Virus record (IMG/VR): IMGVR_UViG_3300015370_001134
Coordinates: 6,521-70,520 of that record
From: a virus
Taxonomy: Duplodnaviria; Caudoviricetes
DNA: 64,000 nucleotides
Direction: 5' to 3' (one strand)
Below are positions 1 through 64,000 of the stretch, piece after piece. The stretch's first letter is position 1. Each line of letters opens with the position of its first letter. Under the pieces are notes generated by a model, which saw only the letters and a program-made list of their open reading frames with translations, searched no databases and was not told where the DNA came from. Position numbers and translations under genes: made by a program.

Positions 1-1219
1 CCTGGACAGTGTTGCGGGTCACAAGGCATGAAAAAGACGGTCTGCCGCCGCTTAAATCTTCTGTGGCAATTCCCATGAATGCATATTTGGCAATGCCCTG
101 ATAAATAAAAGGCTCTTTGATGATTTCATCCCAGAACATCCAGTAAAGATCCGTATTTGTCCGCACTTCTGTATCGTCCGCTGTTGTGCGGGTCAGCCGC
201 ATGTCATACTGGTCGGCTTCAAGATCCGGAATGGTGTATATCTCCCTGATGGCTTCGGTGGTGGCGCCGGACAAGGTAAATGAACCGTGATTGATCCAGT
301 AAGTATCAGATGATTTTTTATATTCGATCGTAAAGGAAGCAGATCTTTCATCCAGTCCGGCCTGGTCGTTTGAATAGTACATGCCGGACGGTGCGCTGAC
401 AATAATCTTGAGTTCTTCCACCAGCGTCCCGTCTGTTGTACGGGTCTGGGCACTGCCATGCATCAGCTTGGCTGCGTTAACACTTTTCTGGGAATGGACA
501 TTTTCAAACCCTGGGATCAGCTCATCATTCAGTGTGCCCAGGCGGGTTTCAATGGTGACATCCTTAAAATACGAATACGGCTGATTATTGATCCGGACAT
601 CCGTGATAGAGTCCACCTGATGCCCGCAAAGCCCCATCAGCACATACAGCACTTCCTTGTTATTTTTAATGTCAATATACTGATTCAGCACCTGGCCGTA
701 CATGCGGTTTGTGCCGTAAATATCATAAATTGCCGTGCCTTCCACCACCGTCTGGCTTAAATCCCCCCAGCCATATGCCTGGGCAGATTTATCGTATGAA
801 CTGCTGGATGTAAGCTCGCTTTGCTGCGGTGCCACAAGGCCCATGACATAGTTCAGGCCCGCGCCGATGGCAAAAATAGTTGCTGCAAACACTCCGACAT
901 ATACCGCTGCCATGCCATAGGCACCTGCTGCCAGCAGAGTCGAAAAAGAAGCACCCGCCGCCCAGGTGGCAACCATCGCACCTACTTCAAAATTCACTTT
1001 GACACTGATGGCAACGATATCCCCGGCTTTTACCGGAACCTGGTCAAACGGCGCTGTGATAATATGCCCGTTCACAGCAGCCACACAGGTTAATCCATCC
1101 ATCACCGGCAACCGGCTGTTAATATAGGTATCCAGAGACTTGCCGGTAAATTCGACAGTTTCCTTCTCATTTTTGAGCGGCTCACATGGATTAAGTATTT
1201 TAACGATCAGTACCGACAT
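1..1219 (-). CDS. Tail tip / central tail fibre (lambda J-like) protein, 3' end runs off the window; N-terminus has a beta-grasp-like (gpI-like) segment
   Basis: Not in the ORF track. Manual translation from ATG at 1219: MSVLIVKILNPCEPLKNEKETVEFTG...VAAVNGHII...VKAGDIVAISVKV...YGWG...IYDIYGTNRMYGQVLNQYI...LMGLCGHQVDSITDVRIN; read open to the window edge; follows the K-like gene. Confidence 0.75.
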   Translation of the reverse strand, partial: MSVLIVKILNPCEPLKNEKETVEFTGKSLDTYINSRLPVMDGLTCVAAVNGHIITAPFDQVPVKAGDIVAISVKVNFEVGAMVATWAAGASFSTLLAAGAYGMAAVYVGVFAATIFAIGAGLNYVMGLVAPQQSELTSSSSYDKSAQAYGWGDLSQTVVEGTAIYDIYGTNRMYGQVLNQYIDIKNNKEVLYVLMGLCGHQVDSITDVRINNQPYSYFKDVTIETRLGTLNDELIPGFENVHSQKSVNAAKLMHGSAQTRTTDGTLVEELKIIVSAPSGMYYSNDQAGLDERSASFTIEYKKSSDTYWINHGSFTLSGATTEAIREIYTIPDLEADQYDMRLTRTTADDTEVRTNTDLYWMFWDEIIKEPFIYQGIAKYAFMGIATEDLSGGRPSFSCLVTRNTVQ

Positions 1220-1595
1220 AACGATAATATCCTATGATGTGCTGCTGCCATTTGTGTATTCTGTCAATCACCACGGACCGGTTCAGCGTGACGTGGATCA
1301 TCCGGCCGTTGCCGATAAACACACCGATATGATGCGCAAAGTCAGGGTCCATGGACCGGATCAACACTCCGCAGGGTTCCTCCGGCGTTGATATCGGTGC
1401 CCAGTATTTTGCCGCATGGGTCTGGATTTCCTGCATGGATGCCTGCTTGCATGCGCACACAGATATATTTGTCCGTGGCAGGTCAATGCCGTAGCGCCGG
1501 AACACTTCAACAGCCAGCCCGTAGCAGGAATAATTGTCCGGGCCGTAGCCGTCCGCATCAAAGGGTTTACCCATCAGATCATTAAAATCCATCAT
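1200..1595 (-). CDS. Tail assembly protein, NlpC/P60 family (lambda K-like)
   Basis: YSCYGL catalytic Cys and HHIGVFIGNGRMIH motif; position between L-like and J-like genes. Confidence 0.85.
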   Translation of the reverse strand: MMDFNDLMGKPFDADGYGPDNYSCYGLAVEVFRRYGIDLPRTNISVCACKQASMQEIQTHAAKYWAPISTPEEPCGVLIRSMDPDFAHHIGVFIGNGRMIHVTLNRSVVIDRIHKWQQHIIGYYRYVGTDR

Positions 1596-2206
1596 GCTAA
1601 AAATCCTTTTCTGCCAACGCCTGGGAATCCGCAGTACCTCAAAGAATTACCCAGCTCCCGGCAGCGGGCCAGGGTTTTGTTGCAGGTGGTTTCTTCACCA
1701 GTATAACCACAGGTAGAGTCTTTGAACTTGACCGTGTTCCGGCCATGATTTTTGAAGTATCGGTCCTGGGGATCACGCACCAGCGTAAGATTGGGAACGC
1801 TCAGCGTCAGAGTGACTTTGTTGGCATGATCCACATGCGCACCCATGATTTTAAACAGGCGCTTGCTCCAGGGCGTGGTCTCTTCCAGGTGCCCGGAATG
1901 CACCATATATATCCAGACGTCCGCGCCGTTGCCGCCGCCGTACTTATCTATAAGGGGCGAAATATCCCGGTTGGGATCAATAAACGCCAGTGGTATGGAC
2001 GGGATGCTGCCATCCTTGGTTTCATTAATGGGGGACAGCGCAAATGCCGCAGGCTGCCAGGTAATGCTGTTCCATACCACCTGAATATTGTTCAGGCATA
2101 TATTGACAGCATCTTCGTTGGGATAACAAATTTTAACCAGGATCAAAAACGCCTGGTTTGACGTGATCTTGTTTTTTTCAGCAAGGGCAGAAGCCGGAAG
2201 TGTCAT
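1592..2206 (-). CDS. Minor tail protein (lambda L-like / DUF1833-like)
   Basis: C-terminal Cys cluster (CGYTGEETTCNKTLARC...YCGFPG) typical of gpL; synteny. Confidence 0.75.
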   Translation of the reverse strand: MTLPASALAEKNKITSNQAFLILVKICYPNEDAVNICLNNIQVVWNSITWQPAAFALSPINETKDGSIPSIPLAFIDPNRDISPLIDKYGGGNGADVWIYMVHSGHLEETTPWSKRLFKIMGAHVDHANKVTLTLSVPNLTLVRDPQDRYFKNHGRNTVKFKDSTCGYTGEETTCNKTLARCRELGNSLRYCGFPGVGRKGFLA

Positions 2207-2208
2207 GG

Positions 2209-2547
2209 TTACACCTCACCGAATTTAATGGTGGTTTCCCACACATTACGCTTGATATTCAGGGTAAACGGGATGTCATCCTGAAGGAACACCACCTGAT
2301 AGACTGTGGTGTCGGTGATGTCCACGCTGTTAAGCTCAAAGATCCCGCCTTGCCAGGTGTCAAAGAATGTCTTGATTGCCGCTTTTTCAGCCGCAGTGGC
2401 CCGGACCGCCAGTTCAAATTCGGTTTTGATAAGTGTTGCCCGGGCAAAGGATATGGTGTATCCGGCAGATGATTTTTGCCGGTTCGCAGCCTTGGCAGGG
2501 GTATCTTTAAATCCTGTCACTGCGGCCGGTGTCGGAAACGTAGCCAT
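2209..2547 (-). CDS. Distal tail protein (lambda M-like)
   Basis: 112 aa immediately after tape measure; IKTFFDTWQGG...F pattern; synteny. Confidence 0.6.
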   Translation of the reverse strand: MATFPTPAAVTGFKDTPAKAANRQKSSAGYTISFARATLIKTEFELAVRATAAEKAAIKTFFDTWQGGIFELNSVDITDTTVYQVVFLQDDIPFTLNIKRNVWETTIKFGEV

Positions 2548-2550
2548 GTT

Positions 2551-4767
2551 TTATCCTCTCCCCAGGGCAGCATTCATACTGCCTTTGTATCCGCGATTGT
2601 TTTTGATATTTTCCAAAACAACACCGCACACCCAGGCCCCGCTGTCAAATCTGGGTTCCTGCCGCGTAACCTTGGTGTCTGATCCGGTCTTGTCAATGAC
2701 TTCAATGGTGATATTCACCGGCTGTGCCGGGCTGCTGACAACCGCCTTGACACCCATATCCCCGTTGGATGCCCGGAACAGCGGCGCTATGACTTCCGGG
2801 CTTTTTTCTCCCATGACACCCAGCCCGCCGCCATGGGCAAACAGCGTGGGCTTGTCCACAATGGTGTTCGTGAACATGCTGCCCTTTGCATATGCAGTAA
2901 TGCCGGTGGCATCATAGGCATTGCCATGGGCATTAAAAAAAGAAGAGATTGTCTTGCCCCAGGACGTGCCGCCTGCCCAGTCAAACAAATTGGCGGTTTC
3001 TTTTTGAATAATCATTTGCGTGATCATCTTCCCAAACGAAATCGCGATTTTATCAAAAGAAAACTCGGACTCCCAAAGCATATCGTTTAATGTGCTGGCA
3101 TATCCGGTTGCCCATCCAGAGAAGGCGTCCTTCATATATGAAAATTTTGTATCAGTAGATTCCTTTGCGGCCTTGGCTTCCTCATCATTGATTTTCTTTT
3201 CTTCCATCATGAACCACATGGCCAGGCCGACCTTGTCTTTTACATATTTATCATATTCATTGTATCTGGCCTGGAGCTGATCCCGCTCGAAGTCGTATGT
3301 GGTCATGGATATGCGCTTGTAATCTGTGGCAAATTCTTGATTGACGTCAGTGACTTTCTGCCAATGAGCGTCGATATCATGCAGGATTTTATCAAGTGCC
3401 GCCTGGATATCTTTTTCCATTTTCTCTGTTACCGGCTGTGTGCCATCGGATTTGCCCTTGCCGATTCCTGCACCGTCGAGGTCTTTTGCCCCGCCAAAAA
3501 GCTTTATGTCATTCGTTTTACTGGCCCACTCATCCACCTTGGACACAATCCCGTCCATCTGGTTTTTGATTTTTATATATTCAAGATAATTCTGTTTTGA
3601 TGCTTCATTTTCTTTTTCTGCCTCATAGGCTAATTCGGCACGCTTGATGATCATCTGTGTCATCATCTTCACGTTGCTTTCGTACAATTTATCGCCACCC
3701 ACCATTCTGGCATATTTGCCGGACCAGGTGTCCGGATCAAGCTGAGATTGCAAATCTTTTATAGATTGATCCAGATAGGATATCTGGGTCTCTTTTGCTT
3801 TGGCTTTCAGCTTTGCCCAGCCGCCCTGTATCAACTCCAGGGTCTGCAGAAAATAACCCGCGCCCAGGGTCATCACCCTGAAACTTTGCATTACCCAGAC
3901 AGCGGTGTTTTGCGCCCAGGTTTTCAGATCCATCTGGCCCTCGTTGGTGGATAAATAATCAAGGAATTCGCCCAGGCTCTCTTTCATGGCCTCGAACGGC
4001 CCGGAATCCATGACATCTTTTTTAAACATCGTCATCTTGTCCGACATGTTTGATGTCATGCCCGCCCAGGACGTAGAAAGCTCATCCATGCTGCCGTCAA
4101 AGCGAGTAAAAATTTTACTCAATGCTGTGGATATGCCGGATTGTGTTTTGTCAGCAGTCTGGGTCATGTCCCGGCCATTTTGCGACCATTTAAAAGTGAC
4201 TTTATCTCCCTCGGTACTGGTTTTGACGCCGAACTCTTTTAAACGCTCAAATTCTCCAACGACAGCATCTGCAAACATTTCAACTGTCTGGTTTAAACCT
4301 TTTCCCATGGCTGCGGCAGTATCTCCAAGAGTCCTCATCCATGTAGGGGCATTAAGGCCATAAGCCTCAAGCTTTACAAAAGACTCTGTAACCTGGTTCA
4401 GTTCATATGGAGTTTTAGCAGTAAATTCTGTTATCCAGGCCATTGATGCTTTAGCTCTGTCACTGGACCCGGTAATTGTTTTTAACTGGAGCTCATACCG
4501 CTCAAAAGAACTTGCTACAGCAATAAGGCTGGAAGCCGCTGATTTTAAATAAACTGTCAAACCAACAGAGACAAGACCTATCACAGCTGTTTTAAGGCTG
4601 ATGATACTGCTTGCGCTATTTTTTGCAGACTGGCTGAAAGCGTCAAAAGACGACTTGCCTTTCCTTCCGGTTTTTTCAGACTCGCGGCCAATGGTTTGAA
4701 GGACTTTTATGGAGCCCTTCTCATCCATCTTCAGCGTAATTTTTATAGTGCCGGTGTTTTCAGACAT
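2551..4767 (-). CDS. Tail tape measure protein
   Basis: 738 aa, Ala/helix-rich; tape-measure N-terminal motif (FTAKTPYELNQVTESFVKLEAYGL); C-terminal AHGGGLGVMGEKSPEVIAPL. Confidence 0.88.
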   Translation of the reverse strand: MSENTGTIKITLKMDEKGSIKVLQTIGRESEKTGRKGKSSFDAFSQSAKNSASSIISLKTAVIGLVSVGLTVYLKSAASSLIAVASSFERYELQLKTITGSSDRAKASMAWITEFTAKTPYELNQVTESFVKLEAYGLNAPTWMRTLGDTAAAMGKGLNQTVEMFADAVVGEFERLKEFGVKTSTEGDKVTFKWSQNGRDMTQTADKTQSGISTALSKIFTRFDGSMDELSTSWAGMTSNMSDKMTMFKKDVMDSGPFEAMKESLGEFLDYLSTNEGQMDLKTWAQNTAVWVMQSFRVMTLGAGYFLQTLELIQGGWAKLKAKAKETQISYLDQSIKDLQSQLDPDTWSGKYARMVGGDKLYESNVKMMTQMIIKRAELAYEAEKENEASKQNYLEYIKIKNQMDGIVSKVDEWASKTNDIKLFGGAKDLDGAGIGKGKSDGTQPVTEKMEKDIQAALDKILHDIDAHWQKVTDVNQEFATDYKRISMTTYDFERDQLQARYNEYDKYVKDKVGLAMWFMMEEKKINDEEAKAAKESTDTKFSYMKDAFSGWATGYASTLNDMLWESEFSFDKIAISFGKMITQMIIQKETANLFDWAGGTSWGKTISSFFNAHGNAYDATGITAYAKGSMFTNTIVDKPTLFAHGGGLGVMGEKSPEVIAPLFRASNGDMGVKAVVSSPAQPVNITIEVIDKTGSDTKVTRQEPRFDSGAWVCGVVLENIKNNRGYKGSMNAALGRG

Positions 4768-5015
4768 TGTTCAAGCCTTCCTAAATCCCGCCATTCTTCA
4801 TAAGTGAAATCGTTTGCTTCAAACGGATATCCTGCAACACGCAGGTTCCGGTTTTCCAGCAGTTTTATGGTGTAGGGGCCCAGACTTTCGTATCGCTTTG
4901 TCGGGCAGTTTTCACATGCCCAGTCAAGTTCCGGCCCATCACCACATTCTGCTTTGCATTTTTCATATTCTTTTTCAGTACACAGACCTGCCCGAAGTGC
5001 AGACAGGTCTGACAT
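4743..5015 (-). CDS. Tail assembly chaperone C-terminal (T-like) frame, probably expressed as a -1 frameshift fusion
   Basis: Lies in the -1 frame directly after G GGA AAC TAA of the upstream gene; between chaperone and tape measure. Confidence 0.7.
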   Translation of the reverse strand: MSDLSALRAGLCTEKEYEKCKAECGDGPELDWACENCPTKRYESLGPYTIKLLENRNLRVAGYPFEANDFTYEEWRDLGRLEQCLKTPAL

Positions 5016-5434
5016 TAGTTTCCCTCGGTATCTTCTCCATCAGAAGCTGCACTTTCCGGAGCGACAACCTGACTTGATCCATCAAAGACCTGGACAGCCA
5101 AAGTTTCGATCAGATCTGATGCGTGTTCTTTGATTACATTCTTCCAGTCCGGATCATAATTTTTTGATTTTGGATCCGAAGAAATATCCACCGGGTTACC
5201 ATCCACTCTTTTCTGGAAATCACCATCCCGGATGCCGGTCAGGATCTTCAGGCCATGTTCCAGTCTGTTTTCACCAATGCGGTTCTCAATATTGTTTTTA
5301 ACTCTTTTCATACCGCCGTTTCGGTATGAGATGATTTCTTTGGATGACGGCATGCGATACTGCAGATGGATTTTGCAATCAGACAAATTATCCTGGATGA
5401 TCATGGTGCTTGTTCCGCCTAAAACTCTTGGCAT
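5015..5434 (-). CDS. Tail assembly chaperone (G-like)
   Basis: Between major tail protein and tape measure; ends in a slippery heptamer. Confidence 0.7.
   Translation of the reverse strand: MPRVLGGTSTMIIQDNLSDCKIHLQYRMPSSKEIISYRNGGMKRVKNNIENRIGENRLEHGLKILTGIRDGDFQKRVDGNPVDISSDPKSKNYDPDWKNVIKEHASDLIETLAVQVFDGSSQVVAPESAASDGEDTEGN
5018..5024 (-). promoter_or_regulatory. -1 programmed ribosomal frameshift heptamer G GGA AAC
   Basis: Minus strand GAG GGA AAC TAA; the -1 frame reads GGG AAA CTA ATG TCA GAC... into the 90-aa ORF; X XXY YYZ form like lambda G/GT (GGGAAAG). Confidence 0.75.
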
Positions 5435-5448
5435 GTTATATCTCCTGT

Positions 5449-6729
5449 TTATTGAGCGTATCCGCTCTGAAGGTTTTTAACTTTCACGATGATGGAGCCA
5501 TATGTATCGTCCTGGAGGACGGTCATGTCTCCTTTCTCTCCCAGCCGTTTGCCGTTGACGCTGATGGGCGCTTCAAGCACCCCAAGTTTCGGGAAGATCA
5601 GTTCAACGCCGTACTTGTGACCGGTATCAAATTCCAGGCCCTCGGCAAGTATCCGGCAGCCGAACGTCTCATTGGTGTCCATATAGTTTTGCAGGATATA
5701 ATCCCGGAACTCACGGTCCAGCACCAGGGTCTGCTCGCGGCCATCCCGGAAATACCGGGTGGCATAAGACCCCCCAGCCCCCGGCGTATATTCCACATTG
5801 CCGTTATTGGCCAGGTTGTGCTCGATGGAATTAATTTCAGCGCCCATTTCACGACCGCCCACAAAGGCGGTGCCGTTCCATTTTCCGCCAATGCGGAACG
5901 TCAGCTCAGACACCCGCAGGGGAGTTTCTGCAACACGGGCCGGAAAGGTCATCCAGGTTTCTTCCGTGGGGGCATACAATACTTTGTAGGTCACATCCCC
6001 GGACGTGGCTGCAGGGGCAGTGATGGTGATCGCAGCAGGGGTGGCAGAAGACACGGCAGAAAACTCCACTTCTGTCCAGACACCGGATGCCAGCTCCACT
6101 TTGATCTGATGTATCGCATCCAGCCTCTCTGCAGCAGTGGCACCGGCCACACCATTGGCCGCAAGGGTCAGTGTGGTGACATCATCTGCAGCGGTGATAC
6201 TTTCTTCAACCACGGATGCGTCAAACTTGCCTGTACCCACGGCCTCTCCGGAGACCTTGCAGAAACTATCCTTTGCAAAGCTTGCAGTCACCTGGTTGAT
6301 AAACATAGAGGCATACCGTTCCCGGACAATGGTTTTTCCCAGGCGCTGGGCTGCTGTAAAAGACGGCTGGGATCGTGCGGTTTCCAAATCCCCGTCAATG
6401 GGGGTAATGGTGTGCAGCACACCGCTGCCTGCAGCAGATGCCGCAGCAGCGCCCAGGCCATATGCATATAAAAATGCAAAGTGCTGGGGCTGGGCTTTTT
6501 CAAAACTCAGCGGCAGGGCCGATGTTTTCCCCAGATCATAAATCGTGTCTGCCTCTTCCTTGCCCGTGGCCTCATCCTTGTTGCTTTCGCGCCGGGGTGT
6601 CCGGCTGATGATATTGTTGATATCTGCAAGCAAGGACAGGTCAAGGGTCTGGAATGTATTGATCGCAGTTTCAGCAGATCCTGCAGACACCGCAATCATA
6701 TTGTGATTGGCACGTATTGATCGTGACAT
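5449..6729 (-). CDS. Major tail (tube) protein
   Basis: 426 aa, beta/Ala/Thr-rich; upstream of the chaperone and downstream of the tail terminator. Confidence 0.7.
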   Translation of the reverse strand: MSRSIRANHNMIAVSAGSAETAINTFQTLDLSLLADINNIISRTPRRESNKDEATGKEEADTIYDLGKTSALPLSFEKAQPQHFAFLYAYGLGAAAASAAGSGVLHTITPIDGDLETARSQPSFTAAQRLGKTIVRERYASMFINQVTASFAKDSFCKVSGEAVGTGKFDASVVEESITAADDVTTLTLAANGVAGATAAERLDAIHQIKVELASGVWTEVEFSAVSSATPAAITITAPAATSGDVTYKVLYAPTEETWMTFPARVAETPLRVSELTFRIGGKWNGTAFVGGREMGAEINSIEHNLANNGNVEYTPGAGGSYATRYFRDGREQTLVLDREFRDYILQNYMDTNETFGCRILAEGLEFDTGHKYGVELIFPKLGVLEAPISVNGKRLGEKGDMTVLQDDTYGSIIVKVKNLQSGYAQ

Positions 6730-6908
6730 TATTTGCTCCTTTTCCTGTCAGTTTCAGGTTGCGGTACCGGCTTTGGTTTAATCTGTTCAAACCGGGTTTC
6801 ATAGCCTTTGGGTGCCTGGGGGTAGGTCGTGTCCTGCCGGTATGTTCTGCCGGCATCCGGACCGTCCACCACCACAAACGCCTCCTGGCCTTTTTTGAGT
6901 TTGACCAT
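6729..6908 (-). CDS. Small virion-region hypothetical protein (59 aa, MVKLKKGQEAFVVVDGPDAGR...)
   Basis: Manual call: RBS GAGGAG before ATG at 6908; stop overlaps the start of the major tail gene (TAATG). Confidence 0.65.
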   Translation of the reverse strand: MVKLKKGQEAFVVVDGPDAGRTYRQDTTYPQAPKGYETRFEQIKPKPVPQPETDRKRSK

Positions 6909-6911
6909 GGT

Positions 6912-7319
6912 TTACTCCTCTGTTTCGTATTGATAAGACAGGCCCTTTTGCAGTATCAGGCCCGATTTTGTGTACATGACCCTAATGGGTGTTTCTGATA
7001 CCGGGGACACGGCTTTGACATAGCCTGCCAGATAGTTTTCTGTCAGTTTTGCGCTGATGGTTTCGCCCAGGAGCAGAAAGTCTGTGATACAGTCATCCCC
7101 CGGCTGCAGCCTGTCATAATAATAGACATCCACCGGCAGAGACTTTTCAAGGACACCGCCCGCAAGCTCTGAAATATCGGTTTTGCCATCTTTGATGCCG
7201 ACACACGGGAACCGCACACCTGCCGGTATGATATCCGGGTCCGCGATCAGAAGGATATCCGTATCCCGGTCAACCACCCCGGACAATTGTGTTTGAATAA
7301 GCTGAATTAACTGTCTCAT
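6912..7319 (-). CDS. Putative tail terminator / tail completion protein
   Basis: 135 aa, FPCVGIKDG motif; position after the virion morphogenesis gene. Confidence 0.55.
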   Translation of the reverse strand: MRQLIQLIQTQLSGVVDRDTDILLIADPDIIPAGVRFPCVGIKDGKTDISELAGGVLEKSLPVDVYYYDRLQPGDDCITDFLLLGETISAKLTENYLAGYVKAVSPVSETPIRVMYTKSGLILQKGLSYQYETEE

Positions 7320-7783
7320 GATGGTCTATTCCCCATAACAATAAAATCTTTGCATGTTTCAACGAACTCCTGCAGGTCCGCTTTGCTGAACCCTAAAAAC
7401 TCACGTTTGGGTATGGTGACGGAACGATTCCTGCCCGCCTTGCCGCCCCGGTTATGGATGGCAGCATAAATCCGGTCAGAATAAATACCGGCGCTGTCCT
7501 TATCCGCATGAGGATGCACCAGGCGAAGGTATCCGTCCTGCTGCAGAATCTTGTCCATTTTGCCCTGATCGGCTTTGCGCTTGACCGTCATCGGTGACAG
7601 TGCCTGCCAGCGTGATCCGTCCGGGGCCTGTTCTTTTTTGAACCGATCATCTGTCTGCATGACCATGTATTCTGAAAACGCTTTCATGACCGGGTTCATA
7701 TTGCTGATCCGTCCCGATGCAGACTTTAGCGCCTGCTGCAGACCTGTATCATCAAAAATGAAGTGCACGCCGTCACCTGCCAT
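7316..7783 (-). CDS. Phage virion morphogenesis protein (Mu gpG-like)
   Basis: APDGSRWQALS, YAAIHNRGG, IPKREFLGFS motifs. Confidence 0.88.
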   Translation of the reverse strand: MAGDGVHFIFDDTGLQQALKSASGRISNMNPVMKAFSEYMVMQTDDRFKKEQAPDGSRWQALSPMTVKRKADQGKMDKILQQDGYLRLVHPHADKDSAGIYSDRIYAAIHNRGGKAGRNRSVTIPKREFLGFSKADLQEFVETCKDFIVMGNRPS

Positions 7784-7785
7784 GA

Positions 7786-8211
7786 TCAGAACCCCCTCAG
7801 CGAATCCCTGGAAAATATCCTGGGGCTTGTGGTGATGACTGGACCGTCATTGCTTTGGCTTGCAGGCGCAGATGCGGCGCTGGAAATTTTCACCTTTCCG
7901 GATGCCACTTTTTCCAGCCATTTAATGGCATCCTCGTATTTGGTGCGGACCTCTTCCGGGGCCTGACTGCGCCGGGAACAAATCTTGTAAATGGCAATAT
8001 CAACTGCAAAATTCAAAAGGATATCCGGGACAGGAGTCACCGGGACCGAATACCGGGATGCCAGATAAGAATCAATCAGCGCATCAGCGCCGGATATTGC
8101 CTTGTCCGTGACATCGGTGTTGATCGTGCCAGCGCCGGTATCGTCTGTAAACCGGATGATCTCGTCTTCATCCATCATGTCCTGGATATCGTTCAGGGTG
8201 CAGTAAGCCAT
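7786..8211 (-). CDS. Head-tail connector, Mu gp36 / DUF1320 family
   Basis: MAYCT start, ADALIDSYLASRYSVP, YEDAIKWLEKVASGK. Confidence 0.88.
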   Translation of the reverse strand: MAYCTLNDIQDMMDEDEIIRFTDDTGAGTINTDVTDKAISGADALIDSYLASRYSVPVTPVPDILLNFAVDIAIYKICSRRSQAPEEVRTKYEDAIKWLEKVASGKVKISSAASAPASQSNDGPVITTSPRIFSRDSLRGF

Positions 8212-8214
8212 GAA

Positions 8215-8544
8215 TTATGCCTCCGGTGGTGGTGCTGTGTTAATCAATAACAGATCAACCAGGACAGCTTTGGTGGCATCATCAGGATATTCAATCCCAA
8301 TGGCGTCGCATTCTTTCATCAGCTTGTCTTTGGTCATCTTTTCCAGCACCTTTCTGGCATGGGCCTCTTCCTCCGCATCCGGCTGTGGCAGATCCGGGAT
8401 GTGCTGGATTTCGATCAGGCGCTCTGCTTCCAACATGGCCACCTGATCCGGGGTCAACTGATCATCTTTAAAAATTACAGGTTCTCGGGTAAATGCTATC
8501 CCGGCCCGTCTGAACCCTTCGTTCAAGGATCGTATTTTATACAT
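8215..8544 (-). CDS. Mu-like prophage small head-associated protein with C-terminal HeH/Rho-N-like motif
   Basis: Start refined to MYKIRSL (RBS GGGAG); GFRRAGIAF motif; MTKDKLMKECDAIGIEYPDDATKAVLVDLL. Confidence 0.6.
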   Translation of the reverse strand: MYKIRSLNEGFRRAGIAFTREPVIFKDDQLTPDQVAMLEAERLIEIQHIPDLPQPDAEEEAHARKVLEKMTKDKLMKECDAIGIEYPDDATKAVLVDLLLINTAPPPEA

Positions 8545-8628
8545 TATCTTCTCCCGTGGTGTTGGTTTGGTGTGCCGGTCACCCGGCACACAGAAAAATC
8601 AATTCAACTTAAATCAATCTATTGTGGA

Positions 8629-9549
8629 TTATCCCAGACCGGTTGAACCATAAGACAGGGGCCACAATCCATACCCGCCAGCCGCTCTGGCTTCTGCGCC
8701 GAACAGGAATTTTTTACGTTTAAAAACAGTTTCAGTTTCTATATCTGTCATGGATACAAAAACCGGGGCCTTACGTTCCTGATAAATAAAGGGCTTGATG
8801 GGCCGGTTGGTAACATGCAGCATCCACTGGGTGGAGCTGGTCAGGCGCGGATTGACAACATAGGTGGCCGTGCCTTTATACGGGTTGGGCTTGTCATCTT
8901 CAAGCTTGTCGCTTTCGCAAAGCATTTTTGCCGTAGATTCAAGGGCAGGCCCAACCTCCAGCAGATCCGGCACCAGACCCAGGGGCCTGCCCTCGTCGTC
9001 TTTATAGGACATGATGGCCAGACGGGCAGCGCCATAGCCTGCAGCCGCCAGGGTTTTTGTGGCAGCAGACAAGACTGCCGTGCCTTTATTGGATACAGAG
9101 GATGCCCTGCCGTTTATATCTGTTACCGGGTGGTCTGTATCGTAAAAATACTGGCCGTCAAAGCATTTGCTCACAAAGGCATTGTTCTTCAGATCCGCGT
9201 CAATTTCATCCGGGAGCTGCTTTGCAGAAAATCCCGCATCCTGGGCCATGGGGGCATAGATACCGATATTGTCATCATCGATATCATTTCTGTCCACTTC
9301 CACGGTGGCTTCCCAGTCGTCATTGACAATGGTATATTTATGGGCGGCAAGCTTTCTGAAGACTTTGTCTCCCAGCCATTTGCGCATTTTCGGAAATCGG
9401 CCCAGCCAGGAATAATCATTCTGTGACCCGCCGGACGGAACCTTCATGGTGGTTTTTTCCCAGATGGACGGGGCCGCATCAAAGGCTTTGTTGAAAATGG
9501 TTTTCAACGTAATGAAAACCGCTGAGATGTTCGCTTTATTAACTAGCAT
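8629..9549 (-). CDS. Major head subunit (Mu gpT family)
   Basis: YSWLGRFPKMRKWLGDK, YTIVNDDWEATVEVDRNDIDDD, CFDGQYFYDTDHP motifs. Confidence 0.92.
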   Translation of the reverse strand: MLVNKANISAVFITLKTIFNKAFDAAPSIWEKTTMKVPSGGSQNDYSWLGRFPKMRKWLGDKVFRKLAAHKYTIVNDDWEATVEVDRNDIDDDNIGIYAPMAQDAGFSAKQLPDEIDADLKNNAFVSKCFDGQYFYDTDHPVTDINGRASSVSNKGTAVLSAATKTLAAAGYGAARLAIMSYKDDEGRPLGLVPDLLEVGPALESTAKMLCESDKLEDDKPNPYKGTATYVVNPRLTSSTQWMLHVTNRPIKPFIYQERKAPVFVSMTDIETETVFKRKKFLFGAEARAAGGYGLWPLSYGSTGLG

Positions 9550-9583
9550 GGTTTAATTCTCCCAAATTAAAATATATTTTTTA

Positions 9584-10150
9584 TTATTCCAGAGCCTCAA
9601 CGCGGGTATAGAGTTCCGCCAGTGCCGCTTCCACGGTAGAGACACTGGTGTGTCCATCCCCGTCTGCAATGCTGATGGCAGAGGCTGCATGCGCGCCGGT
9701 GGCATCAGACAGATGAGAGGCAACATCGGTCTGCTTTACCGCAGGGGTGATGTCAACATATGCCAGGGTGGTGGTGACAAATTCTGCAATCACACCGCAG
9801 AAAATATCATTGGTGACATTGGCTGCCAGATCCACGGTCTGATCATCCTCAATGTAGACCTGATCCCCGACATTGGCCTGGGTGATGGCAGTGCCCAGTG
9901 TCATCAGGTGCATGCCGTCTTTTTCAAATTCTGCTACAAGATCACCGGCATCGCCGCTGGTGTTGTCCTGGGGTGCCTTGCAGATCCCGGCAAAGATTAA
10001 TCCTGCGGTGTCCGCGCCTGCAACCAGATATCCGGCAGCGTTAAAGCAGAGCATGGCACCGCCATACAGCTTGGTGGATGCCGCAATGAGACCCTGACCG
10101 ATCTTGCCGTCCTTGCGCCGGGTGTCCCTGTCTTTTGTTAATGCAGTCAT
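9584..10150 (-). CDS. Head decoration / cement protein
   Basis: MTALTKDRDT start, YIEDDQTV motif; between protease and major capsid genes. Confidence 0.6.
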   Translation of the reverse strand: MTALTKDRDTRRKDGKIGQGLIAASTKLYGGAMLCFNAAGYLVAGADTAGLIFAGICKAPQDNTSGDAGDLVAEFEKDGMHLMTLGTAITQANVGDQVYIEDDQTVDLAANVTNDIFCGVIAEFVTTTLAYVDITPAVKQTDVASHLSDATGAHAASAISIADGDGHTSVSTVEAALAELYTRVEALE

Positions 10151-10187
10151 GTTCGTTCTCCTCTAAATTTTTTTGATAAAAAGATTG

Positions 10188-10727
10188 CTAACCGTTGTAT
10201 TTTTTAACGTCTGCCAGATCCACGCCCATCAGGCTGGCCACGTTTTTCACAGCGTCATCTGCCACAACAGTGTCAGCTTCCTGTTTTTTGCCCGGCAGCT
10301 TGTCCAGGGGAACCACCACCGGGGCTGCAGCCACAAATGCCGCAAAGCCTTTCAAGTCATCCTTGGCATATTTGGTGGCCCAGTCTTTCTGGTTCGGGGC
10401 AATCTTGCCTGCATTCATGGCCGCAATTACCGCATCACCGGCTTTATTTTCAGCCAGTTCATTCTGCAACGCTTCAAACTCCTGGCGGGATACACTGGTG
10501 TCTTTTGTCTGGTTCAGCGCATGGATGTTTGCCACCACGATGGACGCATCCGCACCCGCTTCCAGTTTTAACGCAGCAGTAATCGCTTCAGGAATAACTT
10601 CCTTGACCACTTCTTTTGCCTGGCCTTCCGGCGTTTTGACACCGGCTTTGGCGATGACCACCAGGATGTCCGCATCTGTCGCAGTTGCGTCAAGTCCCAG
10701 GGCGGCGATCAATTGTTCACGAGTCAT
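10188..10727 (-). CDS. Internal in-frame scaffold protein Z (MTREQLIAALGL...)
   Basis: AAGGAG RBS 6 nt before an internal ATG at 10727; matches the Mu I/Z arrangement. Confidence 0.6.
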   Translation of the reverse strand: MTREQLIAALGLDATATDADILVVIAKAGVKTPEGQAKEVVKEVIPEAITAALKLEAGADASIVVANIHALNQTKDTSVSRQEFEALQNELAENKAGDAVIAAMNAGKIAPNQKDWATKYAKDDLKGFAAFVAAAPVVVPLDKLPGKKQEADTVVADDAVKNVASLMGVDLADVKKYNG

Positions 10728-11219
10728 TGTCTTCTCCTTGTTGTTGTCCGGTTTCAGTCCGGCTTCAAGCCGGGCCAGAATCGGGGTTAAATGGGTTGTT
10801 TTGGGTCTATTGGTTAATGCAACGCTGTCCAGGCCGCACACCCGGTGATCGGATTTACGGACGAAAAACACCGGGGAAAAATAGCGGTATTCTTTGGCAG
10901 CAATGAATTGTGATGCCTTGCTGGTCCATTCCACACGGGCCTTGATGCCCACATTGTCCTCCCAGATCAGATCCTTGATCCATCCGGCTGCCGGAGCAGC
11001 TTGTTTTTCCAGAGAGGCATGCTCATAATCAAAATGCACTTCGTTTCCCCGCGAAGCAATCAGCGCCTGAACCAGATCAAAAGAGGTCTTGTCCACAAAA
11101 AACCTTGCGCCATCCGCCAGCTTTCCCCATCCTGCAGCAAACAGCAGCATCCATTCCGGTGCAAGATCAGAGTCTTTGTTGATTTTGGAAATCAGATGTA
11201 AAATTCTATGCATTGTCAC
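10188..11219 (-). CDS. Mu-like prohead protease I with C-terminal scaffold (Z) domain
   Basis: HFDYEHAS, AAGWI, EYRYFSPVF, ALTNRP protease motifs; Ala-rich scaffold C-half. Confidence 0.9.
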   Translation of the reverse strand: MTMHRILHLISKINKDSDLAPEWMLLFAAGWGKLADGARFFVDKTSFDLVQALIASRGNEVHFDYEHASLEKQAAPAAGWIKDLIWEDNVGIKARVEWTSKASQFIAAKEYRYFSPVFFVRKSDHRVCGLDSVALTNRPKTTHLTPILARLEAGLKPDNNKEKTMTREQLIAALGLDATATDADILVVIAKAGVKTPEGQAKEVVKEVIPEAITAALKLEAGADASIVVANIHALNQTKDTSVSRQEFEALQNELAENKAGDAVIAAMNAGKIAPNQKDWATKYAKDDLKGFAAFVAAAPVVVPLDKLPGKKQEADTVVADDAVKNVASLMGVDLADVKKYNG

Positions 11220-11929
11220 GCTCCATTTAAAAAGTTTTTGCCCTGGCCCACGTTGTAATCCCAGCCCGGATCAATCCCCACCGGCACCTGATGTTTGTTG
11301 CCCTTGCTGTCTTCCCATGTCCGGTATTCAATTTTTGGTGCAGTGTCCGGGGCCTGCCTGCCTTGTTTTTCCAGATCCCGCTGGCTGAGTGTCACCACCC
11401 GGCATTTGCAGCCCCAGCCGTTTGGCGGATAGTGCGTGTTCCAGAAGGGATCATCATGGGGCAGGATCATGCCGTCCCATGCCAGGTGTTCTTCTCTTGG
11501 ATTGACAGATCCGCCATGCTGATACTGCCAGTAAGGTCGAAGCGCCACCACGTCCGGATCTGTCATCTGCTGATAGCGTCCGGCCTGATAGGCGGTTCTT
11601 AAATTCGTGTCGTAAATAACCTTGGACCGCCAGTTACGTCCGCCTTTATGTACCCAGCCGTATTGCTCGACAATGCTGCCAAAGTCTTTTCTGAACTGTG
11701 CCAGGGTGGTGCCTTCTGATATGGCCTTATCAACGGCGGTTCGCAGATCGTTCAGCAGCTCTTCCTGCATGGCTCCGGCAACGGTGAATGCTTTGGTGTG
11801 CATCAGCGTCCACAGATCATCCCAGTGTTTTGATGGGATATTCAGCTTTGCCCTGAAAAACGCAATGGCCTCATCAAAGGGTTTGCCGCCGTATATCTGC
11901 AGGATATCATTCATCTGTGTCCACCTCAT
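11216..11929 (-). CDS. Head morphogenesis protein (Mu gpF/gp30 family)
   Basis: YDTNLRTAYQAGRY, DDPFWNTHYPPNGWGCKCRV motif. Confidence 0.9.
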   Translation of the reverse strand: MRWTQMNDILQIYGGKPFDEAIAFFRAKLNIPSKHWDDLWTLMHTKAFTVAGAMQEELLNDLRTAVDKAISEGTTLAQFRKDFGSIVEQYGWVHKGGRNWRSKVIYDTNLRTAYQAGRYQQMTDPDVVALRPYWQYQHGGSVNPREEHLAWDGMILPHDDPFWNTHYPPNGWGCKCRVVTLSQRDLEKQGRQAPDTAPKIEYRTWEDSKGNKHQVPVGIDPGWDYNVGQGKNFLNGA

Positions 11930-13472
11930 ACCGACCCATCAGTTCTGCCACTGCCAGGGCTTTTGCAATCAGTTCACCCAGATCATCGGGTTTCATGCCG
12001 GAATATGCGTCCATCAGGTTGGATTTGAGCGTCTTCAGTGAATCAGATTCTGCCATGATCTTTTCAATGGGTTTGAGCATATTCTGAATATGATCGTCCG
12101 CCTGTTCCCCCAGATGACCCGAAACCATATCGAGAATGTCGAGATTTTGCTTTCTCGCATTATTTGGGGCCTTGGCTATATAACGGGGCGCATTTTCCAG
12201 CGAAGCCGCAAAAGGGCTATTTTTTGCGCGCAACACTTCTTCCCCTTTCTGGGGCTCCGGAATGCTGTATTTTTTGCGCACATGGGATACCGGGATATCC
12301 ATCCGGTCTGCAAACTTATCCAGGATATCTGCATGATCCTTTGCATCATCTGCTTTAAATGATCCCTCATATTTGGGCACCGGCGTATCCCAGCCGTAAT
12401 TGAATCCGACATAGGGCCGGATAAACTGGTTGCGGACAGTTGCTGCAATGGCCCGGCAGTCTGCATTGATCAGATCGATTCGCACATCATTATGAACAGT
12501 GCCCAGGGCATAGCTGCCCTTGCCGTCAGAATCTGCCGTCAGAGTGCTGCCAAGGATGGCTTTTGACATTTCCTTGTTGCCGAACCGAGCCAGGTTTTCA
12601 TACAGATCTGCAGAAACAGATCCGCTGTTGCTGGTAATTAACTCAATCTCTGTGGCTTTGGAGATAATACCGGCAGCATCTGACCCAAGGGTGCGCACTG
12701 CTATTTCAAGCGCGTCCTTGTCATCCTTGCTGGCTCCGGTGTCGTATTTACCCAGGCGCAGCGGCATGCCGTAAACTTCACAGAAAATCACCCAGTCCTT
12801 GATGGCATAATTTTTAAACAGATACCACCAGGCGCAGATCCGATAGATGCCGGAGCGCACCACATTGCCGGACTTGCCGCCATACCGGTGCATCATTATT
12901 TTCCATGCCGGGATATCAATCCCCATGGGATCATTGTCTGTGACCAGCCGGGGCACCTTGGACATAACTCCGGATTTATCAACAAATAAAAATCGCTTCT
13001 GCTCGATGAAATCAAACTTTTCAACCTTTGCCTGGCCTTCGGATACATCCCACTGCTGTTCAAGGGATGCAAAGCCCTTGCCCACAGAATCCTGCAAAGA
13101 CACCAGGATGTCCGGCCAGTCTGTGATATCAGACATCATCTGCGCCACATCTTCCATGACCTTGACATCCCGTGCATCATCGCTGGCAGGCGCCAGCACA
13201 AAATCTGCATCCAGGATCACGTTCTTGCGCTTGCTGGTTTCTCCGGTGACATGGGCGTCCTTTTCTTCAAGCTGGTCAAACAGTTCTGCCTGGCGGCTCA
13301 GATTACCCGCGTCAGCTTCCTTTAAAACAGCCGCCAGCCGATGCGGGGTTAAACCGTCTGCCACATAATCCCGGAAGGCGTCGGTCAGTGGTGCAGATGC
13401 CAGAGGTCGCTGATCCGGTTTTTTTGCTGCCCGTTCAATGGGCCTGCCAAATTGATCGTACAGGGTTATCAT
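11907..13472 (-). CDS. Portal protein (Mu gp29, DUF935)
   Basis: FCEVYGMPLRLGKY, MSKAILGSTLT, SYALGTVHNDVR motifs. Confidence 0.9.
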   Translation of the reverse strand: MITLYDQFGRPIERAAKKPDQRPLASAPLTDAFRDYVADGLTPHRLAAVLKEADAGNLSRQAELFDQLEEKDAHVTGETSKRKNVILDADFVLAPASDDARDVKVMEDVAQMMSDITDWPDILVSLQDSVGKGFASLEQQWDVSEGQAKVEKFDFIEQKRFLFVDKSGVMSKVPRLVTDNDPMGIDIPAWKIMMHRYGGKSGNVVRSGIYRICAWWYLFKNYAIKDWVIFCEVYGMPLRLGKYDTGASKDDKDALEIAVRTLGSDAAGIISKATEIELITSNSGSVSADLYENLARFGNKEMSKAILGSTLTADSDGKGSYALGTVHNDVRIDLINADCRAIAATVRNQFIRPYVGFNYGWDTPVPKYEGSFKADDAKDHADILDKFADRMDIPVSHVRKKYSIPEPQKGEEVLRAKNSPFAASLENAPRYIAKAPNNARKQNLDILDMVSGHLGEQADDHIQNMLKPIEKIMAESDSLKTLKSNLMDAYSGMKPDDLGELIAKALAVAELMGRYEVDTDE

Positions 13473-14968
13473 TACCAGGCTCCCTTTTTTGAAAATCTTC
13501 GTTTAACGGTGGATTTGTATTCGACTTCACCGGCTCCCTTAAGTTCCCTGACTGCATATATAGCCAGGGCATGTGCAATGCCAGCATCACCATGGCGCTG
13601 TCCGCCATCACGCCCCGTTGTTCTCCCGGTGTCCGGCACCTTGGCAATCCCCTTGATCATTTTAATGGCCCTGTGATCATCCTGGATATCGCCATCTTTA
13701 GGGATAAAAGTTTCTTTATCTTCAAATGCAGACTTGAACCGGGGCATATTTTCCAGATACCATCCTTGAGTCAGGTAGACTTCCAGAATCCGGCTCTGTC
13801 CATATTCCTGACGGGCCACTTCTGCCAGATACTGGCCATTCCCCCTGGCATCCAGTGCAGCACCCCTGAACCTGGGCAACCGATCGCAAATATAAAACAG
13901 CACTTGTTTTTGCTGTTCAAAGGGAACGTTCCTGAGCTCAAGCACAAAGGGTGCTCTGTGTTTTAAGCCCGGTTGCTCCTGGAACGGCCATTGAATGGAA
14001 AGGTCACCAGACCGGCCAAAATCCTCACCAAGATAGGAGGGATAATTTTCAGGCATGGCATCAAGCAATGATTTTAAATTTTCTTCACACCATTCATTGA
14101 TCTCAGTTTCCCGAATATGTTTTGGCTCATCCACAAACTCTGGTGCGCATTTAAGTTTTACAATGGGGATTGTTTTATCCTCGCAGGATTCCAACATTGC
14201 CAAAGGAAGGAATGCACCACCACCATGGGAAGGGATGCAAAACAATTCTTCATCCGCTCCATCACCATAAAACTGGATGGTTTCTTTACGCCATTTGTCC
14301 TGGGCCTCCTGGGTCCAGTTTTTACCCAGCCGCAAACAAATCCGTTTATACAGCCCATCATCCAGGGCATCATCAAAAGTGATTCTGTGAAGGCTGTAAG
14401 GTTTTTTACCGGCACGGATTTCTTTGATGATTTCGTTGAAGGTGTTTTCATCGCCATTGTGGGTGGATATGATCACCACCTGACCACCCCACATCAGCAA
14501 GGCCAGTGCTGCCTTTAACAACCCTTTTAAATCGTCATGGAATGCAGCTTCATCAATAACAACCTTGCCCTGCATACCTCTCAAATTTGATGGTCTTGAA
14601 GACAGTGCTACGATTTTATGTCCGGATGCAAACTTGATACGGAAAGTGATAATATCCTTGTCTTCATCCTTAAAAACATATTCCTCAACTTCGGTGGCCG
14701 CTTTGTTGTAATGCTTAGCCCAGTCAGCGCAATCATTGATAAATTCCTGAGCCATATCTTTGTTGTAACCCACATAGAAAACATCCATCCCGCTTTTAGA
14801 TGCTGCAAGCAGTGCATCTTCACTGGCTTCGTCCCAAGACAAACCAATTCGTCTGGATTTTTCAATAACTTTTACCCTGGATTGATCCTTCTGCCATTCA
14901 ACCTGATACGGCAGCAGCACCATGGGCGTCCGCTTTGAACGATCCTCCATGACATGGGACAGGGTCAT
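13472..14968 (-). CDS. Terminase large subunit (Mu gp28-like)
   Basis: LLPYQ, EKSRRIGLSW Walker A, IDEAAFH Walker B, LGEDFGRSGD nuclease motif, RHGDAGIA. Confidence 0.92.
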   Translation of the reverse strand: MTLSHVMEDRSKRTPMVLLPYQVEWQKDQSRVKVIEKSRRIGLSWDEASEDALLAASKSGMDVFYVGYNKDMAQEFINDCADWAKHYNKAATEVEEYVFKDEDKDIITFRIKFASGHKIVALSSRPSNLRGMQGKVVIDEAAFHDDLKGLLKAALALLMWGGQVVIISTHNGDENTFNEIIKEIRAGKKPYSLHRITFDDALDDGLYKRICLRLGKNWTQEAQDKWRKETIQFYGDGADEELFCIPSHGGGAFLPLAMLESCEDKTIPIVKLKCAPEFVDEPKHIRETEINEWCEENLKSLLDAMPENYPSYLGEDFGRSGDLSIQWPFQEQPGLKHRAPFVLELRNVPFEQQKQVLFYICDRLPRFRGAALDARGNGQYLAEVARQEYGQSRILEVYLTQGWYLENMPRFKSAFEDKETFIPKDGDIQDDHRAIKMIKGIAKVPDTGRTTGRDGGQRHGDAGIAHALAIYAVRELKGAGEVEYKSTVKRRFSKKGAW

Positions 14969-15558
14969 GATTTCACCCCAAGTATCTGCCGCCGGATCAT
15001 ATCTGCAGCTTCATCTGACAGACCCCCCTGGACCTTGTCTTCTTCGGCTTCCGGCGCATATTTGACTTTCATCTGGTCGATCAGCTCCATGGTCTGCTTA
15101 AGTTCCCTGATCTGGGAGAGCTGCAGGATATCCGGCTGTGCCAGCATTTTGTTCAGCTTGAGTTCCACCACCTCCTGGAGCGCTGCCACGGCATCCTCCG
15201 GGGTGTTGATATTTTTGAGTTTTTCCGGCGCGGATACCGCTGTGTCCGAATCTGATGATTTTCTTGTTGCGGCAACCGCTTTTTCTACCGCTGCCCATGC
15301 ATACACCTGCTGTGGATCGCCGGTTGCCAAAGCGGCCTTTACCAGCTTGGAACGCAGCAGCACAGAATCGCGCTTAATTGAGCTGAGGGCTTCCCTGTAT
15401 TCTTTTCTGGCCCCTGTCCAGTCTTCATCCAGTCCCCAGCGTTTCAGCTGGGAGACAGATACGCCTGTTGACTCGGCCACATAATCATAGGTCCTGCCCT
15501 CAGTCACAAACTGCTCTTTGGCGATCTCACGGATTTCATATGAATATCCGTCAGGCAT
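14965..15558 (-). CDS. Putative terminase small subunit
   Basis: N-terminal HTH (YVAESTGVSVSQLKRW); directly upstream of TerL. Confidence 0.65.
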   Translation of the reverse strand: MPDGYSYEIREIAKEQFVTEGRTYDYVAESTGVSVSQLKRWGLDEDWTGARKEYREALSSIKRDSVLLRSKLVKAALATGDPQQVYAWAAVEKAVAATRKSSDSDTAVSAPEKLKNINTPEDAVAALQEVVELKLNKMLAQPDILQLSQIRELKQTMELIDQMKVKYAPEAEEDKVQGGLSDEAADMIRRQILGVKS

Positions 15559-15812
15559 TATCTGATCCCCAGAGAATCGTTCAGTGCTTTGATTTCACGG
15601 CATAAAGCCTGGTACCGAATCAGTTTGTCGCAGATCTCAAAGGCTTGTTCCTGAACCAGATCCTGGTTGATGTCTGATATGGGTACATGGGGATTCAGTT
15701 CTGACCGGATGCTGTGACGCAATCCGGAGATCGACAGCTCAAGCCGTTTTGCTTCCTGGAGTTTTTCCTGCCGCTGCCCCTGCCAAATCAATCGTTCCTG
15801 GCTCATTTGCAC
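15558..15812 (-). CDS. Mu-like late hypothetical protein (coiled-coil)
   Basis: Translationally coupled within the late operon. Confidence 0.55.
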   Translation of the reverse strand: MQMSQERLIWQGQRQEKLQEAKRLELSISGLRHSIRSELNPHVPISDINQDLVQEQAFEICDKLIRYQALCREIKALNDSLGIR

Positions 15813-16102
15813 ACCTCTTTGTCGATTCTGTCCACAAGTTTTGTCATGACTGTGGTGTTCATGACGATAATGTCCTTCAGATCTCCGGCAAAACCTTGAT
15901 ACAGCCTGACAAGCTCGACGTTATTTTCATACATCCGTCGTTGTTCCTGCATATCTTCCCGGTATTGAGCCAGTGTTTTGTCGATCTGCTGTTTGTCGAA
16001 GTACCAGAAAATCAGGATGATTCCGATTGCGCCCAGGCTTAAAACCATCTCAATAATTTTATACGCCTGCGGTGCAGCCAATACAGTTGCAGGGTCCATC
16101 AT
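15803..16102 (-). CDS. Membrane protein, possible holin / Mu gp25-like
   Basis: Single hydrophobic segment (VLSLGAIGIILIFWYF); directly after the endolysin. Confidence 0.45.
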   Translation of the reverse strand: MMDPATVLAAPQAYKIIEMVLSLGAIGIILIFWYFDKQQIDKTLAQYREDMQEQRRMYENNVELVRLYQGFAGDLKDIIVMNTTVMTKLVDRIDKEVCK

Positions 16103-16518
16103 CCCTCCTTTTGAGTGCTTAAAAGTTCGTAGTGTGCCAGATCGTTAAAAAACTGATCATTGACATCGCGATCCATGTCCCAGTCACCGCCCCAGCGGAT
16201 CTGGATGCCCAGGTCTTTTGCCCGGCTCAGCACATAACCGGCAAACACATAAAACTGGTTGGGTTCGTCCCATGGGATGCCCTTGTCTTCAAAATACGGC
16301 CCGGCATCAACAGCCATTGACGGCATGGGATTGTGCTTGCTGTTCGGCCACTTGAGTTTTGACCTGCCCTGTTGATAACGTACGTTCTGCTCTCTGCGGG
16401 CTCTGTGTCCGTCTATAATGGCGCAATCATAATCCTTGATGACATCATTGAAGAGTTTCTGGAGCAGCGGGTGGCAGGTGCTGAGTTTGTCCTGTGATTT
16501 TAGTGAGAATTTAGACAT
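16099..16518 (-). CDS. Endolysin, M15 family L-Ala-D-Glu peptidase
   Basis: SKHNPMPSMAVDA (H...D zinc ligands), IRWGGDW, DLAHYEL; start refined to MSKFSLKS. Confidence 0.88.
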   Translation of the reverse strand: MSKFSLKSQDKLSTCHPLLQKLFNDVIKDYDCAIIDGHRARREQNVRYQQGRSKLKWPNSKHNPMPSMAVDAGPYFEDKGIPWDEPNQFYVFAGYVLSRAKDLGIQIRWGGDWDMDRDVNDQFFNDLAHYELLSTQKEG

Positions 16519-16629
16519 TACATTGTGGCCTCCTGGATTCAAAATTAATAATCAAATCATTCCATTTGACTGTAAAATATGCCCAGGATTTACCACTCTG
16601 ATTGTAGGATGTTACAGGAAGATATTTCA

Positions 16630-16674
16630 AAAAAACACTTCACCCGATACTGAAGGATTCAGCACCGGGTGAAG
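16630..16674 (-). terminator. Rho-independent terminator between the middle region and the lysis/late genes
   Basis: CTTCACCCG...CGGGTGAAG stem with an inner CTGAA/TTCAG stem, followed by a T-run on the minus strand. Confidence 0.6.
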
Positions 16675-16712
16675 GTTGGAAGGTTAATTATTTTGTATTA
16701 TAAAGCGTAATG

Positions 16713-16955
16713 TTAAAGTTCAGCGGTGCGGGGGCAATGACAACCAAAACAGTTCTCAATGTCAAGTTTATTTTGGAATCCACACTCGCAAACCCAGACA
16801 ATAGCATCCGTTTGCAACTTTTTATTATTTTTCTCGTAATCGGAGTGAACCTGTTGAGCAACTTCATTTGCTACTTGTTGCAAAGCGCTTAGCAATGATC
16901 TACTATTGGGCATACCAAGCCCTTTCATGATTTCTTTATATCTTGAATCTTTCAT
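16713..16955 (-). CDS. Hypothetical protein with C-terminal Cys4 zinc ribbon
   Basis: WVCECGFQNKLDIENCFGCHCP; RBS GGAGG. Confidence 0.55.
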   Translation of the reverse strand: MKDSRYKEIMKGLGMPNSRSLLSALQQVANEVAQQVHSDYEKNNKKLQTDAIVWVCECGFQNKLDIENCFGCHCPRTAEL

Positions 16956-17056
16956 AATTTAGTGCCTCCTAAAGTAAAAATAATAAGTAGTTATACAGGT
17001 TTGCTAAACATTCATTTTGTGGTGTTATCCAGATTACACACTATCTTTTATAAAAT

Positions 17057-17377
17057 TTAAAACATTTCAAGCTGTTTTTCGTTGACTTGCCGGTTCAGTC
17101 TTTTCTGATCCTGGAGGATCACACGGATATGCCGGGGCGTGAGTCCGTACCGGGCGGCAAGCTCGTCGATTGATACATTCTTTTCCTTGAACTCACGGTA
17201 GATCTTCCGGTCTCGGCCCATGCGGATCACGGATTCTGCTTTCGGGACATAGACAGAGTCACCACCAAAAATTTCAATATATTTTTTGGCGGCGTCTAAG
17301 CCGAAGGTTTCAACAAACAGTGACATATCCGTGTCACCTTTAAAATCTTCTGTTAAAACTTCATCCCAAGCGTTCAT
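17057..17377 (-). CDS. mor: Mor/C family transcription activator
   Basis: FGGDSVYVPK, RDRKIYREF, ELAARYGLTPRHIRVIL HTH. Confidence 0.88.
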   Translation of the reverse strand: MNAWDEVLTEDFKGDTDMSLFVETFGLDAAKKYIEIFGGDSVYVPKAESVIRMGRDRKIYREFKEKNVSIDELAARYGLTPRHIRVILQDQKRLNRQVNEKQLEMF

Positions 17378-17614
17378 TCAGAATAACTCCATTTGTTTAG
17401 GGTCAATTTTCTTCGCCGTGGGTTTTCTGGTTGCTTCATTGCAGGCTTTTCTCCAGGCCTTGTATCCAGACTTTGTATGCCCAAAAGGTATACGCAAGCC
17501 GTATTGCTGGTATCCCTGACGCAGAATCTGTCTGACATATCTTTCCTGTTTCAGGTTGACGCCTTGCAAAAGCTCATGCACCAGATCCCTGGCTGCCCGT
17601 ATCAAATTGCTCAC
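17378..17614 (-). CDS. Phage hypothetical protein (start refined to GTG 17614)
   Basis: GTG overlaps the stop of the upstream 52-aa ORF (GTGA coupling). Confidence 0.5.
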   Translation of the reverse strand: MSNLIRAARDLVHELLQGVNLKQERYVRQILRQGYQQYGLRIPFGHTKSGYKAWRKACNEATRKPTAKKIDPKQMELF

Positions 17615-17769
17615 GATCTTGCTCCCGGTATCAGATAGATTACAGCCAAATTCAGCAGCCCGGCTGCAAACCAGTAAACCGCAGGCCCCCATTGCCGGTT
17701 GATGGCATAGGGGACACATGCGGCAAATGATTCAATCATGATGATGGTGGGCAGGACTTGTAAAATCAT
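17611..17769 (-). CDS. Small hydrophobic protein (52 aa, MILQVLPTIIMIESFAACVPYAINRQWGPAVYWFAAGLLNLAVIYLIPGARS)
   Basis: Manual call; ATGA-coupled to the upstream gene and GTGA-coupled to the downstream gene. Confidence 0.55.
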   Translation of the reverse strand: MILQVLPTIIMIESFAACVPYAINRQWGPAVYWFAAGLLNLAVIYLIPGARS

Positions 17770-17963
17770 TGCCCGTGGCTCCGCTGGCTGTTTTCAAGCT
17801 GCCTGATTTTGGATTTAAGGATCTTGATCATGCCTTTCCGGTTGCCGTGTTTCAGTTCGTATCGGATGGCATTCTTGAGCAGCTCAAGATCGTCTGTATG
17901 ATAAAAAGAACTTCGGGCATCATCAATGGATGTGCAGCATATATTTGCAGGTGTTCTTTGCAT
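17766..17963 (-). CDS. Phage hypothetical protein (65 aa, start refined to MQRTPAN)
   Basis: AAGGAG RBS before ATG at 17963. Confidence 0.55.
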   Translation of the reverse strand: MQRTPANICCTSIDDARSSFYHTDDLELLKNAIRYELKHGNRKGMIKILKSKIRQLENSQRSHGQ

Positions 17964-17976
17964 AATGGTTTTCTCC

Positions 17977-18582
17977 TTATAACGATGCAAAATCAAGACT
18001 GATGTTTTTCCAGGCATCCTGGTTGCCGATGCGTTCATACAGGCGCATATAGGACTTGGAACCCACCACCTGCAGACTGTCGGATATTGCCTGCATGGCT
18101 TTGAGCCACAGCGGATCTTTGATATCCAGCCGCCGCAGGGCAAGGATGCGCCGGATATTGATCTTGCCTTCCTGGTTGACCTGGAATGCATCTGTGATGA
18201 TGGTCTTGATCTCGGATCGACTGCCTTCTGTCCAGTTGGTCAGGCATTCATCCACCATCTGTTTTGCCACCTGCAGCCGCTCATCAAATGTCATGTATTC
18301 CGCGATCTGCACCTGCACTTTGTATTTACCGTCAAAGCTCAGCAGGTTCAGGTTGCCTTTTTTGCCGCCAAGCTTCACATCATATTCCTGGGCAGAAAGA
18401 TCCACAAACGCCTCAATTTCAGACATGGCGTTGTTTTTATACTCGCCCATCTTTTTCTGTACAGCCAGGGCATTTTCAATCAGGTATTTGACAAGGCCGT
18501 CACGGGTTTTGTCGATCTCTTTGACCTGATCCATGTGCACCAGCCGCCCCTGGGCATCCATCATATAATCATCTAATTTCAT
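17977..18582 (-). CDS. DUF3164 family Mu-like early protein
   Basis: YMMDAQGRLV, GGKKGNLNLLSFDGKYKV, FDERLQVAKQMVDECL, ILALRRLDIKDPLW. Confidence 0.85.
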   Translation of the reverse strand: MKLDDYMMDAQGRLVHMDQVKEIDKTRDGLVKYLIENALAVQKKMGEYKNNAMSEIEAFVDLSAQEYDVKLGGKKGNLNLLSFDGKYKVQVQIAEYMTFDERLQVAKQMVDECLTNWTEGSRSEIKTIITDAFQVNQEGKINIRRILALRRLDIKDPLWLKAMQAISDSLQVVGSKSYMRLYERIGNQDAWKNISLDFASL

Positions 18583-19021
18583 GCTGCTCTTTCTCCTTTT
18601 TGCCTGACATTATAAGCCACATAGCCTGCTCGGTCGGTGTGCGCACATTGGCCCAGGCTTCATTCACCAGCCATTCGTGCAGGCATGTGTATTCGCTGAA
18701 ATCCAGCTCCAGAACCGCTGCTTTATCCTGGATCTCAACTTGTGGAGTTTCTGTTGACGTTACTACATCAGGTTCCTTGCTTTGAGTTCCTTTTACCTGG
18801 CTTTTCCGGCACCAGGATGACAGGCCGGTCTTGCTCCTTAAATCCTGATAAAAGGTGGAAAGATCCGCAGGGTGATAATCCTGGCATTTTGCACACCACT
18901 TTTTCTTTCCATTCTCTGTTAAAATGATCATTCTGCGTTTTTGTTGGGGCATTTGCTGTCTCCTTTTTTCATCAATGCGGGCCTGTAAAAATTTTCGAAA
19001 TGTGTCTAAGCTTGGTTTCAT
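18569..19021 (-). CDS. Phage early hypothetical protein with Cys motif
   Basis: KWCAKCQDYHP...FYQDLRSKTGLSSWCRK. Confidence 0.55.
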   Translation of the reverse strand: MKPSLDTFRKFLQARIDEKRRQQMPQQKRRMIILTENGKKKWCAKCQDYHPADLSTFYQDLRSKTGLSSWCRKSQVKGTQSKEPDVVTSTETPQVEIQDKAAVLELDFSEYTCLHEWLVNEAWANVRTPTEQAMWLIMSGKKEKEQHEIR

Positions 19022-19022
19022 T

Positions 19023-19457
19023 TCATGCTTTCCTTTTACGCTTCTGATAGACCGCCATCATCTGTACCAGCTTGTACAGCTCATCACCTTCCAGCCACTG
19101 GGCAGCATCCTTGCCAAATCGTTTTCTGGCAATGCTGTCCACATACGACCAGGGCAGATCCATATCCAGCAGCATAGCTTCCAGCTTTTTCATCAGCGCT
19201 TTTTTGTTTTTCGGCAGATTGCTGACCTTGCGGATGGTGCGGGTCTTTGTGGTGGTTTTAAAGCCCAGGGCCTCAAACTTTGACATGACCTGGTCAAATG
19301 TTCTGCTGTTCAGATCCTTTGATGATTCTGCGCCGACGCTGCCAAGCAGATCCCGATATTCATCCTCGGTCATTCCGGTCTGTGCCTTGGCAATATGGAT
19401 CACGGCTTTTTTGCTATTTGGGATCATTTTTGCCTTTCTCCTTGCGGAAAAAATCAA
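19023..19457 (-). CDS. gemA: GemA / Mu gp16 (DUF1018) protein
   Basis: IHIAKAQTGMTEDEYRDLL...SSKDL motif. Confidence 0.85.
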   Translation of the reverse strand: MIFSARRKAKMIPNSKKAVIHIAKAQTGMTEDEYRDLLGSVGAESSKDLNSRTFDQVMSKFEALGFKTTTKTRTIRKVSNLPKNKKALMKKLEAMLLDMDLPWSYVDSIARKRFGKDAAQWLEGDELYKLVQMMAVYQKRKRKA

Positions 19458-19540
19458 TTGTAAAATAAAGCAGGCTTAATCCGACACACTCCCGGTACAC
19501 CACCCATGGGTAAGCATCAGACCAGATCACGGCCCATATA

Positions 19541-19783
19541 TCAGCTAACATTTTTGCCTCCCGGGATCACATGCAGATCCGGTTTCCAGTTACTTGCCAG
19601 GGTGATGTTGTTTGATCCGCAATCCTTACAGGGCAGGCCGGAGTTGGTGACCTGTTTGAACTGATGGCAGTCCGGGCAGTACATCCGGATAAGATAGCTG
19701 TGTCTTTTGATTTTCCGTTGTTGCGGTGCAAATATTCCGGTTACAAATCTATTCAAAATTACCTCCTTTCTTGACAATGGCAT
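19541..19783 (-). CDS. Zinc-ribbon hypothetical protein
   Basis: YCPDCH...PCKDCGSNNI. Confidence 0.55.
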   Translation of the reverse strand: MPLSRKEVILNRFVTGIFAPQQRKIKRHSYLIRMYCPDCHQFKQVTNSGLPCKDCGSNNITLASNWKPDLHVIPGGKNVS

Positions 19784-19827
19784 CCAGGATGGATACCATT
19801 GCCTTGTGTTATCCTTTTCAGGCCTGG

Positions 19828-20424
19828 TTAAGATGTTGCTGCATCTTCCAGGCCTTTTCTTATCTGGTCACAGAACTCAAGCGCCTGTTTTCCAGCCTCA
19901 TGATCCCGGATAGCTACCCCGGAGCAAATCAGACGATTCAGATTGACTGCCGCCATGACAAACGGGTCCGGCGTGAACTCTTCCTCGTTGGGTGCAAGCG
20001 CTTTTTCCTTGCCGCTTAATGTGAGCCGCCACAGCTTCATCTGGCTGGTTCTGCCGGTCCGCTTGACTCCGTACTGCTGGATATATCCTTGTGCCCGGAA
20101 AAAACGAAACCGCTTGTAAACATAATTGACCGTTGATTCAGCCAGCTTTGCAATATCATGCATGGTAAATGTCCCGGATACTTTCATGGCTTTCCAGATC
20201 TTGTCATTGATATCTGCGCCGGGCTTTTCAACAGCCTCACAGAACTTGTACATCCCGTGTTTAATCTGGCTGATATATCCCTGTCGCTTGAGCGTATCAA
20301 AAGCATAGGCTGTCTGATCAATGGACAAGTTCAATGCTATCCGGACGTCTTTTTTACGGATGATGCCGTTGGCTGCGGCATAGTTTCTGACCATCTGGGT
20401 TGCGTTCAATGTGGACTCCTTCAT
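19828..20424 (-). CDS. Tandem winged-helix early protein
   Basis: Two wHTH-like repeats (AFDTLKRQGYISQI; FRFFRAQGYIQQYG); follows MuB. Confidence 0.55.
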   Translation of the reverse strand: MKESTLNATQMVRNYAAANGIIRKKDVRIALNLSIDQTAYAFDTLKRQGYISQIKHGMYKFCEAVEKPGADINDKIWKAMKVSGTFTMHDIAKLAESTVNYVYKRFRFFRAQGYIQQYGVKRTGRTSQMKLWRLTLSGKEKALAPNEEEFTPDPFVMAAVNLNRLICSGVAIRDHEAGKQALEFCDQIRKGLEDAATS

Positions 20425-21137
20425 CTGGACTCCTTTGTCGGTGCCTTGCGCCGATCCGGCAGGGCTTCGACCATTTCCAGTTCAACCGCATCCATTTTGT
20501 TTGCCTTTGCCTGACGTTCCAGATCCTTCATCAAATGATAAAGCAGCCGGAAAGATCCCTGACATCTGCGGACCAGTTCTGCTGCAGCCTCTGCTTTGAC
20601 TTTCAGATCACAGGCTTTCATACCGAACATCACCACATCATCTGTGATCACCGGGCCGAATTCCACCACCTGGGTGACCCGGTCCCAGATCCTGCGGCGG
20701 GCAGTCAGGCTGCCGTACAGGCTGGGTTCGCCGATCATGGCAATGGGTGCGCCGCTTTCATCGTGGATATCCCGCAGGTGTTCCACCAGGGAGATGTTCA
20801 GCCGGTCCGCCTCATCCATGAATATCAGTTTCGGGCTGCGCTCCAGCTCTTCAATGATGGCCCGTTTTGCAAGCTCCACGCGGGTGGGTTTCATGCCGTT
20901 CAGCTCAACACAGATGGCGGCAAGCATGGCTCTGGGTGTCCAGTCCTGCATCACCCGGACATACACAACACTCTGGTGCTTTTCCACGGCCAACTTCCGG
21001 GATGCTTCGGTTTTGCCCATACCGGCAAAGCCCCAGACAACCATCAGGCCGGGCTGGCCTTTTTCCGTATCCAGCACAACTTTTACAGCCTCGCGAAAAA
21101 GCGCCACACGCCGGGTTTCAATAAAAATGTTTTTCAA
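20421..21137 (-). CDS. MuB-like AAA+ transposition ATPase
   Basis: Walker A GFAGMGKT, Walker B IFMDEAD; adjacent to the transposase. Confidence 0.9.
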   Translation of the reverse strand: MKNIFIETRRVALFREAVKVVLDTEKGQPGLMVVWGFAGMGKTEASRKLAVEKHQSVVYVRVMQDWTPRAMLAAICVELNGMKPTRVELAKRAIIEELERSPKLIFMDEADRLNISLVEHLRDIHDESGAPIAMIGEPSLYGSLTARRRIWDRVTQVVEFGPVITDDVVMFGMKACDLKVKAEAAAELVRRCQGSFRLLYHLMKDLERQAKANKMDAVELEMVEALPDRRKAPTKESR

Positions 21138-21149
21138 TGATCCTCCTTT

Positions 21150-23261
21150 TTAATTTATGTTATAAATTGCTTTTAAATCCTCAAACCGCTGCCGGTAATC
21201 CTTAAACACTGCAGCGGACTCAAATTCTTTCATAAACCGGCGGTCCTCAAGATCAGGCTGCAGGTTATGTTTATAGACAAGTTCAAAACACCATTCATAA
21301 TGTTCCAGATCTCCGGACCAGTATTTGGGCCGGGGGATGGCAGGTTCTTTCTGCTGTTCTTCTTTTGCGACCTGGGCAATGGCTTCCAGGCGCTTGATTT
21401 CTTTTGGGGTTGTTTCAGGCAGCTTTTTCATGGTGGATCCTGCCGGTGTATGTCTATTCATGATGGGGGCTTTCTGAGCAATCTGCGCAAACGGAAGGAT
21501 GTCCAGCGCATCCTGGCTTTCATGGCTGACGCCCAGATCTGCAAGGTTCTGCCGGGTCTGTTTTTTGAGTTTTGCCAGGCGTTTATTGTGGTCTTTGACC
21601 TGATCCACAGATACCTGGTCACCGAACAGGCTGGCCATGGGGTGCAGGGCCTGAACCGGATAAGCTTCCCCAAGATAATGGCCGGTGTCGGTATAACACC
21701 AGATCCTGCCAAGATCAGCAGTATTGTATTTTGCGATAATCTTATGATTTCGTGCCAGCCCATGCAGGCAGTCAGATTCGTAATCAATGTTCCAGAGCCG
21801 GACCCGGCAGTTGCGCGGTGACAATTCCTTGCGCCATAGAAAATCATTGTTCAGCTGTAATGGATCAATGCCGGGGCCTCGTCCGGCCAGAAATATCTGG
21901 GACGGTGGTGCAGGAAGATCCTCGTGCGGCTGTGATCCATACCATTTAAAATAAGCGCCGATAATGTGCGCAGCTTCCCGGATAGTGGGGAGCCATTCTT
22001 GCGTTCTGGCCTCGTGCCAGGCTTTGTGGAATTTTTCGTTTCTGTGCATCCAGGCAGGCTTTGTCTGGATGCTGTCACCGCAATACGACGGGATCATGAA
22101 CTCAAGCTGATTCTGTACGGTCAAGAAAAAGCGCTCAACCACCTTGGCCCGGCCATTGTATGGCTTTGCAAAAGTTACGGCCGTGCCCACCCTGCCATAC
22201 AGCCCGGTTAATTCTTCAAAATCCGGATCCGTCTCCATGAAGACTTTGGATTTAAACGCCTTGCCGTTATCAAGATACACACATGCCGGATATTTGCCCA
22301 GGGTCTCCACGGCGTTCCGGAATGCTGCCATAATGGCCATGGTGTTTTCTTCCAGCATGATCTGCCAGCCAGCCGGGTATCGGCTTGCCCAGTCAAAAAA
22401 CACAATCAGCTTCATGCGTGTGGGACGTCCGGTGTCTGGATGTGCGATGTTAAAGTTCAGGGTCTTGCCATCTGCTACCAGGCATTGCCCAACCTCAAGC
22501 AGGCTGGCGTCCCGTGTGCCGTACGGGCCGTAATTGTCGGTATAGGCTTTCATGCCATCCCTCGCCAGGCAGATCACATGGGAATTATTTTTCTTAAAAT
22601 CTTTAAGCCACCGGCGGAAGGTACTTTCCCCGGGCTGTTCGTCGGAACCGATTTTTTCAAGCGTCATCAGGGCGGCCCGGATGGACATGATCACAGTGGG
22701 CCTGGATGGGTGCAGATAACATTTCAGGAAGATGGCTTTTGCCTGTTCGGATAAATTGCGGTCTTTATATTTTGTGGTGCCGTGTTTCTTCCATCCGCCC
22801 CGGCCATCGCAGATTGACAGGTAATCATCGTTATGATCACGCAGTCTTTTGTCCAGGGCATCCAGGGTGCGTTCGGCAATCACGCCAAGCTGCTCAAATA
22901 CATCCGGCATCAGCACCCCGGCATTATATGCCAGCAGAAAATTTGCAGCAGCTTCTGCCTTGCCGCCCCAGGGGGCCTGTTCTTTTGCAATCCGGAATGC
23001 CTTTACAAGCTGGAACTTGGCCATGCCGATCTGCTTTGATTTTTCCGGAATCAGGGTGTCATACATCCTGACCGATCCGTGATACTGTACCAGGTTTTTC
23101 CTGACCGGGATCGGCAGCATGTCCATTATATATAGACGCTCACTGCCGCCTTGTTTGTGTTTTTTTACAATCGGCCAGCTCTCTGATACCGCCCGAAGCT
23201 GGACTGCTTTTGATCCAACGCCCAGGGCGCTGCAAATTTCTGATTCTGCGACAAGAGACAT
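21150..23261 (-). CDS. MuA-like DDE transposase
   Basis: N-terminal Mu HTH; LVADGK (D), YLDNGKAF (D), AKVVERFF (E); Mu-type C-terminal region. Confidence 0.92.
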   Translation of the reverse strand: MSLVAESEICSALGVGSKAVQLRAVSESWPIVKKHKQGGSERLYIMDMLPIPVRKNLVQYHGSVRMYDTLIPEKSKQIGMAKFQLVKAFRIAKEQAPWGGKAEAAANFLLAYNAGVLMPDVFEQLGVIAERTLDALDKRLRDHNDDYLSICDGRGGWKKHGTTKYKDRNLSEQAKAIFLKCYLHPSRPTVIMSIRAALMTLEKIGSDEQPGESTFRRWLKDFKKNNSHVICLARDGMKAYTDNYGPYGTRDASLLEVGQCLVADGKTLNFNIAHPDTGRPTRMKLIVFFDWASRYPAGWQIMLEENTMAIMAAFRNAVETLGKYPACVYLDNGKAFKSKVFMETDPDFEELTGLYGRVGTAVTFAKPYNGRAKVVERFFLTVQNQLEFMIPSYCGDSIQTKPAWMHRNEKFHKAWHEARTQEWLPTIREAAHIIGAYFKWYGSQPHEDLPAPPSQIFLAGRGPGIDPLQLNNDFLWRKELSPRNCRVRLWNIDYESDCLHGLARNHKIIAKYNTADLGRIWCYTDTGHYLGEAYPVQALHPMASLFGDQVSVDQVKDHNKRLAKLKKQTRQNLADLGVSHESQDALDILPFAQIAQKAPIMNRHTPAGSTMKKLPETTPKEIKRLEAIAQVAKEEQQKEPAIPRPKYWSGDLEHYEWCFELVYKHNLQPDLEDRRFMKEFESAAVFKDYRQRFEDLKAIYNIN

Positions 23262-23263
23262 GA

Positions 23264-24100
23264 TTAATTATCCATTTTGATGACTTCAATCATTTTTTCA
23301 AGATACTGGACCATTACTTTTGGTGATGATGTGGCATAATTGGTGTTGCGCTCTGCAGAGATGACATCCAGCATCACCTGGTACTGTTTTTTGAATATCT
23401 GGCTGACCAGGGTGGTTTTATCTACGGCCTGCTGGGTGTTTGCCACCTTTCTGACAATAGCTTCGCCTTTGACTTCCTTTGCGGCTTTATTGACCAGCCC
23501 GGCAGTGAGCTTTTTGCCATCATTGAGCCATTGCAGGACAAGGCCCCATGCTTTGACCTGGTCATCCGGAGCCAATTTTGTCAAAGGCCGGGTCTGGGCT
23601 TCGTTTATTGGCAGGACAATCTCCTGCCGGGCAGGGTCTTCCGGCTGGGTGTGTTTTTCGCACAAACCTTCTGGGCGGGTGCATTTGCCGAATTCACCCG
23701 GGATCTTTACGCCTTTGTCTTTGTTTGCAAGAGCCTTGCGGTGCGGGCAGTCCGTGCATTTTTCTTCACCTTGGTCGGTATCTTCAGATTTGTTTTTGGT
23801 TGCAATTGCAACCATTTTTGATTCCAGAAGGGTGACAGCTTCATACCCGCATATCTGTTGAGTTGCATACCCCTTACTCAAATCCCATATTTCTTTACAA
23901 TATTTTTCAAAGGTCTTGTGGGTTTCACGATAAAGCCGGTTATCCCGAATCTCAGCCAAAGAGCATCCAACATCAAGAAAGGTTCCAAGCCCCTTCTTGA
24001 TCACCTGTTCACACACATCAAACCGTTCCCGCTCCGTATCAGTCAACGTGGTGCTGATATCCTTGCCTTCCTGAATCATTTGTACCAGTGTTTCAGCCAT
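23264..24100 (-). CDS. Phage early hypothetical protein (DUF3102-like N-terminus)
   Basis: LAEIRDNRLYRETHKTFEKYCKEIW motif. Confidence 0.6.
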   Translation of the reverse strand: MAETLVQMIQEGKDISTTLTDTERERFDVCEQVIKKGLGTFLDVGCSLAEIRDNRLYRETHKTFEKYCKEIWDLSKGYATQQICGYEAVTLLESKMVAIATKNKSEDTDQGEEKCTDCPHRKALANKDKGVKIPGEFGKCTRPEGLCEKHTQPEDPARQEIVLPINEAQTRPLTKLAPDDQVKAWGLVLQWLNDGKKLTAGLVNKAAKEVKGEAIVRKVANTQQAVDKTTLVSQIFKKQYQVMLDVISAERNTNYATSSPKVMVQYLEKMIEVIKMDN

Positions 24101-24444
24101 TTTTTATCCCTTTATTTTTGATGTTTTTTTTGATAATTACAAAACCAATGGACCAGAATAAACATTCATACAGTGACATCCTTTTACATTTTGCTGCCAA
24201 AGCGAGTGCTGAGCTTTTCGCTGTTGTGATTATTATCCTTGGAGATTTGTTTTTCACGTATAAGACCCTTCCTCATGTCCAATTTTTTAAAAATGATCTC
24301 TGGTATTTCTATCTAATTTTTGCTCTGATTCAGATAATGATTTTTGCTCTGTGTTTGAGGATTCTTTTTGACAATTCCGTTTCCAAGCTAAAAAATCAAA
24401 TAGACTGCTTGATACAATCCGAAGAGCAACACCTGCAGAAATAA
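24088..24444 (+). CDS. Putative two-TM membrane protein antisense to the early operon
   Basis: Two hydrophobic segments; AT-rich; overlaps the 61-aa minus-strand ORF. Confidence 0.4.
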   Translation: MFQPFFIPLFLMFFLIITKPMDQNKHSYSDILLHFAAKASAELFAVVIIILGDLFFTYKTLPHVQFFKNDLWYFYLIFALIQIMIFALCLRILFDNSVSKLKNQIDCLIQSEEQHLQK

Positions 24445-24472
24445 TGATCATTGAATAATCATAACCATCCAT
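24287..24472 (-). CDS. Small hypothetical protein (61 aa, one hydrophobic segment)
   Basis: AGGAGG RBS 5 nt before ATG. Confidence 0.5.
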   Translation of the reverse strand: MDGYDYSMIIISAGVALRIVSSSLFDFLAWKRNCQKESSNTEQKSLSESEQKLDRNTRDHF

Positions 24473-24480
24473 TTTGCCTC

Positions 24481-24681
24481 CTATGCGACCACTTTGCCGT
24501 TGTTAAAAAGTTTTTCAGGACATCCTTCGCCGATAAAATATTCAGTAAGGGGCTTTGATGTTGCTTTGCCTTTAAGGTATCTATCCAGAAACTGGGCAGA
24601 CACCCCGTATCCTTTTATAATAGCGCCTGGCTTGATCCCTTTGCGGACCATCCAGACCCTAACCTCTACACATGCCATCAT
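24481..24681 (-). CDS. Ner/Cro-like small DNA-binding protein
   Basis: 66 aa HTH-like (IIKGYGVSAQFLDRYLKG); near the start of the early operon. Confidence 0.55.
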   Translation of the reverse strand: MMACVEVRVWMVRKGIKPGAIIKGYGVSAQFLDRYLKGKATSKPLTEYFIGEGCPEKLFNNGKVVA

Positions 24682-25151
24682 CTGCCTCCTCTCATCAACT
24701 GCAGCTGTTTCAACCTATCGCGGCTTTCTCTTAATTTGGCATCATTTTCGCGCTTGTCTTCAATTGCTTTGCCAATTTCATAAAGGGCCATTTCCTTGTC
24801 ATCCAGGATATTAATTCCAGATCCAAGGAGCGCGGCTTTCACAATTCCAGTGTCATTTAATATATGGGTTAATGCCGCTGTATATTCCAATGGCAACCGC
24901 CAGCCGTTTTTTGATTCTGCCGTCCAGTTGGCGATATGGCTCACTGATATTTTTTCTCCAACCAACCTGGACATCTCATCTGCCACTTCCTCTCTGGATA
25001 GCATGCTGCGCTTAAGCGCCCGACACAAAGCCTCCTGCACAGCTTCCTTCCTTCTGAAACTGCCAGCAGAACAATTAAAAGACTTAATTTCTGCCAGTGG
25101 AAGGTTCGCTTGTACCCATCTCTGGTCATAAGATGTGTGAATTTTTGTCAT
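24678..25151 (-). CDS. Phage regulatory protein (CII-like HTH)
   Basis: LSREEVADEMSRLVGEKISVSHIANWTAESK; first early gene, divergent from the repressor. Confidence 0.6.
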   Translation of the reverse strand: MTKIHTSYDQRWVQANLPLAEIKSFNCSAGSFRRKEAVQEALCRALKRSMLSREEVADEMSRLVGEKISVSHIANWTAESKNGWRLPLEYTAALTHILNDTGIVKAALLGSGINILDDKEMALYEIGKAIEDKRENDAKLRESRDRLKQLQLMRGGR

Positions 25152-25220
25152 TGCAAAACGTCCCTTAAAAAAGTAATGTAATTTTTTATCAGGTTAAAAC
25201 TTAAACCTGTTAACTGTTTA

Positions 25221-25237
25221 CATCATAAAAAATGATG
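25221..25237. promoter_or_regulatory. Candidate repressor operator CATCAT-N5-ATGATG
   Basis: Perfect inverted repeat in the 111-bp divergent early/repressor intergenic region. Confidence 0.4.
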
Positions 25238-25262
25238 CAGTCAAGGGAAAACTTTAGAAAAA

Positions 25263-25784
25263 GTGAATAATTTTGAAAATACTTTAGAAAGAATGAAGTT
25301 AATTCTTAATGTAAAAACCGATGCTGAAGTTGCAGAAGCCATTGGTATGAAGCCTAGTGCACTTGCAAATAGAAAAAAAACAGGTTCAATCCCATTTGAT
25401 ATTTATTTAAAGACAATAAAATCATTAAATGTGAATTTAAACTGGTTGATTGATGGTGACGGCCCTATTTATAATGATGTTTCAAAATCACAAATAGAGA
25501 ATAATTCATTGTCTAAAAACGAGCCGTCGCGTGATACTGGCAATTCAAATATCACAAAGGTTATAATAGAGCATCAGGGCATCATAAAACGGTTCAAAGA
25601 TCCTGAAAAAGGTCTGGAAAATAATGAACATTTACTTGGTATTGAGGATGCCAGCCATGAGCTATATAAAAAGGTAAGTGACTACCTTAAAGCAACCCAT
25701 GATGCAGCTAAAATAATGCAGGAGGAAATATCAAAAAAAACTTCAAAATCAGCCAAAAACGGTACTGAGGATGGCAACGCATAG
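25263..25784 (+). CDS. Prophage repressor (CI-type HTH)
   Basis: DAEVAEAIGMKPSALANRKKTGSIPF...NLNWLIDGDGP; divergent from the early operon. Confidence 0.82.
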   Translation: MNNFENTLERMKLILNVKTDAEVAEAIGMKPSALANRKKTGSIPFDIYLKTIKSLNVNLNWLIDGDGPIYNDVSKSQIENNSLSKNEPSRDTGNSNITKVIIEHQGIIKRFKDPEKGLENNEHLLGIEDASHELYKKVSDYLKATHDAAKIMQEEISKKTSKSAKNGTEDGNA

Positions 25785-26109
25785 GCAGCTGATTGATGCT
25801 TCCGGACGTCCTCCGGATGCGTTTGTCGCAATTGACAAAACCGGGCACATCACCTACCGGCACAAACCAACAGCGAAGATGCACAAAAATATTTTTGATT
25901 ACATGGCCTCTGACTGCGCCCGCAAAATTTTTACCCAGGCCCTGGAAAAAGCACTGACAAAAATTCCACACAGTCAGGAAATACATTTCAGCCACGACGG
26001 CCAGAGACATCACTGCCTTTGCCAGATATACGCCATATACGATCATTTCCTCATCGGCGTCTATCGCCTGCCGGATAATGTTGTATTATTCAAAGGGAGA
26101 ATAGCATGA
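25771..26109 (+). CDS. Hypothetical protein (possibly PAS-like fold)
   Basis: RBS GAGG; coupled to the repressor; AFVAIDKTGHITY motif. Confidence 0.45.
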   Translation: MATHRQLIDASGRPPDAFVAIDKTGHITYRHKPTAKMHKNIFDYMASDCARKIFTQALEKALTKIPHSQEIHFSHDGQRHHCLCQIYAIYDHFLIGVYRLPDNVVLFKGRIA

Positions 26110-26152
26110 TGGCAATAAAGAATAATAATATACACCATAAAAAGGATGAGTT

Positions 26153-26710
26153 ATGAAAAAAACAGTGTTTTTTATCACATTAATTTTTGCTGCACTATTT
26201 GTACTGTTGGCTTCTATAACGCCTACAACTGCGGAAAGCGGAAAAGATAAAGAAGCTCTTGAACAGGCAAAAAAATTTGTTATTGGGAACAATTTAGGTT
26301 TAATCGCAATGGACTACGCCCATATTTCATCAAAGGATGATGAAGAAATTGGTTTTGATAACTACGAAGTGTACAAAAAAAATGGTAAAATCAGTAAAGT
26401 TACCAGAGTTTGGTTGTGGAATTCTTCAGATAAGGTCATAAATGTCAACCCTTTGATGTTTAAAGTTGTTACTGAAAATGGATACACTATTCCGGTGAGT
26501 TCATATACTTTTCAAACTAAAAACCATTTCCCTGCAACCAGTTTAGAGCCGGACACTAAAATTGATGGATTCATTGTCTTTGAGCTGAACATGAAAGATT
26601 GTATTAAAAAAATAATTTATGATGATGGTTTGGGGACAAGAGTCGAAAGGGAATATAAGGATGCATTAATCCTCGGATTTTATGAAAGGGAATTTAAGAA
26701 GCTACCATAA
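26153..26710 (+). CDS. Exported DUF4352-like protein (moron)
   Basis: Signal peptide; VNPLMFKVVTENG, LEPDTKIDGFIVFE motif. Confidence 0.6.
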   Translation: MKKTVFFITLIFAALFVLLASITPTTAESGKDKEALEQAKKFVIGNNLGLIAMDYAHISSKDDEEIGFDNYEVYKKNGKISKVTRVWLWNSSDKVINVNPLMFKVVTENGYTIPVSSYTFQTKNHFPATSLEPDTKIDGFIVFELNMKDCIKKIIYDDGLGTRVEREYKDALILGFYEREFKKLP

Positions 26711-26779
26711 AAATAATAATAAAAATCATGCCCAGTACATAGTGGCATTACTTTATAATATTGATTTTAACCATATAAT

Positions 26780-27760
26780 ATGGAGACTGTTTTGATCACA
26801 ATAAGAACATGGGATGAACTTCTGGATGCGGGTGTTAAAACATTAACGGATGAACTTTCACAAGAAGATATCATTATCGGAAAAAATCTGACTTTAAAAA
26901 TACGGATCAAAGGAGACTCCTGGGATGGAAGTATTGACTATAGAGGAGCCCAATTTGTAATAGACCTTCAGAATACTGTGATTGATATTTATAAAGAAGT
27001 GATAGAAACAAATATCCCCTTGCATGACCTTAAAAAATTAATTACTGTCAAGGTGAAAGTTGAAGAAGGTTCGCAATTTTTTACCATAAATATAGATGAA
27101 GCATTAAAAAAAATCATGGAAAAAGTTACTGGCAAGCAAATAACTTTAATGGTGTGTTTGGGTATAGCCTGTGCAACAGGCTCTTATAACTATACAAAGA
27201 CTTTAGAATTAAGACATAAAGAGGTTGTCGCAGCCGAAGAAAAAAACCTTTCAAAAGAATACATCCAAAGCATTTCCTCTATATATGACAGAACTCTGGA
27301 TATGATTGATCGCAAAGATATTGAAGCCCCTATACGGAAATTAGTAAATAAATTAGATGAAGAAGATAAAATTCAGCTTCCTGGGGCAGATATGATGAAG
27401 GCTGAAGCTGTGAAAAAGATGTATCCAAGAAGGCCAAAATTTCAGCAAGAAAACGGAATATTTGACTCATCTTACACAATAGCTGCCATAAATATGGAAA
27501 AAACGCCAATCGAATTTAAATTAAAAAAAGATGATAAAGAGTTTTGGGCTGACGCAGAATTATCCCCGACAGATATTGAATATATTTCTAAAAGTCTTGA
27601 AACCGCAATGAAAAAGAAAGAAGATCTAAAAATGGATCTGCATGTGTTTATCATATATGATAAACACAAAATAAAATCGGCTTCTATCCAGGCCACTGGA
27701 TCACCCAGACAAGACTCGCAAAAGTTCATTGAGTTGATAGCCTACTGGCAAAAATTTTAA
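26780..27760 (+). CDS. AT-rich hypothetical protein (moron), 326 aa
   Basis: Long ORF, low GC, last gene before the prophage end. Confidence 0.7.
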   Translation: METVLITIRTWDELLDAGVKTLTDELSQEDIIIGKNLTLKIRIKGDSWDGSIDYRGAQFVIDLQNTVIDIYKEVIETNIPLHDLKKLITVKVKVEEGSQFFTINIDEALKKIMEKVTGKQITLMVCLGIACATGSYNYTKTLELRHKEVVAAEEKNLSKEYIQSISSIYDRTLDMIDRKDIEAPIRKLVNKLDEEDKIQLPGADMMKAEAVKKMYPRRPKFQQENGIFDSSYTIAAINMEKTPIEFKLKKDDKEFWADAELSPTDIEYISKSLETAMKKKEDLKMDLHVFIIYDKHKIKSASIQATGSPRQDSQKFIELIAYWQKF

Positions 27761-28041
27761 CAAATATATTTCCAACTTCATTTTTTTAACAGGCTGTGTC
27801 TTTTTAGAAAAGCCACGTTAAACGGGCCTTTAGTAATATCAGGTAAATAATACTGTCAGAAGATGAACTTGGAAACTATATTTGAATTAACATACTGATA
27901 TTAAAAAGAGTTCAAAATGTAAAAATGCAATATTAAGTGAAATTTTGATTTAAATATATAAATTTTCGCAGGATTAAAAAAATGCATAAAAAAAGCGCCA
28001 TGAAAGAAAATAAAATCCTTAAGACGCCCACCAGTATTAAA

Positions 28042-28073
28042 AAAGTATCACTAAAGTCTCATAAAAGTCTCAC
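28042..28073. repeat. Three tandem 11-bp repeats (AAAGTATCACT/AAAGTCTCATA/AAAGTCTCAC): candidate transposase-binding sites
   Basis: Direct repeats starting at 28042, 28053 and 28064, about 45 bp inside the ACA at 28116-28118. Confidence 0.55.
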
Positions 28074-28112
28074 TGAATCCCTCAACCACAATATTCTGAC
28101 ATAGTCTGCCCC

Positions 28113-28955
28113 CTAACAATTATTTCTAAACAAAACACACCACTTGGCAACTGATGATAACTCTGATTCAGAACGAGACATTTTTCTTATATTCCGAGCA
28201 TGTTCTTTCATTTTTCCCATAGCTGCTGGATTGCCACCGTTTGAGCATCGTGATTTGCTTTTCAAAAACAAATCAATTTCCTGGCTAACCTTTTGCCAAA
28301 TTTTTTTCCGTTCTTCAGTTAACGCTTCATGTTCATTTAGCTTAAGTCTCTTTATAGATACTTCCACTCGTTGTTTATCCCATTCTGATATTTCATTATC
28401 AGGGACAATTATTGCATTGCCTTCCTCATTAAATGCAATCAGGGCTACATCATTTAGATCGGTTGGGTCCAATAAATAACATTCTTCAGATTCTTCACAC
28501 TGAAGATCGTAAGTAGAGCAATATGAAGTATCTTTAAGTGGAAACCATCCTCCCTTTTTTCTATTACCTACATTTCCACAAAGCCTAAAATTGCTATAAT
28601 CAAAGGCGAGCCACCAATAACCATCACGTTTAAAACCATTAATATCTATAGCCTCTTTTTTAGGACGAAAATGCTCCACATCATAATATGAATACAGTTC
28701 TCTTACTTCTGAAAACCAACATTTTCCCTTAGAGAGAGCCTGCAGCCAAGGCTTGAGTTTTCCCCAATGTGCACTTTTTGAATCAATAAAATCATTTCTT
28801 TCTTTTATATCACCCACTTCACTCAATTTTTCAAGTTCAGCAAGCAATTCAGCCGATTTTGCAAGCCATGCATTCCATTTTTCCTGAGACCAGGGTTTCC
28901 AGTTCGGAAGGTTATTATCAACCGGTGTTTTGCCTTCAAAATCAATATAAATCAC
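28113..28955 (-). CDS. HNH endonuclease, PtuB/retron-Ec78-HNH-like; C-terminus possibly clipped by the prophage
   Basis: GKCWFSE, DVEHFRPK, YWWLAFDYSNFRLCGNVGNRKK, YLLDP motifs; ATGA-coupled to the ATPase. Confidence 0.75.
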   Translation of the reverse strand: MIYIDFEGKTPVDNNLPNWKPWSQEKWNAWLAKSAELLAELEKLSEVGDIKERNDFIDSKSAHWGKLKPWLQALSKGKCWFSEVRELYSYYDVEHFRPKKEAIDINGFKRDGYWWLAFDYSNFRLCGNVGNRKKGGWFPLKDTSYCSTYDLQCEESEECYLLDPTDLNDVALIAFNEEGNAIIVPDNEISEWDKQRVEVSIKRLKLNEHEALTEERKKIWQKVSQEIDLFLKSKSRCSNGGNPAAMGKMKEHARNIRKMSRSESELSSVAKWCVLFRNNC

Positions 28956-30550
28956 TGATCTGTCTCCTTAAGAATTTCATCAATGATTCCATCGGCAATA
29001 GCATCCTGTTCTTCTTGCTCTTCAGGTGTAAGTTCTGGCTTGTGAAACTTTGTGTGGAGGGCCATCTTCTTTATGAATTTATCAAAATAAGGATCTTTAA
29101 AATCACTTGCAAAACCAAGGTCAGAGAGTTCATCACTTAGTCGAGTTAATTCTATATTATCAATTTCAGAACGGGCTTCACCCAAGGCATACAGATAATT
29201 TCGTCTATCAATGCGCCGCAATGTTTCCGTATCAACCGTTGATCGCAAACCGAACAGATCACTTTTAAGCAACCCAGAAACTCCCATACCTTGTGGATCT
29301 TCAATTGGCTCTTCAGCTCGAATTAACCCACCTTCTTTAATGAGAATACGTACTTGCTCCTTCCTCAAACTGCCAATCATCAAAGGATCGTGGGTGGTAA
29401 CCAGTATTTGTGATGAACTATCACCAATCACATTTTTTATTGCTTCAAAATATCGGAGCTTCCAGATTGGATTTAGGTGTGTGTCCGGCTCATCGAGTAA
29501 AAAAAGAGTTTCTTCCTCTTTGGTAAGACGCATAAGCCCAAGAACAGTTAACAACTGCTGCTCCCCTTCAGAGAGTTCACGAAATGAAATATCTCCTTGG
29601 GTATGCTTATGCTTGACCTTAATTCTTACCTCATCAATCAAATCCGATATATAGGTACTTTCCAAATACTTAAAAAAAGTTACTGGCGTTGGCTCAGGTG
29701 AATCCTTATCGTCAAAAGCATTGGCCAGACTATGGAGTTCCTTTTCATCCTGAAGAAAGAGGTAAAGAAGTTCAAATTTTTCTTTCCGATCACGAAAGTC
29801 AATCGTACGAGACTCTTCACTGTCAATTGGTGCAATTGCATAGTCCCAGAGTTTATCGAGGAAGTACCGCACTTTTCCACGAGCATACCAAAATCGGTTA
29901 TCTCCATTTTTAAGAATGGCTTCAGATGGATTGCTGCCAAACCAGTAGGGTCTTTTCAGCACGAAAAGAACCGATTCCAAATTAAGAATGCCCAGATCAG
30001 AAAGAATTTTTTTCACCTCTTCATCATTATCAATGAGATATGCCAGAAGAACAAACTGAGAGTGCACATTTCGACAGAGAAAGAGCCGACGTAATGGTAT
30101 GTCTTCATCACTCAGAAGATCATCATAGAATTTTTTTTGATGACGATGAAACAGCTCTTCTATTCGGTCATTTTTACCAGAATAGTATGCAAATACATTT
30201 TTAGGAAGAAAGCCATTCTCTTCTTTACTGATTGCTGTGGCTGAACTTTTCTTGCCATCTACTTTAACAAGTGGATTTTCGCTCTTTTCCGCTTCCACCT
30301 CAATTGTGTGACCACGCACCTCATATTCGAGTTTATAAGTGAACTCCGGCTTGTTTTTCAAATCCAAATCACGAAAAATCGTTATGATTGCTTCAAAGAG
30401 ATTTGATTTACCAGAACCGTTCTGACCAATAATTGCATGGCTGTTGAACTGCATAATATTACCAGCAGCATCGTTGCCTTCTGAGATAAAATCAATTTTG
30501 AAATCTTTGAGGTTCCGGAACTCTCCTATATGCAGTTTATTAATTCTCAT
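28952..30550 (-). CDS. ABC/AAA_21-type ATPase, PtuA-like
   Basis: Walker A GQNGSGKS, signature LSEGEQQ, Walker B LLDEPDTH, H-loop VTTHDP. Confidence 0.85.
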   Translation of the reverse strand: MRINKLHIGEFRNLKDFKIDFISEGNDAAGNIMQFNSHAIIGQNGSGKSNLFEAIITIFRDLDLKNKPEFTYKLEYEVRGHTIEVEAEKSENPLVKVDGKKSSATAISKEENGFLPKNVFAYYSGKNDRIEELFHRHQKKFYDDLLSDEDIPLRRLFLCRNVHSQFVLLAYLIDNDEEVKKILSDLGILNLESVLFVLKRPYWFGSNPSEAILKNGDNRFWYARGKVRYFLDKLWDYAIAPIDSEESRTIDFRDRKEKFELLYLFLQDEKELHSLANAFDDKDSPEPTPVTFFKYLESTYISDLIDEVRIKVKHKHTQGDISFRELSEGEQQLLTVLGLMRLTKEEETLFLLDEPDTHLNPIWKLRYFEAIKNVIGDSSSQILVTTHDPLMIGSLRKEQVRILIKEGGLIRAEEPIEDPQGMGVSGLLKSDLFGLRSTVDTETLRRIDRRNYLYALGEARSEIDNIELTRLSDELSDLGFASDFKDPYFDKFIKKMALHTKFHKPELTPEEQEEQDAIADGIIDEILKETDQ

Positions 30551-30561
30551 TATTCCTCGAT

Positions 30562-32496
30562 TTATGCCTCAACAATTCTGACTTCTGCCTTTTCTGGCTC
30601 TTCAATCCAGCTGTTAACCATTTCAATTTTAAGCTGATAATAAAATTCATCAATAGGCAAACCTGAATGGTTCCAAAGTGCTTTGGCCGAAAGTTCATCA
30701 TTATTTTGTGCCAAGATGGCGCTAAGGGGGGCATTGTCTTTAGTATCAGGCTTTTTCACCAGTTTGAGTTTGGTGATCAATTCGGTCTTTGGTGCTTTCA
30801 TTTTTTCTTGTTTCTCCATGGATATACCTGTGATACTCTCAACCATCGATTGAGCTAATAGTTTTGATATTTGTCGTGATTTCTTTATTTTTTTTTGCAA
30901 AATATCACAAATGGACAAGAGAGCCTGGATTTTTTCAACAATTTTTTTTTGTTCAATTAGCGGAGGAACTGGAACCATAAGACTCTCCGCATCACCAACT
31001 CTTAGATGTTTTACCATTGCACCAACGGCAACTTTCATCATTCTTTTAATAAAATTTGGGCTATAAATTGCGTAAATAAGGAAGTTCTTTTCAAATAAAT
31101 TGGGGAAAAGCCTTATTAGCATTGTGCGTTGTCCCAAACAGACAGTTGCTCCTTTAGGTACAATTGCAGCCTCTCCCATTGGCGCTTCTCTTGTAAAAAA
31201 AATATCCCCACTAATAGGAGGCATTCGCCTGGCCCAAAAATCATAGGTTTCTGTCGTAATTTTTTTTGTAAACTGTAAATTCATAAAGCCATTACGAATA
31301 TCCGATGTCCGTACCAGGTGAATACCAGAATCTACATATGGTGCTGTTTTATTATGGCAATCCACGACAGCTTTCGAAATTTGTAAAAATGATGCCCATA
31401 CCCAATGATCAGGTATTTTTACCTTAGGGTAATTTAGTTTCTGTTTTTTGAGCTTTTTCATCATTATTCGAGCTTCCTTAAGCTCTTGCCCTTCAGAATT
31501 AGCCTCCCATTCTTTTCTTGCGCTTTCAATTTGTCTTAATAAATCTTCCCCATTAAAGACTAATTTTTTATCTATAGGTATTAGATTTCCATTAAGGGCA
31601 ACGTCCTTAATAGCACTTTTCAACTCCTCCACATCCTCTGGGAGTTCAAGTAACCTCGGTATGTTTTCTTCCGCTCGTTTCCAGGCAGTAAACAGTTCAT
31701 TCCCTCCTTGAGCTTTAGCTAAAGCCTCCAGGGTTGAAGTACGAGCATTTTTTATGAGCACCGATCGTTTCTGTTGCTGCCCTTCAAGTTGATCACACAA
31801 AGCCATAAGTTGATCCACTTTGGCAACAATTCGTTTTTGCTCTTCAATTGGAGGCAACCCAACTTCCCCATTTAAAAGGGTTTTTGTATCAAGATGTGGA
31901 ATTGCAGCGCCCTTCATACTTGAATTAAGTTTTTGGAAACCTTGTTGAAATATCAATTTCACAAAAGGTTGAATAAATGGGGGCGTCTGAATGATTGCTA
32001 AAGTTGATCCTACTACACCAAATTTCCCCTGTAAAATTAGCCCGCTTCGAGAACCATCACAAACTACAAGAATATCTTCATCATGACATTTAAAGGCTTT
32101 TTCATCATTGGTAAATCTTCTTACGTTTCCTCTATCTAATGCTTCGATATCTTGATAAGGATACTTTTTTTTTGTTTCACTTAAATCTTTAGGATTTTTC
32201 CCTTTTAATAAACTGAAAAGGTCCATATTTTTTACTTGCACCCAATTCGGGGGCAAAGTCAAAAAAATTTTTGACTTTACACTAAGACTTCTGACTTTTT
32301 TTCCCCTTAGGCGCAATTGCTCCGAATTATACGCCTTCACTTCGTCAAGTAATTCCACTGCGGAACTATCCGTTGTCAATTGCTCTGTGAGTCTTCCTTT
32401 TAATCCGAGAAATAAAATCATCTCTCTCAGTCTTTGCACGCCACCAGGAGCATTAGCGATAACACTGAGCTCATCTAAAAATGTCTGAGGATTCAT
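30562..32496 (-). CDS. hsdS: Type I RM specificity subunit with an extra ~85-aa C-terminal domain
   Basis: Two TRDs with conserved LPPIEEQKRIVAKVDQL and VPPLIEQKKIVEKI spacers; 644 aa. Confidence 0.9.
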   Translation of the reverse strand: MNPQTFLDELSVIANAPGGVQRLREMILFLGLKGRLTEQLTTDSSAVELLDEVKAYNSEQLRLRGKKVRSLSVKSKIFLTLPPNWVQVKNMDLFSLLKGKNPKDLSETKKKYPYQDIEALDRGNVRRFTNDEKAFKCHDEDILVVCDGSRSGLILQGKFGVVGSTLAIIQTPPFIQPFVKLIFQQGFQKLNSSMKGAAIPHLDTKTLLNGEVGLPPIEEQKRIVAKVDQLMALCDQLEGQQQKRSVLIKNARTSTLEALAKAQGGNELFTAWKRAEENIPRLLELPEDVEELKSAIKDVALNGNLIPIDKKLVFNGEDLLRQIESARKEWEANSEGQELKEARIMMKKLKKQKLNYPKVKIPDHWVWASFLQISKAVVDCHNKTAPYVDSGIHLVRTSDIRNGFMNLQFTKKITTETYDFWARRMPPISGDIFFTREAPMGEAAIVPKGATVCLGQRTMLIRLFPNLFEKNFLIYAIYSPNFIKRMMKVAVGAMVKHLRVGDAESLMVPVPPLIEQKKIVEKIQALLSICDILQKKIKKSRQISKLLAQSMVESITGISMEKQEKMKAPKTELITKLKLVKKPDTKDNAPLSAILAQNNDELSAKALWNHSGLPIDEFYYQLKIEMVNSWIEEPEKAEVRIVEA

Positions 32497-34271
32497 TATG
32501 CTTCCTCACTGAAATGGTGTGCAAAGGCGGCAGCCAACTCATGCTTCAATTGTTCTTCAGTCGCAACAATCTGCTCTGTAACCTTTTTTAATTTTAACAA
32601 CAACTCGTCCGGATCGTGAATTTCTGATTCAGGTGTATTAGGATTCTTTTCATCAAGATTATAAATTGGCCAGAAAATTCGATCGCCGGAAGCTTGCTCG
32701 TCCTTGGCTTTTAACCGAAGTTTCTCAGCCTTATTTTTAAGAATTTCAATCTCTTCATCCACCTGCTCCCGCTCCGTTTTCCCATTTGTTCCTTTTATGG
32801 ATTTTCGAAGTTCTTTTAGATTACTTTCCAGATCCGAAGCTTCATTATTCAGTGTTTCAGCTTTATCCCAAAAGGGTTTTGCTTTTGCTTCAGCCACAAG
32901 CTTACGAGACTTAAAATCAATTTTCCAGGCGAATTCACTCTCTTCACGGTCTGCAAAACCGTTTGACTCTTTGCCCCACCATTCTTTCTCTCTCTGAAAT
33001 TCTTCAAGTTTTAGCGGTTTTGTTTTCGAATAGCTTTTATATCCCGACGGATAGGGATGCTCATAATACCAAATTGTTTCGGTGGGTTTTCCTTTGGTAA
33101 AAAAAAGTAAATTTGTCTTAATGCCGGTATAAGGATTAAACACACCATTGGGAAGACGAATAATTGTATGAAGACTACACTCATCCAGCAAAAGCTGTTT
33201 TACCTTTGCTTTGACTCCTTCACCAAAAAGATTTCCATCTGGTAATACAATTGCCCCTCGCCCACCGTCTTTCAACAATTTTTTGACAATAAGTGTTAAA
33301 AACATATCTGATGTTTCCCTTGTGCGGACATCTGCGGGGAAATCAGTCCCTACTCCATCCTCTTCCATTCCACCAAAAGGAGGATTCGTAATCACACAAT
33401 CTACCTGATCATTTTTCGACCAATCATTCCAGCCTTTTGATAGAGTGTTGCGGTGTTCAATCTGTGATGGCACGTCAATGCCATGAAGCATCATATTGGT
33501 GGTACAGAGCAGGTGTGGCAGTTGTTTTTTTTCAATACCGTGAATACAGACTTCAACCGCCTTTTTATCATCCGCTCCAGACTTTTTATTTATCTGGGAA
33601 TTGAAGTGATCGATTACGGCTGTTAAGAATCCTCCGGTGCCACAAGCTGGATCAAGAACGGTTTCCCGTTTATCTAAACGAGGGTTGACCATTTGTGTCA
33701 TGAACTGAGTCACTGCTCGGGGTGTATAAAATTCTCCCGCATTACCCGCACTCCTTAGATCATTTAAAATCTGTTCATACATATTCCCCAAGTTCTGACG
33801 ATTTTTAAAATCATGGAAATCAATCGCTTCATCAAGTTTTTCAATCACCTCAAGCATTAATGTGCCGGATTTCATATAATTATTCGAATCCACAAAAACC
33901 TCACGCACTACTTTTGCTTTTGCTATCTCAATGTTTTCGGAAGCCCCTTCAATATTCAACTCCTTAAGGCCAGGGAATACTTTATTATTCACATAGTCAA
34001 TCAACTCACTTGCTTGTATTTGCGGTGCAAGTTTGCCGTCTTTGCTTGGCAGATACTTTGCCCACTTGCGCCAACGACACTCTTCTGGAATGGGTGATTT
34101 GTATTTTTTTTTCTTGTCCGCAGCATCATCTTCCCACTCTTCTTCTTTTTGATCAAAAACTTTAAGAAAAAGCATCCAGGTTAACTGTCCTATCCGCTGG
34201 GCATCTCCGTCCACTCCATCATCTTTTCGCATGATGTCTTGAATACTTTTTATAGTGCTGCTTAAACTCAT
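32496..34271 (-). CDS. hsdM: Type I RM N6-adenine methyltransferase with C-terminal coiled-coil insertion
   Basis: GEFYTPR, LDPACGTGGFL (motif I), ITNPPF (motif IV). Confidence 0.93.
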   Translation of the reverse strand: MSLSSTIKSIQDIMRKDDGVDGDAQRIGQLTWMLFLKVFDQKEEEWEDDAADKKKKYKSPIPEECRWRKWAKYLPSKDGKLAPQIQASELIDYVNNKVFPGLKELNIEGASENIEIAKAKVVREVFVDSNNYMKSGTLMLEVIEKLDEAIDFHDFKNRQNLGNMYEQILNDLRSAGNAGEFYTPRAVTQFMTQMVNPRLDKRETVLDPACGTGGFLTAVIDHFNSQINKKSGADDKKAVEVCIHGIEKKQLPHLLCTTNMMLHGIDVPSQIEHRNTLSKGWNDWSKNDQVDCVITNPPFGGMEEDGVGTDFPADVRTRETSDMFLTLIVKKLLKDGGRGAIVLPDGNLFGEGVKAKVKQLLLDECSLHTIIRLPNGVFNPYTGIKTNLLFFTKGKPTETIWYYEHPYPSGYKSYSKTKPLKLEEFQREKEWWGKESNGFADREESEFAWKIDFKSRKLVAEAKAKPFWDKAETLNNEASDLESNLKELRKSIKGTNGKTEREQVDEEIEILKNKAEKLRLKAKDEQASGDRIFWPIYNLDEKNPNTPESEIHDPDELLLKLKKVTEQIVATEEQLKHELAAAFAHHFSEEA

Positions 34272-34304
34272 TTTAATCTTTCTTCTTTAAATTATCATTA
34301 TATA

Positions 34305-36725
34305 TTATGCACTTAAACCTTCATAAAGTGCTTGTTCTAGTTCTGTAATTGCTTCGGAATATTTTTCAAGCCCACCGAATATTTCACGTCTAATCTGAGT
34401 TTTACTTCCAATTCGATTAAATGGCGGAAGTTCTAAGATTTTTGGATCTTCTATATCTACTATTCCATGAGCTGCATATTTTTCTAATAACGCTTCCAGC
34501 ACTTGCCTTGCTTGATCACTGTATTTTCCAAAATAATTTCGTTTTTTTACATTATTTACACGCTCTTTTCTGGAAAGTGGTTTTTGATCAAAGGCTATAT
34601 GAGTAATCAGATCAAAAATACCAAATTGTTCTGAATTTGGGATGGCCTGCCTTAACACTTTGAGATCAACCCCTTGTTCTTTTAATTCATCGATAATTGC
34701 CTTTTTCCGATCAGTTGCACTCCAATGATTTAAAAAATCCTTTAGTGTTCCGAACTGATGGTGTAATGATTTCCTGATTTCTTCCTTCAAAAAAACTTGA
34801 TACTCCTCAGTAATCAATTTCCCATCAGTATCAAGATACTGCTCTCGCCATACCCCCTGATTAACCTCGACATCGTCAACTACATAACGACCAGGCCTTT
34901 CAGAAATTCCACCTTCATCTCCACCATCATCAACGTCAGACCACTCAGGATATTCAGGATGGCCACCACCTTCATCTTCAAACTCAGACTGAGTTAATTC
35001 CTCTTCAGGTGGCACAATGGGTTCATCTGGTTTTGGCTCGTAAATGACAACAGGTTCACCATCAAAGTCTGGATCTGCAAAAAGCCGGGTGGCATTTTTA
35101 AAATCCATCACAGTAAAATAAAGTTTGTGATAATCTTCACGAATACGTGTACCCCGCCCTATAATCTGCTTGAACTCGGTCATGGAATTTATGCTCTGAT
35201 CAAGGACAATAAGCTTGCATGTTTTTGCATCGACACCAGTACTTAAAAGTTTTGAGGTTGTTGCAATAACAGGAAATGATTCGTCATTATCTATAAAATA
35301 AGAAAGTTGAGCTTTGCCTTCTGAGTCATCTCCGGTGATCCGCATCACGTAACGTCTATTATTCGCTGCTGCTGGTATCAGTTTAACTAATGCCTGACGC
35401 ATTCTTTCTGCATGGTCCTGATCGTCACAAAATACAATTGTCTTTGACATGGGATCTGTTTTTTCAAGATATTCCCAAACCTTTGAAGCAACAAATTCGG
35501 TACGTTTGGTTAAAATCATATTTCGATCATAGTCTTTCGTGTTGTATTGACGATGTTCAATGACTTTCCCGTTTTTATCAATTTTTCCTAATTCAGGGGT
35601 ATAACCAAGAGCATCTACATCTGATACAACACGAATGACCTTATAAGGTGCTAAAAAGCCATCCTCGATGCCTTGTTTTAGAGAATAAGTATAAATCGGA
35701 TCACCAAAATAATGAGTATTTGAAGTATCTCTTGTTTCTTTAGGCGTAGCGGTCAAACCCAAATGAGTGGCACTATTAAAGTATTCCAGTACAACACGCC
35801 AAGCTGAATCCTCAGAAGCACTGCCTCGATGACACTCATCTATGACAACCAAATCAAAAAAATCTGATGGAAACTGCCTAAAAATCTGTTTCCATTCTTC
35901 ATTCCCTGTAACTGCTTGATAAAGAGAAAGATATATCTCGTAATTTTTTTTAACCTCTCGATTTGATATTTTATGCATTATCTCACCAAAAGGTGAAAAA
36001 TCTTGCAGCATCGTTTGATCAACAAGAATATTTCGGTCGGCAAGAAACAAAATCCGCTTTTTTGCCTTGGCTTTCCACAACCGCCAAATAATTTGAAAAG
36101 CCGTGTATGTCTTCCCTGTTCCTGTAGCCATAACTAGCAAGAGCCTATTCTGCCCTTTGGCAATGGCTTCGATTGCTCTATTTATAGCAACTCTTTGATA
36201 ATATCGGGCAGCCTTTCCTGATCCATCTACATGGTAAGGCTGCTCAACTAAATGCACACTATTTTCATTATCAAGGCCCTTCCAAGTTCTGTATAAAGGC
36301 CAAAGTTCAGAAAATTTGGGAAATTCCTCAAGCCCTAACTCTCTTTCAATTGGTTCAGTCAAACCCGTCCGATCATGAAACAAAAACCCATCTCCATTGG
36401 AGCTGAAAGCAAAAGGAACATCCAGCATTTCAGCATATAAAAGCGCCTGCGGCATGCCATGACCGACAGAATAAATATTGCGTTTTGCTTCCACAACTGC
36501 GACTGGGACATTAGGACGGGCGTAAATTACATAGTCTGCTCTTTTGGGTCCGCCTTTTGCTTCAGGATTCTTAACTCGGGATGCTAATTTGCCCCGAACC
36601 ATTATCCGACCATCAGTAAGCTTAACTTCTTCTCGAAACTGAGACTGATCCCAACCAGCCTGTTCAATAGAAGGCGTAATATATTTTGTACAAATATCAC
36701 GCTCACTGAGCTCTCTTTTTTTCAT
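34305..36725 (-). CDS. hsdR: Type I RM restriction subunit (EcoAI/EcoEI-like)
   Basis: ADY...VVEAK nuclease motif, MATGTGKT, IDECHRGS, LTATP, QIIGRGTR; start refined to MKKRELSERD (RBS GGAGAGG). Confidence 0.93.
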   Translation of the reverse strand: MKKRELSERDICTKYITPSIEQAGWDQSQFREEVKLTDGRIMVRGKLASRVKNPEAKGGPKRADYVIYARPNVPVAVVEAKRNIYSVGHGMPQALLYAEMLDVPFAFSSNGDGFLFHDRTGLTEPIERELGLEEFPKFSELWPLYRTWKGLDNENSVHLVEQPYHVDGSGKAARYYQRVAINRAIEAIAKGQNRLLLVMATGTGKTYTAFQIIWRLWKAKAKKRILFLADRNILVDQTMLQDFSPFGEIMHKISNREVKKNYEIYLSLYQAVTGNEEWKQIFRQFPSDFFDLVVIDECHRGSASEDSAWRVVLEYFNSATHLGLTATPKETRDTSNTHYFGDPIYTYSLKQGIEDGFLAPYKVIRVVSDVDALGYTPELGKIDKNGKVIEHRQYNTKDYDRNMILTKRTEFVASKVWEYLEKTDPMSKTIVFCDDQDHAERMRQALVKLIPAAANNRRYVMRITGDDSEGKAQLSYFIDNDESFPVIATTSKLLSTGVDAKTCKLIVLDQSINSMTEFKQIIGRGTRIREDYHKLYFTVMDFKNATRLFADPDFDGEPVVIYEPKPDEPIVPPEEELTQSEFEDEGGGHPEYPEWSDVDDGGDEGGISERPGRYVVDDVEVNQGVWREQYLDTDGKLITEEYQVFLKEEIRKSLHHQFGTLKDFLNHWSATDRKKAIIDELKEQGVDLKVLRQAIPNSEQFGIFDLITHIAFDQKPLSRKERVNNVKKRNYFGKYSDQARQVLEALLEKYAAHGIVDIEDPKILELPPFNRIGSKTQIRREIFGGLEKYSEAITELEQALYEGLSA

Positions 36726-36820
36726 TTCCTCTCCAAAAATGTTGGATACCCGATTCAAAAAACAATCCATAATCACAAGGTTTAAAAGAATTTTATTCGC
36801 TTTCCATATCTCACCTTTTT

Positions 36821-39800
36821 CTACCCTGCCGGAGGTGTTTTTATAGCCTTACCATTTTTTACCTTCCGATGAAACACATCTAAATCCAAATCTGCAACAT
36901 TTATAGAAATTTGATCCACACCATGTGCGTGTGAAATAAGGCGTTCAAAAGATTCTTTATACGGAGCCTGCATAGTAGAGCCACCGTACTGACCTTTGTT
37001 GACCACAACGATGTGCTGGTACATATGATAATGGAGCGCACCAACCATGGCATCAAAAGTTCTGACATCCTTATTATGTGCTGGTATAACGAACAAATGA
37101 GACTTATTTTTCAAATCTGAAGCAAGTTTGAGATCTGTTGAGTCATAGCAAATGGCCCCTGTAATTTTCAAGGGATCTTTTGAAATCCCTTCCACCTCTA
37201 TTATGTGCTGGCAAGGGCGGAAAGAACTCACTCCCAACTCTTTTTCAACTAATGTTGGATGTGCCTTGCCTTGATCCCGGATCACCCATTGCCGACCTGA
37301 TTCTCGATAATCTGGTATTAACCATCGTGCTTTATTTACCAATTTCCCATCAGAATCTATGAAAATCATCCCGGCAAAAATCATTGAGCGTGTTTTATCG
37401 GCTAATCTTTTTAGTATATCTTGATCATCTGAATGTATCGCTACTTCTGGAAAAACTATCAAATCTGCAAAAGCTGGCCTTTTTTCTTTTTCAGTACCAG
37501 CTTTGCAAATCAATGTTTTATAAGTGAGACTACATATTTTTGCCAAATGATCCCGATTTCTCTCTTTAACCGGTGATGAACTTAAAGTAGGATCAGAGTC
37601 TGAAAAATCTTTGGTTTTTGGAAGCAGTTGTTGAACTGTAACCAATCTAAAGTGTGCATTATTTGATTTATTCGGTCTTTTTATTTTAGTTATGACAACC
37701 GGCATTTTGGATGCTTCACAATGAAAATCATTTAACAATGAAATTTGGTTTTCAATTACAATCCTACAACTTTCTAAATCATAAATAGTCTTTAATGAGT
37801 CCTCTCGAATGTGGGTGGATTCAAAACCTGGCCATTGAAGACAAATCATTAGAAATTCTGAAGCCCAGGTTGATAAAGTTGCATAATCACCAACAAGAGC
37901 CTCCGGTGCATGCATCATTCCCATTCGCCTCTTATACCAATTCGTCCGGAGCCCTTTGTAACCATTTATTTTACCACTTTTCCATCTATTGCCGGTATAA
38001 TCGTCTTTTCCTATGACAACCGCTCTTAATATTGAGCCAATCCAGTAGATAACATCTGCACCTGGTGTATCAGACAACCATGGCGGTGTGCTGAACCGTG
38101 GATCTTTCAAAATTTTGGCTGTATCTTTACTAACTTCAATTTGACAGCCGGGAACCCAGATTTCTTTCCAATCAGTAGCTAAACCTTTTCCCCCTGGTTT
38201 TGGTCTTACAAACAACTGTGATGGAGATAAGCCCAAGACATTTTGCTTTTCCTCATAAAGCGTCAATAATTCCAAAGATAATTTTAAAAACGCAGCCTCA
38301 TGAACAAACCCATTTGATTCCGAAAATATAAGTTGACTCAATCTTTGTTTTGCAAATCGAGAGACAGTTGAAGGTTTATAGGGGCGTGCCCATTCAAATT
38401 TCTTCGATATTTCGATAAAATCATCTGATTTATTGATTTGACTCCAAAAGAATCCCCAGAGATCGCCGCCTCTTTTAGCTAACTCATCGATAATTTTTGA
38501 AAGTTCTGTTTCATCAAACTCTTCTATAATTCCAAATAATTGCCGTGCAATAATTGAAGGAGTTCCACTAATTTGACCTGCAATTTCAAAGAGAGCCAAT
38601 TTTTGGCTTTTCCATTCTATTGGCTTACCCGCTAATATTTTATGCAACGTGTGCTGAATCGTTTCTTCAGAATCATCCAATGGAACAGACTTTTCCAATA
38701 CGGCAAGCAGGAGCAGTGCTTGTCTTTGAACAAAAATTGGTAGTTTGCTCGATGATATGGCCTTTTGGGCATAATGTCCTGCAATACCTAACATTCCTGA
38801 TGGATCGGCACTATCAGGATACTGAATTCTTTCATAATAGCTTTTGAATTCGATGCAGAAACGAAAAATATCGGCCAAGACATAATCAGATAAACAGCTA
38901 TTTATCTGATCAATATCTTTGCGATTTTTTCCGCTAAAACTACATCTTTCATATAGAGATTTTAAAACTGGCTCTAAGAGTTGAGGTGTGGGATATATTT
39001 CAAAAGCTTTTCTTAAAACTAAAGACAAAGAGGGATCTTGTATCCAAGACCAGATTAATTTTTTAGCAAGCAATTCACTCTCATTATCAATAGATCCCAT
39101 GGATTTTTCATTATTCGGATCTTCTCTTTCCCCAAGACGTCTTTTATTTCTCATTAGAATTTCAAGTCTATTCGCAGCGAATCTTTTCAATGTATCTGGT
39201 CTAACATCATGATCGAATTTGGCCACTCTTAAAAGAGGTGCGTCGGAAAGAGAGTCCAAATCAGAAGGCAATCCATCTGTTTGAGTTGTTAATAGACCTT
39301 CTAATATGCTTATTGCTCCGTCTAAAGTATCCCTGTCAACCGGTCCACTAATTTCCTTTTGCAGTTGATTAATTCTACCTGACAGGCTACCGCTACTATC
39401 CAAATCAACCAGTGATATTATTTGAGTTTTATCATTGTTTAATGAAAGCTCTTGTCCCCCTCTTTTTTTTAATTCTTGATTGATCCAGTTATTAATATTT
39501 TTTGTTACTTGCTCTATTGAACTTGCTTCATTCGTACTGATCACTAATCTCAAATCATCCACATAGCGGCAATAGTCATGTAAAACAACTCCTTCAAGTT
39601 GAGGTAAATTGTTTCCAATTTTTGAACCAACGAACTCGTCAAAATTAATCAAATATGAATTTGCCAAAAAACCTGCTGCAACAAGCCCTTGTGGGAGTCC
39701 TTTTCCTAAATTAATGCCTATTCTTTTGGCTTTGACTTTGGCTGTTTTATTCCAGTTCCAATTTGTAATATTCTGAATTGACTGCCAAAATTGCTCACAA

Positions 39801-40543
39801 TCTGTAGCAACATCAAGGTTATCACAGATTTCTTTCAACCTTTCCACCATTATGGATCGATCAATGCAGTTATAAAACTGGGCGATATCAAGACTAATTA
39901 TATATATATGATCTTTAGTCTCATGGCTCTCTGCTGCGTAATTGCCGAAAAAGACTGGACGTTTCAAAAAATATCTGTAATCAGTAAAGAACTTCCTATA
40001 CGTTTGATAGTTCCCCCAACGGAACCATGCCTCATCATCTTCCCAATCGCAAACCAATCTATTTCCATAGCTGTACACGCCCTTGTCTTGGGCCTTTAAA
40101 AAATCTTGCTCACCACAATTCCCCTGAACTGTTTCGACTGAATCTGCAAGACATAACATTGCAGCCGTTGTCAAAGTCTGGTCTCTAATTGTCAAATGTG
40201 CTAGTGGTCGGATTGGTGGTTTGTCTTTTTTAATACTATTTTTATCTTTTTGCTCTCGAATCCAACCTTCCTTTTGATCAACTATCCATCTTTGGCTTTT
40301 GGGAGCCGGGACCAACTCCATTTTATAAGGAATAAAATCAGATTGAGATACCATTTTACCCCAATTAGAAGCATTTGACTCCAACCCAAGAGCTGAAATA
40401 TCTAAGGCCAATGTATCAGCATACCAGTTGTGCGATCTCATATATGCATGAGTTTTTTTCCACGCCTGAGCAATGACAACTTCATCAGTCAAATATTCTA
40501 TTCTGGGTCTTAAGTTTCGATACTTAGGATCAATTAAGCGCAT
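36821..40543 (-). CDS. Reverse transcriptase fused to a C-terminal nitrilase domain (DRT type 1 / UG1-like)
   Basis: RT motifs LPQGLVAAGFLAN and YCRYVDDLRL; nitrilase triad FPEV (E), QGKAHP (K), AICYD (C); 1240 aa. Confidence 0.85.
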   Translation of the reverse strand: MRLIDPKYRNLRPRIEYLTDEVVIAQAWKKTHAYMRSHNWYADTLALDISALGLESNASNWGKMVSQSDFIPYKMELVPAPKSQRWIVDQKEGWIREQKDKNSIKKDKPPIRPLAHLTIRDQTLTTAAMLCLADSVETVQGNCGEQDFLKAQDKGVYSYGNRLVCDWEDDEAWFRWGNYQTYRKFFTDYRYFLKRPVFFGNYAAESHETKDHIYIISLDIAQFYNCIDRSIMVERLKEICDNLDVATDCEQFWQSIQNITNWNWNKTAKVKAKRIGINLGKGLPQGLVAAGFLANSYLINFDEFVGSKIGNNLPQLEGVVLHDYCRYVDDLRLVISTNEASSIEQVTKNINNWINQELKKRGGQELSLNNDKTQIISLVDLDSSGSLSGRINQLQKEISGPVDRDTLDGAISILEGLLTTQTDGLPSDLDSLSDAPLLRVAKFDHDVRPDTLKRFAANRLEILMRNKRRLGEREDPNNEKSMGSIDNESELLAKKLIWSWIQDPSLSLVLRKAFEIYPTPQLLEPVLKSLYERCSFSGKNRKDIDQINSCLSDYVLADIFRFCIEFKSYYERIQYPDSADPSGMLGIAGHYAQKAISSSKLPIFVQRQALLLLAVLEKSVPLDDSEETIQHTLHKILAGKPIEWKSQKLALFEIAGQISGTPSIIARQLFGIIEEFDETELSKIIDELAKRGGDLWGFFWSQINKSDDFIEISKKFEWARPYKPSTVSRFAKQRLSQLIFSESNGFVHEAAFLKLSLELLTLYEEKQNVLGLSPSQLFVRPKPGGKGLATDWKEIWVPGCQIEVSKDTAKILKDPRFSTPPWLSDTPGADVIYWIGSILRAVVIGKDDYTGNRWKSGKINGYKGLRTNWYKRRMGMMHAPEALVGDYATLSTWASEFLMICLQWPGFESTHIREDSLKTIYDLESCRIVIENQISLLNDFHCEASKMPVVITKIKRPNKSNNAHFRLVTVQQLLPKTKDFSDSDPTLSSSPVKERNRDHLAKICSLTYKTLICKAGTEKEKRPAFADLIVFPEVAIHSDDQDILKRLADKTRSMIFAGMIFIDSDGKLVNKARWLIPDYRESGRQWVIRDQGKAHPTLVEKELGVSSFRPCQHIIEVEGISKDPLKITGAICYDSTDLKLASDLKNKSHLFVIPAHNKDVRTFDAMVGALHYHMYQHIVVVNKGQYGGSTMQAPYKESFERLISHAHGVDQISINVADLDLDVFHRKVKNGKAIKTPPAG

Positions 40544-40576
40544 TTTTTAACCTTAATAATTTCAGCAATGATTTTA

Positions 40577-41449
40577 TTATCCACTCTCAACACTCTTAAG
40601 AGTCCTACCGTCCTGGGTTTTCCATTCTTTCAATCCATTCGCATTTCTACCCATTATTACAGCAGCAGCCAAAGATGGACTGGAAAACAAATAATCCTCA
40701 ACAAAAAGGTATTGATCATCCTTTTTTTCAATTATCTCTTCTTTTATAAGTCTACTTCGAAGATTTTTTAACGACGGTGAAAATGACTTGACATAATCAT
40801 CCGCAATTCTAGAATTTTGCAGCACTAAAAAGCCATCATTGTTTTGCTGCCCTATTGCATCCGCACCCCTTGCGGCTTTTATAAATAGCAAATTGTCATC
40901 ATTCTTCTTATTTACAATATTTCTTAACGATTCAAAAATTTTATAACCCAAAATAGAAACCATCATCTTTGCATTCTCGATAAATTCTTCCATTTCTGCT
41001 ATGTCTGGCTCAGAGATAGAAGATAGAGTTGGAACTGAATTGTTTAGAATTGAAAATCTGTTCGCATCAATTGCAATATTGTACATTTTATGTTCAACAT
41101 ACTTTATATGCGCCTTATTCAGGTTATCGTCCTTACTAATAAGGACAATGGCTTCATGCCAAAAGTCCTTTTCCCTTAGATGTTGGGCCAACCTTTTGAA
41201 AATATTCTCTGCCTCACCGAGATAGGCAACGCCTTTTTTTGAATTATCTTCTGTTTTTCCAAACAGAATGTATACTCCTGTGCCATTGAGTTCAGGCCTA
41301 TCAGAACAATCTTTTACCAAGCTCCTTGGAATTTTATATGCCTTCCCAGACCAGTTAGATAATTCACAAGCCATTCTCCCGTCTGAAGTACCATCCATTA
41401 AAAATATTCTTATTGTTTTTCCGAATTTTTTGTCATTCATGTTTAACAC
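40577..41449 (-). CDS. GIY-YIG nuclease-like protein with C-terminal DUF4357 domain
   Basis: GVYILFG...AYLGEAENIFKRLAQH; C-terminal DYLFSSPSLAAAVIMGRNANGLKEWK. Confidence 0.82.
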   Translation of the reverse strand: MLNMNDKKFGKTIRIFLMDGTSDGRMACELSNWSGKAYKIPRSLVKDCSDRPELNGTGVYILFGKTEDNSKKGVAYLGEAENIFKRLAQHLREKDFWHEAIVLISKDDNLNKAHIKYVEHKMYNIAIDANRFSILNNSVPTLSSISEPDIAEMEEFIENAKMMVSILGYKIFESLRNIVNKKNDDNLLFIKAARGADAIGQQNNDGFLVLQNSRIADDYVKSFSPSLKNLRSRLIKEEIIEKKDDQYLFVEDYLFSSPSLAAAVIMGRNANGLKEWKTQDGRTLKSVESG

Positions 41450-41481
41450 ATCCTTTGAGTGAGGAATTGGCTCTCATGAAT

Positions 41482-41497
41482 ATCAACGACAGTGCCA
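41482..41497 (-). promoter_or_regulatory. sigma54 (-24/-12) promoter for the defence operon
   Basis: TGGCAC-TGTCG-TTGAT vs consensus TGGCAC-N5-TTGCW (C->A at -12), in the 51-bp gap after the activator gene. Confidence 0.6.
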
Positions 41498-41500
41498 AAA

Positions 41501-43045
41501 CTATTTTAAACCGTGCTTGATCAGCCAATTGGTTAATGTCTGGTAACTTGGCAAACCCAATAACTCAGAGGTCTTTTTCTTATTTCCATGTGTTTTTTCA
41601 AGACCTCTTTCAAGATAGTGAACTGTCACTTTTTTTAATATTTCTGGAAGATTGATTCCGTTATCCAAGGATTGATTAAGAATCATATCATTTCCCTTGA
41701 TATTACCAGGTATCGGAAACAATGCTTCTCTAATATCTTTTTCACTCACCTTATCATCTATTGACCAAACAGCAGCCCTCACCAAAGTATTTTGCAATTC
41801 TCTGACATTTCCGGGCCAGGGGTGTTGAAGCAGAAGATTTTTTGCCGATGCAGAAATTTTCTTATGTATATAACCTGGTTCATTCTTGCTTTCCGAATTA
41901 ATCTGCTCCAAGAACCTATCAATCAGCAGGCTTATATCTCCAGATCTCTCCCTTAATGGGGGCAAATTAATCACTCCTACAGCCAAACGATAAAAAAGAT
42001 CTTCCCTGAATAAACCCTTTGCCACTTCATCAATAAGTTTTCTATTGGTAGCCGCAATAATTCTTACGTCTATTTTTATTGCCTGAGTTGAGCCAATCCG
42101 TTTTACTTCACCTTCCTGGACTGTTCGCAATAACTTAACTTGCATCTCCAAAGGCAATTCACCTATTTCATCTAAAAAAATAGTACCCAGATGGGCAGCT
42201 TCAAAGTGGCCTATCCGCTTTGAAACTGCCCCGGAAAAAGCACCTTTTTCATGTCCAAACAATTCGGACTCAACCAACTCTTTGGGAATTGCCCCGCAAT
42301 TAATGGAGATAAAAGACTTTTCTCGGCGAGGGCTGGCATCATGGATGGCATGGGCAAATAATTCTTTACCGGTACCCGATTCCCCTTCGATTAACACAGG
42401 TATTGATCGGGGTGCAATCCGCCTTGCTTTAAGCACCACATGCTGCATTTCCTCACTGCGGTAAATTATGTCTTTAAACTCTGGTGCTTCTTTCGGTAGA
42501 CCAGCAGCAAGCTTTTCAAGGGTTCTATCCGATTTTTGAAGTAAATCGGGTAAAAAATCTGCGGAAATATCAAACGGGATTGAGGTTGTTTGAACTCCAT
42601 ATTCTTTTGAGGATTGAATAATTTCAGCAGGGAATCGAGTTTTCGACAATATTATCCATACAGCAGCCATATGAGAAGTGCCAGGACTTATATGAAAAGT
42701 AAGATTTGCATCTTTTCCATGCCTCTTCAAAATGTCTTCTACAGACCTGACAGCCGATTGATATATTTCAGAAAATACCGTTGGACCAGACATTATTTCA
42801 GGGTACACCTTGATGGGGATATCGGTTTTGCCTTTTATCCAACCTACATAAGACTTGGTCTCTTTGGGTTTCAAGTCACTGACCAAACAAACTTCATCAT
42901 ATTTTCTGGAAGTTACAGCCCGGGCGATCGGTCCTAAGCCAACATCCATCTTACCATTAGAGGCATCTAAATCCTTGAATCCAATCCAGCATGTTAATAT
43001 ATTCTTCATAAACATCTTCATATAAATTAATTTATGGAAACACAA
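41501..43045 (-). CDS. sigma54-dependent enhancer-binding protein with N-terminal CARF/RtcR-like domain
   Basis: GESGTGKE, GAFSGA loop, FLDEIG, FREDLFYRL, WPGNVRELQN, C-terminal Fis HTH; N-terminal LTFHISPGTSHMAAVW; the true start may be 43009. Confidence 0.85.
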   Translation of the reverse strand: MCFHKLIYMKMFMKNILTCWIGFKDLDASNGKMDVGLGPIARAVTSRKYDEVCLVSDLKPKETKSYVGWIKGKTDIPIKVYPEIMSGPTVFSEIYQSAVRSVEDILKRHGKDANLTFHISPGTSHMAAVWIILSKTRFPAEIIQSSKEYGVQTTSIPFDISADFLPDLLQKSDRTLEKLAAGLPKEAPEFKDIIYRSEEMQHVVLKARRIAPRSIPVLIEGESGTGKELFAHAIHDASPRREKSFISINCGAIPKELVESELFGHEKGAFSGAVSKRIGHFEAAHLGTIFLDEIGELPLEMQVKLLRTVQEGEVKRIGSTQAIKIDVRIIAATNRKLIDEVAKGLFREDLFYRLAVGVINLPPLRERSGDISLLIDRFLEQINSESKNEPGYIHKKISASAKNLLLQHPWPGNVRELQNTLVRAAVWSIDDKVSEKDIREALFPIPGNIKGNDMILNQSLDNGINLPEILKKVTVHYLERGLEKTHGNKKKTSELLGLPSYQTLTNWLIKHGLK

Positions 43046-43175
43046 GAAAATTTATTGTGGTTTTTCATTTCTTTTCAGATAGTTACTTAATCCAAACAGA
43101 AACAAACCTTTTTAATTCAACAATTTCAGCATATTAGAACAGTTAACTTTGCCTTTCCATTGTATCATTTCAGTT

Positions 43176-43191
43176 TGGCACCATTTGTGCT
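43176..43191 (+). promoter_or_regulatory. sigma54 (-24/-12) promoter divergent from the activator
   Basis: TGGCACCATTTGTGCT: exact GG-N10-GC spacing, upstream of a small GIY-YIG ORF. Confidence 0.55.
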
Positions 43192-43244
43192 CAATAGGCT
43201 GTCGTAAGTCAAGGAAACAAACCCATAAAAGAAAGGAAAGTGAA

Positions 43245-43589
43245 ATGACAACGAATCCTCCGACAAGCGAACCCGCAGCTAAATCGTCACATCAAACAGA
43301 AAGGGATCACAACATGTCTACAAAAAAAATAAAATTAACTATAACGGAAATTGAAAATCTTAAAAACGATAAGCCGGTAGTTTACACAATCAAATCAGCA
43401 TCTGGTTTAAGCACATATGTGGGGATTGCCCAAACTGGCATGTTGAAGGCTCGGATTGCAGAACATTTTCAGGATAACTCAAATAATTTTTCAGGCGCTA
43501 CCGTTGAAATTGTGCATGCTGATAGCATGGAAGAAGCAAAACGGAAAGAATCCGAAATTTTAAAAAATAGTTGCTCTTATGCAGACTGA
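43245..43589 (+). CDS. Small GIY-YIG-like protein
   Basis: VVYTI...TYVGIA...KARIAEH...E motif; alternative start at 43314. Confidence 0.6.
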   Translation: MTTNPPTSEPAAKSSHQTERDHNMSTKKIKLTITEIENLKNDKPVVYTIKSASGLSTYVGIAQTGMLKARIAEHFQDNSNNFSGATVEIVHADSMEEAKRKESEILKNSCSYAD

Positions 43590-43761
43590 AAAGCAAATAA
43601 GAAAACTTCTATTTTAAAGGAGAAATAACAACTCAAAAACTTACATCTTTTTATCAGTCATTAAATATTCTTCCTATTATCATCCCGAAATTATTTGAAA
43701 AACAAATTAATATAATGATCAAAGAAGTGCTTTTACTTTTGACAAAAGGAAGGAGAAATAA

Positions 43762-44232
43762 ATGAAAAAAATTATCAGTGGCGTCATATACGACACCAGC
43801 CATTCCGTATTGATTGTTGAGTCAGAAACCTACACGACTTTTTCTGGAAAGATACTGAGCCGTCTTTTCAAAACCCACGATGGGAAGTGGTTTCAAACAA
43901 TAAAGCCCAAAAAAGAAAATAAACACCAGTCATCAAACACGATTGGCCCAGATGAAGCAAAACAATGGTTGGAAAAACATAGTTTCAGCCTGGAATTGCA
44001 AATATACTTTAGCAGCGAAGATTATGGTTGTAAGCCTGATAGACAGGTCATGGTTGCAGAATGGACAGATCCCGCCTTTCCTGTCTCCATGGGTGGAAAA
44101 CAGGTTGAACGGTTGTATTATGCACCCGGTAACGAATGGATGTTATCTATAACCAGAGAGGCTGAGCTTATACCGATTCGTAAAGAAGAACTGTCAGGGC
44201 TTCTGAAAACTCAGCATTTTCAAAAACAATAG
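43762..44232 (+). CDS. Hypothetical protein
   Basis: RBS AAGGAG; GVIYDT...LFKTHDGKWF. Confidence 0.65.
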   Translation: MKKIISGVIYDTSHSVLIVESETYTTFSGKILSRLFKTHDGKWFQTIKPKKENKHQSSNTIGPDEAKQWLEKHSFSLELQIYFSSEDYGCKPDRQVMVAEWTDPAFPVSMGGKQVERLYYAPGNEWMLSITREAELIPIRKEELSGLLKTQHFQKQ

Positions 44233-44303
44233 ATCCTTGACCATTGCCGATTGGGAATCTTCTCTCTATGAAGACATCCATTTTTAATTACAGGAGAAAA
44301 AAT

Positions 44304-44675
44304 ATGCCACAAAAAGACTACAGCGCTTCTTTTTCAGATGAGGGGTTCTGGAAAAAAATCACTTCAATGCCCGGCAATGCAGGTTGTTCAATAATTAAAG
44401 CCGGGATCAGTTTGTATGTTTTATTACGGGAATCAAAGGTTCCAATCTGGGCAAAAATAGCTATAATTGGTGTCCTTGGGTATTTTATATGCCCCTTTGA
44501 TGTGCTGCCTGACTTTATGGCTGGCATAGGATATACTGACGATTTGGCTTTAATGATGCTGCTTTTAGGGCAGCTGTATGCTTATATGAATGATGATATC
44601 CAAAATAAAATCCAATCCTTAATGCCGGAAGACTGCCGCACCGCCCCCATAGTGGAACCGACATATAAATCTTAA
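44304..44675 (+). CDS. YkvA / DUF1232 family membrane protein
   Basis: LGYFICPFDVLPDFMAGIGYTDDL; start refined (RBS AGGAG). Confidence 0.85.
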   Translation: MPQKDYSASFSDEGFWKKITSMPGNAGCSIIKAGISLYVLLRESKVPIWAKIAIIGVLGYFICPFDVLPDFMAGIGYTDDLALMMLLLGQLYAYMNDDIQNKIQSLMPEDCRTAPIVEPTYKS

Positions 44676-44720
44676 AAAAAAGAATCCCAAACCATTGATA
44701 GCGCTGGGATTCTTTTTTTT
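44674..44720. terminator. Bidirectional terminator
   Basis: AAAAAAAAGAATCCCA...TGGGATTCTTTTTTTT between convergent genes. Confidence 0.75.
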
Positions 44721-45325
44721 CAGGATTCAGATTTTTCAGCAGAATTTCTTTTATCCCTTATCTTTTTCAATCTTTCCTCAGCAGCCACAGCAATATAATC
44801 AGTAAGGCTGACCTCTGTCTTTTTCAATGAATCAATTTTTCCCAACAATGTATCCCAAACCCCCAACTGCATTAACGCTGGTTGTTTCTGCAAGGTTACC
44901 ACAACACCCTCCGCTTTCAAAATCGCACCAAGATAACCATGGTTATTGCTCGACTGACCACTGTATAGATTTTGTAAGGCAACTGCTCGGAAGGATTGTT
45001 CCTTAATATTATCCAGTATGGATCGAATTTCATTCAGAGCAATCCAGTTATGATTAAATGCCCCACTGCTATGGTTTCCGGCAATGCGTATGTATGATTC
45101 ATCAGTGACATCATTGACGCCAAGCTCATATTCAAGATCGCCCTGCCCTCGGGAAGTCAGCTTTGGGCAACGTCCATGGTAAAGAATTCTGATAATGATT
45201 TCAGTATCCAGCTGATCCTGGTTTTCTATTGCTTGTGTAGAAGCAGTTGTCTTTGTTTCCGTTTCTGACGTGTCTACCGTTTCTTCTGCCTTTCCAGTGC
45301 TGATTTCTTTTTTGGGCCTGCCCAT
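44720..45325 (-). CDS. Hypothetical protein
   Basis: Start refined to MGRPKK (RBS AAGGAG). Confidence 0.65.
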   Translation of the reverse strand: MGRPKKEISTGKAEETVDTSETETKTTASTQAIENQDQLDTEIIIRILYHGRCPKLTSRGQGDLEYELGVNDVTDESYIRIAGNHSSGAFNHNWIALNEIRSILDNIKEQSFRAVALQNLYSGQSSNNHGYLGAILKAEGVVVTLQKQPALMQLGVWDTLLGKIDSLKKTEVSLTDYIAVAAEERLKKIRDKRNSAEKSES

Positions 45326-45558
45326 AATGCTCTCCTTTGTATATTGATTGAAATTAAACCACATTGAATCACGGAGTCTTTCCGGCAACGCCATGATCTC
45401 TATCATAATAATATTTATTTCAATTGATTATAGTTACGCTGTAGTAAGCCTTCTTGACGTATTAAAACCTCTTTTAAACAAATATTATTTCATTAGAAAT
45501 ATATTTTAGCGAAGGCCTCCCATGACAACCCATAAGGAGGCCTTAAAGGAGGGAGTCT

Positions 45559-46047
45559 ATGCGTGAAAAAACAGAATTCTGGAACGATTTAAAATCAGGT
45601 AAGTTTGCGTCAATGGTCAAGGAATCTGCCAAGGGACATAAGCTTGCCACGCCTGAAGAAGTTTACAATACCATAAAACCATTGTTTGCCGACCAGGATG
45701 ATGTGGAAACCTTTTACTGTATCTTCCTGAACGCCAAAAATAAAATCCTGGCAATAGAAAAGATGTTTTCTGGGACCATATCCACTTCCAGTGTATATCC
45801 CAGAGAAATAATCAAAAAGGTCCTTACCCATAAAAGTACGGCTGTGGTACTTGCACACAATCATCCTTCAGGCGATCCCGAGCCATCCAGTTCAGATTAT
45901 GCCATTACAATCAGGATTGGAATTGCCCTGGAAAGTATTGGTGTTACTGTTCATGATCATCTCGTTGTTGCAGATGGCTATTACAGCATGGCCAGCTCTG
46001 GAAAATTAAAAACAATACAGGACAAAATTTCAGAAATCACTCTCTGA
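45559..46047 (+). CDS. radC: RadC-like JAB domain protein (short, mobile-element type)
   Basis: VYPREIIK, LAHNHPSGDPEPSSSD, VHDHLVV. Confidence 0.9.
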   Translation: MREKTEFWNDLKSGKFASMVKESAKGHKLATPEEVYNTIKPLFADQDDVETFYCIFLNAKNKILAIEKMFSGTISTSSVYPREIIKKVLTHKSTAVVLAHNHPSGDPEPSSSDYAITIRIGIALESIGVTVHDHLVVADGYYSMASSGKLKTIQDKISEITL

Positions 46048-46260
46048 TTTTAGCTTTTCATTATGTAAAATCTTTTAGAAATGCAGACACCCTCCTGTAG
46101 GAAAAATATTCTATGAGACAGGCCCCGGATCTTTTCTATGATCCGGGTATATGGTTCTACCCTACTGAGGGCACATTTTAAATTTAAGAAAACATTACGA
46201 TTTAACAAAAACAGGTCAGATCCTTTCAGGGTCTGGCCTTTACTATTTACAGGAGGGGTT

Positions 46261-46659
46261 ATGAGAATTGTAAGAGAAATAATTGCATTTGAAGAGGTGG
46301 TTGATGAATTCATGGATGTCGGAGAAGACATAACTGACCTGTCTCTTATCCGGATGTCGTTTATTAAAGACACTCACTATGACAGCTTTGAACTCAGCAT
46401 GGAAATCTTTGGTGGTGGTGATCCTGATGAGGTGGGACCAGTTCTGGAATTATACATAGATTTGGACTCATTGATAACAGAAGAACAGCTATTCCAGGGA
46501 ATTGAAAAACACAAGATTCCCACCCTGTTCGATCCGGATCTTCTTGAAGAATTGATCGGAAGAAATGTCCCGATCAAATGGAATGAGGGAGATGAAACTC
46601 AAGACTGTATTGATCTTTCGGCTCCTGAAGATGGGTTTTTGCTGGCCATGCTAAGGTGA
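46261..46659 (+). CDS. Acidic hypothetical protein
   Basis: RBS AGGAGG before ATG at 46261. Confidence 0.6.
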   Translation: MRIVREIIAFEEVVDEFMDVGEDITDLSLIRMSFIKDTHYDSFELSMEIFGGGDPDEVGPVLELYIDLDSLITEEQLFQGIEKHKIPTLFDPDLLEELIGRNVPIKWNEGDETQDCIDLSAPEDGFLLAMLR

Positions 46660-46698
46660 CAGGAATCCTTTGTAATTTTAATCGATAGGAGGAAACCA

Positions 46699-47016
46699 AT
46701 GTGGAATACACCCGCACAGAAAAGGCTTGATGAGATACCAAGGCTGTATGAAACGGAAAAGGTACCCTTGGAAAAGAAAAAGGTGTACCTGCACTTTTAC
46801 ATTTTCGACTGCGATTGGTTTATCATTGAATTTGATGGAGATGACCTGTTTTTCGGATATGCCATTTTGAATGGCGACATGGAGTGCGCAGAATGGGGGT
46901 ATATCTCATTCAATGAACTTAAGGGCATCAATATCCATTCTGTTGAAATTGAATGCGAATCAGAAATATCCTGGCGAATCAGACCGGTGTCAGAGGTTGA
47001 AAAAATTCAGATGTGA
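46699..47016 (+). CDS. DUF2958-like protein
   Basis: IPRLYETE, CDWFIIEFDGDDLFFG, EWGYISFNEL. Confidence 0.7.
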   Translation: MWNTPAQKRLDEIPRLYETEKVPLEKKKVYLHFYIFDCDWFIIEFDGDDLFFGYAILNGDMECAEWGYISFNELKGINIHSVEIECESEISWRIRPVSEVEKIQM

Positions 47017-47299
47017 TCATTTCTATCCCCTTATCTCCCCTACCCCCGAATATCAGCCAAACCTCAATTCATAAAAATAATTTTCAATAAGGAATCGGGT
47101 CAATTTTTCAAGGAATCATTTTCAGAATCCTGGAAGGAAATACCGGATTAATACCGGACGGTTTAACCCGGTAAACGAACATTTAATTAGGACAAGAGAT
47201 CTCGGTGAGAGAACAAAGGACTCCCTCACCGACGATCTCAGTTCCTGTAATCTCAATTTTCATTATTCCACCTGAAAAAATCATAGGAGAAAAACAATC

Positions 47300-48529
47300 A
47301 TGGGAAAAAGACGGCTGTGTCGAAAAATTCATTTTACCAAAAAAAACATTGAAAAACTGGGACCTCAAAAACCAGATGCACCCTCAAAAGAAATTGAATG
47401 GTCAGATGACCTTGCAATTGGGCTTAAATGCCTCTGCAACAAGGCCGATCCGCCCAGAAAGACTTTTATGTTCCGAGGTGTATTCCGTAAACGGAAAATT
47501 GCCATTGCCTTGGGAACTTTTCCAAGCTTATCCGTAGAAGAAGCACGTGAGATGGTCTATGAGAATCGAAAGATGATCTCGAAAGGTATCGATCCACTGG
47601 CAAATATCGAAAAGCAAAAAGCTGAACTGACCTTTGCAGAGTTCTCAGAGCTATATCTCGCTCATGCAAAAGTTGTAAACAAATCATACTACAGCATCAA
47701 AACACGGCTGGAAAATCATATTATCCCGGTATTCGGGAAATATATGCTCAGCTCAATTACAAAAAGAGATCTCCAAAAATTTCTGGACAATATTTTAGCC
47801 AGAAAAGTTAAAGGAGGAACTAAAAAAATTAAAGGAGGCACTGTTAATCGTTTCCGATCTTTGCTGTTGAGAATGTTTAATCTGGCAGTTGAGTGGGAGT
47901 ACCTTTCTGAATCACCAGTTGCTGGCAAATCATTAGCTCGGCAAAAAGAAAGCCCTGGCCGGGATGTTTTTTTATCATTGGATGAATCCAGAAGGTTTCT
48001 TGCTGCATTAGATTCTTTGCCGAACAGGGTAAGTGCTTGTGCTCTTAAAATAATGATTCTGACCGGAAAGCGCCATGGGGAAATCCTTTCACTAAAATGG
48101 TCTGATATCTCGATTGAGGAAGGTATAATTTATATCCGACGGGAAATGACAAAATCACAGACCTCAGACAAAGTTTTCTTATCCCAAATGGCAAAGGATG
48201 TATTCACAGAACTTGAAGAGCACAGAATTGTCGGTAACCCACATGTGTTTCCAGGCAGAAAACATGGTAAACATATGGTAACCTGCCGGAGAGCATTCCT
48301 TAATGCCTTAGAAATTGCAGGCATCACCAAGAAAAAGGTTACGATCCACACCCTTCGTCATACCTTTGCCAGCCAGCTCTTGGCTAATGGGGCCAGCCTT
48401 TTTGAGGTGAGCAAGATGCTGAACCACTCTGACATGAAAATCACACAACGGTATTCACATTTATCTGACAAGGTCTTTCTTGAAAGAACCGAAAAATTTA
48501 GCGAAAGGCTTGCTCAGCCAGCAGGTTAA
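47300..48529 (+). CDS. Tyrosine recombinase/integrase with arm-binding domain (P4-type)
   Basis: ALGTFPSLSVEEAR arm domain; TGKRHGEI (R), HTLRHTFAS (HxxR), LNHSD (H), TQRYSH (Y). Confidence 0.92.
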   Translation: MGKRRLCRKIHFTKKNIEKLGPQKPDAPSKEIEWSDDLAIGLKCLCNKADPPRKTFMFRGVFRKRKIAIALGTFPSLSVEEAREMVYENRKMISKGIDPLANIEKQKAELTFAEFSELYLAHAKVVNKSYYSIKTRLENHIIPVFGKYMLSSITKRDLQKFLDNILARKVKGGTKKIKGGTVNRFRSLLLRMFNLAVEWEYLSESPVAGKSLARQKESPGRDVFLSLDESRRFLAALDSLPNRVSACALKIMILTGKRHGEILSLKWSDISIEEGIIYIRREMTKSQTSDKVFLSQMAKDVFTELEEHRIVGNPHVFPGRKHGKHMVTCRRAFLNALEIAGITKKKVTIHTLRHTFASQLLANGASLFEVSKMLNHSDMKITQRYSHLSDKVFLERTEKFSERLAQPAG

Positions 48530-48535
48530 TAGAAA

Positions 48536-48563
48536 GCACCCAACCCTTTTCGGGGTTGGGTGC
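48536..48563. terminator. GC-rich hairpin terminator downstream of the integrase (probably bidirectional)
   Basis: GCACCCAACCC-TTTTCG-GGGTTGGGTGC. Confidence 0.75.
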
Positions 48564-48586
48564 CTGTTTTGAGTTTTTCAGATTTC

Positions 48587-48637
48587 CTAAAGACGGATAT
48601 CTTCATCCCAGTTGGTATCGATGATATCTTTTTTCAT
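48587..48637 (-). CDS. Candidate 16-aa peptide MKKDIIDTNWDEDIRL
   Basis: GAGGAG RBS 5 nt before ATG; downstream of a sigma54 motif and upstream of a terminator. Confidence 0.4.
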   Translation of the reverse strand: MKKDIIDTNWDEDIRL

Positions 48638-48713
48638 GTCAACTCCTCTCTGTTTATGTTAATCATTCAAACTCTATACTGTTAAGAGCCCTTTTGCTTT
48701 CGATATTTTAAAA

Positions 48714-48729
48714 AGCAATATTCGTACCA
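48714..48729 (-). promoter_or_regulatory. sigma54 (-24/-12) promoter
   Basis: TGGTACGAATATTGCT, near-perfect match to TGGCACG-N4-TTGCW. Confidence 0.65.
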
Positions 48730-48837
48730 GATGAATTGAATGAAAAATTCAGCAAACCAGTCAGTTGATGAAAAAGGTTGTTCTGCCCAATTAACTTAGA
48801 ATTGATCTGCTCAACCTATTAATTGATTATACATTAG

Positions 48838-48869
48838 GACCCAACCTTTAAACACTAATAGGTTGGGTC
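48838..48869 (-). terminator. Hairpin downstream of the CSD-DUF3825 gene
   Basis: GACCCAACCT...AGGTTGGGTC stem. Confidence 0.55.
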
Positions 48870-48911
48870 TCTTTTTATCACTATTTAAATATATTCCATA
48901 TTTTCCGAATT

Positions 48912-50843
48912 TTACTCGACAGGATTGATAATTTTTGGACTTAACCAATCGCTGTCTGGCCTTGCAATTAACCTTGCATTATTATATGCCCAGTCTAGTT
49001 CTAAAATAGTAAACCCAGAATATGCTTTAGCACCTTTTTTAAGTTCCACAGCAAGTGCAACATCTACTACTTGAGGGTCATCAAGGCTTAATGGAAGTAA
49101 AAGTTGAATCCCCTTAGATTTTGGAAAGTATTGTGGTATGGCTGCCTTGTAGTTCCACTGAACCCTTTTGATAGCCAAATCAATTGCGTTTTTTATTTTT
49201 TCACGAAGCTTACGTTCTATTTCTGTTTCATCTGTCAAATCTTTAGAATATCGGTCTCTGATTCTTTCAGGCACACGATGTCCCCTTTCTCCAACTATAT
49301 GATTCATATCTGGATCAAGTCTTATTTTAAAATTGAACAAAAGATCAGATTGGTCATTAAAATACTCAGCCCTTTCTGGTAATTTTTCCAAATATGCTAA
49401 ATAGCTTTTCCCATTGATTCTACTACCTCTGGTGCAAAATCCGACAAAATACCAACGAGGCTTCCCAATTTCTAAAGAAGGCATTTCCTCAAAAACTGCA
49501 TAAAGAGCTTCATAATATTTATTCACCAAGCCAGTATTAAATACAGCTATATTCGATTTATCTTCTAACTCAACGACTTGGATCTTTTTCTCTCCTGAGT
49601 TTGAATTTACATCCTCTTCTTCAAGACGTCGAAAAGTATAAAAGAGATAATTCCGTAAAATTCTATAAGGATCATTTATTGAAGAGTTTGAATAGCTCCA
49701 GTCTTCATCCAAAGCTTCCTCAGCTAAATCTTGTAACATTTTTTCATCATCATCATTGTATGCAAATTTCCGAAAAGGAAGATCTTTTCGGGCAAGGATA
49801 GCTTTCTTTTCACTCTCTCCAAATAAAAAAGAAACTGTGTCACCCACTTCAAGAGATATGAAAGCACCTTCCCGTTGTACTACAACTTCTTTCCCGTGAA
49901 TTGAGATTGGATCTTTTGAGTTTGTTGGTAAAATTTTGCCCTGAAATTCACTTTGTCCCCACTCAATAACTTCACCAAAGCATTTTTCAACCATATTTAC
50001 ACTTAACGCAATATAATCTCCACGATCACCGACTCGACTTAAAAAAGAAACATATTGGCCTACCCTTGGGTTAGATTTCGGATAATTTGCTAAACTGTTA
50101 AAATGAAAAAGGATGCTCTTCTCAAATCCACCTCCCTGTCGTATATAACCCAAGCCTTTATCAATAACGACGCTGACAATAACGCCGAAATTCAATTTCC
50201 CACAACTTTGTACAAAAAACACATTGTTTTTATAAGCATCAAATAAAAAAGTTACTTTCTCACCTATCTTAAAAGATATCTTTTCCGCATTTTGATTAGC
50301 AATAACATCTTCTTCGCAAAGAGAAACTGGATTCTTTGAATTTGTTGGTAAAATTTTGCCCTTATTTTCATTCCACTCAATAATTTCACCAAAGCATTCC
50401 TCAGCCGCATTTACATTTAACGCAATAGAATCTCCACGATCACCAATCTGACTCGAAAAAGAAACAATTTGACCTTTTTGTGGTATAGAATTTGGATAAT
50501 TTACAAAGCTATCAAGATGAAAATGAATTTTTTTCTTTATTTTGCCGATTCCATTAATAAAACCATAGCTTTCGACATCATTTATGTACACAATATCCCC
50601 ATAATCCCATTTCCGATTAATCTTTTTTGCGTCGAAACCATGTTTCTCAGATGTAACAGCAAAGAAACAAACTTTCTCTTTCAAGTTTATTGGGGCTTTG
50701 TTTATATCTAAGACATCTGAAATATGGAAAAATACTTGCTCTCCATTTTCATCTTTTATCCAACCGTATCCCCTCTCTTCAACAAACTGGTCAATATATC
50801 CAAGCTTGTAATCAGGGGTACAAAATTCTTGATGTAAATTCAT
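48912..50843 (-). CDS. Multi cold-shock/OB-domain protein with C-terminal DUF3825
   Basis: About five CSD-like units (RGYGWI...VFFHIS; YGFI...HFHL; KGLGYI...LFHF); DUF3825-like motifs LRNYLFYTFRRL, FNTGL, IQLLLPL, WAYNNARLIARPDSDWL. Confidence 0.75.
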   Translation of the reverse strand: MNLHQEFCTPDYKLGYIDQFVEERGYGWIKDENGEQVFFHISDVLDINKAPINLKEKVCFFAVTSEKHGFDAKKINRKWDYGDIVYINDVESYGFINGIGKIKKKIHFHLDSFVNYPNSIPQKGQIVSFSSQIGDRGDSIALNVNAAEECFGEIIEWNENKGKILPTNSKNPVSLCEEDVIANQNAEKISFKIGEKVTFLFDAYKNNVFFVQSCGKLNFGVIVSVVIDKGLGYIRQGGGFEKSILFHFNSLANYPKSNPRVGQYVSFLSRVGDRGDYIALSVNMVEKCFGEVIEWGQSEFQGKILPTNSKDPISIHGKEVVVQREGAFISLEVGDTVSFLFGESEKKAILARKDLPFRKFAYNDDDEKMLQDLAEEALDEDWSYSNSSINDPYRILRNYLFYTFRRLEEEDVNSNSGEKKIQVVELEDKSNIAVFNTGLVNKYYEALYAVFEEMPSLEIGKPRWYFVGFCTRGSRINGKSYLAYLEKLPERAEYFNDQSDLLFNFKIRLDPDMNHIVGERGHRVPERIRDRYSKDLTDETEIERKLREKIKNAIDLAIKRVQWNYKAAIPQYFPKSKGIQLLLPLSLDDPQVVDVALAVELKKGAKAYSGFTILELDWAYNNARLIARPDSDWLSPKIINPVE

Positions 50844-51136
50844 AGAAACCCTCCAGTAAACCCATAATATAACCGTTGTGATAATTTACTTGATAGATCT
50901 AAATTTAAAATCTCAGCCAAATTGATATTCAGATATATGCAATCATGCGTAACAACATGTCAATAAAATTTTTTCAAGATTTTGGAGCAACGATAACAAA
51001 CAGGATCATCTTTATTTCTCGATGACACTTTCATTATGAAATGTCCGCAAAATGATAAAAAATAATTATAGGTGTTATCAAAAAACTTATGCCGGATGAC
51101 AAAAAAATATCAATAATAGAAAAGGAGCCACTCATA

Positions 51137-52186
51137 CTAAATTTTAGCAATTTTAATCCCTGCCTGAAACCATTGACGAAGATTCAAGCCATGAAGCGCT
51201 GCCTCAGTCGGATCTTTCCCAAATCTTGATGGAATTATACATCGACTTGATTTAGGAAAATACTTCTTCCAGAACTGATAGCACGGCTTTCCCCCTGCAC
51301 TGTCAGTATCCAATGCAATTAAAATATGCCTGGCATGATTGCGTAAAAAACCCATCAATATCGTATCGGGCTTATTCGTCGCAGAACCTAATGCGATGGG
51401 TGTTACATCAGGACCCAGAACTTGATTCAGCAATATGGCGTCCAGATCACTCTCAACAATAACAACATCAGTTCCCTCACTAAGAGTATTATAAAAAGGA
51501 TAATTTTTAGATCCAAATACATTTTGATATTTTGAATACTTCCCCGGATCTGGCAGACGGATACGCAAACGCAACACTTGACCACCTTGAACATATGGAA
51601 TTACAAGCCCACGGGGAAGACATATCTTTTTATTTTTACCCGTTTTTGGATTGATTTCATCTGGCAAGCCCCACTGCGATCTTTCCCGATAGTAGTATTT
51701 TGGTAACAGACCAAGATGGAACTTTTCAATTGTTTCATCGGTAAGACAACGTTGAGTATATAGCCACGTCCTGCAGCGCTGGCCGATTTTACTGAAAAGA
51801 GTTTCCTGAGCAAACTTGATCAACAACGATGCCCTTTCCTGCCACATATCAGGAGGAGGACTGATTTCCTTGGGTTCCCATTGATCTCTGCTTTTTATAA
51901 TTTCAGATCTGCATGGTCCACCATTATTAATTTTATGGTCATTCCCTGAGTATTGGCAGGCCTCAAAAAAAGTCATATTCTTAAAATCTATTAAGTATTG
52001 AAGTAAATCACCCGTTATTCCACATTGCCGACACCAATATCGGCCAGTATCCCCCTGATTTATCCAGACTCGAAACCGATCACGGCCACCGCAGACAGGA
52101 CACGGAGAACAATATTCTCCCCCATTGGTTGAAGATACCTTTTTTAAGGCAATACCATCAGATTGAAGTTGATCCTGTATATTCAT
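51137..52186 (-). CDS. DNA primase (P4 alpha-type Zn ribbon + TOPRIM)
   Basis: CPVCGGRDRF...WCRQCG; IVESDLDA; IALDTD. Confidence 0.82.
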   Translation of the reverse strand: MNIQDQLQSDGIALKKVSSTNGGEYCSPCPVCGGRDRFRVWINQGDTGRYWCRQCGITGDLLQYLIDFKNMTFFEACQYSGNDHKINNGGPCRSEIIKSRDQWEPKEISPPPDMWQERASLLIKFAQETLFSKIGQRCRTWLYTQRCLTDETIEKFHLGLLPKYYYRERSQWGLPDEINPKTGKNKKICLPRGLVIPYVQGGQVLRLRIRLPDPGKYSKYQNVFGSKNYPFYNTLSEGTDVVIVESDLDAILLNQVLGPDVTPIALGSATNKPDTILMGFLRNHARHILIALDTDSAGGKPCYQFWKKYFPKSSRCIIPSRFGKDPTEAALHGLNLRQWFQAGIKIAKI

Positions 52187-52617
52187 TTTTCAGTCCCCAT
52201 TTTAAAAATCCCCGAATTCCCTTCCAATTTAATTTTCAGGATGTATTGGTAATCAATCAATTCAATGGTGAAGGGGAAGAAGGGTATAAAAAAGCACAAC
52301 AAAAAAATATGTAGTAGAGGTAAAAGACTTTTTATTTTTTGTACTGTTTTCAATTTTACCCCCTTTATTCCCTATTCCCCTTTTTTCCATACGTAAAAGT
52401 GAATCTAACCTGTTAAATTTGAGCTAACCAAACACTTCCTACTTTTCCGTTTTATTCCCCTTGTCACCCTTCCCCCTTGAAATTTGTGAATCCCTTCTCT
52501 CATTTGGAGTTATGCGAATAACACTGGTGTTGGGGGTTGAGGGTGATATTTTGAAAAGATTTATCTGTTGAACTGAGGGTCTATCGAAGACCCCCAGTAT
52601 TTTAAGCAAACTAAAGA

Positions 52618-54372
52618 CTATGGATTGTCTTCTTTTTTGACCTGCCAGATAAGTGAGTGATTTTTAAAACCCAACTTCACAAGGTGATAACCCTCAGGGC
52701 CAAATCTGGTTCCGGCAAATTTTGACAACATTTTACCAACCTTCTGGGTAAGGTTCCCTGATCTCGGTGCAACGCCAAGAACAGACTCCGGCAGAAACTC
52801 TACCAACCTGGACTGGCAGATTTCTTTTGCCGTAACTTCCCTTGTGCCGAAATGTTCATGCCAGGCCTGGAGGAAATGCTCATATTGATTGGATTCGTCA
52901 TCAGCATCCTGGTACAAAATTTCCAGATTGCTGAGAAAATCAACTAAACCAGCATTATGCAAGACGCCTCCAACCACTCGTGTCCATTCCTCAAAGCTTC
53001 CCATGGTAGGAACATCTGCAACCGGCTGGCCAGCATCAAACCAAGCACGTACCAATGTCAATATTGCCGACAATAGAGCAGATCTATTTTTTTTAATGTG
53101 CAAAAGCAGATTCTTATATTTAAAATCTGACCTCTGCCACGGCCTGGAATTCTTTGGGTCCAGTTGAATCACATAGCACCTGCGTGAAATATCCCCGCCC
53201 AGACGGATGTTGTTACCATTCATGATCCAGGTGGTGTTGTTGGGGTATGATCTTATCTCAGTCTTTCCGAGTGTCCGATCCGCCCACTCGGAGGTTGTGA
53301 GTGCTGATGCGAATGCCGGGCTGTTAATAATCCGGTCCACGTTGTCATATACCCTGATCTGCTTGCCTGTTGTACAGGCTGAAGTTATCTGTCTTCGGAT
53401 CTCACCCTCACTGCCAGGCATGGTCAGAGTCTGCGGCATCTTCCCTGTGGCAATCAGGTGAATAAGACTTGTAAGCAAGCCCTTTCCCGTGCCTTTCTGG
53501 GTGCTCTCAATTAGCGCAAGCGGAACAATACCATCAATTGCAGGCCGTACGATGGGTGTTATCATCAAAGCAATTGCATTACACAAGCTGCAATTGTCTA
53601 CGAATGGAAAATCTGTCAGAATATCGGTTAACAAATCCACAGAATCTCTGATCTGGCCCCCTGTGGGATGTTCAGAGACATCAATGGAAGGGATTGTTTT
53701 ATCCGGCCAGTAAAAGTACTGGCTCTGACTATCATAACCTGGGTTACAGACGATTGTACCACTGATTCTTACAACCGGGGATTCGGCTATCCCTCTTATC
53801 TGAGGGATCGAATCCGGGTAATTTTTCAATGACAGAATGTCACGGATGATATTCGTCGGCGGCAGGGTATAATCAACTCCGGAGCTGGTCGTCTTTTCAA
53901 AATGAATTACCCTGTCAAGTATGCCACGCAACTGGTCATTGGTAATCTCATGGATGTAAGGTCGGCCATTATCATCACGCAGGATCTGAACCAGGTAATT
54001 GTTACGCTGATAAATATTCAGGTTGGTTTTCGACAAGTGCTCCTCCAGCACCAGATCAGTAATTACGTGCATGGGATTTTCCGAGACATTGATGATTGGA
54101 AGCTGGGGTGTCGAATCCTCTTCGTTGTAAACCGGGATATCCGGCTTTGAGACGTTTCCAAGTGGTTCTGTTTCTGGATGACCAAACTCAGCTCTCTCCT
54201 TTTCAGTCTCTGCTACCATCTGTGCCATCAGATCTGCATCAACGGCGTTTTTATTTAAATCAATATTATTCATAGATCGAATTCCTATTTTAAATTGGTT
54301 AGTAGCCCCGAGACCTGCGAAACAGATCTCGGAGGATTTTAATGCTGGTTTCAGGCCACCTTTCCGTTCCAT
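52618..54372 (-). CDS. Primase-associated helicase/replication ATPase (SF3-like)
   Basis: Walker A-like TQKGTGKG, Walker B-like VYDNV, MNGNN sensor motif. Confidence 0.65.
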   Translation of the reverse strand: MERKGGLKPALKSSEICFAGLGATNQFKIGIRSMNNIDLNKNAVDADLMAQMVAETEKERAEFGHPETEPLGNVSKPDIPVYNEEDSTPQLPIINVSENPMHVITDLVLEEHLSKTNLNIYQRNNYLVQILRDDNGRPYIHEITNDQLRGILDRVIHFEKTTSSGVDYTLPPTNIIRDILSLKNYPDSIPQIRGIAESPVVRISGTIVCNPGYDSQSQYFYWPDKTIPSIDVSEHPTGGQIRDSVDLLTDILTDFPFVDNCSLCNAIALMITPIVRPAIDGIVPLALIESTQKGTGKGLLTSLIHLIATGKMPQTLTMPGSEGEIRRQITSACTTGKQIRVYDNVDRIINSPAFASALTTSEWADRTLGKTEIRSYPNNTTWIMNGNNIRLGGDISRRCYVIQLDPKNSRPWQRSDFKYKNLLLHIKKNRSALLSAILTLVRAWFDAGQPVADVPTMGSFEEWTRVVGGVLHNAGLVDFLSNLEILYQDADDESNQYEHFLQAWHEHFGTREVTAKEICQSRLVEFLPESVLGVAPRSGNLTQKVGKMLSKFAGTRFGPEGYHLVKLGFKNHSLIWQVKKEDNP

Positions 54373-54947
54373 TCAGCCAGTTTCAGAAGAACCGGATGAT
54401 CAAGGCTGTCGATCAGATAGTCCCTGAAATAGATTTCCAGTATGGCCTCGTAACTAAAATCGAAAGGCACAGGATCAGGCAGGTCAAATTTCGGCGTTAC
54501 CGGTCCATGCTCCGGTCCAGGGAGAACCACCCATTCTTTGGTTGATCGTTCAATGAACTCATTGACGGTCTCTCCCCAGACATTTGTCTCTTCATCAACA
54601 GGATCTGGTATGAAAAACATCTGCAATTCCCCAAACTGATCCCTGAAAACTGAGATCATTATATAGGTATACCCATCGGGGACACCCTCAAGATCAGGTT
54701 GGATGAGGTAGGGGGTCCCGGTGTCCACATCGAAAACCATTTTAAAGACTTCTCCAGTATATCCGTTAAAAGATCTCAGGATTAAACTGCTCTTGAATTC
54801 CTTTGTATTACCAGGTTCAGGCCCAGGTCGTTCCGGGCGGTTTGGATCTTTAATTGATATTTCAATCATTTCATTCTCCTTGCTGTCATCATTTTTGTTG
54901 TTAAGCTCTTGCCGTTTGCCATTTTCAGGCGTTGTCGTGTTAGACAT
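54351..54947 (-). CDS. Replication-module hypothetical protein (paralog 1)
   Basis: C-terminal YLIDSLDHPVL motif; clear similarity to 63410-64000. Confidence 0.65.
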   Translation of the reverse strand: MSNTTTPENGKRQELNNKNDDSKENEMIEISIKDPNRPERPGPEPGNTKEFKSSLILRSFNGYTGEVFKMVFDVDTGTPYLIQPDLEGVPDGYTYIMISVFRDQFGELQMFFIPDPVDEETNVWGETVNEFIERSTKEWVVLPGPEHGPVTPKFDLPDPVPFDFSYEAILEIYFRDYLIDSLDHPVLLKLAEWNGKVA

Positions 54948-55362
54948 TGTTTAATCCTCCATTTTGGATTAGTGTTGTGGGAAATACTCCCGTATTAGTT
55001 TGTGTTAAGGATCGATCATTAACGCCTTTAAGATAGCCCAAAGGATGGAGGATGTAAGAGTAACAGCTTAGAAGAAGATTGAAGCCGCTGAGACTACGAT
55101 TGTAAGAGAAGATTAGAGTTGTGGATAAGAAATCGCTGAAAAATAAAAACTTTTCTGTGACTCAATTATTTACCTTTAGGTACTTCGCAAATAAGACATG
55201 ATCGATTCAACAAAATAACAACATATAGATTTTGAAATCTGATCATGCCTGTATTTTGTGTTGTGTTCCAAAGTATAGAATTGCGACACTGAATCACATA
55301 TATGAGACCCTTCCAAGGTCGTGATTGAAATATGGCGGGAAAAACTTTTTTCATTTCATTTT

Positions 55363-56691
55363 TTAATATTCTTTAAAAACGCTGAAGCTTGCCTTTTCAA
55401 ATGGGTTTTCTTTGGCCATGGAAACCCATTTCTCAATCATTCTGTTTTCACTATCAAGGCTGAAATCAATATTATTTTTTTCGGCAAGAACAGCTATTGC
55501 ACCTGAAATCATCGTAGCAATATCACCGACGCCCAGATACGGTTTCCGTCTGAAGAGCTTTTCAGCAAGCCTGATGGTCAATAGTCTTAATGGATCAGTA
55601 GGTCTTTTGCGGGCAACTGCCATTGTAAAGGCCTTCTGACTTTTCAGCCATTTATCCTGCTGTCCTTTTTGGAGGTATGATTCACCAGGTATTTCCCGAC
55701 ACAAAGAAATCTCAATTTCTCTTGCATGATCAAGAACCGTTACCGCATCTTCAAACAATGTATCTGCAATACGCCGCCGATCTGTCTTATTGTATCTTTC
55801 AAAATCGATATCCCCTTCAAGGGCGCTAAGGGCTTCCTGAGCCAGAACGATCGACAAGTAGGCAAAAAATCTCCAGCGTTGTTCATCACGCTGAGGCGCG
55901 GGGGATTTTTCTGAGATGGTTCCGACAAAATCTGTATCATTGTGGACTCTGCTTTCAAAACAATACTCAGCAAGATCAATCATAGTGAATTTAAACTGAT
56001 CCTTATCCGGTTCAAGCTGGATGATGGGATATTTCTTTTTTCTATCTACTTTCTCTTCAATTAATCTGGCGTCATGGGAATCGATATAGTATCTGACTGT
56101 ATCAGAAGGTTCTTCCATATCATCAAACTCAAATTTTTCAGTGTCAGACATCCCATGGTCAACATAAGCCACATATGCACGATTAAATTCCAGATTACTG
56201 TCGAGTTCCGTAACAACAAATCTATCTTTGACAATTACCTCCTCTTCCACCGCCTTCTTCTTTTTTCCTCTCTGGTAATCAGACAACTCAGCTGGACCGG
56301 AGAATTCTATCAGTAGATTTTTCTTTTCGCTTTCAAAACAAAGATCACAGACAGCGTATTTATACGATTTCAAACGGCTTTTTTTCTCTGGAGATACTTT
56401 TTGGGGAGTTCTCGGAATTTTCAGTGCATCTGAGTAACCTTCTATCCCTGCGGATAAAATATCCTCATATTCCTCGGCCATTGCACATTTTGTCAAATAC
56501 AACTTATCAACAAAATAGACCGGCTCCTTTTTGGGATTTTCTTCGGCATAGATCTTTTTATTACCCAGGAATATCCTTACGTCTCTTATGAAATCATCTA
56601 TTCTTTCCATCCTATTGATGATTATCCCGTTTAATTTAAACGCCTCATCATTGAAGTTTTTCATAATAAACATCCTTTCTCCCATATACAT
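55363..56691 (-). CDS. Hypothetical protein, 442 aa
   Basis: Long ORF; no recognised motif. Confidence 0.7.
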   Translation of the reverse strand: MYMGERMFIMKNFNDEAFKLNGIIINRMERIDDFIRDVRIFLGNKKIYAEENPKKEPVYFVDKLYLTKCAMAEEYEDILSAGIEGYSDALKIPRTPQKVSPEKKSRLKSYKYAVCDLCFESEKKNLLIEFSGPAELSDYQRGKKKKAVEEEVIVKDRFVVTELDSNLEFNRAYVAYVDHGMSDTEKFEFDDMEEPSDTVRYYIDSHDARLIEEKVDRKKKYPIIQLEPDKDQFKFTMIDLAEYCFESRVHNDTDFVGTISEKSPAPQRDEQRWRFFAYLSIVLAQEALSALEGDIDFERYNKTDRRRIADTLFEDAVTVLDHAREIEISLCREIPGESYLQKGQQDKWLKSQKAFTMAVARKRPTDPLRLLTIRLAEKLFRRKPYLGVGDIATMISGAIAVLAEKNNIDFSLDSENRMIEKWVSMAKENPFEKASFSVFKEY

Positions 56692-56706
56692 GATATGCCC
56701 CTTTTT

Positions 56707-56895
56707 CTAATCATTACACTTTTTCTTTCTGAATATCGCCCGCAAAAAGCTTTCTTTCTTAGACTTAAGTTGGATATAGGGTCCAAAATCCTGATAGATT
56801 TTTTCTGCATCTCTTGGAATAATATTTTTTCGCCCTCTTCCAAATATTTTAAGGATTTTATCTAATAAGTATTTTTTGGGGAGCCTTATGGTCAT
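56707..56895 (-). CDS. Small basic hypothetical protein (62 aa)
   Basis: RBS AAGGA; directly follows the E1 gene. Confidence 0.45.
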   Translation of the reverse strand: MTIRLPKKYLLDKILKIFGRGRKNIIPRDAEKIYQDFGPYIQLKSKKESFLRAIFRKKKCND

Positions 56896-56964
56896 ACTTT
56901 ATCCTTTGCTTATAAATTGCCTTCATCTATTTTCTGATAAAATGAAATGATATAAAAATTGATA

Positions 56965-57741
56965 TCAACAAAACCTGCATTCAGGCTCTTTAAGAATCTT
57001 TTTGTTAAAATCAATAAATGGACCGTGAAAATGAACCTGTTTGAAATTCCAATCTCTTTGCCGCCGCATTATAAGGGTATCAACCGCATAGCTGACTATT
57101 CCACCCATCACTTTGTTGATATCAATAGTTGCCCCCGCACACTTACGTGCAGGTCTTCCGTTCTGATCACCAAAGAGACAACCAAAACATGCTCCGCCTT
57201 TCTCTTGCACAAATACATAACCGCTGTCTGCTTCAGGGTTAACTGCTGTAAAAATTACAGGTTTATCTTTGAATTTTTCAGAGCAATAAAACCGAGTTTC
57301 GCTATTATCAACACCAACGATGACAATATCAGAATCAAAACATTTCTTTTGATCAACTGCTTCCTGAATCATCAACGACACACCGCGGATTATAGATTTG
57401 CCTGTTGCCATTTGTGATAGATTTTCTGACAACTGACCTGCTTTAGGTTTGTATAAATCCTTTCTAAAATAATGCTGCCGGGACAGGTTTGTAATGTCAA
57501 CTCGGTCGCTATCATAGATATTGAGTTCTCCAATACCTTTCCTTACCAATGCGATACCTGTTTCTGATCCGAGCCCACCTGCACCAATAAGGTTGATGCG
57601 TGTTTTTTCAAGTGCTCTCTGATTAAATCCTTTGAGCAGACTGTGCCTATTGTGGACATCGTGCTCATTACAATGAGTTCCGGTTATTTTTTCTGTCTCA
57701 TAGATTACAAGTGTTTTCGAGCTGGTAAAGATGTCTGTCAT
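56965..57741 (-). CDS. bilD: ThiF/E1-like Ubl-activating enzyme (BilD-like)
   Basis: LIGAGGLGSE, DSDRVDITNLSRQ, VGVDN, ACFGC, candidate catalytic Cys in RKCAG, C-terminal CRFC. Confidence 0.8.
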   Translation of the reverse strand: MTDIFTSSKTLVIYETEKITGTHCNEHDVHNRHSLLKGFNQRALEKTRINLIGAGGLGSETGIALVRKGIGELNIYDSDRVDITNLSRQHYFRKDLYKPKAGQLSENLSQMATGKSIIRGVSLMIQEAVDQKKCFDSDIVIVGVDNSETRFYCSEKFKDKPVIFTAVNPEADSGYVFVQEKGGACFGCLFGDQNGRPARKCAGATIDINKVMGGIVSYAVDTLIMRRQRDWNFKQVHFHGPFIDFNKKILKEPECRFC

Positions 57742-58309
57742 GTTTTTTTACCCCTTTTCCAACAATTTCGATATTAATCCCAAGCTCTTTTGAAAAGAAC
57801 CTGAAAAATCCATCCCTACTGAAAATAGCACCAATAGCCTTCATACCAACTTTTTCTCTTCGCATTTGATCATTTATATCAGTCACTGAAGGACGTATTG
57901 ATTCGGGCCCTTTTCCCGGATGTATATGAAATACACCCGTGAGCAGACCGCCATATGTGTCTATTTTCATAAGAGTCTTGTATGTTGAAATGAGATTGGA
58001 ACGTGCATAGACAGAAGTTTGTGTATCGTGCTGGAGATATTCCATTCTTTCCATTATAATTAAATTTTCATCAAGTTGAATACCACTTATATCAACTAAT
58101 GATTCATTGCACCTGTCCCGGTTCAGATAATGGAAACATTCATAAACCAACCTTGAAGAAATCACATATTTATAATCAAGACGCTTAAGTGGTATATCTT
58201 TTTCTATAATATCGCCCCATAGGTAATTTATAGCAGACCTATATACTTTCATGAACGTAGGCGTATTCTTTTGAAAAACCACTGATACTCTTGCAGACCA
58301 ATCAGGCAT
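57698..58309 (-). CDS. bilC: JAB/MPN peptidase (BilC-like)
   Basis: NESLV (E)...FHIHP (HxH)...PSVTD (S..D). Confidence 0.8.
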   Translation of the reverse strand: MPDWSARVSVVFQKNTPTFMKVYRSAINYLWGDIIEKDIPLKRLDYKYVISSRLVYECFHYLNRDRCNESLVDISGIQLDENLIIMERMEYLQHDTQTSVYARSNLISTYKTLMKIDTYGGLLTGVFHIHPGKGPESIRPSVTDINDQMRREKVGMKAIGAIFSRDGFFRFFSKELGINIEIVGKGVKKHDRHLYQLENTCNL

Positions 58310-58324
58310 GTTCGCTCCTTTTAT

Positions 58325-58861
58325 CTAACAAAACCAAAATGCTTCTGTAATTAGTCTCTGCACGTTGAGGATAGCGTCATCCAAGCCGTTAATCCGTTTG
58401 AGGAAGTGCACAAGATACCACCCATCACCTTGATGCATAAAACATCCCCAATGCTTATGGCTCTTTAGAAATGATGGTGGGTTTTTTATATAAACCTTTG
58501 CCTCATATGGCCCACTTCTGACAGCACCTTCCCATTGCAATATTTCATTGTGTTTTTTATTGTAAAACTTATAGTGGCCAATAGAGTAATTTGGATTCTG
58601 TGCATTGATCACCCATCCAGCTTTCTGCCACAAAGGGACAAAGGTTGCTCCTGATCCTGTTCGGTATGACCGTCGAATCTTTACAAATTGCGATCGCTTA
58701 CTATTGTCTGAATATGTTTCTGTTTTTTGTGCCAAGGGTGGTGAGGTGGTGCGTGGCGAAGTTTGCTCGTGAGAAGAAACACGATGAACTACTGGTGGTT
58801 CTGCACTATTAAAGACGGTAAAGATACGATTTAAAATCAAATCAAATAATCCCATGTCCAC
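58325..58861 (-). CDS. bilB: E2-like conjugating enzyme (BilB-like)
   Basis: YIKNPP...HKHWGCF...WYLVHF...ILNVQRLITEA; position between Ubl and JAB. Confidence 0.65.
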   Translation of the reverse strand: MDMGLFDLILNRIFTVFNSAEPPVVHRVSSHEQTSPRTTSPPLAQKTETYSDNSKRSQFVKIRRSYRTGSGATFVPLWQKAGWVINAQNPNYSIGHYKFYNKKHNEILQWEGAVRSGPYEAKVYIKNPPSFLKSHKHWGCFMHQGDGWYLVHFLKRINGLDDAILNVQRLITEAFWFC

Positions 58862-58882
58862 ACCTCCTGTATTGAAATCCTA

Positions 58883-59137
58883 TTAGAACTTATTCCCCGG
58901 TATGCCGACATCCTGATACGAAGCGGCATAAAGCTGAGAACCTGGCCGAACCTTTTCATACAAATCGACATCTTCTTTGAACGGTAGGGAATCCCATTCT
59001 TTAAAGATAGCGCAGTCATCGAATTCAGGATTTTTAGCTTTAAGTGACCTTACAGTGTCTCCAGGACGAATAACAACTTCACGGCAGACCCCTTCTCCTG
59101 CACCTGGAATTCCAAGTTTCACCAGTTTATTTTCCAT
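58883..59137 (-). CDS. bilA: Ubiquitin-like beta-grasp protein (BilA-like) with a short C-terminal tail
   Basis: 84 aa, REVVIRPGDTV...DLYEKVRPGSQLYA, ends DVG-IPGNKF; AGGAGG RBS. Confidence 0.7.
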   Translation of the reverse strand: MENKLVKLGIPGAGEGVCREVVIRPGDTVRSLKAKNPEFDDCAIFKEWDSLPFKEDVDLYEKVRPGSQLYAASYQDVGIPGNKF

Positions 59138-59264
59138 GTACCGTTCCTCCTTTTCGAAATAAGTTATTTCTAATCCAACTTAAGGCAACTTCTATGTCAG
59201 TTAACAAAACTGACACAGTCGGATTGGGCCATTTAGCAAGCCTTTCCACAACGGCTTTAAAAGG

Positions 59265-59293
59265 ATTATATCAAATCAGCTATCTTGTCTGAA
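59265..59293 (-). promoter_or_regulatory. sigma70-type promoter for the Bil operon
   Basis: TTCAGA-N17-TATAAT on the minus strand. Confidence 0.5.
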
Positions 59294-59433
59294 TTTCAAA
59301 AAATAATCGAAGCCACATTACTCGCCAAGCAGTAAAAAGAGACCAGGATAGTTCCCACTCTCCTGATTTTTCTAAAAGTTAAACTGAGATTTAGGCAGTC
59401 AGGGAACTCTCCGGCCAGATCCAAGTCGAGAAA

Positions 59434-59772
59434 TCAATGATACTCTTTAAAACCTATTATTCCCCTATTATGGCGATGTTTCCGGTTATAATTTTCTACC
59501 GCAGCCGCCAGATTCATGCCCTCACCTATAAAAAATGGAGCATATTTTTGAGAAGACATCCAAACTTCACCTCCCTTAATGAATATTCGCTTCAGATATT
59601 GCTCCCCTTTTCTGGGGTAAACAGCAGCCATTTCATAATCTTCAAAGGTTACCACTCCTATGATAGGTTGGCTATTAATGGAATACGCCTCTTTCAGACT
59701 TTTCTTTTTGTTGAGAAAGTCAAACATCAACTGGTTTCTTTTTTCTTTATTATTTTTCTGTATGGCGTTCAT
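59434..59772 (-). CDS. Hypothetical protein (112 aa)
   Basis: AAGGAG RBS; preceded by a sigma54 motif. Confidence 0.6.
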   Translation of the reverse strand: MNAIQKNNKEKRNQLMFDFLNKKKSLKEAYSINSQPIIGVVTFEDYEMAAVYPRKGEQYLKRIFIKGGEVWMSSQKYAPFFIGEGMNLAAAVENYNRKHRHNRGIIGFKEYH

Positions 59773-59830
59773 ATCATCAATCTCCTTATGGCTGAATTAA
59801 TAAAAAATTTGTGCTATATGAAGTCTATTT

Positions 59831-59846
59831 TGCAATCCCCATGCCA
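59831..59846 (-). promoter_or_regulatory. sigma54 (-24/-12) promoter
   Basis: TGGCATGGGGATTGCA, near-perfect consensus, about 60 bp upstream of ATG 59772. Confidence 0.7.
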
Positions 59847-60257
59847 ATTACTGTCCCTGTGTTATATTTTCCTTGAGTCGTGTAAAACCAACATACATAA
59901 CTAATTGATTTATAATAAAATATTAATCAATCAATATTCAAATACTAACTTGTAGTCGTTTATATCTCATTATTTAGACCCCAATAATTGTCAAATTCTT
60001 TGCCGAAAAATATGCGATATAATAAATTTTTTTGTATATAAATAATTTTTCTTATGATAACAAAACTATATTCTCAGATAAACCAAAGATAATTTTTTAT
60101 ATTTTCCAAAGATTAGGCTCCCGATTGAAATAACAGAAAAAATGTTGCTTAAACCGTAATTTAGTTTTCCCTTAATTGACCATTTCTTTTAATAGTGATA
60201 CGAAAATTGATTATTGCAGGGCATCTACCTTTTGAAGAACTATGAGCGAGGCGAATC

Positions 60258-62054
60258 ATGGAAGCACGAAATAGAAAGATTGCTGAATGGTATGGAAAAA
60301 TACAACGTGGAGAAATCAAACTTCCAAGATTTCAACGTTATGAAGCCTGGGACAGGCATCGGATATGCAGCCTTATTGAAACAGTTATCCACAATTTACC
60401 TCTTGGGATAACCCTGATATTAGAAGTGGACATTAATGATGAGAAATTTATATCTCGTTTTTTAGAAACAGCCCCAGAAGCTAGCAACCGTGTTCTTGAA
60501 CATCTATTAGATGGACAGCAGAGGTTAACCGCCCTATGGAGAGCATTCCATAATAACTATGATTGGGAAACATACTTTATCTATATTAAAGAATTCGATA
60601 ACTATGACAAAGATGAAGAAAGAGAAGATATGACAGTTTTCTTCCGGGGACGCTATGTGAAAAAAAATGGGGACAAGTATCCATTATGGTGTGACAAACC
60701 CGCACAATGCTTACAGAGAGGATTCATTCCAACCCATCTTCTAAAACCGGAAGACATGCAAAATGAAATTGATGAATGGATCAATGAAGCAACTCAGCAA
60801 TTACGACCTAAGGATGATATCGAAAAATTAGAAAAGTTCTTAGAATTAAAAAAGTCTATCAGTGATAAAATTAAAGATTTAAGGTCTGTCGTGGCCAATT
60901 ATAATCTACCATATTTATCGTTGCCTTCACAAACAGACAAAAGTATTGCCCTGAATGTATTCATCAACATGAACACCAATAGCCAACCTCTCTCAACATA
61001 CGACATAATCGTTGCTGAAGTTGAGAGCGTCATGGGGAAGTCCTTACATGACCTTCAAAATGCAATGGATGAAGAAGATCCCAACATTGGAAGATATTCG
61101 GACCTTTCGGATATGATCCTGACCACATCCGCTTTGCTCCAAAATGCCCTCCCGAACCAGAGAGGGGCATGGGACATGGACAAACGCATTATGGTCGAAA
61201 AATGGGATGTCATGAAGCTTGGCTTAAAGCGCATGGTTGAGTTTTTGAACCGTGAAGGAATTTATGACCGGCAGCGCCTGCCAACCAATGCTGTTCTTGC
61301 AGTAATAGCAGCTCTATACGCCGATGTACCAGAATCAGGTGATAAACGAGGCCAGGACGAATTGTTACTTAAAAAGTATATATGGCATTCTTTTTTTACA
61401 GACCGATATGAAAACTCAGCAGCCACAAACGCTTTTGCGGATTTTGGTGTTCTGCGAAAAGTAATAAAAGGTGAAACAAAAGCTGATGGCAGCAAATTTA
61501 GTATTGAAGATATTCCAATTTTTAAAGATCATGACCTGGTAGAAACAGAAGAGCTACTTACTGCTGAATGGCCGAAACGGTCTACCATAAGGGGACGTGC
61601 TATTCTGGCTGTAGTATCCCGGTTAGGAGCTTTAGATTTTTCAACAGGTGAACGATTAGACCAAGCCAGTATTAACAAAAGGCACTATCACCATGTTTAT
61701 CCAGATGCGCTCCTTAAAGGAGCAGAAATAAATAGTTTTCTGGCCTTAAACTGTGCGCTCATCTCAGACAAAACCAATATTTCAATTGGGCGCAAAGATC
61801 CTCTCCATTACTTGAAAGACAGATATCACTGGACTTCAGAGGAGATTGTAAAAGAAAGGCTTCAATCCCATCTGATACCTATTGAAGAACTTGCCAATGG
61901 CGGTTACAAAGACATGTCAGATGAAGAAAAGGCTGAAAAACTCAAAACAGATTTTGACACCTTCATCCGCAAACGTGCTGAAATAGTAATGAAAGCGGCT
62001 AAACTACTCGCAGCGGGACGACAACTAAGTGCAGCTGAAATATTTGGGAATTAA
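60258..62054 (+). CDS. gmrSD: GmrSD-type (DUF262 + DUF1524/HNH) modification-dependent restriction nuclease
   Basis: LPRFQR, LLDGQQRLTAL, FINMNT (DUF262); C-terminal HHVYP...NCALISDKTN (HNH-like). Confidence 0.82.
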   Translation: MEARNRKIAEWYGKIQRGEIKLPRFQRYEAWDRHRICSLIETVIHNLPLGITLILEVDINDEKFISRFLETAPEASNRVLEHLLDGQQRLTALWRAFHNNYDWETYFIYIKEFDNYDKDEEREDMTVFFRGRYVKKNGDKYPLWCDKPAQCLQRGFIPTHLLKPEDMQNEIDEWINEATQQLRPKDDIEKLEKFLELKKSISDKIKDLRSVVANYNLPYLSLPSQTDKSIALNVFINMNTNSQPLSTYDIIVAEVESVMGKSLHDLQNAMDEEDPNIGRYSDLSDMILTTSALLQNALPNQRGAWDMDKRIMVEKWDVMKLGLKRMVEFLNREGIYDRQRLPTNAVLAVIAALYADVPESGDKRGQDELLLKKYIWHSFFTDRYENSAATNAFADFGVLRKVIKGETKADGSKFSIEDIPIFKDHDLVETEELLTAEWPKRSTIRGRAILAVVSRLGALDFSTGERLDQASINKRHYHHVYPDALLKGAEINSFLALNCALISDKTNISIGRKDPLHYLKDRYHWTSEEIVKERLQSHLIPIEELANGGYKDMSDEEKAEKLKTDFDTFIRKRAEIVMKAAKLLAAGRQLSAAEIFGN

Positions 62055-62332
62055 TTTATAGAAATCATTGCTTTTATGGCTCTGGTATTGATTAGCTTTT
62101 GTCCGGTAAGCAAGGCGGATATCTGCTGCGTTTGATCTCAGGAGCCCAACATATTTTGAGGAGGATTAGTGTGCTACCAAAAGACAAAATGCCAGAAGCC
62201 GAAGTCGTTTTGAGATTTGCTATGGCATTAATTACAAAGGGGTATAAAGAATCATCTCAGGGTGATTTCATCGAAGGTCAGTAATGATATCCATAGCGAC
62301 TGGAAAAATAATATTCTATAGGGATAAATAAA

Positions 62333-63217
62333 ATGAACCTACAATATTGGGACGCTCTTTGCCGGATGGCTGAAAAATCCGGTGAAGAGATTAATGGCGA
62401 AAAAATAACCGATATATTAAGCAGAGCTGCTCTGTTTTTATTGCCTAATAATAACTTCCCAGCTCCCTCAACAAAAGCTATCCAGCTTAATAAGATTGCT
62501 GAAACATTCAAGATCCCTTTCCCGGAACTTGCCATGATCTATGAGAATATAGGCTGTATTGTTTTAATAGCCCCTAAAGAAGCAGGCATAGAAAATGTTT
62601 GGCATAGTTTAGGATATTTCAAGGTTGAGGAAGAGAGTGAAGATTCCTTCGGTTTAGAGACATTAATAATCGTGCCCTTAAAAACGACCCTGCACAAAAC
62701 GGAATTAGGGCCCCAGCTCCAATATGATAAAAGCGCATTTAAAGGAATGAAACTTTATGCCAACTTGGGAGATGACTTTAAAACAATACCTGTAAATTAT
62801 GAAAAACCAGACATTGCTTCTGTGGATATTTACAAGCATCAGATACATAGATTCGACACAGCATTTCATGTTTTCACTATCCTGGAAGGAGATACAGAGA
62901 ATTTCATCCTGGAAACGACCCCGAAAAAAGTCCGTAAGCCAAAACCTGGAAAGGTCCCAAGATCCCATGAGCGCCCATATTATACGCTGCTCACCCCCAA
63001 AAAAATAAGGAAAAAGCTGAATTTAGAGGACCCAACCTCGGAAACCGGAAGTCATAGCAGCCCGGCTCCCCATGAGCGAAGAGGTCATTGGAGAACCTAT
63101 CGTGATGAGCGATACAAAAATATGCGGGGCAAAAGGCAGTGGATCGGGCCAGTTTGGATCGGGGCTTCTGAGGCCAAGGTAGGGAATAAGATCTATAAAG
63201 TTAGATTAGATCTTTAA
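62333..63217 (+). CDS. Hypothetical protein with C-terminal PHxRRGHWR motif
   Basis: SPAPHERRGHWR...WIGPVWIG basic C-terminus. Confidence 0.7.
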   Translation: MNLQYWDALCRMAEKSGEEINGEKITDILSRAALFLLPNNNFPAPSTKAIQLNKIAETFKIPFPELAMIYENIGCIVLIAPKEAGIENVWHSLGYFKVEEESEDSFGLETLIIVPLKTTLHKTELGPQLQYDKSAFKGMKLYANLGDDFKTIPVNYEKPDIASVDIYKHQIHRFDTAFHVFTILEGDTENFILETTPKKVRKPKPGKVPRSHERPYYTLLTPKKIRKKLNLEDPTSETGSHSSPAPHERRGHWRTYRDERYKNMRGKRQWIGPVWIGASEAKVGNKIYKVRLDL

Positions 63218-63363
63218 AAATATTTTGACATTATCGTTGGGTTTCAGCCAAACTTATTGGTGATGGTCCTTTATCATCTATAAAATTAAAGAGTTACCTT
63301 TATACATTGAATCAAAACTATCTGACAGTTTCTGTCAGATTAAATCACGATTTAGACAATTAT

Positions 63364-63392
63364 CCCGAGCCCCTCCTGTCAAAGGGCTCGGG
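63364..63392. terminator. Hairpin terminator between convergent genes
   Basis: CCCGAGCCC...GGGCTCGGG 9-bp stem followed by AATTTTT. Confidence 0.65.
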
Positions 63393-63409
63393 AATTTTTA
63401 CTGTTTGCG

Positions 63410-64000
63410 TCAGGCTACCTTTCCGAACCTTTTAGCCAATCTAATAAGAACCGGATGGTCAACACTCTCGATCAAGTAGTCACCAAAGCAGAGTTCTATG
63501 ATGCATTCGTAACAATAATCAAACGGATCAGGATCAGGCAAATTAAATTCTGGCGGTACTGAACCATAATCCCCATATGGTAACACCACCCATTCTTTTG
63601 TGGATCGTTCCAAAAAGACATCCATTGTCTCACCCCAAATATTTACTGTATTATCAAAATGATCATCTAAGAACAGGACCTGGAGATCCCCAAATTGATC
63701 TTTAAACATTGGGATTCTTATCAAAGAATATATATGGGGATCTATTTCTAACTCAGGATGCAGAATATAAGGGGTGCTGTCCACATCTACAGCCACCTTA
63801 AAAATTTCTCCTGTGTAACCGTCAAAAGATCTGAGAATCATACTTCTTGTGATTTCATCATTATAATTAACTTTCAGATCATGCGGTTCCGGACTTATAG
63901 TGTCTTCAATTGATACATTCTGTCCCACCGCTTTTCTGTTATTATTTTTTTCATCAAACCTCTGCCGATTGCCCTTGTGGGTCTTAGTCGTTTTTTTCAT
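63410..64000 (-). CDS. Replication-module hypothetical protein (paralog 2)
   Basis: Shares ILRSF.GYTGE, DQFG.LQ, WGET, ERSTKEWVVLP, DHPVL and GKVA blocks with 54351-54947. Confidence 0.7.
   Translation of the reverse strand: MKKTTKTHKGNRQRFDEKNNNRKAVGQNVSIEDTISPEPHDLKVNYNDEITRSMILRSFDGYTGEIFKVAVDVDSTPYILHPELEIDPHIYSLIRIPMFKDQFGDLQVLFLDDHFDNTVNIWGETMDVFLERSTKEWVVLPYGDYGSVPPEFNLPDPDPFDYCYECIIELCFGDYLIESVDHPVLIRLAKRFGKVA

Follow-up and report, generated by a model that had tools for sequence, protein, structure and literature searches.

Does a sigma-54-dependent activator that stands immediately upstream of a run of anti-phage genes serve as their dedicated switch? This question is raised by the window, a 64,000-nucleotide stretch of viral DNA (Caudoviricetes) for which a first-pass annotation had proposed an undescribed, CARF-controlled defence system. 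We assign a probability of about 80% to the reading that the locus belongs to a family of restriction–modification (R-M)-associated, RtcR-like CARF-AAA+-HTH enhancer-binding proteins and acts as a self-contained switch consisting of an activator gene, tandem 16-bp sites, and a sigma-54 promoter abutting the stop codon. This arrangement is genuine and conserved across many loci, and the copy in the window heads a seven-gene anti-phage operon. The CARF domain, the conserved promoter, and the defence cargo of the earlier reading all stand; the novelty of the system does not.

The activator and its gene train

The activator ORF (41501-43045, minus strand) is open from a TTG at 43045, and the probable ATG at 43015 gives a 504-aa protein (41501..43015), a form that agrees with P0001. 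Pfam detects a Sigma54_activat domain (4.9e-70), and the PADLOC profile RtcR_PspF2--CARF_AAA_HTH matches residues 15-513 at 9.4e-194. The CARF domain (~43015-42490) is followed by a Walker A motif (42385-42365), a GAFSGA loop (42244-42227), a Walker B motif (42181-42167), and an HTH (~41620-41549) that scores 19.6 bits against Pfam HTH_8, under the cut-off of 22. The suggestion that the N-terminus is CARF-like was corroborated by structure: an AlphaFold model of this region has a pLDDT of 82, and its best Foldseek matches are Csm6, VC1899, Can2, Csx1, Card1, and Csa3. Assignment of the protein as an RtcR orthologue was rejected, with a score of 324 bits against the NF038308 cut-off of 650 and a match only from residue 85. 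The genome carrying the locus encodes rpoN; RtcB was not found in this 98%-complete genome.

The eight minus-strand ORFs of the train are all intact, at the coordinates of the first-pass annotation, and the gaps between them range from -4 to 51 nt. Checking the ORFs and gaps upheld the description of seven same-strand, closely set genes after the activator, in the order PDC-S14, DRT1a, HsdR, HsdM, HsdS, PtuA, and PtuB. The candidate defence gene PDC-S14 (40577..41440; ORF 40577-41449) probably starts at ATG 41440, with an AAAGGA ribosome-binding site ahead, and matches PADLOC PDC-S14 (1.8e-114) and Pfam DUF4357 (1.5e-23), with a weak GIY-YIG match. Drt1a, a DRT type 1 reverse transcriptase-nitrilase of 1240 aa (36821..40543), matches its PADLOC profile over the full length (E = 0), with RTasNitrilase at residues 737-1240 (1.9e-86), Pfam RVT_1, and a YVDD motif at residue 327.

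The type I R-M genes follow. HsdR (34305..36776), a restriction subunit of the EcoAI/FtnUII family, scores 1103 bits with NCBIfam NF046051 (cut-off 550) and contains Pfam ResIII and EcoEI_R_C. The methyltransferase HsdM (32496..34271) matches N6_Mtase (3e-68) and HsdM_N in Pfam and MTase_I (9.6e-280) in PADLOC, and the specificity subunit HsdS (30562..32496), with two target-recognition domains, matches Pfam Methylase_S in two stretches and PADLOC Specificity_I (2.2e-133). The Septu ATPase PtuA (28952..30550), of ABC/SMC type with Walker A GQNGSGKS, was identified over its full length by PADLOC (6.3e-192) and by Pfam AAA_21/AAA_15. Its nuclease partner PtuB (28113..28955; PADLOC 2.5e-97, NCBIfam PtuB/HNH matches under cut-off) is the final gene of the train, after which convergent plus-strand genes begin. 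The GC content of the island is ~38%, compared to ~50% in its flanks.

The promoter element and its conservation in homologous loci

Four nucleotides past the activator stop lies the sigma-54 promoter-like element TGGCAC-tgtcg-TTGA (TGGCACTGTCGTTGA, 41497-41483, minus strand), from which a transcription start near 41472 is predicted. The TGGCAC-N5-TTGA motif had been noted earlier in the gap after the activator, and we recovered it there. In the window alone, the motif occurs twice against 1.2 matches expected, which is not beyond chance. Its position, by contrast, is conserved in a set of 79 homologous loci that includes the window, in which the activator loop was read in 71, the first downstream gene in 74, and the upstream sites in 67. 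The strict motif is found 0-5 nt from the activator stop in 49 of the 79 loci, compared to 0.02% of random windows. Conservation of the -24/-12 elements upstream of the first downstream gene, proposed earlier as a check, is likewise positive, with GG-N10-GC present at the stop in 62/79 loci and in 7% of random windows; 13/79 loci have no recognisable promoter there. A promoter directly after the stop was also read by eye in three independent loci.

Two departures from consensus flagged in the first-pass annotation are real. The GAFTGA loop reads GAFSGA, as in 3/71 loci, and the -12 element reads GA and not GC (the -24 GG is kept), giving the TTGA form seen in 4/79 loci. Both are minor natural variants within the activator family. 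The usual GC at -12 is near-invariant, and GA at this position could weaken or deregulate the copy in the window.

In relatives, restriction or defence genes lie downstream of the activator in every case. The usual cargo is hsdR-hsdM-hsdS together with an ABC-type ATPase and a ~300-aa partner, and Hhe, PDC-S20, PDC-S63, OLD/GajA-like, and ThsB-TIR proteins also occur. The window departs from this arrangement in carrying PDC-S14 and DRT1a between the promoter and hsdR, and in that its ATPase pair is Septu PtuAB; neither DRT1a nor PDC-S14 was found in the other 78 loci examined. Such variation between loci makes the cargo a mosaic, as would be expected if the adjacency were mere defence-island clustering, with independent systems on the same strand and an activator that controls a different process, for example its own expression or a function of a mobile element. 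The island also carries integrase and primase-like genes, and all four systems are known in stand-alone form (PADLOC). We nevertheless regard clustering as very improbable: the promoter is fixed 0-5 nt past the stop, facing the cargo, in 19 of 25 activator clusters (70% identity), hsdR is the first downstream gene in 56/74 loci, and the gene gaps are short or overlapping.

Palindromic sites and a second candidate target

A Gibbs search yielded a 16-bp palindromic motif of 16.5 bits with the ideal form TACAAGAATTCTTGTA. A PWM scan placed a tandem pair upstream of the activator start (43021..43056, minus strand; AATAAATTTTCTTGTG at 43056-41 and CATAAATTAATTTATA at 43036-21), with the sites 47 and 27 nt before ATG 43009 and 20 bp apart. 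A pair at -47/-27 is present in about 60 of 67 loci. These are putative binding sites of the activator, through which it may regulate itself or which may serve as a distal enhancer; their overlap with the activator's own leader suggests autoregulation. Inside the activator CDS, the scan found a single site (42053..42068, minus strand, +941) that recurs at +941/+944 in many homologues and a second tandem pair (41831..41866, minus strand, +1143 and +1163, 20 bp apart) whose codon positions are shared by most loci. The latter is a putative intragenic enhancer (UAS); the ~350 bp between it and the downstream sigma-54 promoter exceed the 80-200 bp that usually separate enhancer and promoter. Codon choice at this pair differs from that in the rest of the same genes, with Ser TCT at 84% vs 14%, Ala GCA at 91% vs 19%, Arg AGA/AGG at 97% vs 25%, and Leu CTT at 96% vs 20%. 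This synonymous-codon bias shows that the DNA sequence as such is under selection.

A further intergenic pair lies at 60021..60056 (plus strand AATAAATTTTTTTGTA and AATAATTTTTCTTATG, 20 bp apart; PWM scores 19.3 and 12.8), ~190 bp ahead of another sigma-54 promoter-like element, which has the canonical form TGGCAT-gggga-TTGC (59832..59846, minus strand). This unit is 17 kb from the first, and an AAGGAG ribosome-binding site and ATG 59772 come after its promoter. The five candidate target ORFs (56965..59772, minus strand) encode proteins of 112 aa (59434-59772), 84 aa (58883-59137), and 178 aa (58325-58861), for which searches gave no matches, a JAB/MPN-like protein of 203 aa (57698-58309; Atlas features 0.95, structure TM 0.75), and a ThiF/E1-like protein of 258 aa (56965-57741; ThiF 4.4e-29). 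The combination of a site pair and a canonical sigma-54 promoter suggests that the same activator drives this JAB/ThiF(E1) cluster as an additional target.

We take the activator's own HTH as the most probable binder of the 16-bp sites. Binding by another protein, be it a distinct repressor or a nucleoid protein of the host, or action as RNA seems improbable. The sites are AT-rich, and the upstream pair overlaps the activator 5' leader, where an RNA element could sit. Against this, the sites accompany the activator across hosts in which its gene ranges from 39% to 69% GC, their palindromic form argues for a dimer recognising DNA, and the 20-bp spacing within pairs is that expected for dimers seeding a hexamer. 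Moreover, only five tandem pairs occur in the 4.43-Mb genome, three of them in this island, and the only two in the genome that have a correctly oriented sigma-54 motif after them both lie here.

The second unit also bears on whether the C-to-A change at -12 has crippled the promoter of the window's copy of a switch that is real as a family. In that case, most transcription of the seven genes would stem from read-through of the activator promoter or from internal sigma-70 promoters, and the activator would now work mainly on the second promoter (59846-59832). The GA in place of the GC of 62/79 loci, the canonical second promoter with its site pair at a textbook distance, and our failure to find a terminator-like site between the activator and PDC-S14 are consistent with this explanation. 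We consider it unlikely, however, as loci L140, L150, and L151 keep the same TTGA together with intact activators and long downstream ORFs, the window's activator and all seven cargo genes are intact, and sigma-70-like sites between the activator and the first gene are not above shuffled expectation.

The proposed switch among known regulators

The claim that the system is undescribed fails: the wiring was predicted in PMC4012209 and in PMC11090510, and the activator has its own PADLOC profile. Makarova et al. 2014 (PMC4012209) tied RtcR-like CARF-NtrC-HTH proteins to R-M systems and proposed that infection-derived ligands trigger sigma-54 activation; in the passages covered here, neither the promoter position nor the binding sites nor a second target unit was seen to be described. 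Their regulators (PADLOC RtcR_PspF2--CARF_AAA_HTH) share the architecture, the type I R-M link, and the predicted role with the window, whose cargo adds PDC-S14, DRT1a, and Septu. In Bell et al. 2024 (eLife, PMC11090510), defence "superoperons" with type I R-M among their members are described as headed by RtcR homologues, and possible RNA-fragment feedback is raised. These CoCoNuT superoperons similarly have an RtcR homologue 5' of a tight, co-directional defence train, often with type I R-M, whereas the train in the window lacks CoCoNuT, McrBC, and HEPN and ends in Septu. We found no experimental test of the CARF sigma-54/R-M wiring in the literature. What the window adds is its cargo of DRT1a, PDC-S14, and Septu, along with the second candidate target.

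The RtcR-rtcBA regulon of E. coli and Salmonella (Genschik 1998; Hughes 2020, PMC7790460; Kotta-Loizou 2022, PMC9650030) shares the CARF-AAA+-HTH architecture, the CARF domain as regulatory input, and a sigma-54 target promoter, but the target operon in the window is co-directional, begins at the activator stop, and encodes defence and not RNA repair. Tandem palindromic sites two helical turns apart, with one pair on the activator's own leader, are reminiscent of NtrC/PspF; unlike these, the window has an enhancer pair within the activator CDS, and the promoter of the family overlaps or abuts the activator stop codon. BrxR and CapW (WYL) are likewise dedicated ligand-sensing transcription factors heading defence operons, but they are sigma-70 repressors with wHTH-WYL domains, whereas the protein in the window carries a CARF sensor and belongs to the ATP-driven activators of sigma-54. 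The activator family is sporadic, occurring in 10/401 genomes of the phylum and in none of the same family or order.

The mechanism that we propose builds on intact parts, the CARF fold, the promoter and sites conserved in place, and the presence of rpoN. By analogy with RtcR, the CARF domain would keep the AAA+ ring inactive until it binds a ligand arising from infection or damage, perhaps an RNA fragment or a nucleotide derivative. The activator would then assemble on the tandem sites and, by remodelling the sigma-54 closed complex, increase transcription of the entire train, so that restriction, DRT1a, and Septu would rise together. Because there is no terminator between the activator gene and the sigma-54 promoter, read-through from the activator's own promoter may provide a basal level that keeps host DNA methylated. 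Feedback from tRNA fragments, as raised in the first-pass annotation, would be a speculative addition to this scheme. The RtcR signal is reported to consist of 2',3'-cyclic phosphate ends, whereas cleavage by HNH nucleases leaves 3'-OH ends. The PtuAB of Retron-Eco7 is reported to degrade tRNA-Tyr (PMC12673091); the PtuAB pair in the window scores far under the retron-type NCBIfam cut-offs.

The activator and its relation to RtcR

Downstream of the CARF-AAA+-HTH sigma-54 activator gene (41501-43015, minus strand; frame open from 43045) lies a train of seven further minus-strand genes (28113-41449) encoding PDC-S14, Drt1a, HsdR, HsdM, HsdS, PtuA, and PtuB. The intergenic gaps among these eight ORFs range from -4 to 51 nt, and profile searches matched all eight products end to end. 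In Pfam, the activator matches Sigma54_activat (PF00158, 4.9e-70) together with AAA_lid_14. The PADLOC profile PDLC01995 (RtcR_PspF2--CARF_AAA_HTH) recognizes it with E = 9.4e-194 and 643 bits, aligning residues 15-513 to profile positions 2-480 of 481. The Walker A (GESGTGK) and Walker B (IFLDE) motifs are both kept, and the loop reads GAFSGA in place of GAFTGA. Among 71 family members, this loop is GAFTGA in 56, GSFTGA in 8, and GAFSGA in 3. The C-terminal HTH_8 match in Pfam is weak (19.6 bits versus a cut-off of 22); the RtcR_PspF2 profile from PADLOC aligns through to the C-terminus.

We modeled the N-terminal domain from an alignment of the first 180 residues of 13 loci. The resulting model (pLDDT 82, pTM 0.79) has a Rossmann-like b-a-b core with a b5-b6 hairpin at its end. 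Its best fold matches in the PDB are all CARF proteins (Csm6 6tug, VC1899 1xmx, Can2 8bao/7bdv, Csx1-Crn2, Card1, Cam1, and Csa3), and the underlying alignment holds conserved W-I/V-G-x-x-D and H-x-S-P-G-T motifs. As judged from this predicted fold, the N-terminus is a CARF domain, in agreement with the first-pass annotation, which had called it CARF-like. When the PDB was searched with the N-terminal sequence, no RtcR structure was found, and the DARPin/ankyrin matches that were returned are spurious.

The activator is related to RtcR yet is not RtcR. It scores 323.9 bits against the NCBIfam RtcR equivalog NF038308, for which the cut-off is 650, and aligns from residue 85 only; RtcB (PF01139) was found neither in the 98.4%-complete genome nor in the window. 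RtcR proper has its rtcB/rtcA targets adjacent, whereas the activator here lacks them. The RtcR_PspF2 family of PADLOC is instead linked to R-M and defense genes rather than to rtcBA, and the train contains a type I R-M system. Sigma-54 itself is encoded by the genome (one Sigma54_AID match of 62.8 bits within an open frame of 481 aa).

Much of this wiring has been anticipated. Makarova et al. 2014 (PMC4012209) describe an RtcR-like family with CARF, NtrC-like AAA+, and HTH domains that is unlinked to Rtc, call it "often associated with R-M systems", and propose sigma-54 activation of downstream genes by infection-generated ligands. Bell et al. 2024 (PMC11090510) show co-directional defense superoperons with type I R-M that begin with an RtcR homologue, and already raise the idea of RNA-fragment feedback. 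The earlier designation of the locus as an undescribed system is therefore not borne out, given the predictions in PMC4012209 and PMC11090510 and the existence of the RtcR_PspF2 profile in PADLOC. Our literature search found no experimental test of CARF/sigma-54 control of defense genes. From sequence comparison, the locus is a strongly conserved switch of a kind already predicted. Particular to it are the DRT1a, PDC-S14, and Septu cargo, the combination of an A variant at -12 with a GAFSGA loop, and, probably, a second sigma-54 unit preceding a JAB/E1 cluster. Its value is modest: the locus is a clean instance of the switch in which the cargo is unusual and a second target is possible; the principle is not new.

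Predicted promoter and palindromic sites

Starting 4 nt past the activator TAG stop, positions 41497-41483 read TGGCACTGTCGTTGA, a motif that corresponds to TGGCAC-N5-TTGA, that is, GG-N10-GA with TTGA at -12. Within the window alone, such motifs are at chance level (two matches versus 1.2 expected), and the decisive evidence for the predicted promoter is comparative, across homologous loci. In three loci read by eye, the element after the stop is TGGCAT-N5-TTGCT once and TGGCAC-N5-TTGCT twice. We collected 9 more genome loci and 80 metagenome loci, with 79 loci usable for comparison. The strict motif TGG[CT]A[CT]-N5-TTGC begins 0-5 nt past the activator stop in 49 of the 79, often overlapping the stop itself, as TGATGGCAC, and GG-N10-GC is present at the same position in 62/79. 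Random windows of the same loci contain the strict motif at 0.02% and GG-N10-GC at 7%. The post-stop pattern recurs in 19 of 25 activator clusters (70% identity). The -24/-12 element noted in the first-pass annotation is thus kept in homologous loci.

The TTGA form of the -12 element occurs in 4/79 loci (the window and the homologous loci L140, L150, and L151) and, on this comparison, is a rare natural variant. Three of these four loci have a non-canonical GAFTGA loop, either GAFSGA or GSFTGA. This co-variation is a hint only, because L150 and L151 are close kin and the independent cases are too few. The TTGA and GAFSGA readings, both raised as caveats in the first-pass annotation, are correct, and its description of genes, motif, and loop held as written when profile matches, motif position, and protein motifs were checked.

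Scans for sigma-70 promoters and terminators across 27.5-44 kb gave counts at or below shuffled expectation and no internal landmarks. No further sigma-54 motif was found before hsdR or in the other internal gaps of the train. Upstream of the activator gene, no sigma-54-like motif was found in any locus compared, which makes positive sigma-54 autoregulation unlikely.

A motif search of the 110 nt upstream of activator start codons returned a 16-bp imperfect palindrome, CAYAARAWWTYTTGTR (ideal TACAAGAATTCTTGTA), with 16.5 bits. In ~60/67 loci it is present twice, at -47 and -27 (20 bp apart), and the pair holds across activator genes of 39% to 69% GC. The same matrix located another tandem pair within the activator gene, at constant codon positions (+1143 and +1163), as well as one lone copy at +941/+944. 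The residues encoded by the internal pair are K-K-I-S-x-x-A-K/R-N-L, and codon use there differs sharply from that in the remainder of these genes. At this site, Ser is encoded by TCT in 84% of cases (14% elsewhere in the same genes), Ala by GCA in 91% (19%), Arg by AGA/AGG in 97% (25%), Leu by CTT in 96% (20%), and Ile by ATT in 98% (36%). This bias reflects selection acting on DNA and not on protein alone. We infer that the palindromes are putative sites of the activator's own HTH; the internal pair would be a putative enhancer ~350 bp upstream of the promoter, and the leader pair a putative autoregulatory or distal site.

The proposed mechanism, by analogy with RtcR (PMC7790460, PMC9650030, and Genschik 1998), would have the CARF domain gate the AAA+ ring, with ligand binding permitting activation; removal of the CARF domain is reported to leave RtcR constitutively active. 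No terminator-like site lies between activator and promoter, so that read-through from the activator would supply basal hsdMS for self-methylation, and induction would then lift the whole train. Of its elements, the analysis shows the parts to be intact, the N-terminus to have a CARF fold by modeling, the promoter position and sites to be conserved, and rpoN to be present. If a sigma-54 activator gated by a ligand and powered by ATP raised restriction, a defense RT, and Septu together, the result would be inducible, layered immunity. The dedicated regulators of anti-phage islands characterized so far are mostly repressors. The cis-elements (a promoter abutting the stop codon, plus the 16-bp sites) are described in enough detail for direct tests, and the identity of the CARF ligand would reveal the signal by which bacteria switch on DNA restriction.

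Cargo genes and family distribution

The first gene of the train, PDC-S14, encodes a DUF4357 protein with a weak GIY-YIG. Drt1a is full length (PADLOC PDLC03745, E = 0, residues 4-1240), with an RT motif, YVDD, at residue 327 and a C-terminal RTasNitrilase match (1.9e-86, residues 737-1240). HsdR belongs to the EcoAI family (NF046051, 1103 bits versus a cut-off of 550) and, with HsdM (MTase_I, 9.6e-280) and HsdS (Specificity_I, 2.2e-133) as matched in PADLOC, makes up a complete, full-length type I R-M system. PtuA (6.3e-192) and PtuB (2.5e-97) are likewise full length in PADLOC, and their ORFs overlap by 4 nt.

We considered and rejected a PtuAB of the retron-Eco7 (Ec78) type, with scores of 35 bits versus a cut-off of 500 for NF041760 and 51 versus 150 for NF041761. 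The sole RT in the train is Drt1a, which is not a retron RT. Published work reports tRNA-Tyr degradation by PtuAB in Retron-Eco7. Feedback from tRNA fragments, as the first-pass annotation suggested, is possible but unsupported. HNH cleavage is not known to produce cyclic-phosphate ends, which are the reported RtcR signal.

Among the homologous loci, HsdR is the first gene in 56 of the 74 with a same-strand downstream gene. The commonest train is hsdR-hsdM-hsdS followed by an ABC-type ATPase of ~550 aa and a partner of ~305 aa. Other cargo of the relatives is also defense-related (Hhe, PDC-S20, PDC-S63, an OLD/GajA-like protein, an MTase fusion, and ThsB-TIR). The placement of PDC-S14 and Drt1a between promoter and hsdR, and a Septu PtuAB as the ATPase pair, are each confined to the window among the loci compared.

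The recurrent ATPase/partner pair is the commonest non-R-M cargo of the switch (L082, L083, L101, L103, L104, L116, L118, L153, and others) and appears to be unnamed. The best PADLOC matches of the ATPase are NsnB, PDC-M55A, and HEC-03B; its partner has no family match. At L103 (5973-11777) and L104 (7788-13565), the pair is followed by a ~1930-aa helicase, Hhe (PADLOC E = 0). Of the activator relatives, those at these two loci are the most divergent, with CARF domains at 37-38% identity, and neither locus has type I R-M.

Many close activator homologues (65-82% identity) exist, most of them in Desulfobacterota-type assemblies. Among the 401 genomes from the phylum, 10 carry such an activator, none of them in the same taxonomic family or order, and this sporadic spread fits a mobile module. 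The activator family is common in metagenomes, with at least 552 matching stretches in one alignment-based scan; a metagenome scan with the single N-terminal domain as query gave no matches. A full-length search of genome contigs returned mostly generic bEBPs, with L002 as the only full-length relative, and the activator region had no match in the E. coli genome.

A probable second sigma-54 unit and the surrounding island

Another tandem pair of 16-bp sites lies at 60056-60021, followed ~190 bp downstream by a canonical TGGCAT-N5-TTGC (59846-59832, minus strand), an AAGGAG ribosome-binding site, and ATG 59772. The whole 4.43-Mb genome contains five tandem pairs, three of them within this island. 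The two with a correctly oriented sigma-54 motif 210-369 nt downstream are both in the island. On these motif positions, the unit is probably a second target of the activator. Its genes (56965-59772) encode products of 112 aa, 84 aa (an ORF), and 178 aa, followed by a JAB/MPN-like protein assigned by Atlas and a ThiF/E1-like protein (Pfam 4.4e-29); together they may form a module for ubiquitin-like conjugation. The alternative of a PRTRC cassette was rejected on a PRTRC_ThiF score of 35 bits versus a cut-off of 145. Apart from the JAB/MPN-like and ThiF/E1-like proteins, none of the products falls in a family. The 112-, 178-, and 442-aa proteins of the unit have no match in PADLOC, PHROGs, Pfam, or NCBIfam, and the 178-aa protein has no usable Atlas match. 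Relatives of the unit's proteins are absent from the other ~90 loci.

Taken together, the activator may run a small regulon instead of one operon, in which the same tandem sites would drive both the train and the JAB/ThiF(E1) cluster, one CARF signal would co-induce mechanistically unrelated immune layers, and one of the enhancers would lie within the activator's own coding sequence. We hold this reading tentatively, at somewhat below even odds (roughly 45%). The internal enhancer in such a regulon would place a dual constraint, on protein and on DNA, on the same codons. The second unit sits in a neighboring integrase-bearing element, 17 kb from the train.

Extra tandem pairs that have a strict sigma-54 motif 164-361 nt further on also occur at L097, ~13.3 kb downstream of the activator start, and at L112, at +3187; L112 may carry a second, tandem activator-like gene (483 aa). 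Diverging from the second unit of the window is a plus-strand GmrSD_N (DUF262) gene (60258-62054), with weak PADLOC matches to HEC-05, PDC-M55C, and NsnA, whose product may be a type IV restriction-like protein.

Mobile-element genes occupy 43149-50843 between the two sigma-54 units. They comprise a weak GIY-YIG ORF (43149-43589) and genes for a DUF1232 protein, a RadC-like JAB (45559-46047), a tyrosine integrase (47300-48529), and, at 48912-50843, a cold-shock-domain/DUF3825 protein. Beyond them, at 51137-54372, come primase- and polymerase-like genes. No tRNA gene was found in the 64-kb window. The sequencing runs that match the window DNA are all groundwater metagenome DNA, with no RNA run among them. 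GC content is 33-44%, mostly ~38%, from ~24 kb to the window end (64000), compared with ~50% in the left flank, which indicates an island of at least 40 kb that is probably composite.

Follow-up and report, generated by a model that had tools for sequence, protein, structure and literature searches.

Septu, made up of PtuA and PtuB, was reportedly described by Doron in 2018, and its E. coli structures are 8EE4 and 8EEA. PrrC, an ABC-ATPase-based nuclease whose gene comes straight after hsdS in a type I restriction–modification (RM) operon, is masked by the type Ic RM enzyme EcoprrI until an anti-restriction peptide of the phage sets it free; we know of no special HsdS domain described for it. 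PARIS (AriA/AriB), a stand-alone system in which an ABC ATPase controls a Toprim nuclease effector with no tether to an RM subunit, senses the anti-restriction protein Ocr. In the retron-Septu systems (Ec78/Eco7 and Ec83; 'Septu type II' in PADLOC), PtuAB is co-opted by a separate sensor module, and PtuA has gained lineage-specific elements to hold its sensor partner (PMC12819146). Septu-type genes also occur nested in, or appended to, methylase-based systems, as embedded defence genes in type I RM, BREX and Hma loci. The papers on 'guilt by embedding' (Payne et al. 2024, bioRxiv 10.1101/2024.01.29.577857) and on Septu embedded in Hma (Payne 2021) deal with gene neighbourhood only, and the passages searched name neither an HsdS domain devoted to such a partnership nor any physical link, even as a prediction. 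Finally, a related family of ABC ATPases, TIGR04435 ('restriction system-associated AAA family ATPase'), was named by NCBI for its adjacency to restriction genes.

Here we describe a locus in which type I RM genes are followed by ptuA and ptuB, and in which HsdS carries an additional C-terminal domain predicted to bind PtuA. We found no published description of a coupling between an HsdS tail and PtuAB in the literature, and the HsdS tail-bearing, RM-coupled Septu is new.

A type I RM operon followed by Septu genes

The window, by which we mean the whole 64,000-nt stretch of DNA analysed, is a low-GC island dense in defence genes. The locus lies on its minus strand in the order hsdR, hsdM, hsdS, ptuA and ptuB (Table 1). 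The three RM genes are in one operon, where neighbours abut or overlap, and by their sequences they appear to encode a complete type IB-like type I enzyme (HsdR, HsdM and HsdS). HsdR scores 1103 bits against NCBIfam NF046051 (cut-off 550), which places it in the EcoAI/FtnUII family, and contains the Pfam domains ResIII and EcoEI_R_C. HsdM matches Pfam N6_Mtase (231 bits) and HsdM_N, as well as PADLOC MTase_I (927 bits). Two stretches of HsdS match Pfam Methylase_S, and PADLOC Specificity_I (PDLC03096) spans residues 1–640. Just upstream lies a gene of DRT1a type, which we place outside the conserved cassette because tblastn gave a DRT1 match in 0 of ~110 related tail/PtuA loci.

Table 1 Features of the locus and its upstream neighbour, numbered from the first nucleotide of the window
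Feature	Position	Strand	Basis or remark
DRT1a-type reverse transcriptase-nitrilase	36821..40543	-	PADLOC Drt1a 1395 bits; just upstream, context only
hsdR, restriction subunit, EcoAI/type IB family, 823 aa	34305..36776	-	NCBIfam NF046051 and Pfam
hsdM, N6-adenine methyltransferase subunit, 591 aa	32496..34271	-	Pfam and PADLOC
hsdS, whole ORF, 644 aa	30562-32496	-	stop codon at 30562-30564
hsdS core, aa 1-555, two target-recognition domains and conserved helices	30832..32496	-	Pfam, PADLOC
HsdS C-terminal linker and adaptor domain, aa 556-644	30565..30831	-	predicted PtuA binder
hsdS-ptuA spacer, 11 nt, containing a GAGGA ribosome-binding site	30551..30561	-	sequence read directly
ptuA, Septu-type ABC ATPase, 532 aa	28952..30550	-	PADLOC, motifs, AlphaFold2 model
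PtuA alpha/beta insert, aa 188-315, predicted tail-docking surface	29606..29989	-	complex prediction and motifs
ptuB, HNH nuclease, 280 aa, GTG start	28113..28955	-	PADLOC, HNH core

The sequence-only reading of this DNA had labelled the ATPase and HNH genes PtuAB-like, and the label agrees with PADLOC models that match over full length, at 637 bits for PtuA (PDLC00293; span 1–531, profile of 527 positions) and 324 bits for PtuB (PDLC00343). The Walker A, signature, Walker B and H-loop motifs of PtuA are intact (GQNGSGKS, LSEGE, LLDEPD and TTHDP). The HNH core of PtuB reads DVEHFRPK...NFRLCGNVGNRKKG, and no Pfam family was found for this protein. The ATPase had been placed 11 bp after hsdS, and exactly 11 nt do separate the hsdS TAA from the ptuA ATG. 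The junction between the two Septu genes, given earlier as ATGA, is instead a 4-nt GTGA overlap when read directly, with a GTG start for ptuB that is supported because homologues align from residue 1.

As in Septu, an ABC ATPase gene is thus followed by that of a translationally coupled HNH nuclease. The best structural matches of the AlphaFold2 model of PtuA are solved PtuA structures (Z 17–19), from which the protein is very distant in sequence (E 2e-4, ~75 residues). The fold-related ATPase of PARIS follows at Z ~15, with PDB 8V45 in the same list; AriA scores in PADLOC are ~69 bits, versus 637 for the PtuA model. The retron equivalogs NF041760 and NF041761 fall far below cut-off (PtuA, 35 bits versus 500; PtuB, 51 versus 150), and a PrrC model is absent from the top PADLOC and Pfam matches. 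The best NCBIfam match of PtuA is TIGR04435, below the cut-off of 300 bits both in the window (139 bits) and in five relatives (92–143 bits); all tested PtuAs of the tail-linked clade score 130–143 bits. A true member of that family, in locus L181, differs in following an HsdS with another C-terminal extension, unmatched by our tail HMM.

A conserved C-terminal domain of HsdS

Because Pfam Methylase_S and tail-less relatives end at about residue 555, the HsdS extension, previously estimated at about 85 aa, measures 89 aa: a linker of ~20 aa and a folded domain of ~65 aa. The segment MEKQEKMKAPK... starts at residue 560 (nt 30819), the upper bound of the interval first singled out (28113–30819). 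The tail had been described as foreign to canonical HsdS, and 43 related HsdS proteins indeed lack it. Among the best 150 of 295 matches in 1.84e9 protein representatives, it occurs at HsdS C-termini only; short matches are fragments.

In AlphaFold2, the tail core folds as strand-helix-strand-helix-helix (pLDDT ~86). Its structural matches in the VIA-align wide list are nearly all winged-helix domains, with Z of 4.6–6.6, in the range of common arrangements, and Foldseek with the tail model returned nothing at E ≤ 0.001. The earlier description of the tail as wHTH-like thus stands as a plausible but weak fold assignment. Of 90 tails, 82% have a net acidic core, an argument against DNA binding.

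No other part of HsdS is as well conserved as the tail (alignments A1 and A2), which for that reason is not a chance feature. Its mean column identity of 70%, above that of the HsdS core, points to strong purifying selection. Among relatives, HsdS cores are 25–45% identical, and tails and PtuAs 50–70%.

Two-way association of the tail with PtuAB

The tail and a downstream ATPase/HNH pair co-occur whichever gene is used to select loci. PtuAB lies directly downstream in 24/26 tail-bearing loci selected through HsdS, whereas a PtuA of at least 40% identity is downstream in 0/43 tail-less ones; the tail is on the gene just upstream in 70/71 evaluable metagenome loci selected through PtuA, and a tail-bearing HsdS is just upstream in 8/8 genomes with a PtuA of the tail-linked class, counts that overstate independence because many of the loci are related by descent. 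Sixteen of the PtuA-selected tails were no part of the second-iteration HMM that detected them (E 1e-7 to 5e-16). PtuA of this clade is almost never stand-alone, and the adaptor-bearing HsdS that precedes it in these 70/71 and 8/8 cases sets the system apart from a self-contained two-gene Septu (type I). The link is found across many phyla and on at least three HsdS/RM backbones, in three gene orders, cassettes with no hsdR detected in their flanks among them; it holds even where HsdM is only 26–34% identical. Measured from the ptuA start, the hsdS stop falls at −26 to +37 nt in 99/105 related loci, with an overlap in 46, a spacing typical of translationally coupled genes. PtuB beside the same tail and PtuA is of two types (59–64% or 28–35% identity).

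Loss of PtuAB usually goes with a truncated tail: at four loci within this RM clade, other genes stand in for ptuAB and no more than a stub of the tail is left, and two loci (L022 and L023) keep a full tail without ptuAB. In L179, where the tail is deleted, and L097, where it is frameshifted, ptuAB still looks intact, which would disfavour a strict toxin–antitoxin relation. PtuA-like ATPases of 25–31% identity directly follow tail-less HsdS in L014, L070 and L074, so that genomic linkage to hsdS is possible without the tail.

These patterns bear on whether the locus consists of two independent defence systems that adjoin in a defence island, the HsdS extension being a functionless quirk of the lineage. 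We consider this very improbable. Type I RM loci often host unrelated embedded defence genes (Payne et al. 2024); OLD, PDC-S02 or Hachiman genes occupy the ptuAB position in sister loci; and the window is itself low in GC and rich in defence genes. However, chance adjacency agrees poorly with the two-way association (70/71, and 24/26 versus 0/43), with spacing typical of translational coupling, with a tail more conserved than the core that bears it, and with the complex prediction described below, which supports binding.

Predicted docking of the tail on PtuA

Prediction of the tail in complex with PtuA gave an ipSAE of 0.77, versus 0.00 for the best of three controls. The ipSAE mark is passed by 58/80 solved complexes and by 2/110 mismatched pairs, a calibration that holds only roughly because our own alignments were used. 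At least 78% of the contacts agree between runs, and the partner pLDDT is at least 81. The predicted contacts on PtuA (residues 193–268 and 309–311) fall on conserved residues within the insert, and those on the tail involve the invariant residues K12, P14, L18, L52/W53, F63, Y64, Q66 and E70. The insert motifs LESVLFVLK.P, GD.RFWYARG and APi are present in all tail-linked PtuAs and missing where a distant PtuA-like ATPase comes after a tail-less HsdS; this clade-specific surface is a further difference from Septu. Covariation across the predicted interface is only weakly enriched (7 in the top 200 pairs versus 2.9 expected). No similar solved complex was found, the closest solved PtuA being the distant match noted above. 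The likely docking partner is PtuA rather than PtuB, which is of two types beside the same tail and PtuA, as noted above. Together, the two-way association and the complex prediction support the original proposal that the HsdS tail docks the ATPase–HNH pair, and we judge it likely that tail and PtuA bind physically.

Alternatively, the tail may not dock PtuAB at all and may act in the RM enzyme itself or in its control, for example as an assembly element or as a winged-helix domain that binds an operator, with the five genes co-travelling as a mobile cassette. Winged-helix folds often bind DNA, and the full tails without ptuAB in L022 and L023 would suit such a role. Moreover, the clade-1 loci stem from the horizontal spread of one cassette, and co-inheritance would by itself be enough for high co-occurrence in this clade. 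However, the tail recurs in three gene orders and on no fewer than three different HsdS/RM backbones, always right before the same PtuA clade, whereas RM operons of the same clade, in the 43 tail-less loci, manage without it. The acidity of most tail cores, the position of the invariant tail residues on the predicted PtuA interface and the restriction of the matching PtuA surface to the tail-linked clade also speak against this alternative, which we regard as improbable.

Proposed function of an RM-coupled Septu

Because the tail is nearly confined to PtuAB loci and is predicted to grip PtuA, restriction and Septu are probably one machine. We tentatively propose, with a little less than even confidence, that the five genes of the locus form a single composite defence, an RM-coupled Septu in which PtuAB guards the state of the RM enzyme. 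An acidic winged-helix-like adaptor, on a flexible linker at the HsdS C-terminus, would grip the PtuA insert (aa 188–315), and PtuA would carry the HNH nuclease PtuB. This tether would hold PtuAB latent on the methyltransferase/restriction complex. When the complex changes state, most likely because anti-restriction factors of a phage inhibit or occupy it, PtuAB would be freed or switched on and, as a back-up, would cut nucleic acid of the host or the phage.

Guarding by PtuAB, which the sequence-only reading had already proposed as an abortive back-up when phage anti-RM proteins act, is the favoured mechanism in our analysis, and one that we hold with reserve, as an analogy; its precedents are PrrC with EcoprrI, the sensing of Ocr by PARIS, and the retrons that sequester PtuAB. 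The partner here would be a protein domain of HsdS, in place of the reverse transcriptase and msDNA of the retrons. PrrC has an anticodon-nuclease domain of its own within a single polypeptide, whereas two proteins, PtuA and the HNH protein PtuB, are encoded here and the docking element would be a conserved HsdS domain.

No hsdR was found in the sequenced flanks of the hsdS(tail)-ptuA-ptuB-hsdM cassettes L146, L176 and probably L160, so that no restriction activity is encoded nearby to guard; the L146 cassette is placed between queA/oxidoreductase and unrelated genes. Such cassettes (L146 and L176) are not predicted by a guarding role and agree equally well with a PtuAB that the methyltransferase core (M2S1) recruits as its nuclease. 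In this alternative, the tail would dock PtuAB, M2S1 would find unmethylated sites, and the ATPase/HNH pair would act as a second restriction module or, in the hsdR-less cassettes, as the sole one, with a Rad50-like ATPase/HNH replacing HsdR. Every argument for docking holds equally for recruitment, which we regard as possible but rather unlikely. A full hsdR is kept in most loci (all of clade 1 and ~13/16 clade-2 loci with enough flank), hsdR could sit elsewhere in the genomes of the apparently hsdR-less cassettes, and complete R-M-S operons that lack both tail and PtuAB exist, and work, in the same RM clade. Also against it, PMC13096335 and PMC12673091 present characterised Septu and retron PtuAB as abortive and as targeting tRNA-Tyr. 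It is likewise doubtful, though conceivable, that M2S1 is the sensor in a third, RM-coupled Septu class defined by the tail, and that PtuAB replaced HsdR in the apparently hsdR-less cassettes. If so, this would be a new kind of RM enzyme, with a cutting module that is Rad50-like instead of a helicase-nuclease. Recruitment would agree with the diversification of the target-recognition domains next to the better conserved tail and PtuA, as expected if sequence recognition matters, and with one HsdS-plus-tail protein (P0163) that runs straight into an HNH domain.

Organization of the operon

In the window, a type I restriction-modification (RM) operon runs directly into the genes for a Septu ABC ATPase (PtuA) and HNH nuclease (PtuB), all on the same strand (see table). 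The PtuAB-like identity proposed in the sequence-only reading is confirmed by the PADLOC scores; PtuA retains all of the Walker A, signature, Walker B and H-loop motifs, and the HNH core is present in PtuB. The 11-nt gap described between the hsdS stop and the ptuA ATG is indeed there and holds the sequence GAGGA. The ptuA and ptuB genes share a 4-nt overlap that reads GTGA instead of the ATGA first reported. The HsdS extension described in that reading is also real: it starts past residue 555, with the stretch MEKQEKM... at nt 30819 forming the upper bound of the earlier finding.

Features of the RM–Septu operon and its upstream neighbour in the window
Feature	Position (nt)	Strand	Remarks
DRT1a-type RT-nitrilase (1240 aa)	36821-40543	minus	44 nt upstream of hsdR
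hsdR	34305-36776	minus	EcoAI/type IB-family; NF046051 1103 bits versus cut-off 550
hsdM	32496-34271	minus	N6_Mtase + HsdM_N
hsdS (644 aa)	30562-32496	minus	two Methylase_S stretches
HsdS tail (aa 556-644)	30565-30831	minus	linker + small domain
ptuA, ABC ATPase (532 aa)	28952-30550	minus	PADLOC PtuA PDLC00293, 637 bits, end to end
ptuB, HNH protein (280 aa)	28113-28955	minus	PADLOC PtuB PDLC00343, 324 bits

The GC content is about 50% before about 24 kb and about 38% from there to the window end (about 24000-64000), suggesting that this low-GC stretch is a large, defence-rich island gained by acquisition. The DRT1a gene is not a member of the cassette: tblastn gave no match to it in related tail/PtuA loci, and it is therefore a local addition to the island.

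The tail is a distinct HsdS domain

A word-based search with HsdS residues 556-644 returned 19 HsdS proteins with the tail, at 49-85% identity. In whole-protein alignments, the tail is the best-conserved part of HsdS and the target-recognition domains are variable. Across an alignment of 28 tails, mean column identity is 70%, and K12, P14, L18, A34, L36, L52, F63, Y64, Q66, E70 and W75 (tail numbering) are invariant. The AlphaFold2 model shows residues 1-16 as a disordered linker, followed by a strand-helix-strand-helix-helix core (pLDDT about 86). No Pfam model covers the tail and a Foldseek search against the PDB gave no match at E <= 0.001; exhaustive structure comparison returned almost only winged-helix domains with modest Z scores (4.6-6.6), including mediators of protein-protein contacts (RPA32C, the cullin WHB domain and Stn1). 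In 82% of 90 tails the core carries a net negative charge, which speaks against a role in binding DNA.

The tail profile gave 295 matches among 1.84 billion representative proteins. The best 150 of these all lie at the extreme C-terminus, either in proteins of about 610-690 aa or in fragments of such proteins, and thus none is a stand-alone small protein or a member of another family; the short matches are fragments because their starts fall within the last HsdS helix. Nor is the tail a general trait of long type IB HsdS, as 43 related HsdS, all belonging to full hsdR-hsdM-hsdS operons, end at about residue 555. One profile match, P0163 (731 aa), consists of an HsdS and tail whose C-terminal continuation, about 90 aa long, is an HNH nuclease domain (…CAACG…HIIPW…CLCANCH…).

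Tail and PtuA occur together

We examined two kinds of sample, one chosen by HsdS and one by PtuA. The first comprised 80 loci of HsdS relatives, one genome per species, scored by tblastn and HMM. The tail is present in 26 of them, with a PtuA of at least 40% identity and PtuB directly downstream in 24; no such PtuA is found in any of the 43 evaluable tail-less loci. Record titles place the tail-bearing loci in Gamma- and Betaproteobacteria, Desulfobacterota, Acidobacteriota, Nitrospirota and Planctomycetota. The two exceptions (L022 and L023) carry a full tail and have Hachiman or a small zeta-like AAA gene in the downstream slot. At four further loci of the same RM clade (L039, L045, L054 and L075), the tail breaks off after its first residues (…EQEE.PVKAPQT…) and is followed by OLD, a PDC-S02/DUF1016 nuclease or unrelated genes, indicating that tail and ptuAB were lost jointly.

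Sister RM loci carry other genes in the position behind hsdS: an OLD-family nuclease overlapping the hsdS stop (L054:11791-13512), a PDC-S02/DUF1016 nuclease (L075:11996-13006), a convergent Hachiman HamB (L022:12088-14247) or a DRT1-like RT-nitrilase (L081:11679-13457). The hsdS 3' end is a hotspot for defence-gene swapping. Small zeta-toxin/AAA_33-like genes (119-190 aa) lie directly after the tail at L023:2630-2989, where ptuAB is absent, and between tail and ptuA at L098:5185-5757; at the latter place, L107 and L108 show a gap of 773 nt. The window HsdM aligns over residues 1-590 only with HsdM of tail-bearing loci, and HsdM of tail-less relatives matches it no further than about residue 451-497; the last 100-140 aa of HsdM are thus likewise specific to the tail-bearing clade.

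Starting from PtuA, the co-occurrence of the tail with a downstream ATPase and HNH gene, which the sequence-only reading put forward as a test, is recovered in the reverse direction. Among 401 genomes of the window's class, eight others hold a PtuA of at least 43% identity, and the tail lies just upstream in all eight, in two of them on HsdS proteins of quite another kind (450 and 587 aa). At L094, an insertion sequence has eliminated hsdS except for an 86-aa tail remnant, which still lies directly against ptuA; L097 has a frameshifted tail and an inserted RRXRR-HNH gene. PtuA relatives number at least 515 in metagenomes. A metagenome sample provided 80 loci with a PtuA alignment, and 70 of the 71 with at least 250 nt of upstream sequence carry the tail. 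A first-round tail HMM missed 16 tails of a divergent group. As a guard against circular reasoning, the second-iteration HMM was built without the 16 most divergent tails, and it recovered all of them (E 1e-7 to 5e-16). At the sole miss, L179, HsdS ends right after its last helix.

In the divergent group, PtuA is 42-46% identical to that of the window, the tail takes the form RPL.EVL....LTPEELF..AGF....VD.FYEELR.EV..G.I.E.RP., the HsdS backbones measure 510-680 aa and the HsdM proteins share just 26-34% identity with that of the window. The genes are arranged in three orders: hsdR-hsdM-hsdS-ptuA-ptuB, hsdR-hsdS-ptuA-ptuB-hsdM, and hsdS-ptuA-ptuB-hsdM with no hsdR in the flanks. The last is found at the metagenome loci L146 (between queA/oxidoreductase housekeeping genes and unrelated genes), L176 and probably L160; hsdR was not found within the 3-6 kb flanks of these three. 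L176 adjoins an archaeal-type S-layer gene. Across all sets, the hsdS stop lies -26 to +37 nt from the ptuA start in 99 of 105 loci, 46 of which overlap, and one gene is inserted between the two in the remaining six. Because the loci share ancestry, these counts are not independent trials, and more weight falls on the recurrence across several RM backbones. The association sample spans PtuAs of at least 42% identity; ATPases of 25-31% identity directly follow tail-less hsdS at L014, L070, L074, L062 and L099.

As judged from sequence, the cassette is a single operon with a portable HsdS adaptor on a flexible linker, near-obligate pairing of that adaptor with one PtuA clade, and joint loss of the two. 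Mere neighbourhood of two separate systems fits these data poorly and is highly improbable.

Predicted contact between tail and PtuA

Next to the same tail and PtuA, two kinds of PtuB are found, sharing 59-64% or 28-35% identity with the PtuB of the window (for example, L037). This swapping identifies PtuA as the constant partner and rules out PtuB as the partner of the tail. The interaction between HsdS tail and ATPase suggested in the sequence-only reading was recovered by complex prediction. With PtuA (27-row alignment) and the tail (28 rows), the ipSAE was 0.77, versus 0.00 for the best of three controls; 58 of 80 solved complexes attain this mark, as do 2 of 110 mismatched pairs, a calibration that holds only roughly as our own alignments served as input. 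The runs agree in at least 78% of contacts, with partner pLDDT of at least 81. The result is unlikely to echo a solved complex, since the best match among solved PtuAs has E 2e-4 and spans about 75 residues. The prediction supports binding of the tail to PtuA.

The predicted contacts involve the conserved strand 10-22 and helices 49-71 of the tail, and residues 193-268 and 309-311 of PtuA. The PtuA model (pLDDT 80) places the PtuA residues in an alpha/beta insert, aa 188-315, that separates Walker A from the signature motif. The fold is nearest to the solved PtuAs of retrons Ec83 and Eco7 and of E. coli Septu (Z 17-19), which rank ahead of Rad50, AriA and OLD. The contact motifs LESVLFVLK.P, GD.RFWYARG and LW..APi are kept in every tail-linked PtuA; in the ATPases behind tail-less HsdS, they are replaced, with a 4-residue deletion. 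Covariation analysis (mutual information with APC correction) of 82 non-redundant tail/PtuA pairs placed 7 of the top 200 pairs at the predicted interface versus 2.9 expected, a weak enrichment of about 2.5-fold, with the tail 60/PtuA 242 contact in the top ten. That the tail does not dock on PtuA at all fits these data poorly and seems improbable.

Two loci have a partial second tail copy in tandem ahead of ptuA (L114:1467-1892 and L120:2479-2907; 24 bits, E about 5e-5), which could provide two docking sites.

How the system may work

We propose that the HsdS adaptor would grip the PtuA insert, and that the RM or methyltransferase complex would thereby control PtuAB. PtuAB may be kept latent and turned on once the RM complex is inhibited, a reading that we tentatively and slightly favour because of the precedents of PrrC, PARIS and retron PtuAB. 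PrrC is encoded right after hsdS and masked by EcoprrI, and in PARIS a related ABC ATPase senses Ocr. The PARIS structure 8V45 is among the fold matches of the window PtuA. Retron PtuA gained special elements enabling the retron to sequester PtuAB (PMC12819146), and two papers report cutting of tRNA-Tyr by characterised Septu and retron PtuAB (PMC13096335, PMC12673091). Apparently intact ptuAB genes stand beside a deleted tail at L179 and a frameshifted tail at L097, which argues against a strict antitoxin role of the tail. Alternatively, PtuAB might be brought to unmodified sites, either to act as a further nuclease or to take the place of HsdR; the cassettes without hsdR in their flanks (L146, L176 and probably L160) and the HsdS-tail-HNH fusion P0163 speak for this possibility, which we regard as somewhat less likely.

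The wiring between separate bacterial defences, of which few cases are known (PrrC on EcoprrI, Ocr-sensing PARIS, and retrons that sequester PtuAB), can be read here from sequence. A dedicated, portable HsdS adaptor of about 65 aa is an almost perfect predictor of a single PtuA clade, in at least five phyla and in several RM families. The tail is a simple genomic marker for RM-coupled Septu, which current tools list as two unrelated systems, and the predicted interface is a concrete target for mutagenesis. The system is tractable for distinguishing an RM complex that is a guardee or decoy for anti-restriction proteins from one that recruits a second nuclease; if the cassettes seemingly lacking hsdR do restrict DNA, they would represent a new restriction-enzyme architecture.

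Relation to known systems

Septu, type I RM, retron-Septu, PrrC and PARIS are all known systems. The PtuA and PtuB described here fall outside the PrrC and PARIS families and the retron PtuA/PtuB equivalogs. An NCBI model, TIGR04435, is named 'restriction system-associated AAA ATPase'; no tested PtuA of the tail-linked clade, that of the window included, reaches its cut-off. Payne et al. (2024, bioRxiv 10.1101/2024.01.29.577857) describe defence genes nested in methylase-based systems, and Payne (2021) describes Septu embedded in Hma. Our literature search, largely confined to openly available papers, found no description of the HsdS adaptor domain or of its pairing with PtuA, and the literature on TIGR04435 and RloA yielded none of a link between an HsdS tail and Septu. 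We class RM-coupled Septu as a variant of Septu, apparently without prior description.

A search for TIGR04435 members found one locus in the 401 genomes. The ATPase at this locus (L181:7995-9557, in genome G802) is a genuine TIGR04435 member (402 bits), and its gene overlaps the end of the one for a 520-aa HsdS, which bears a different C-terminal extension of about 100 aa, to which the tail HMM gives no match; hsdR and hsdM there seem to be in fragments. Further ATPase families may have HsdS tails of their own as partners.
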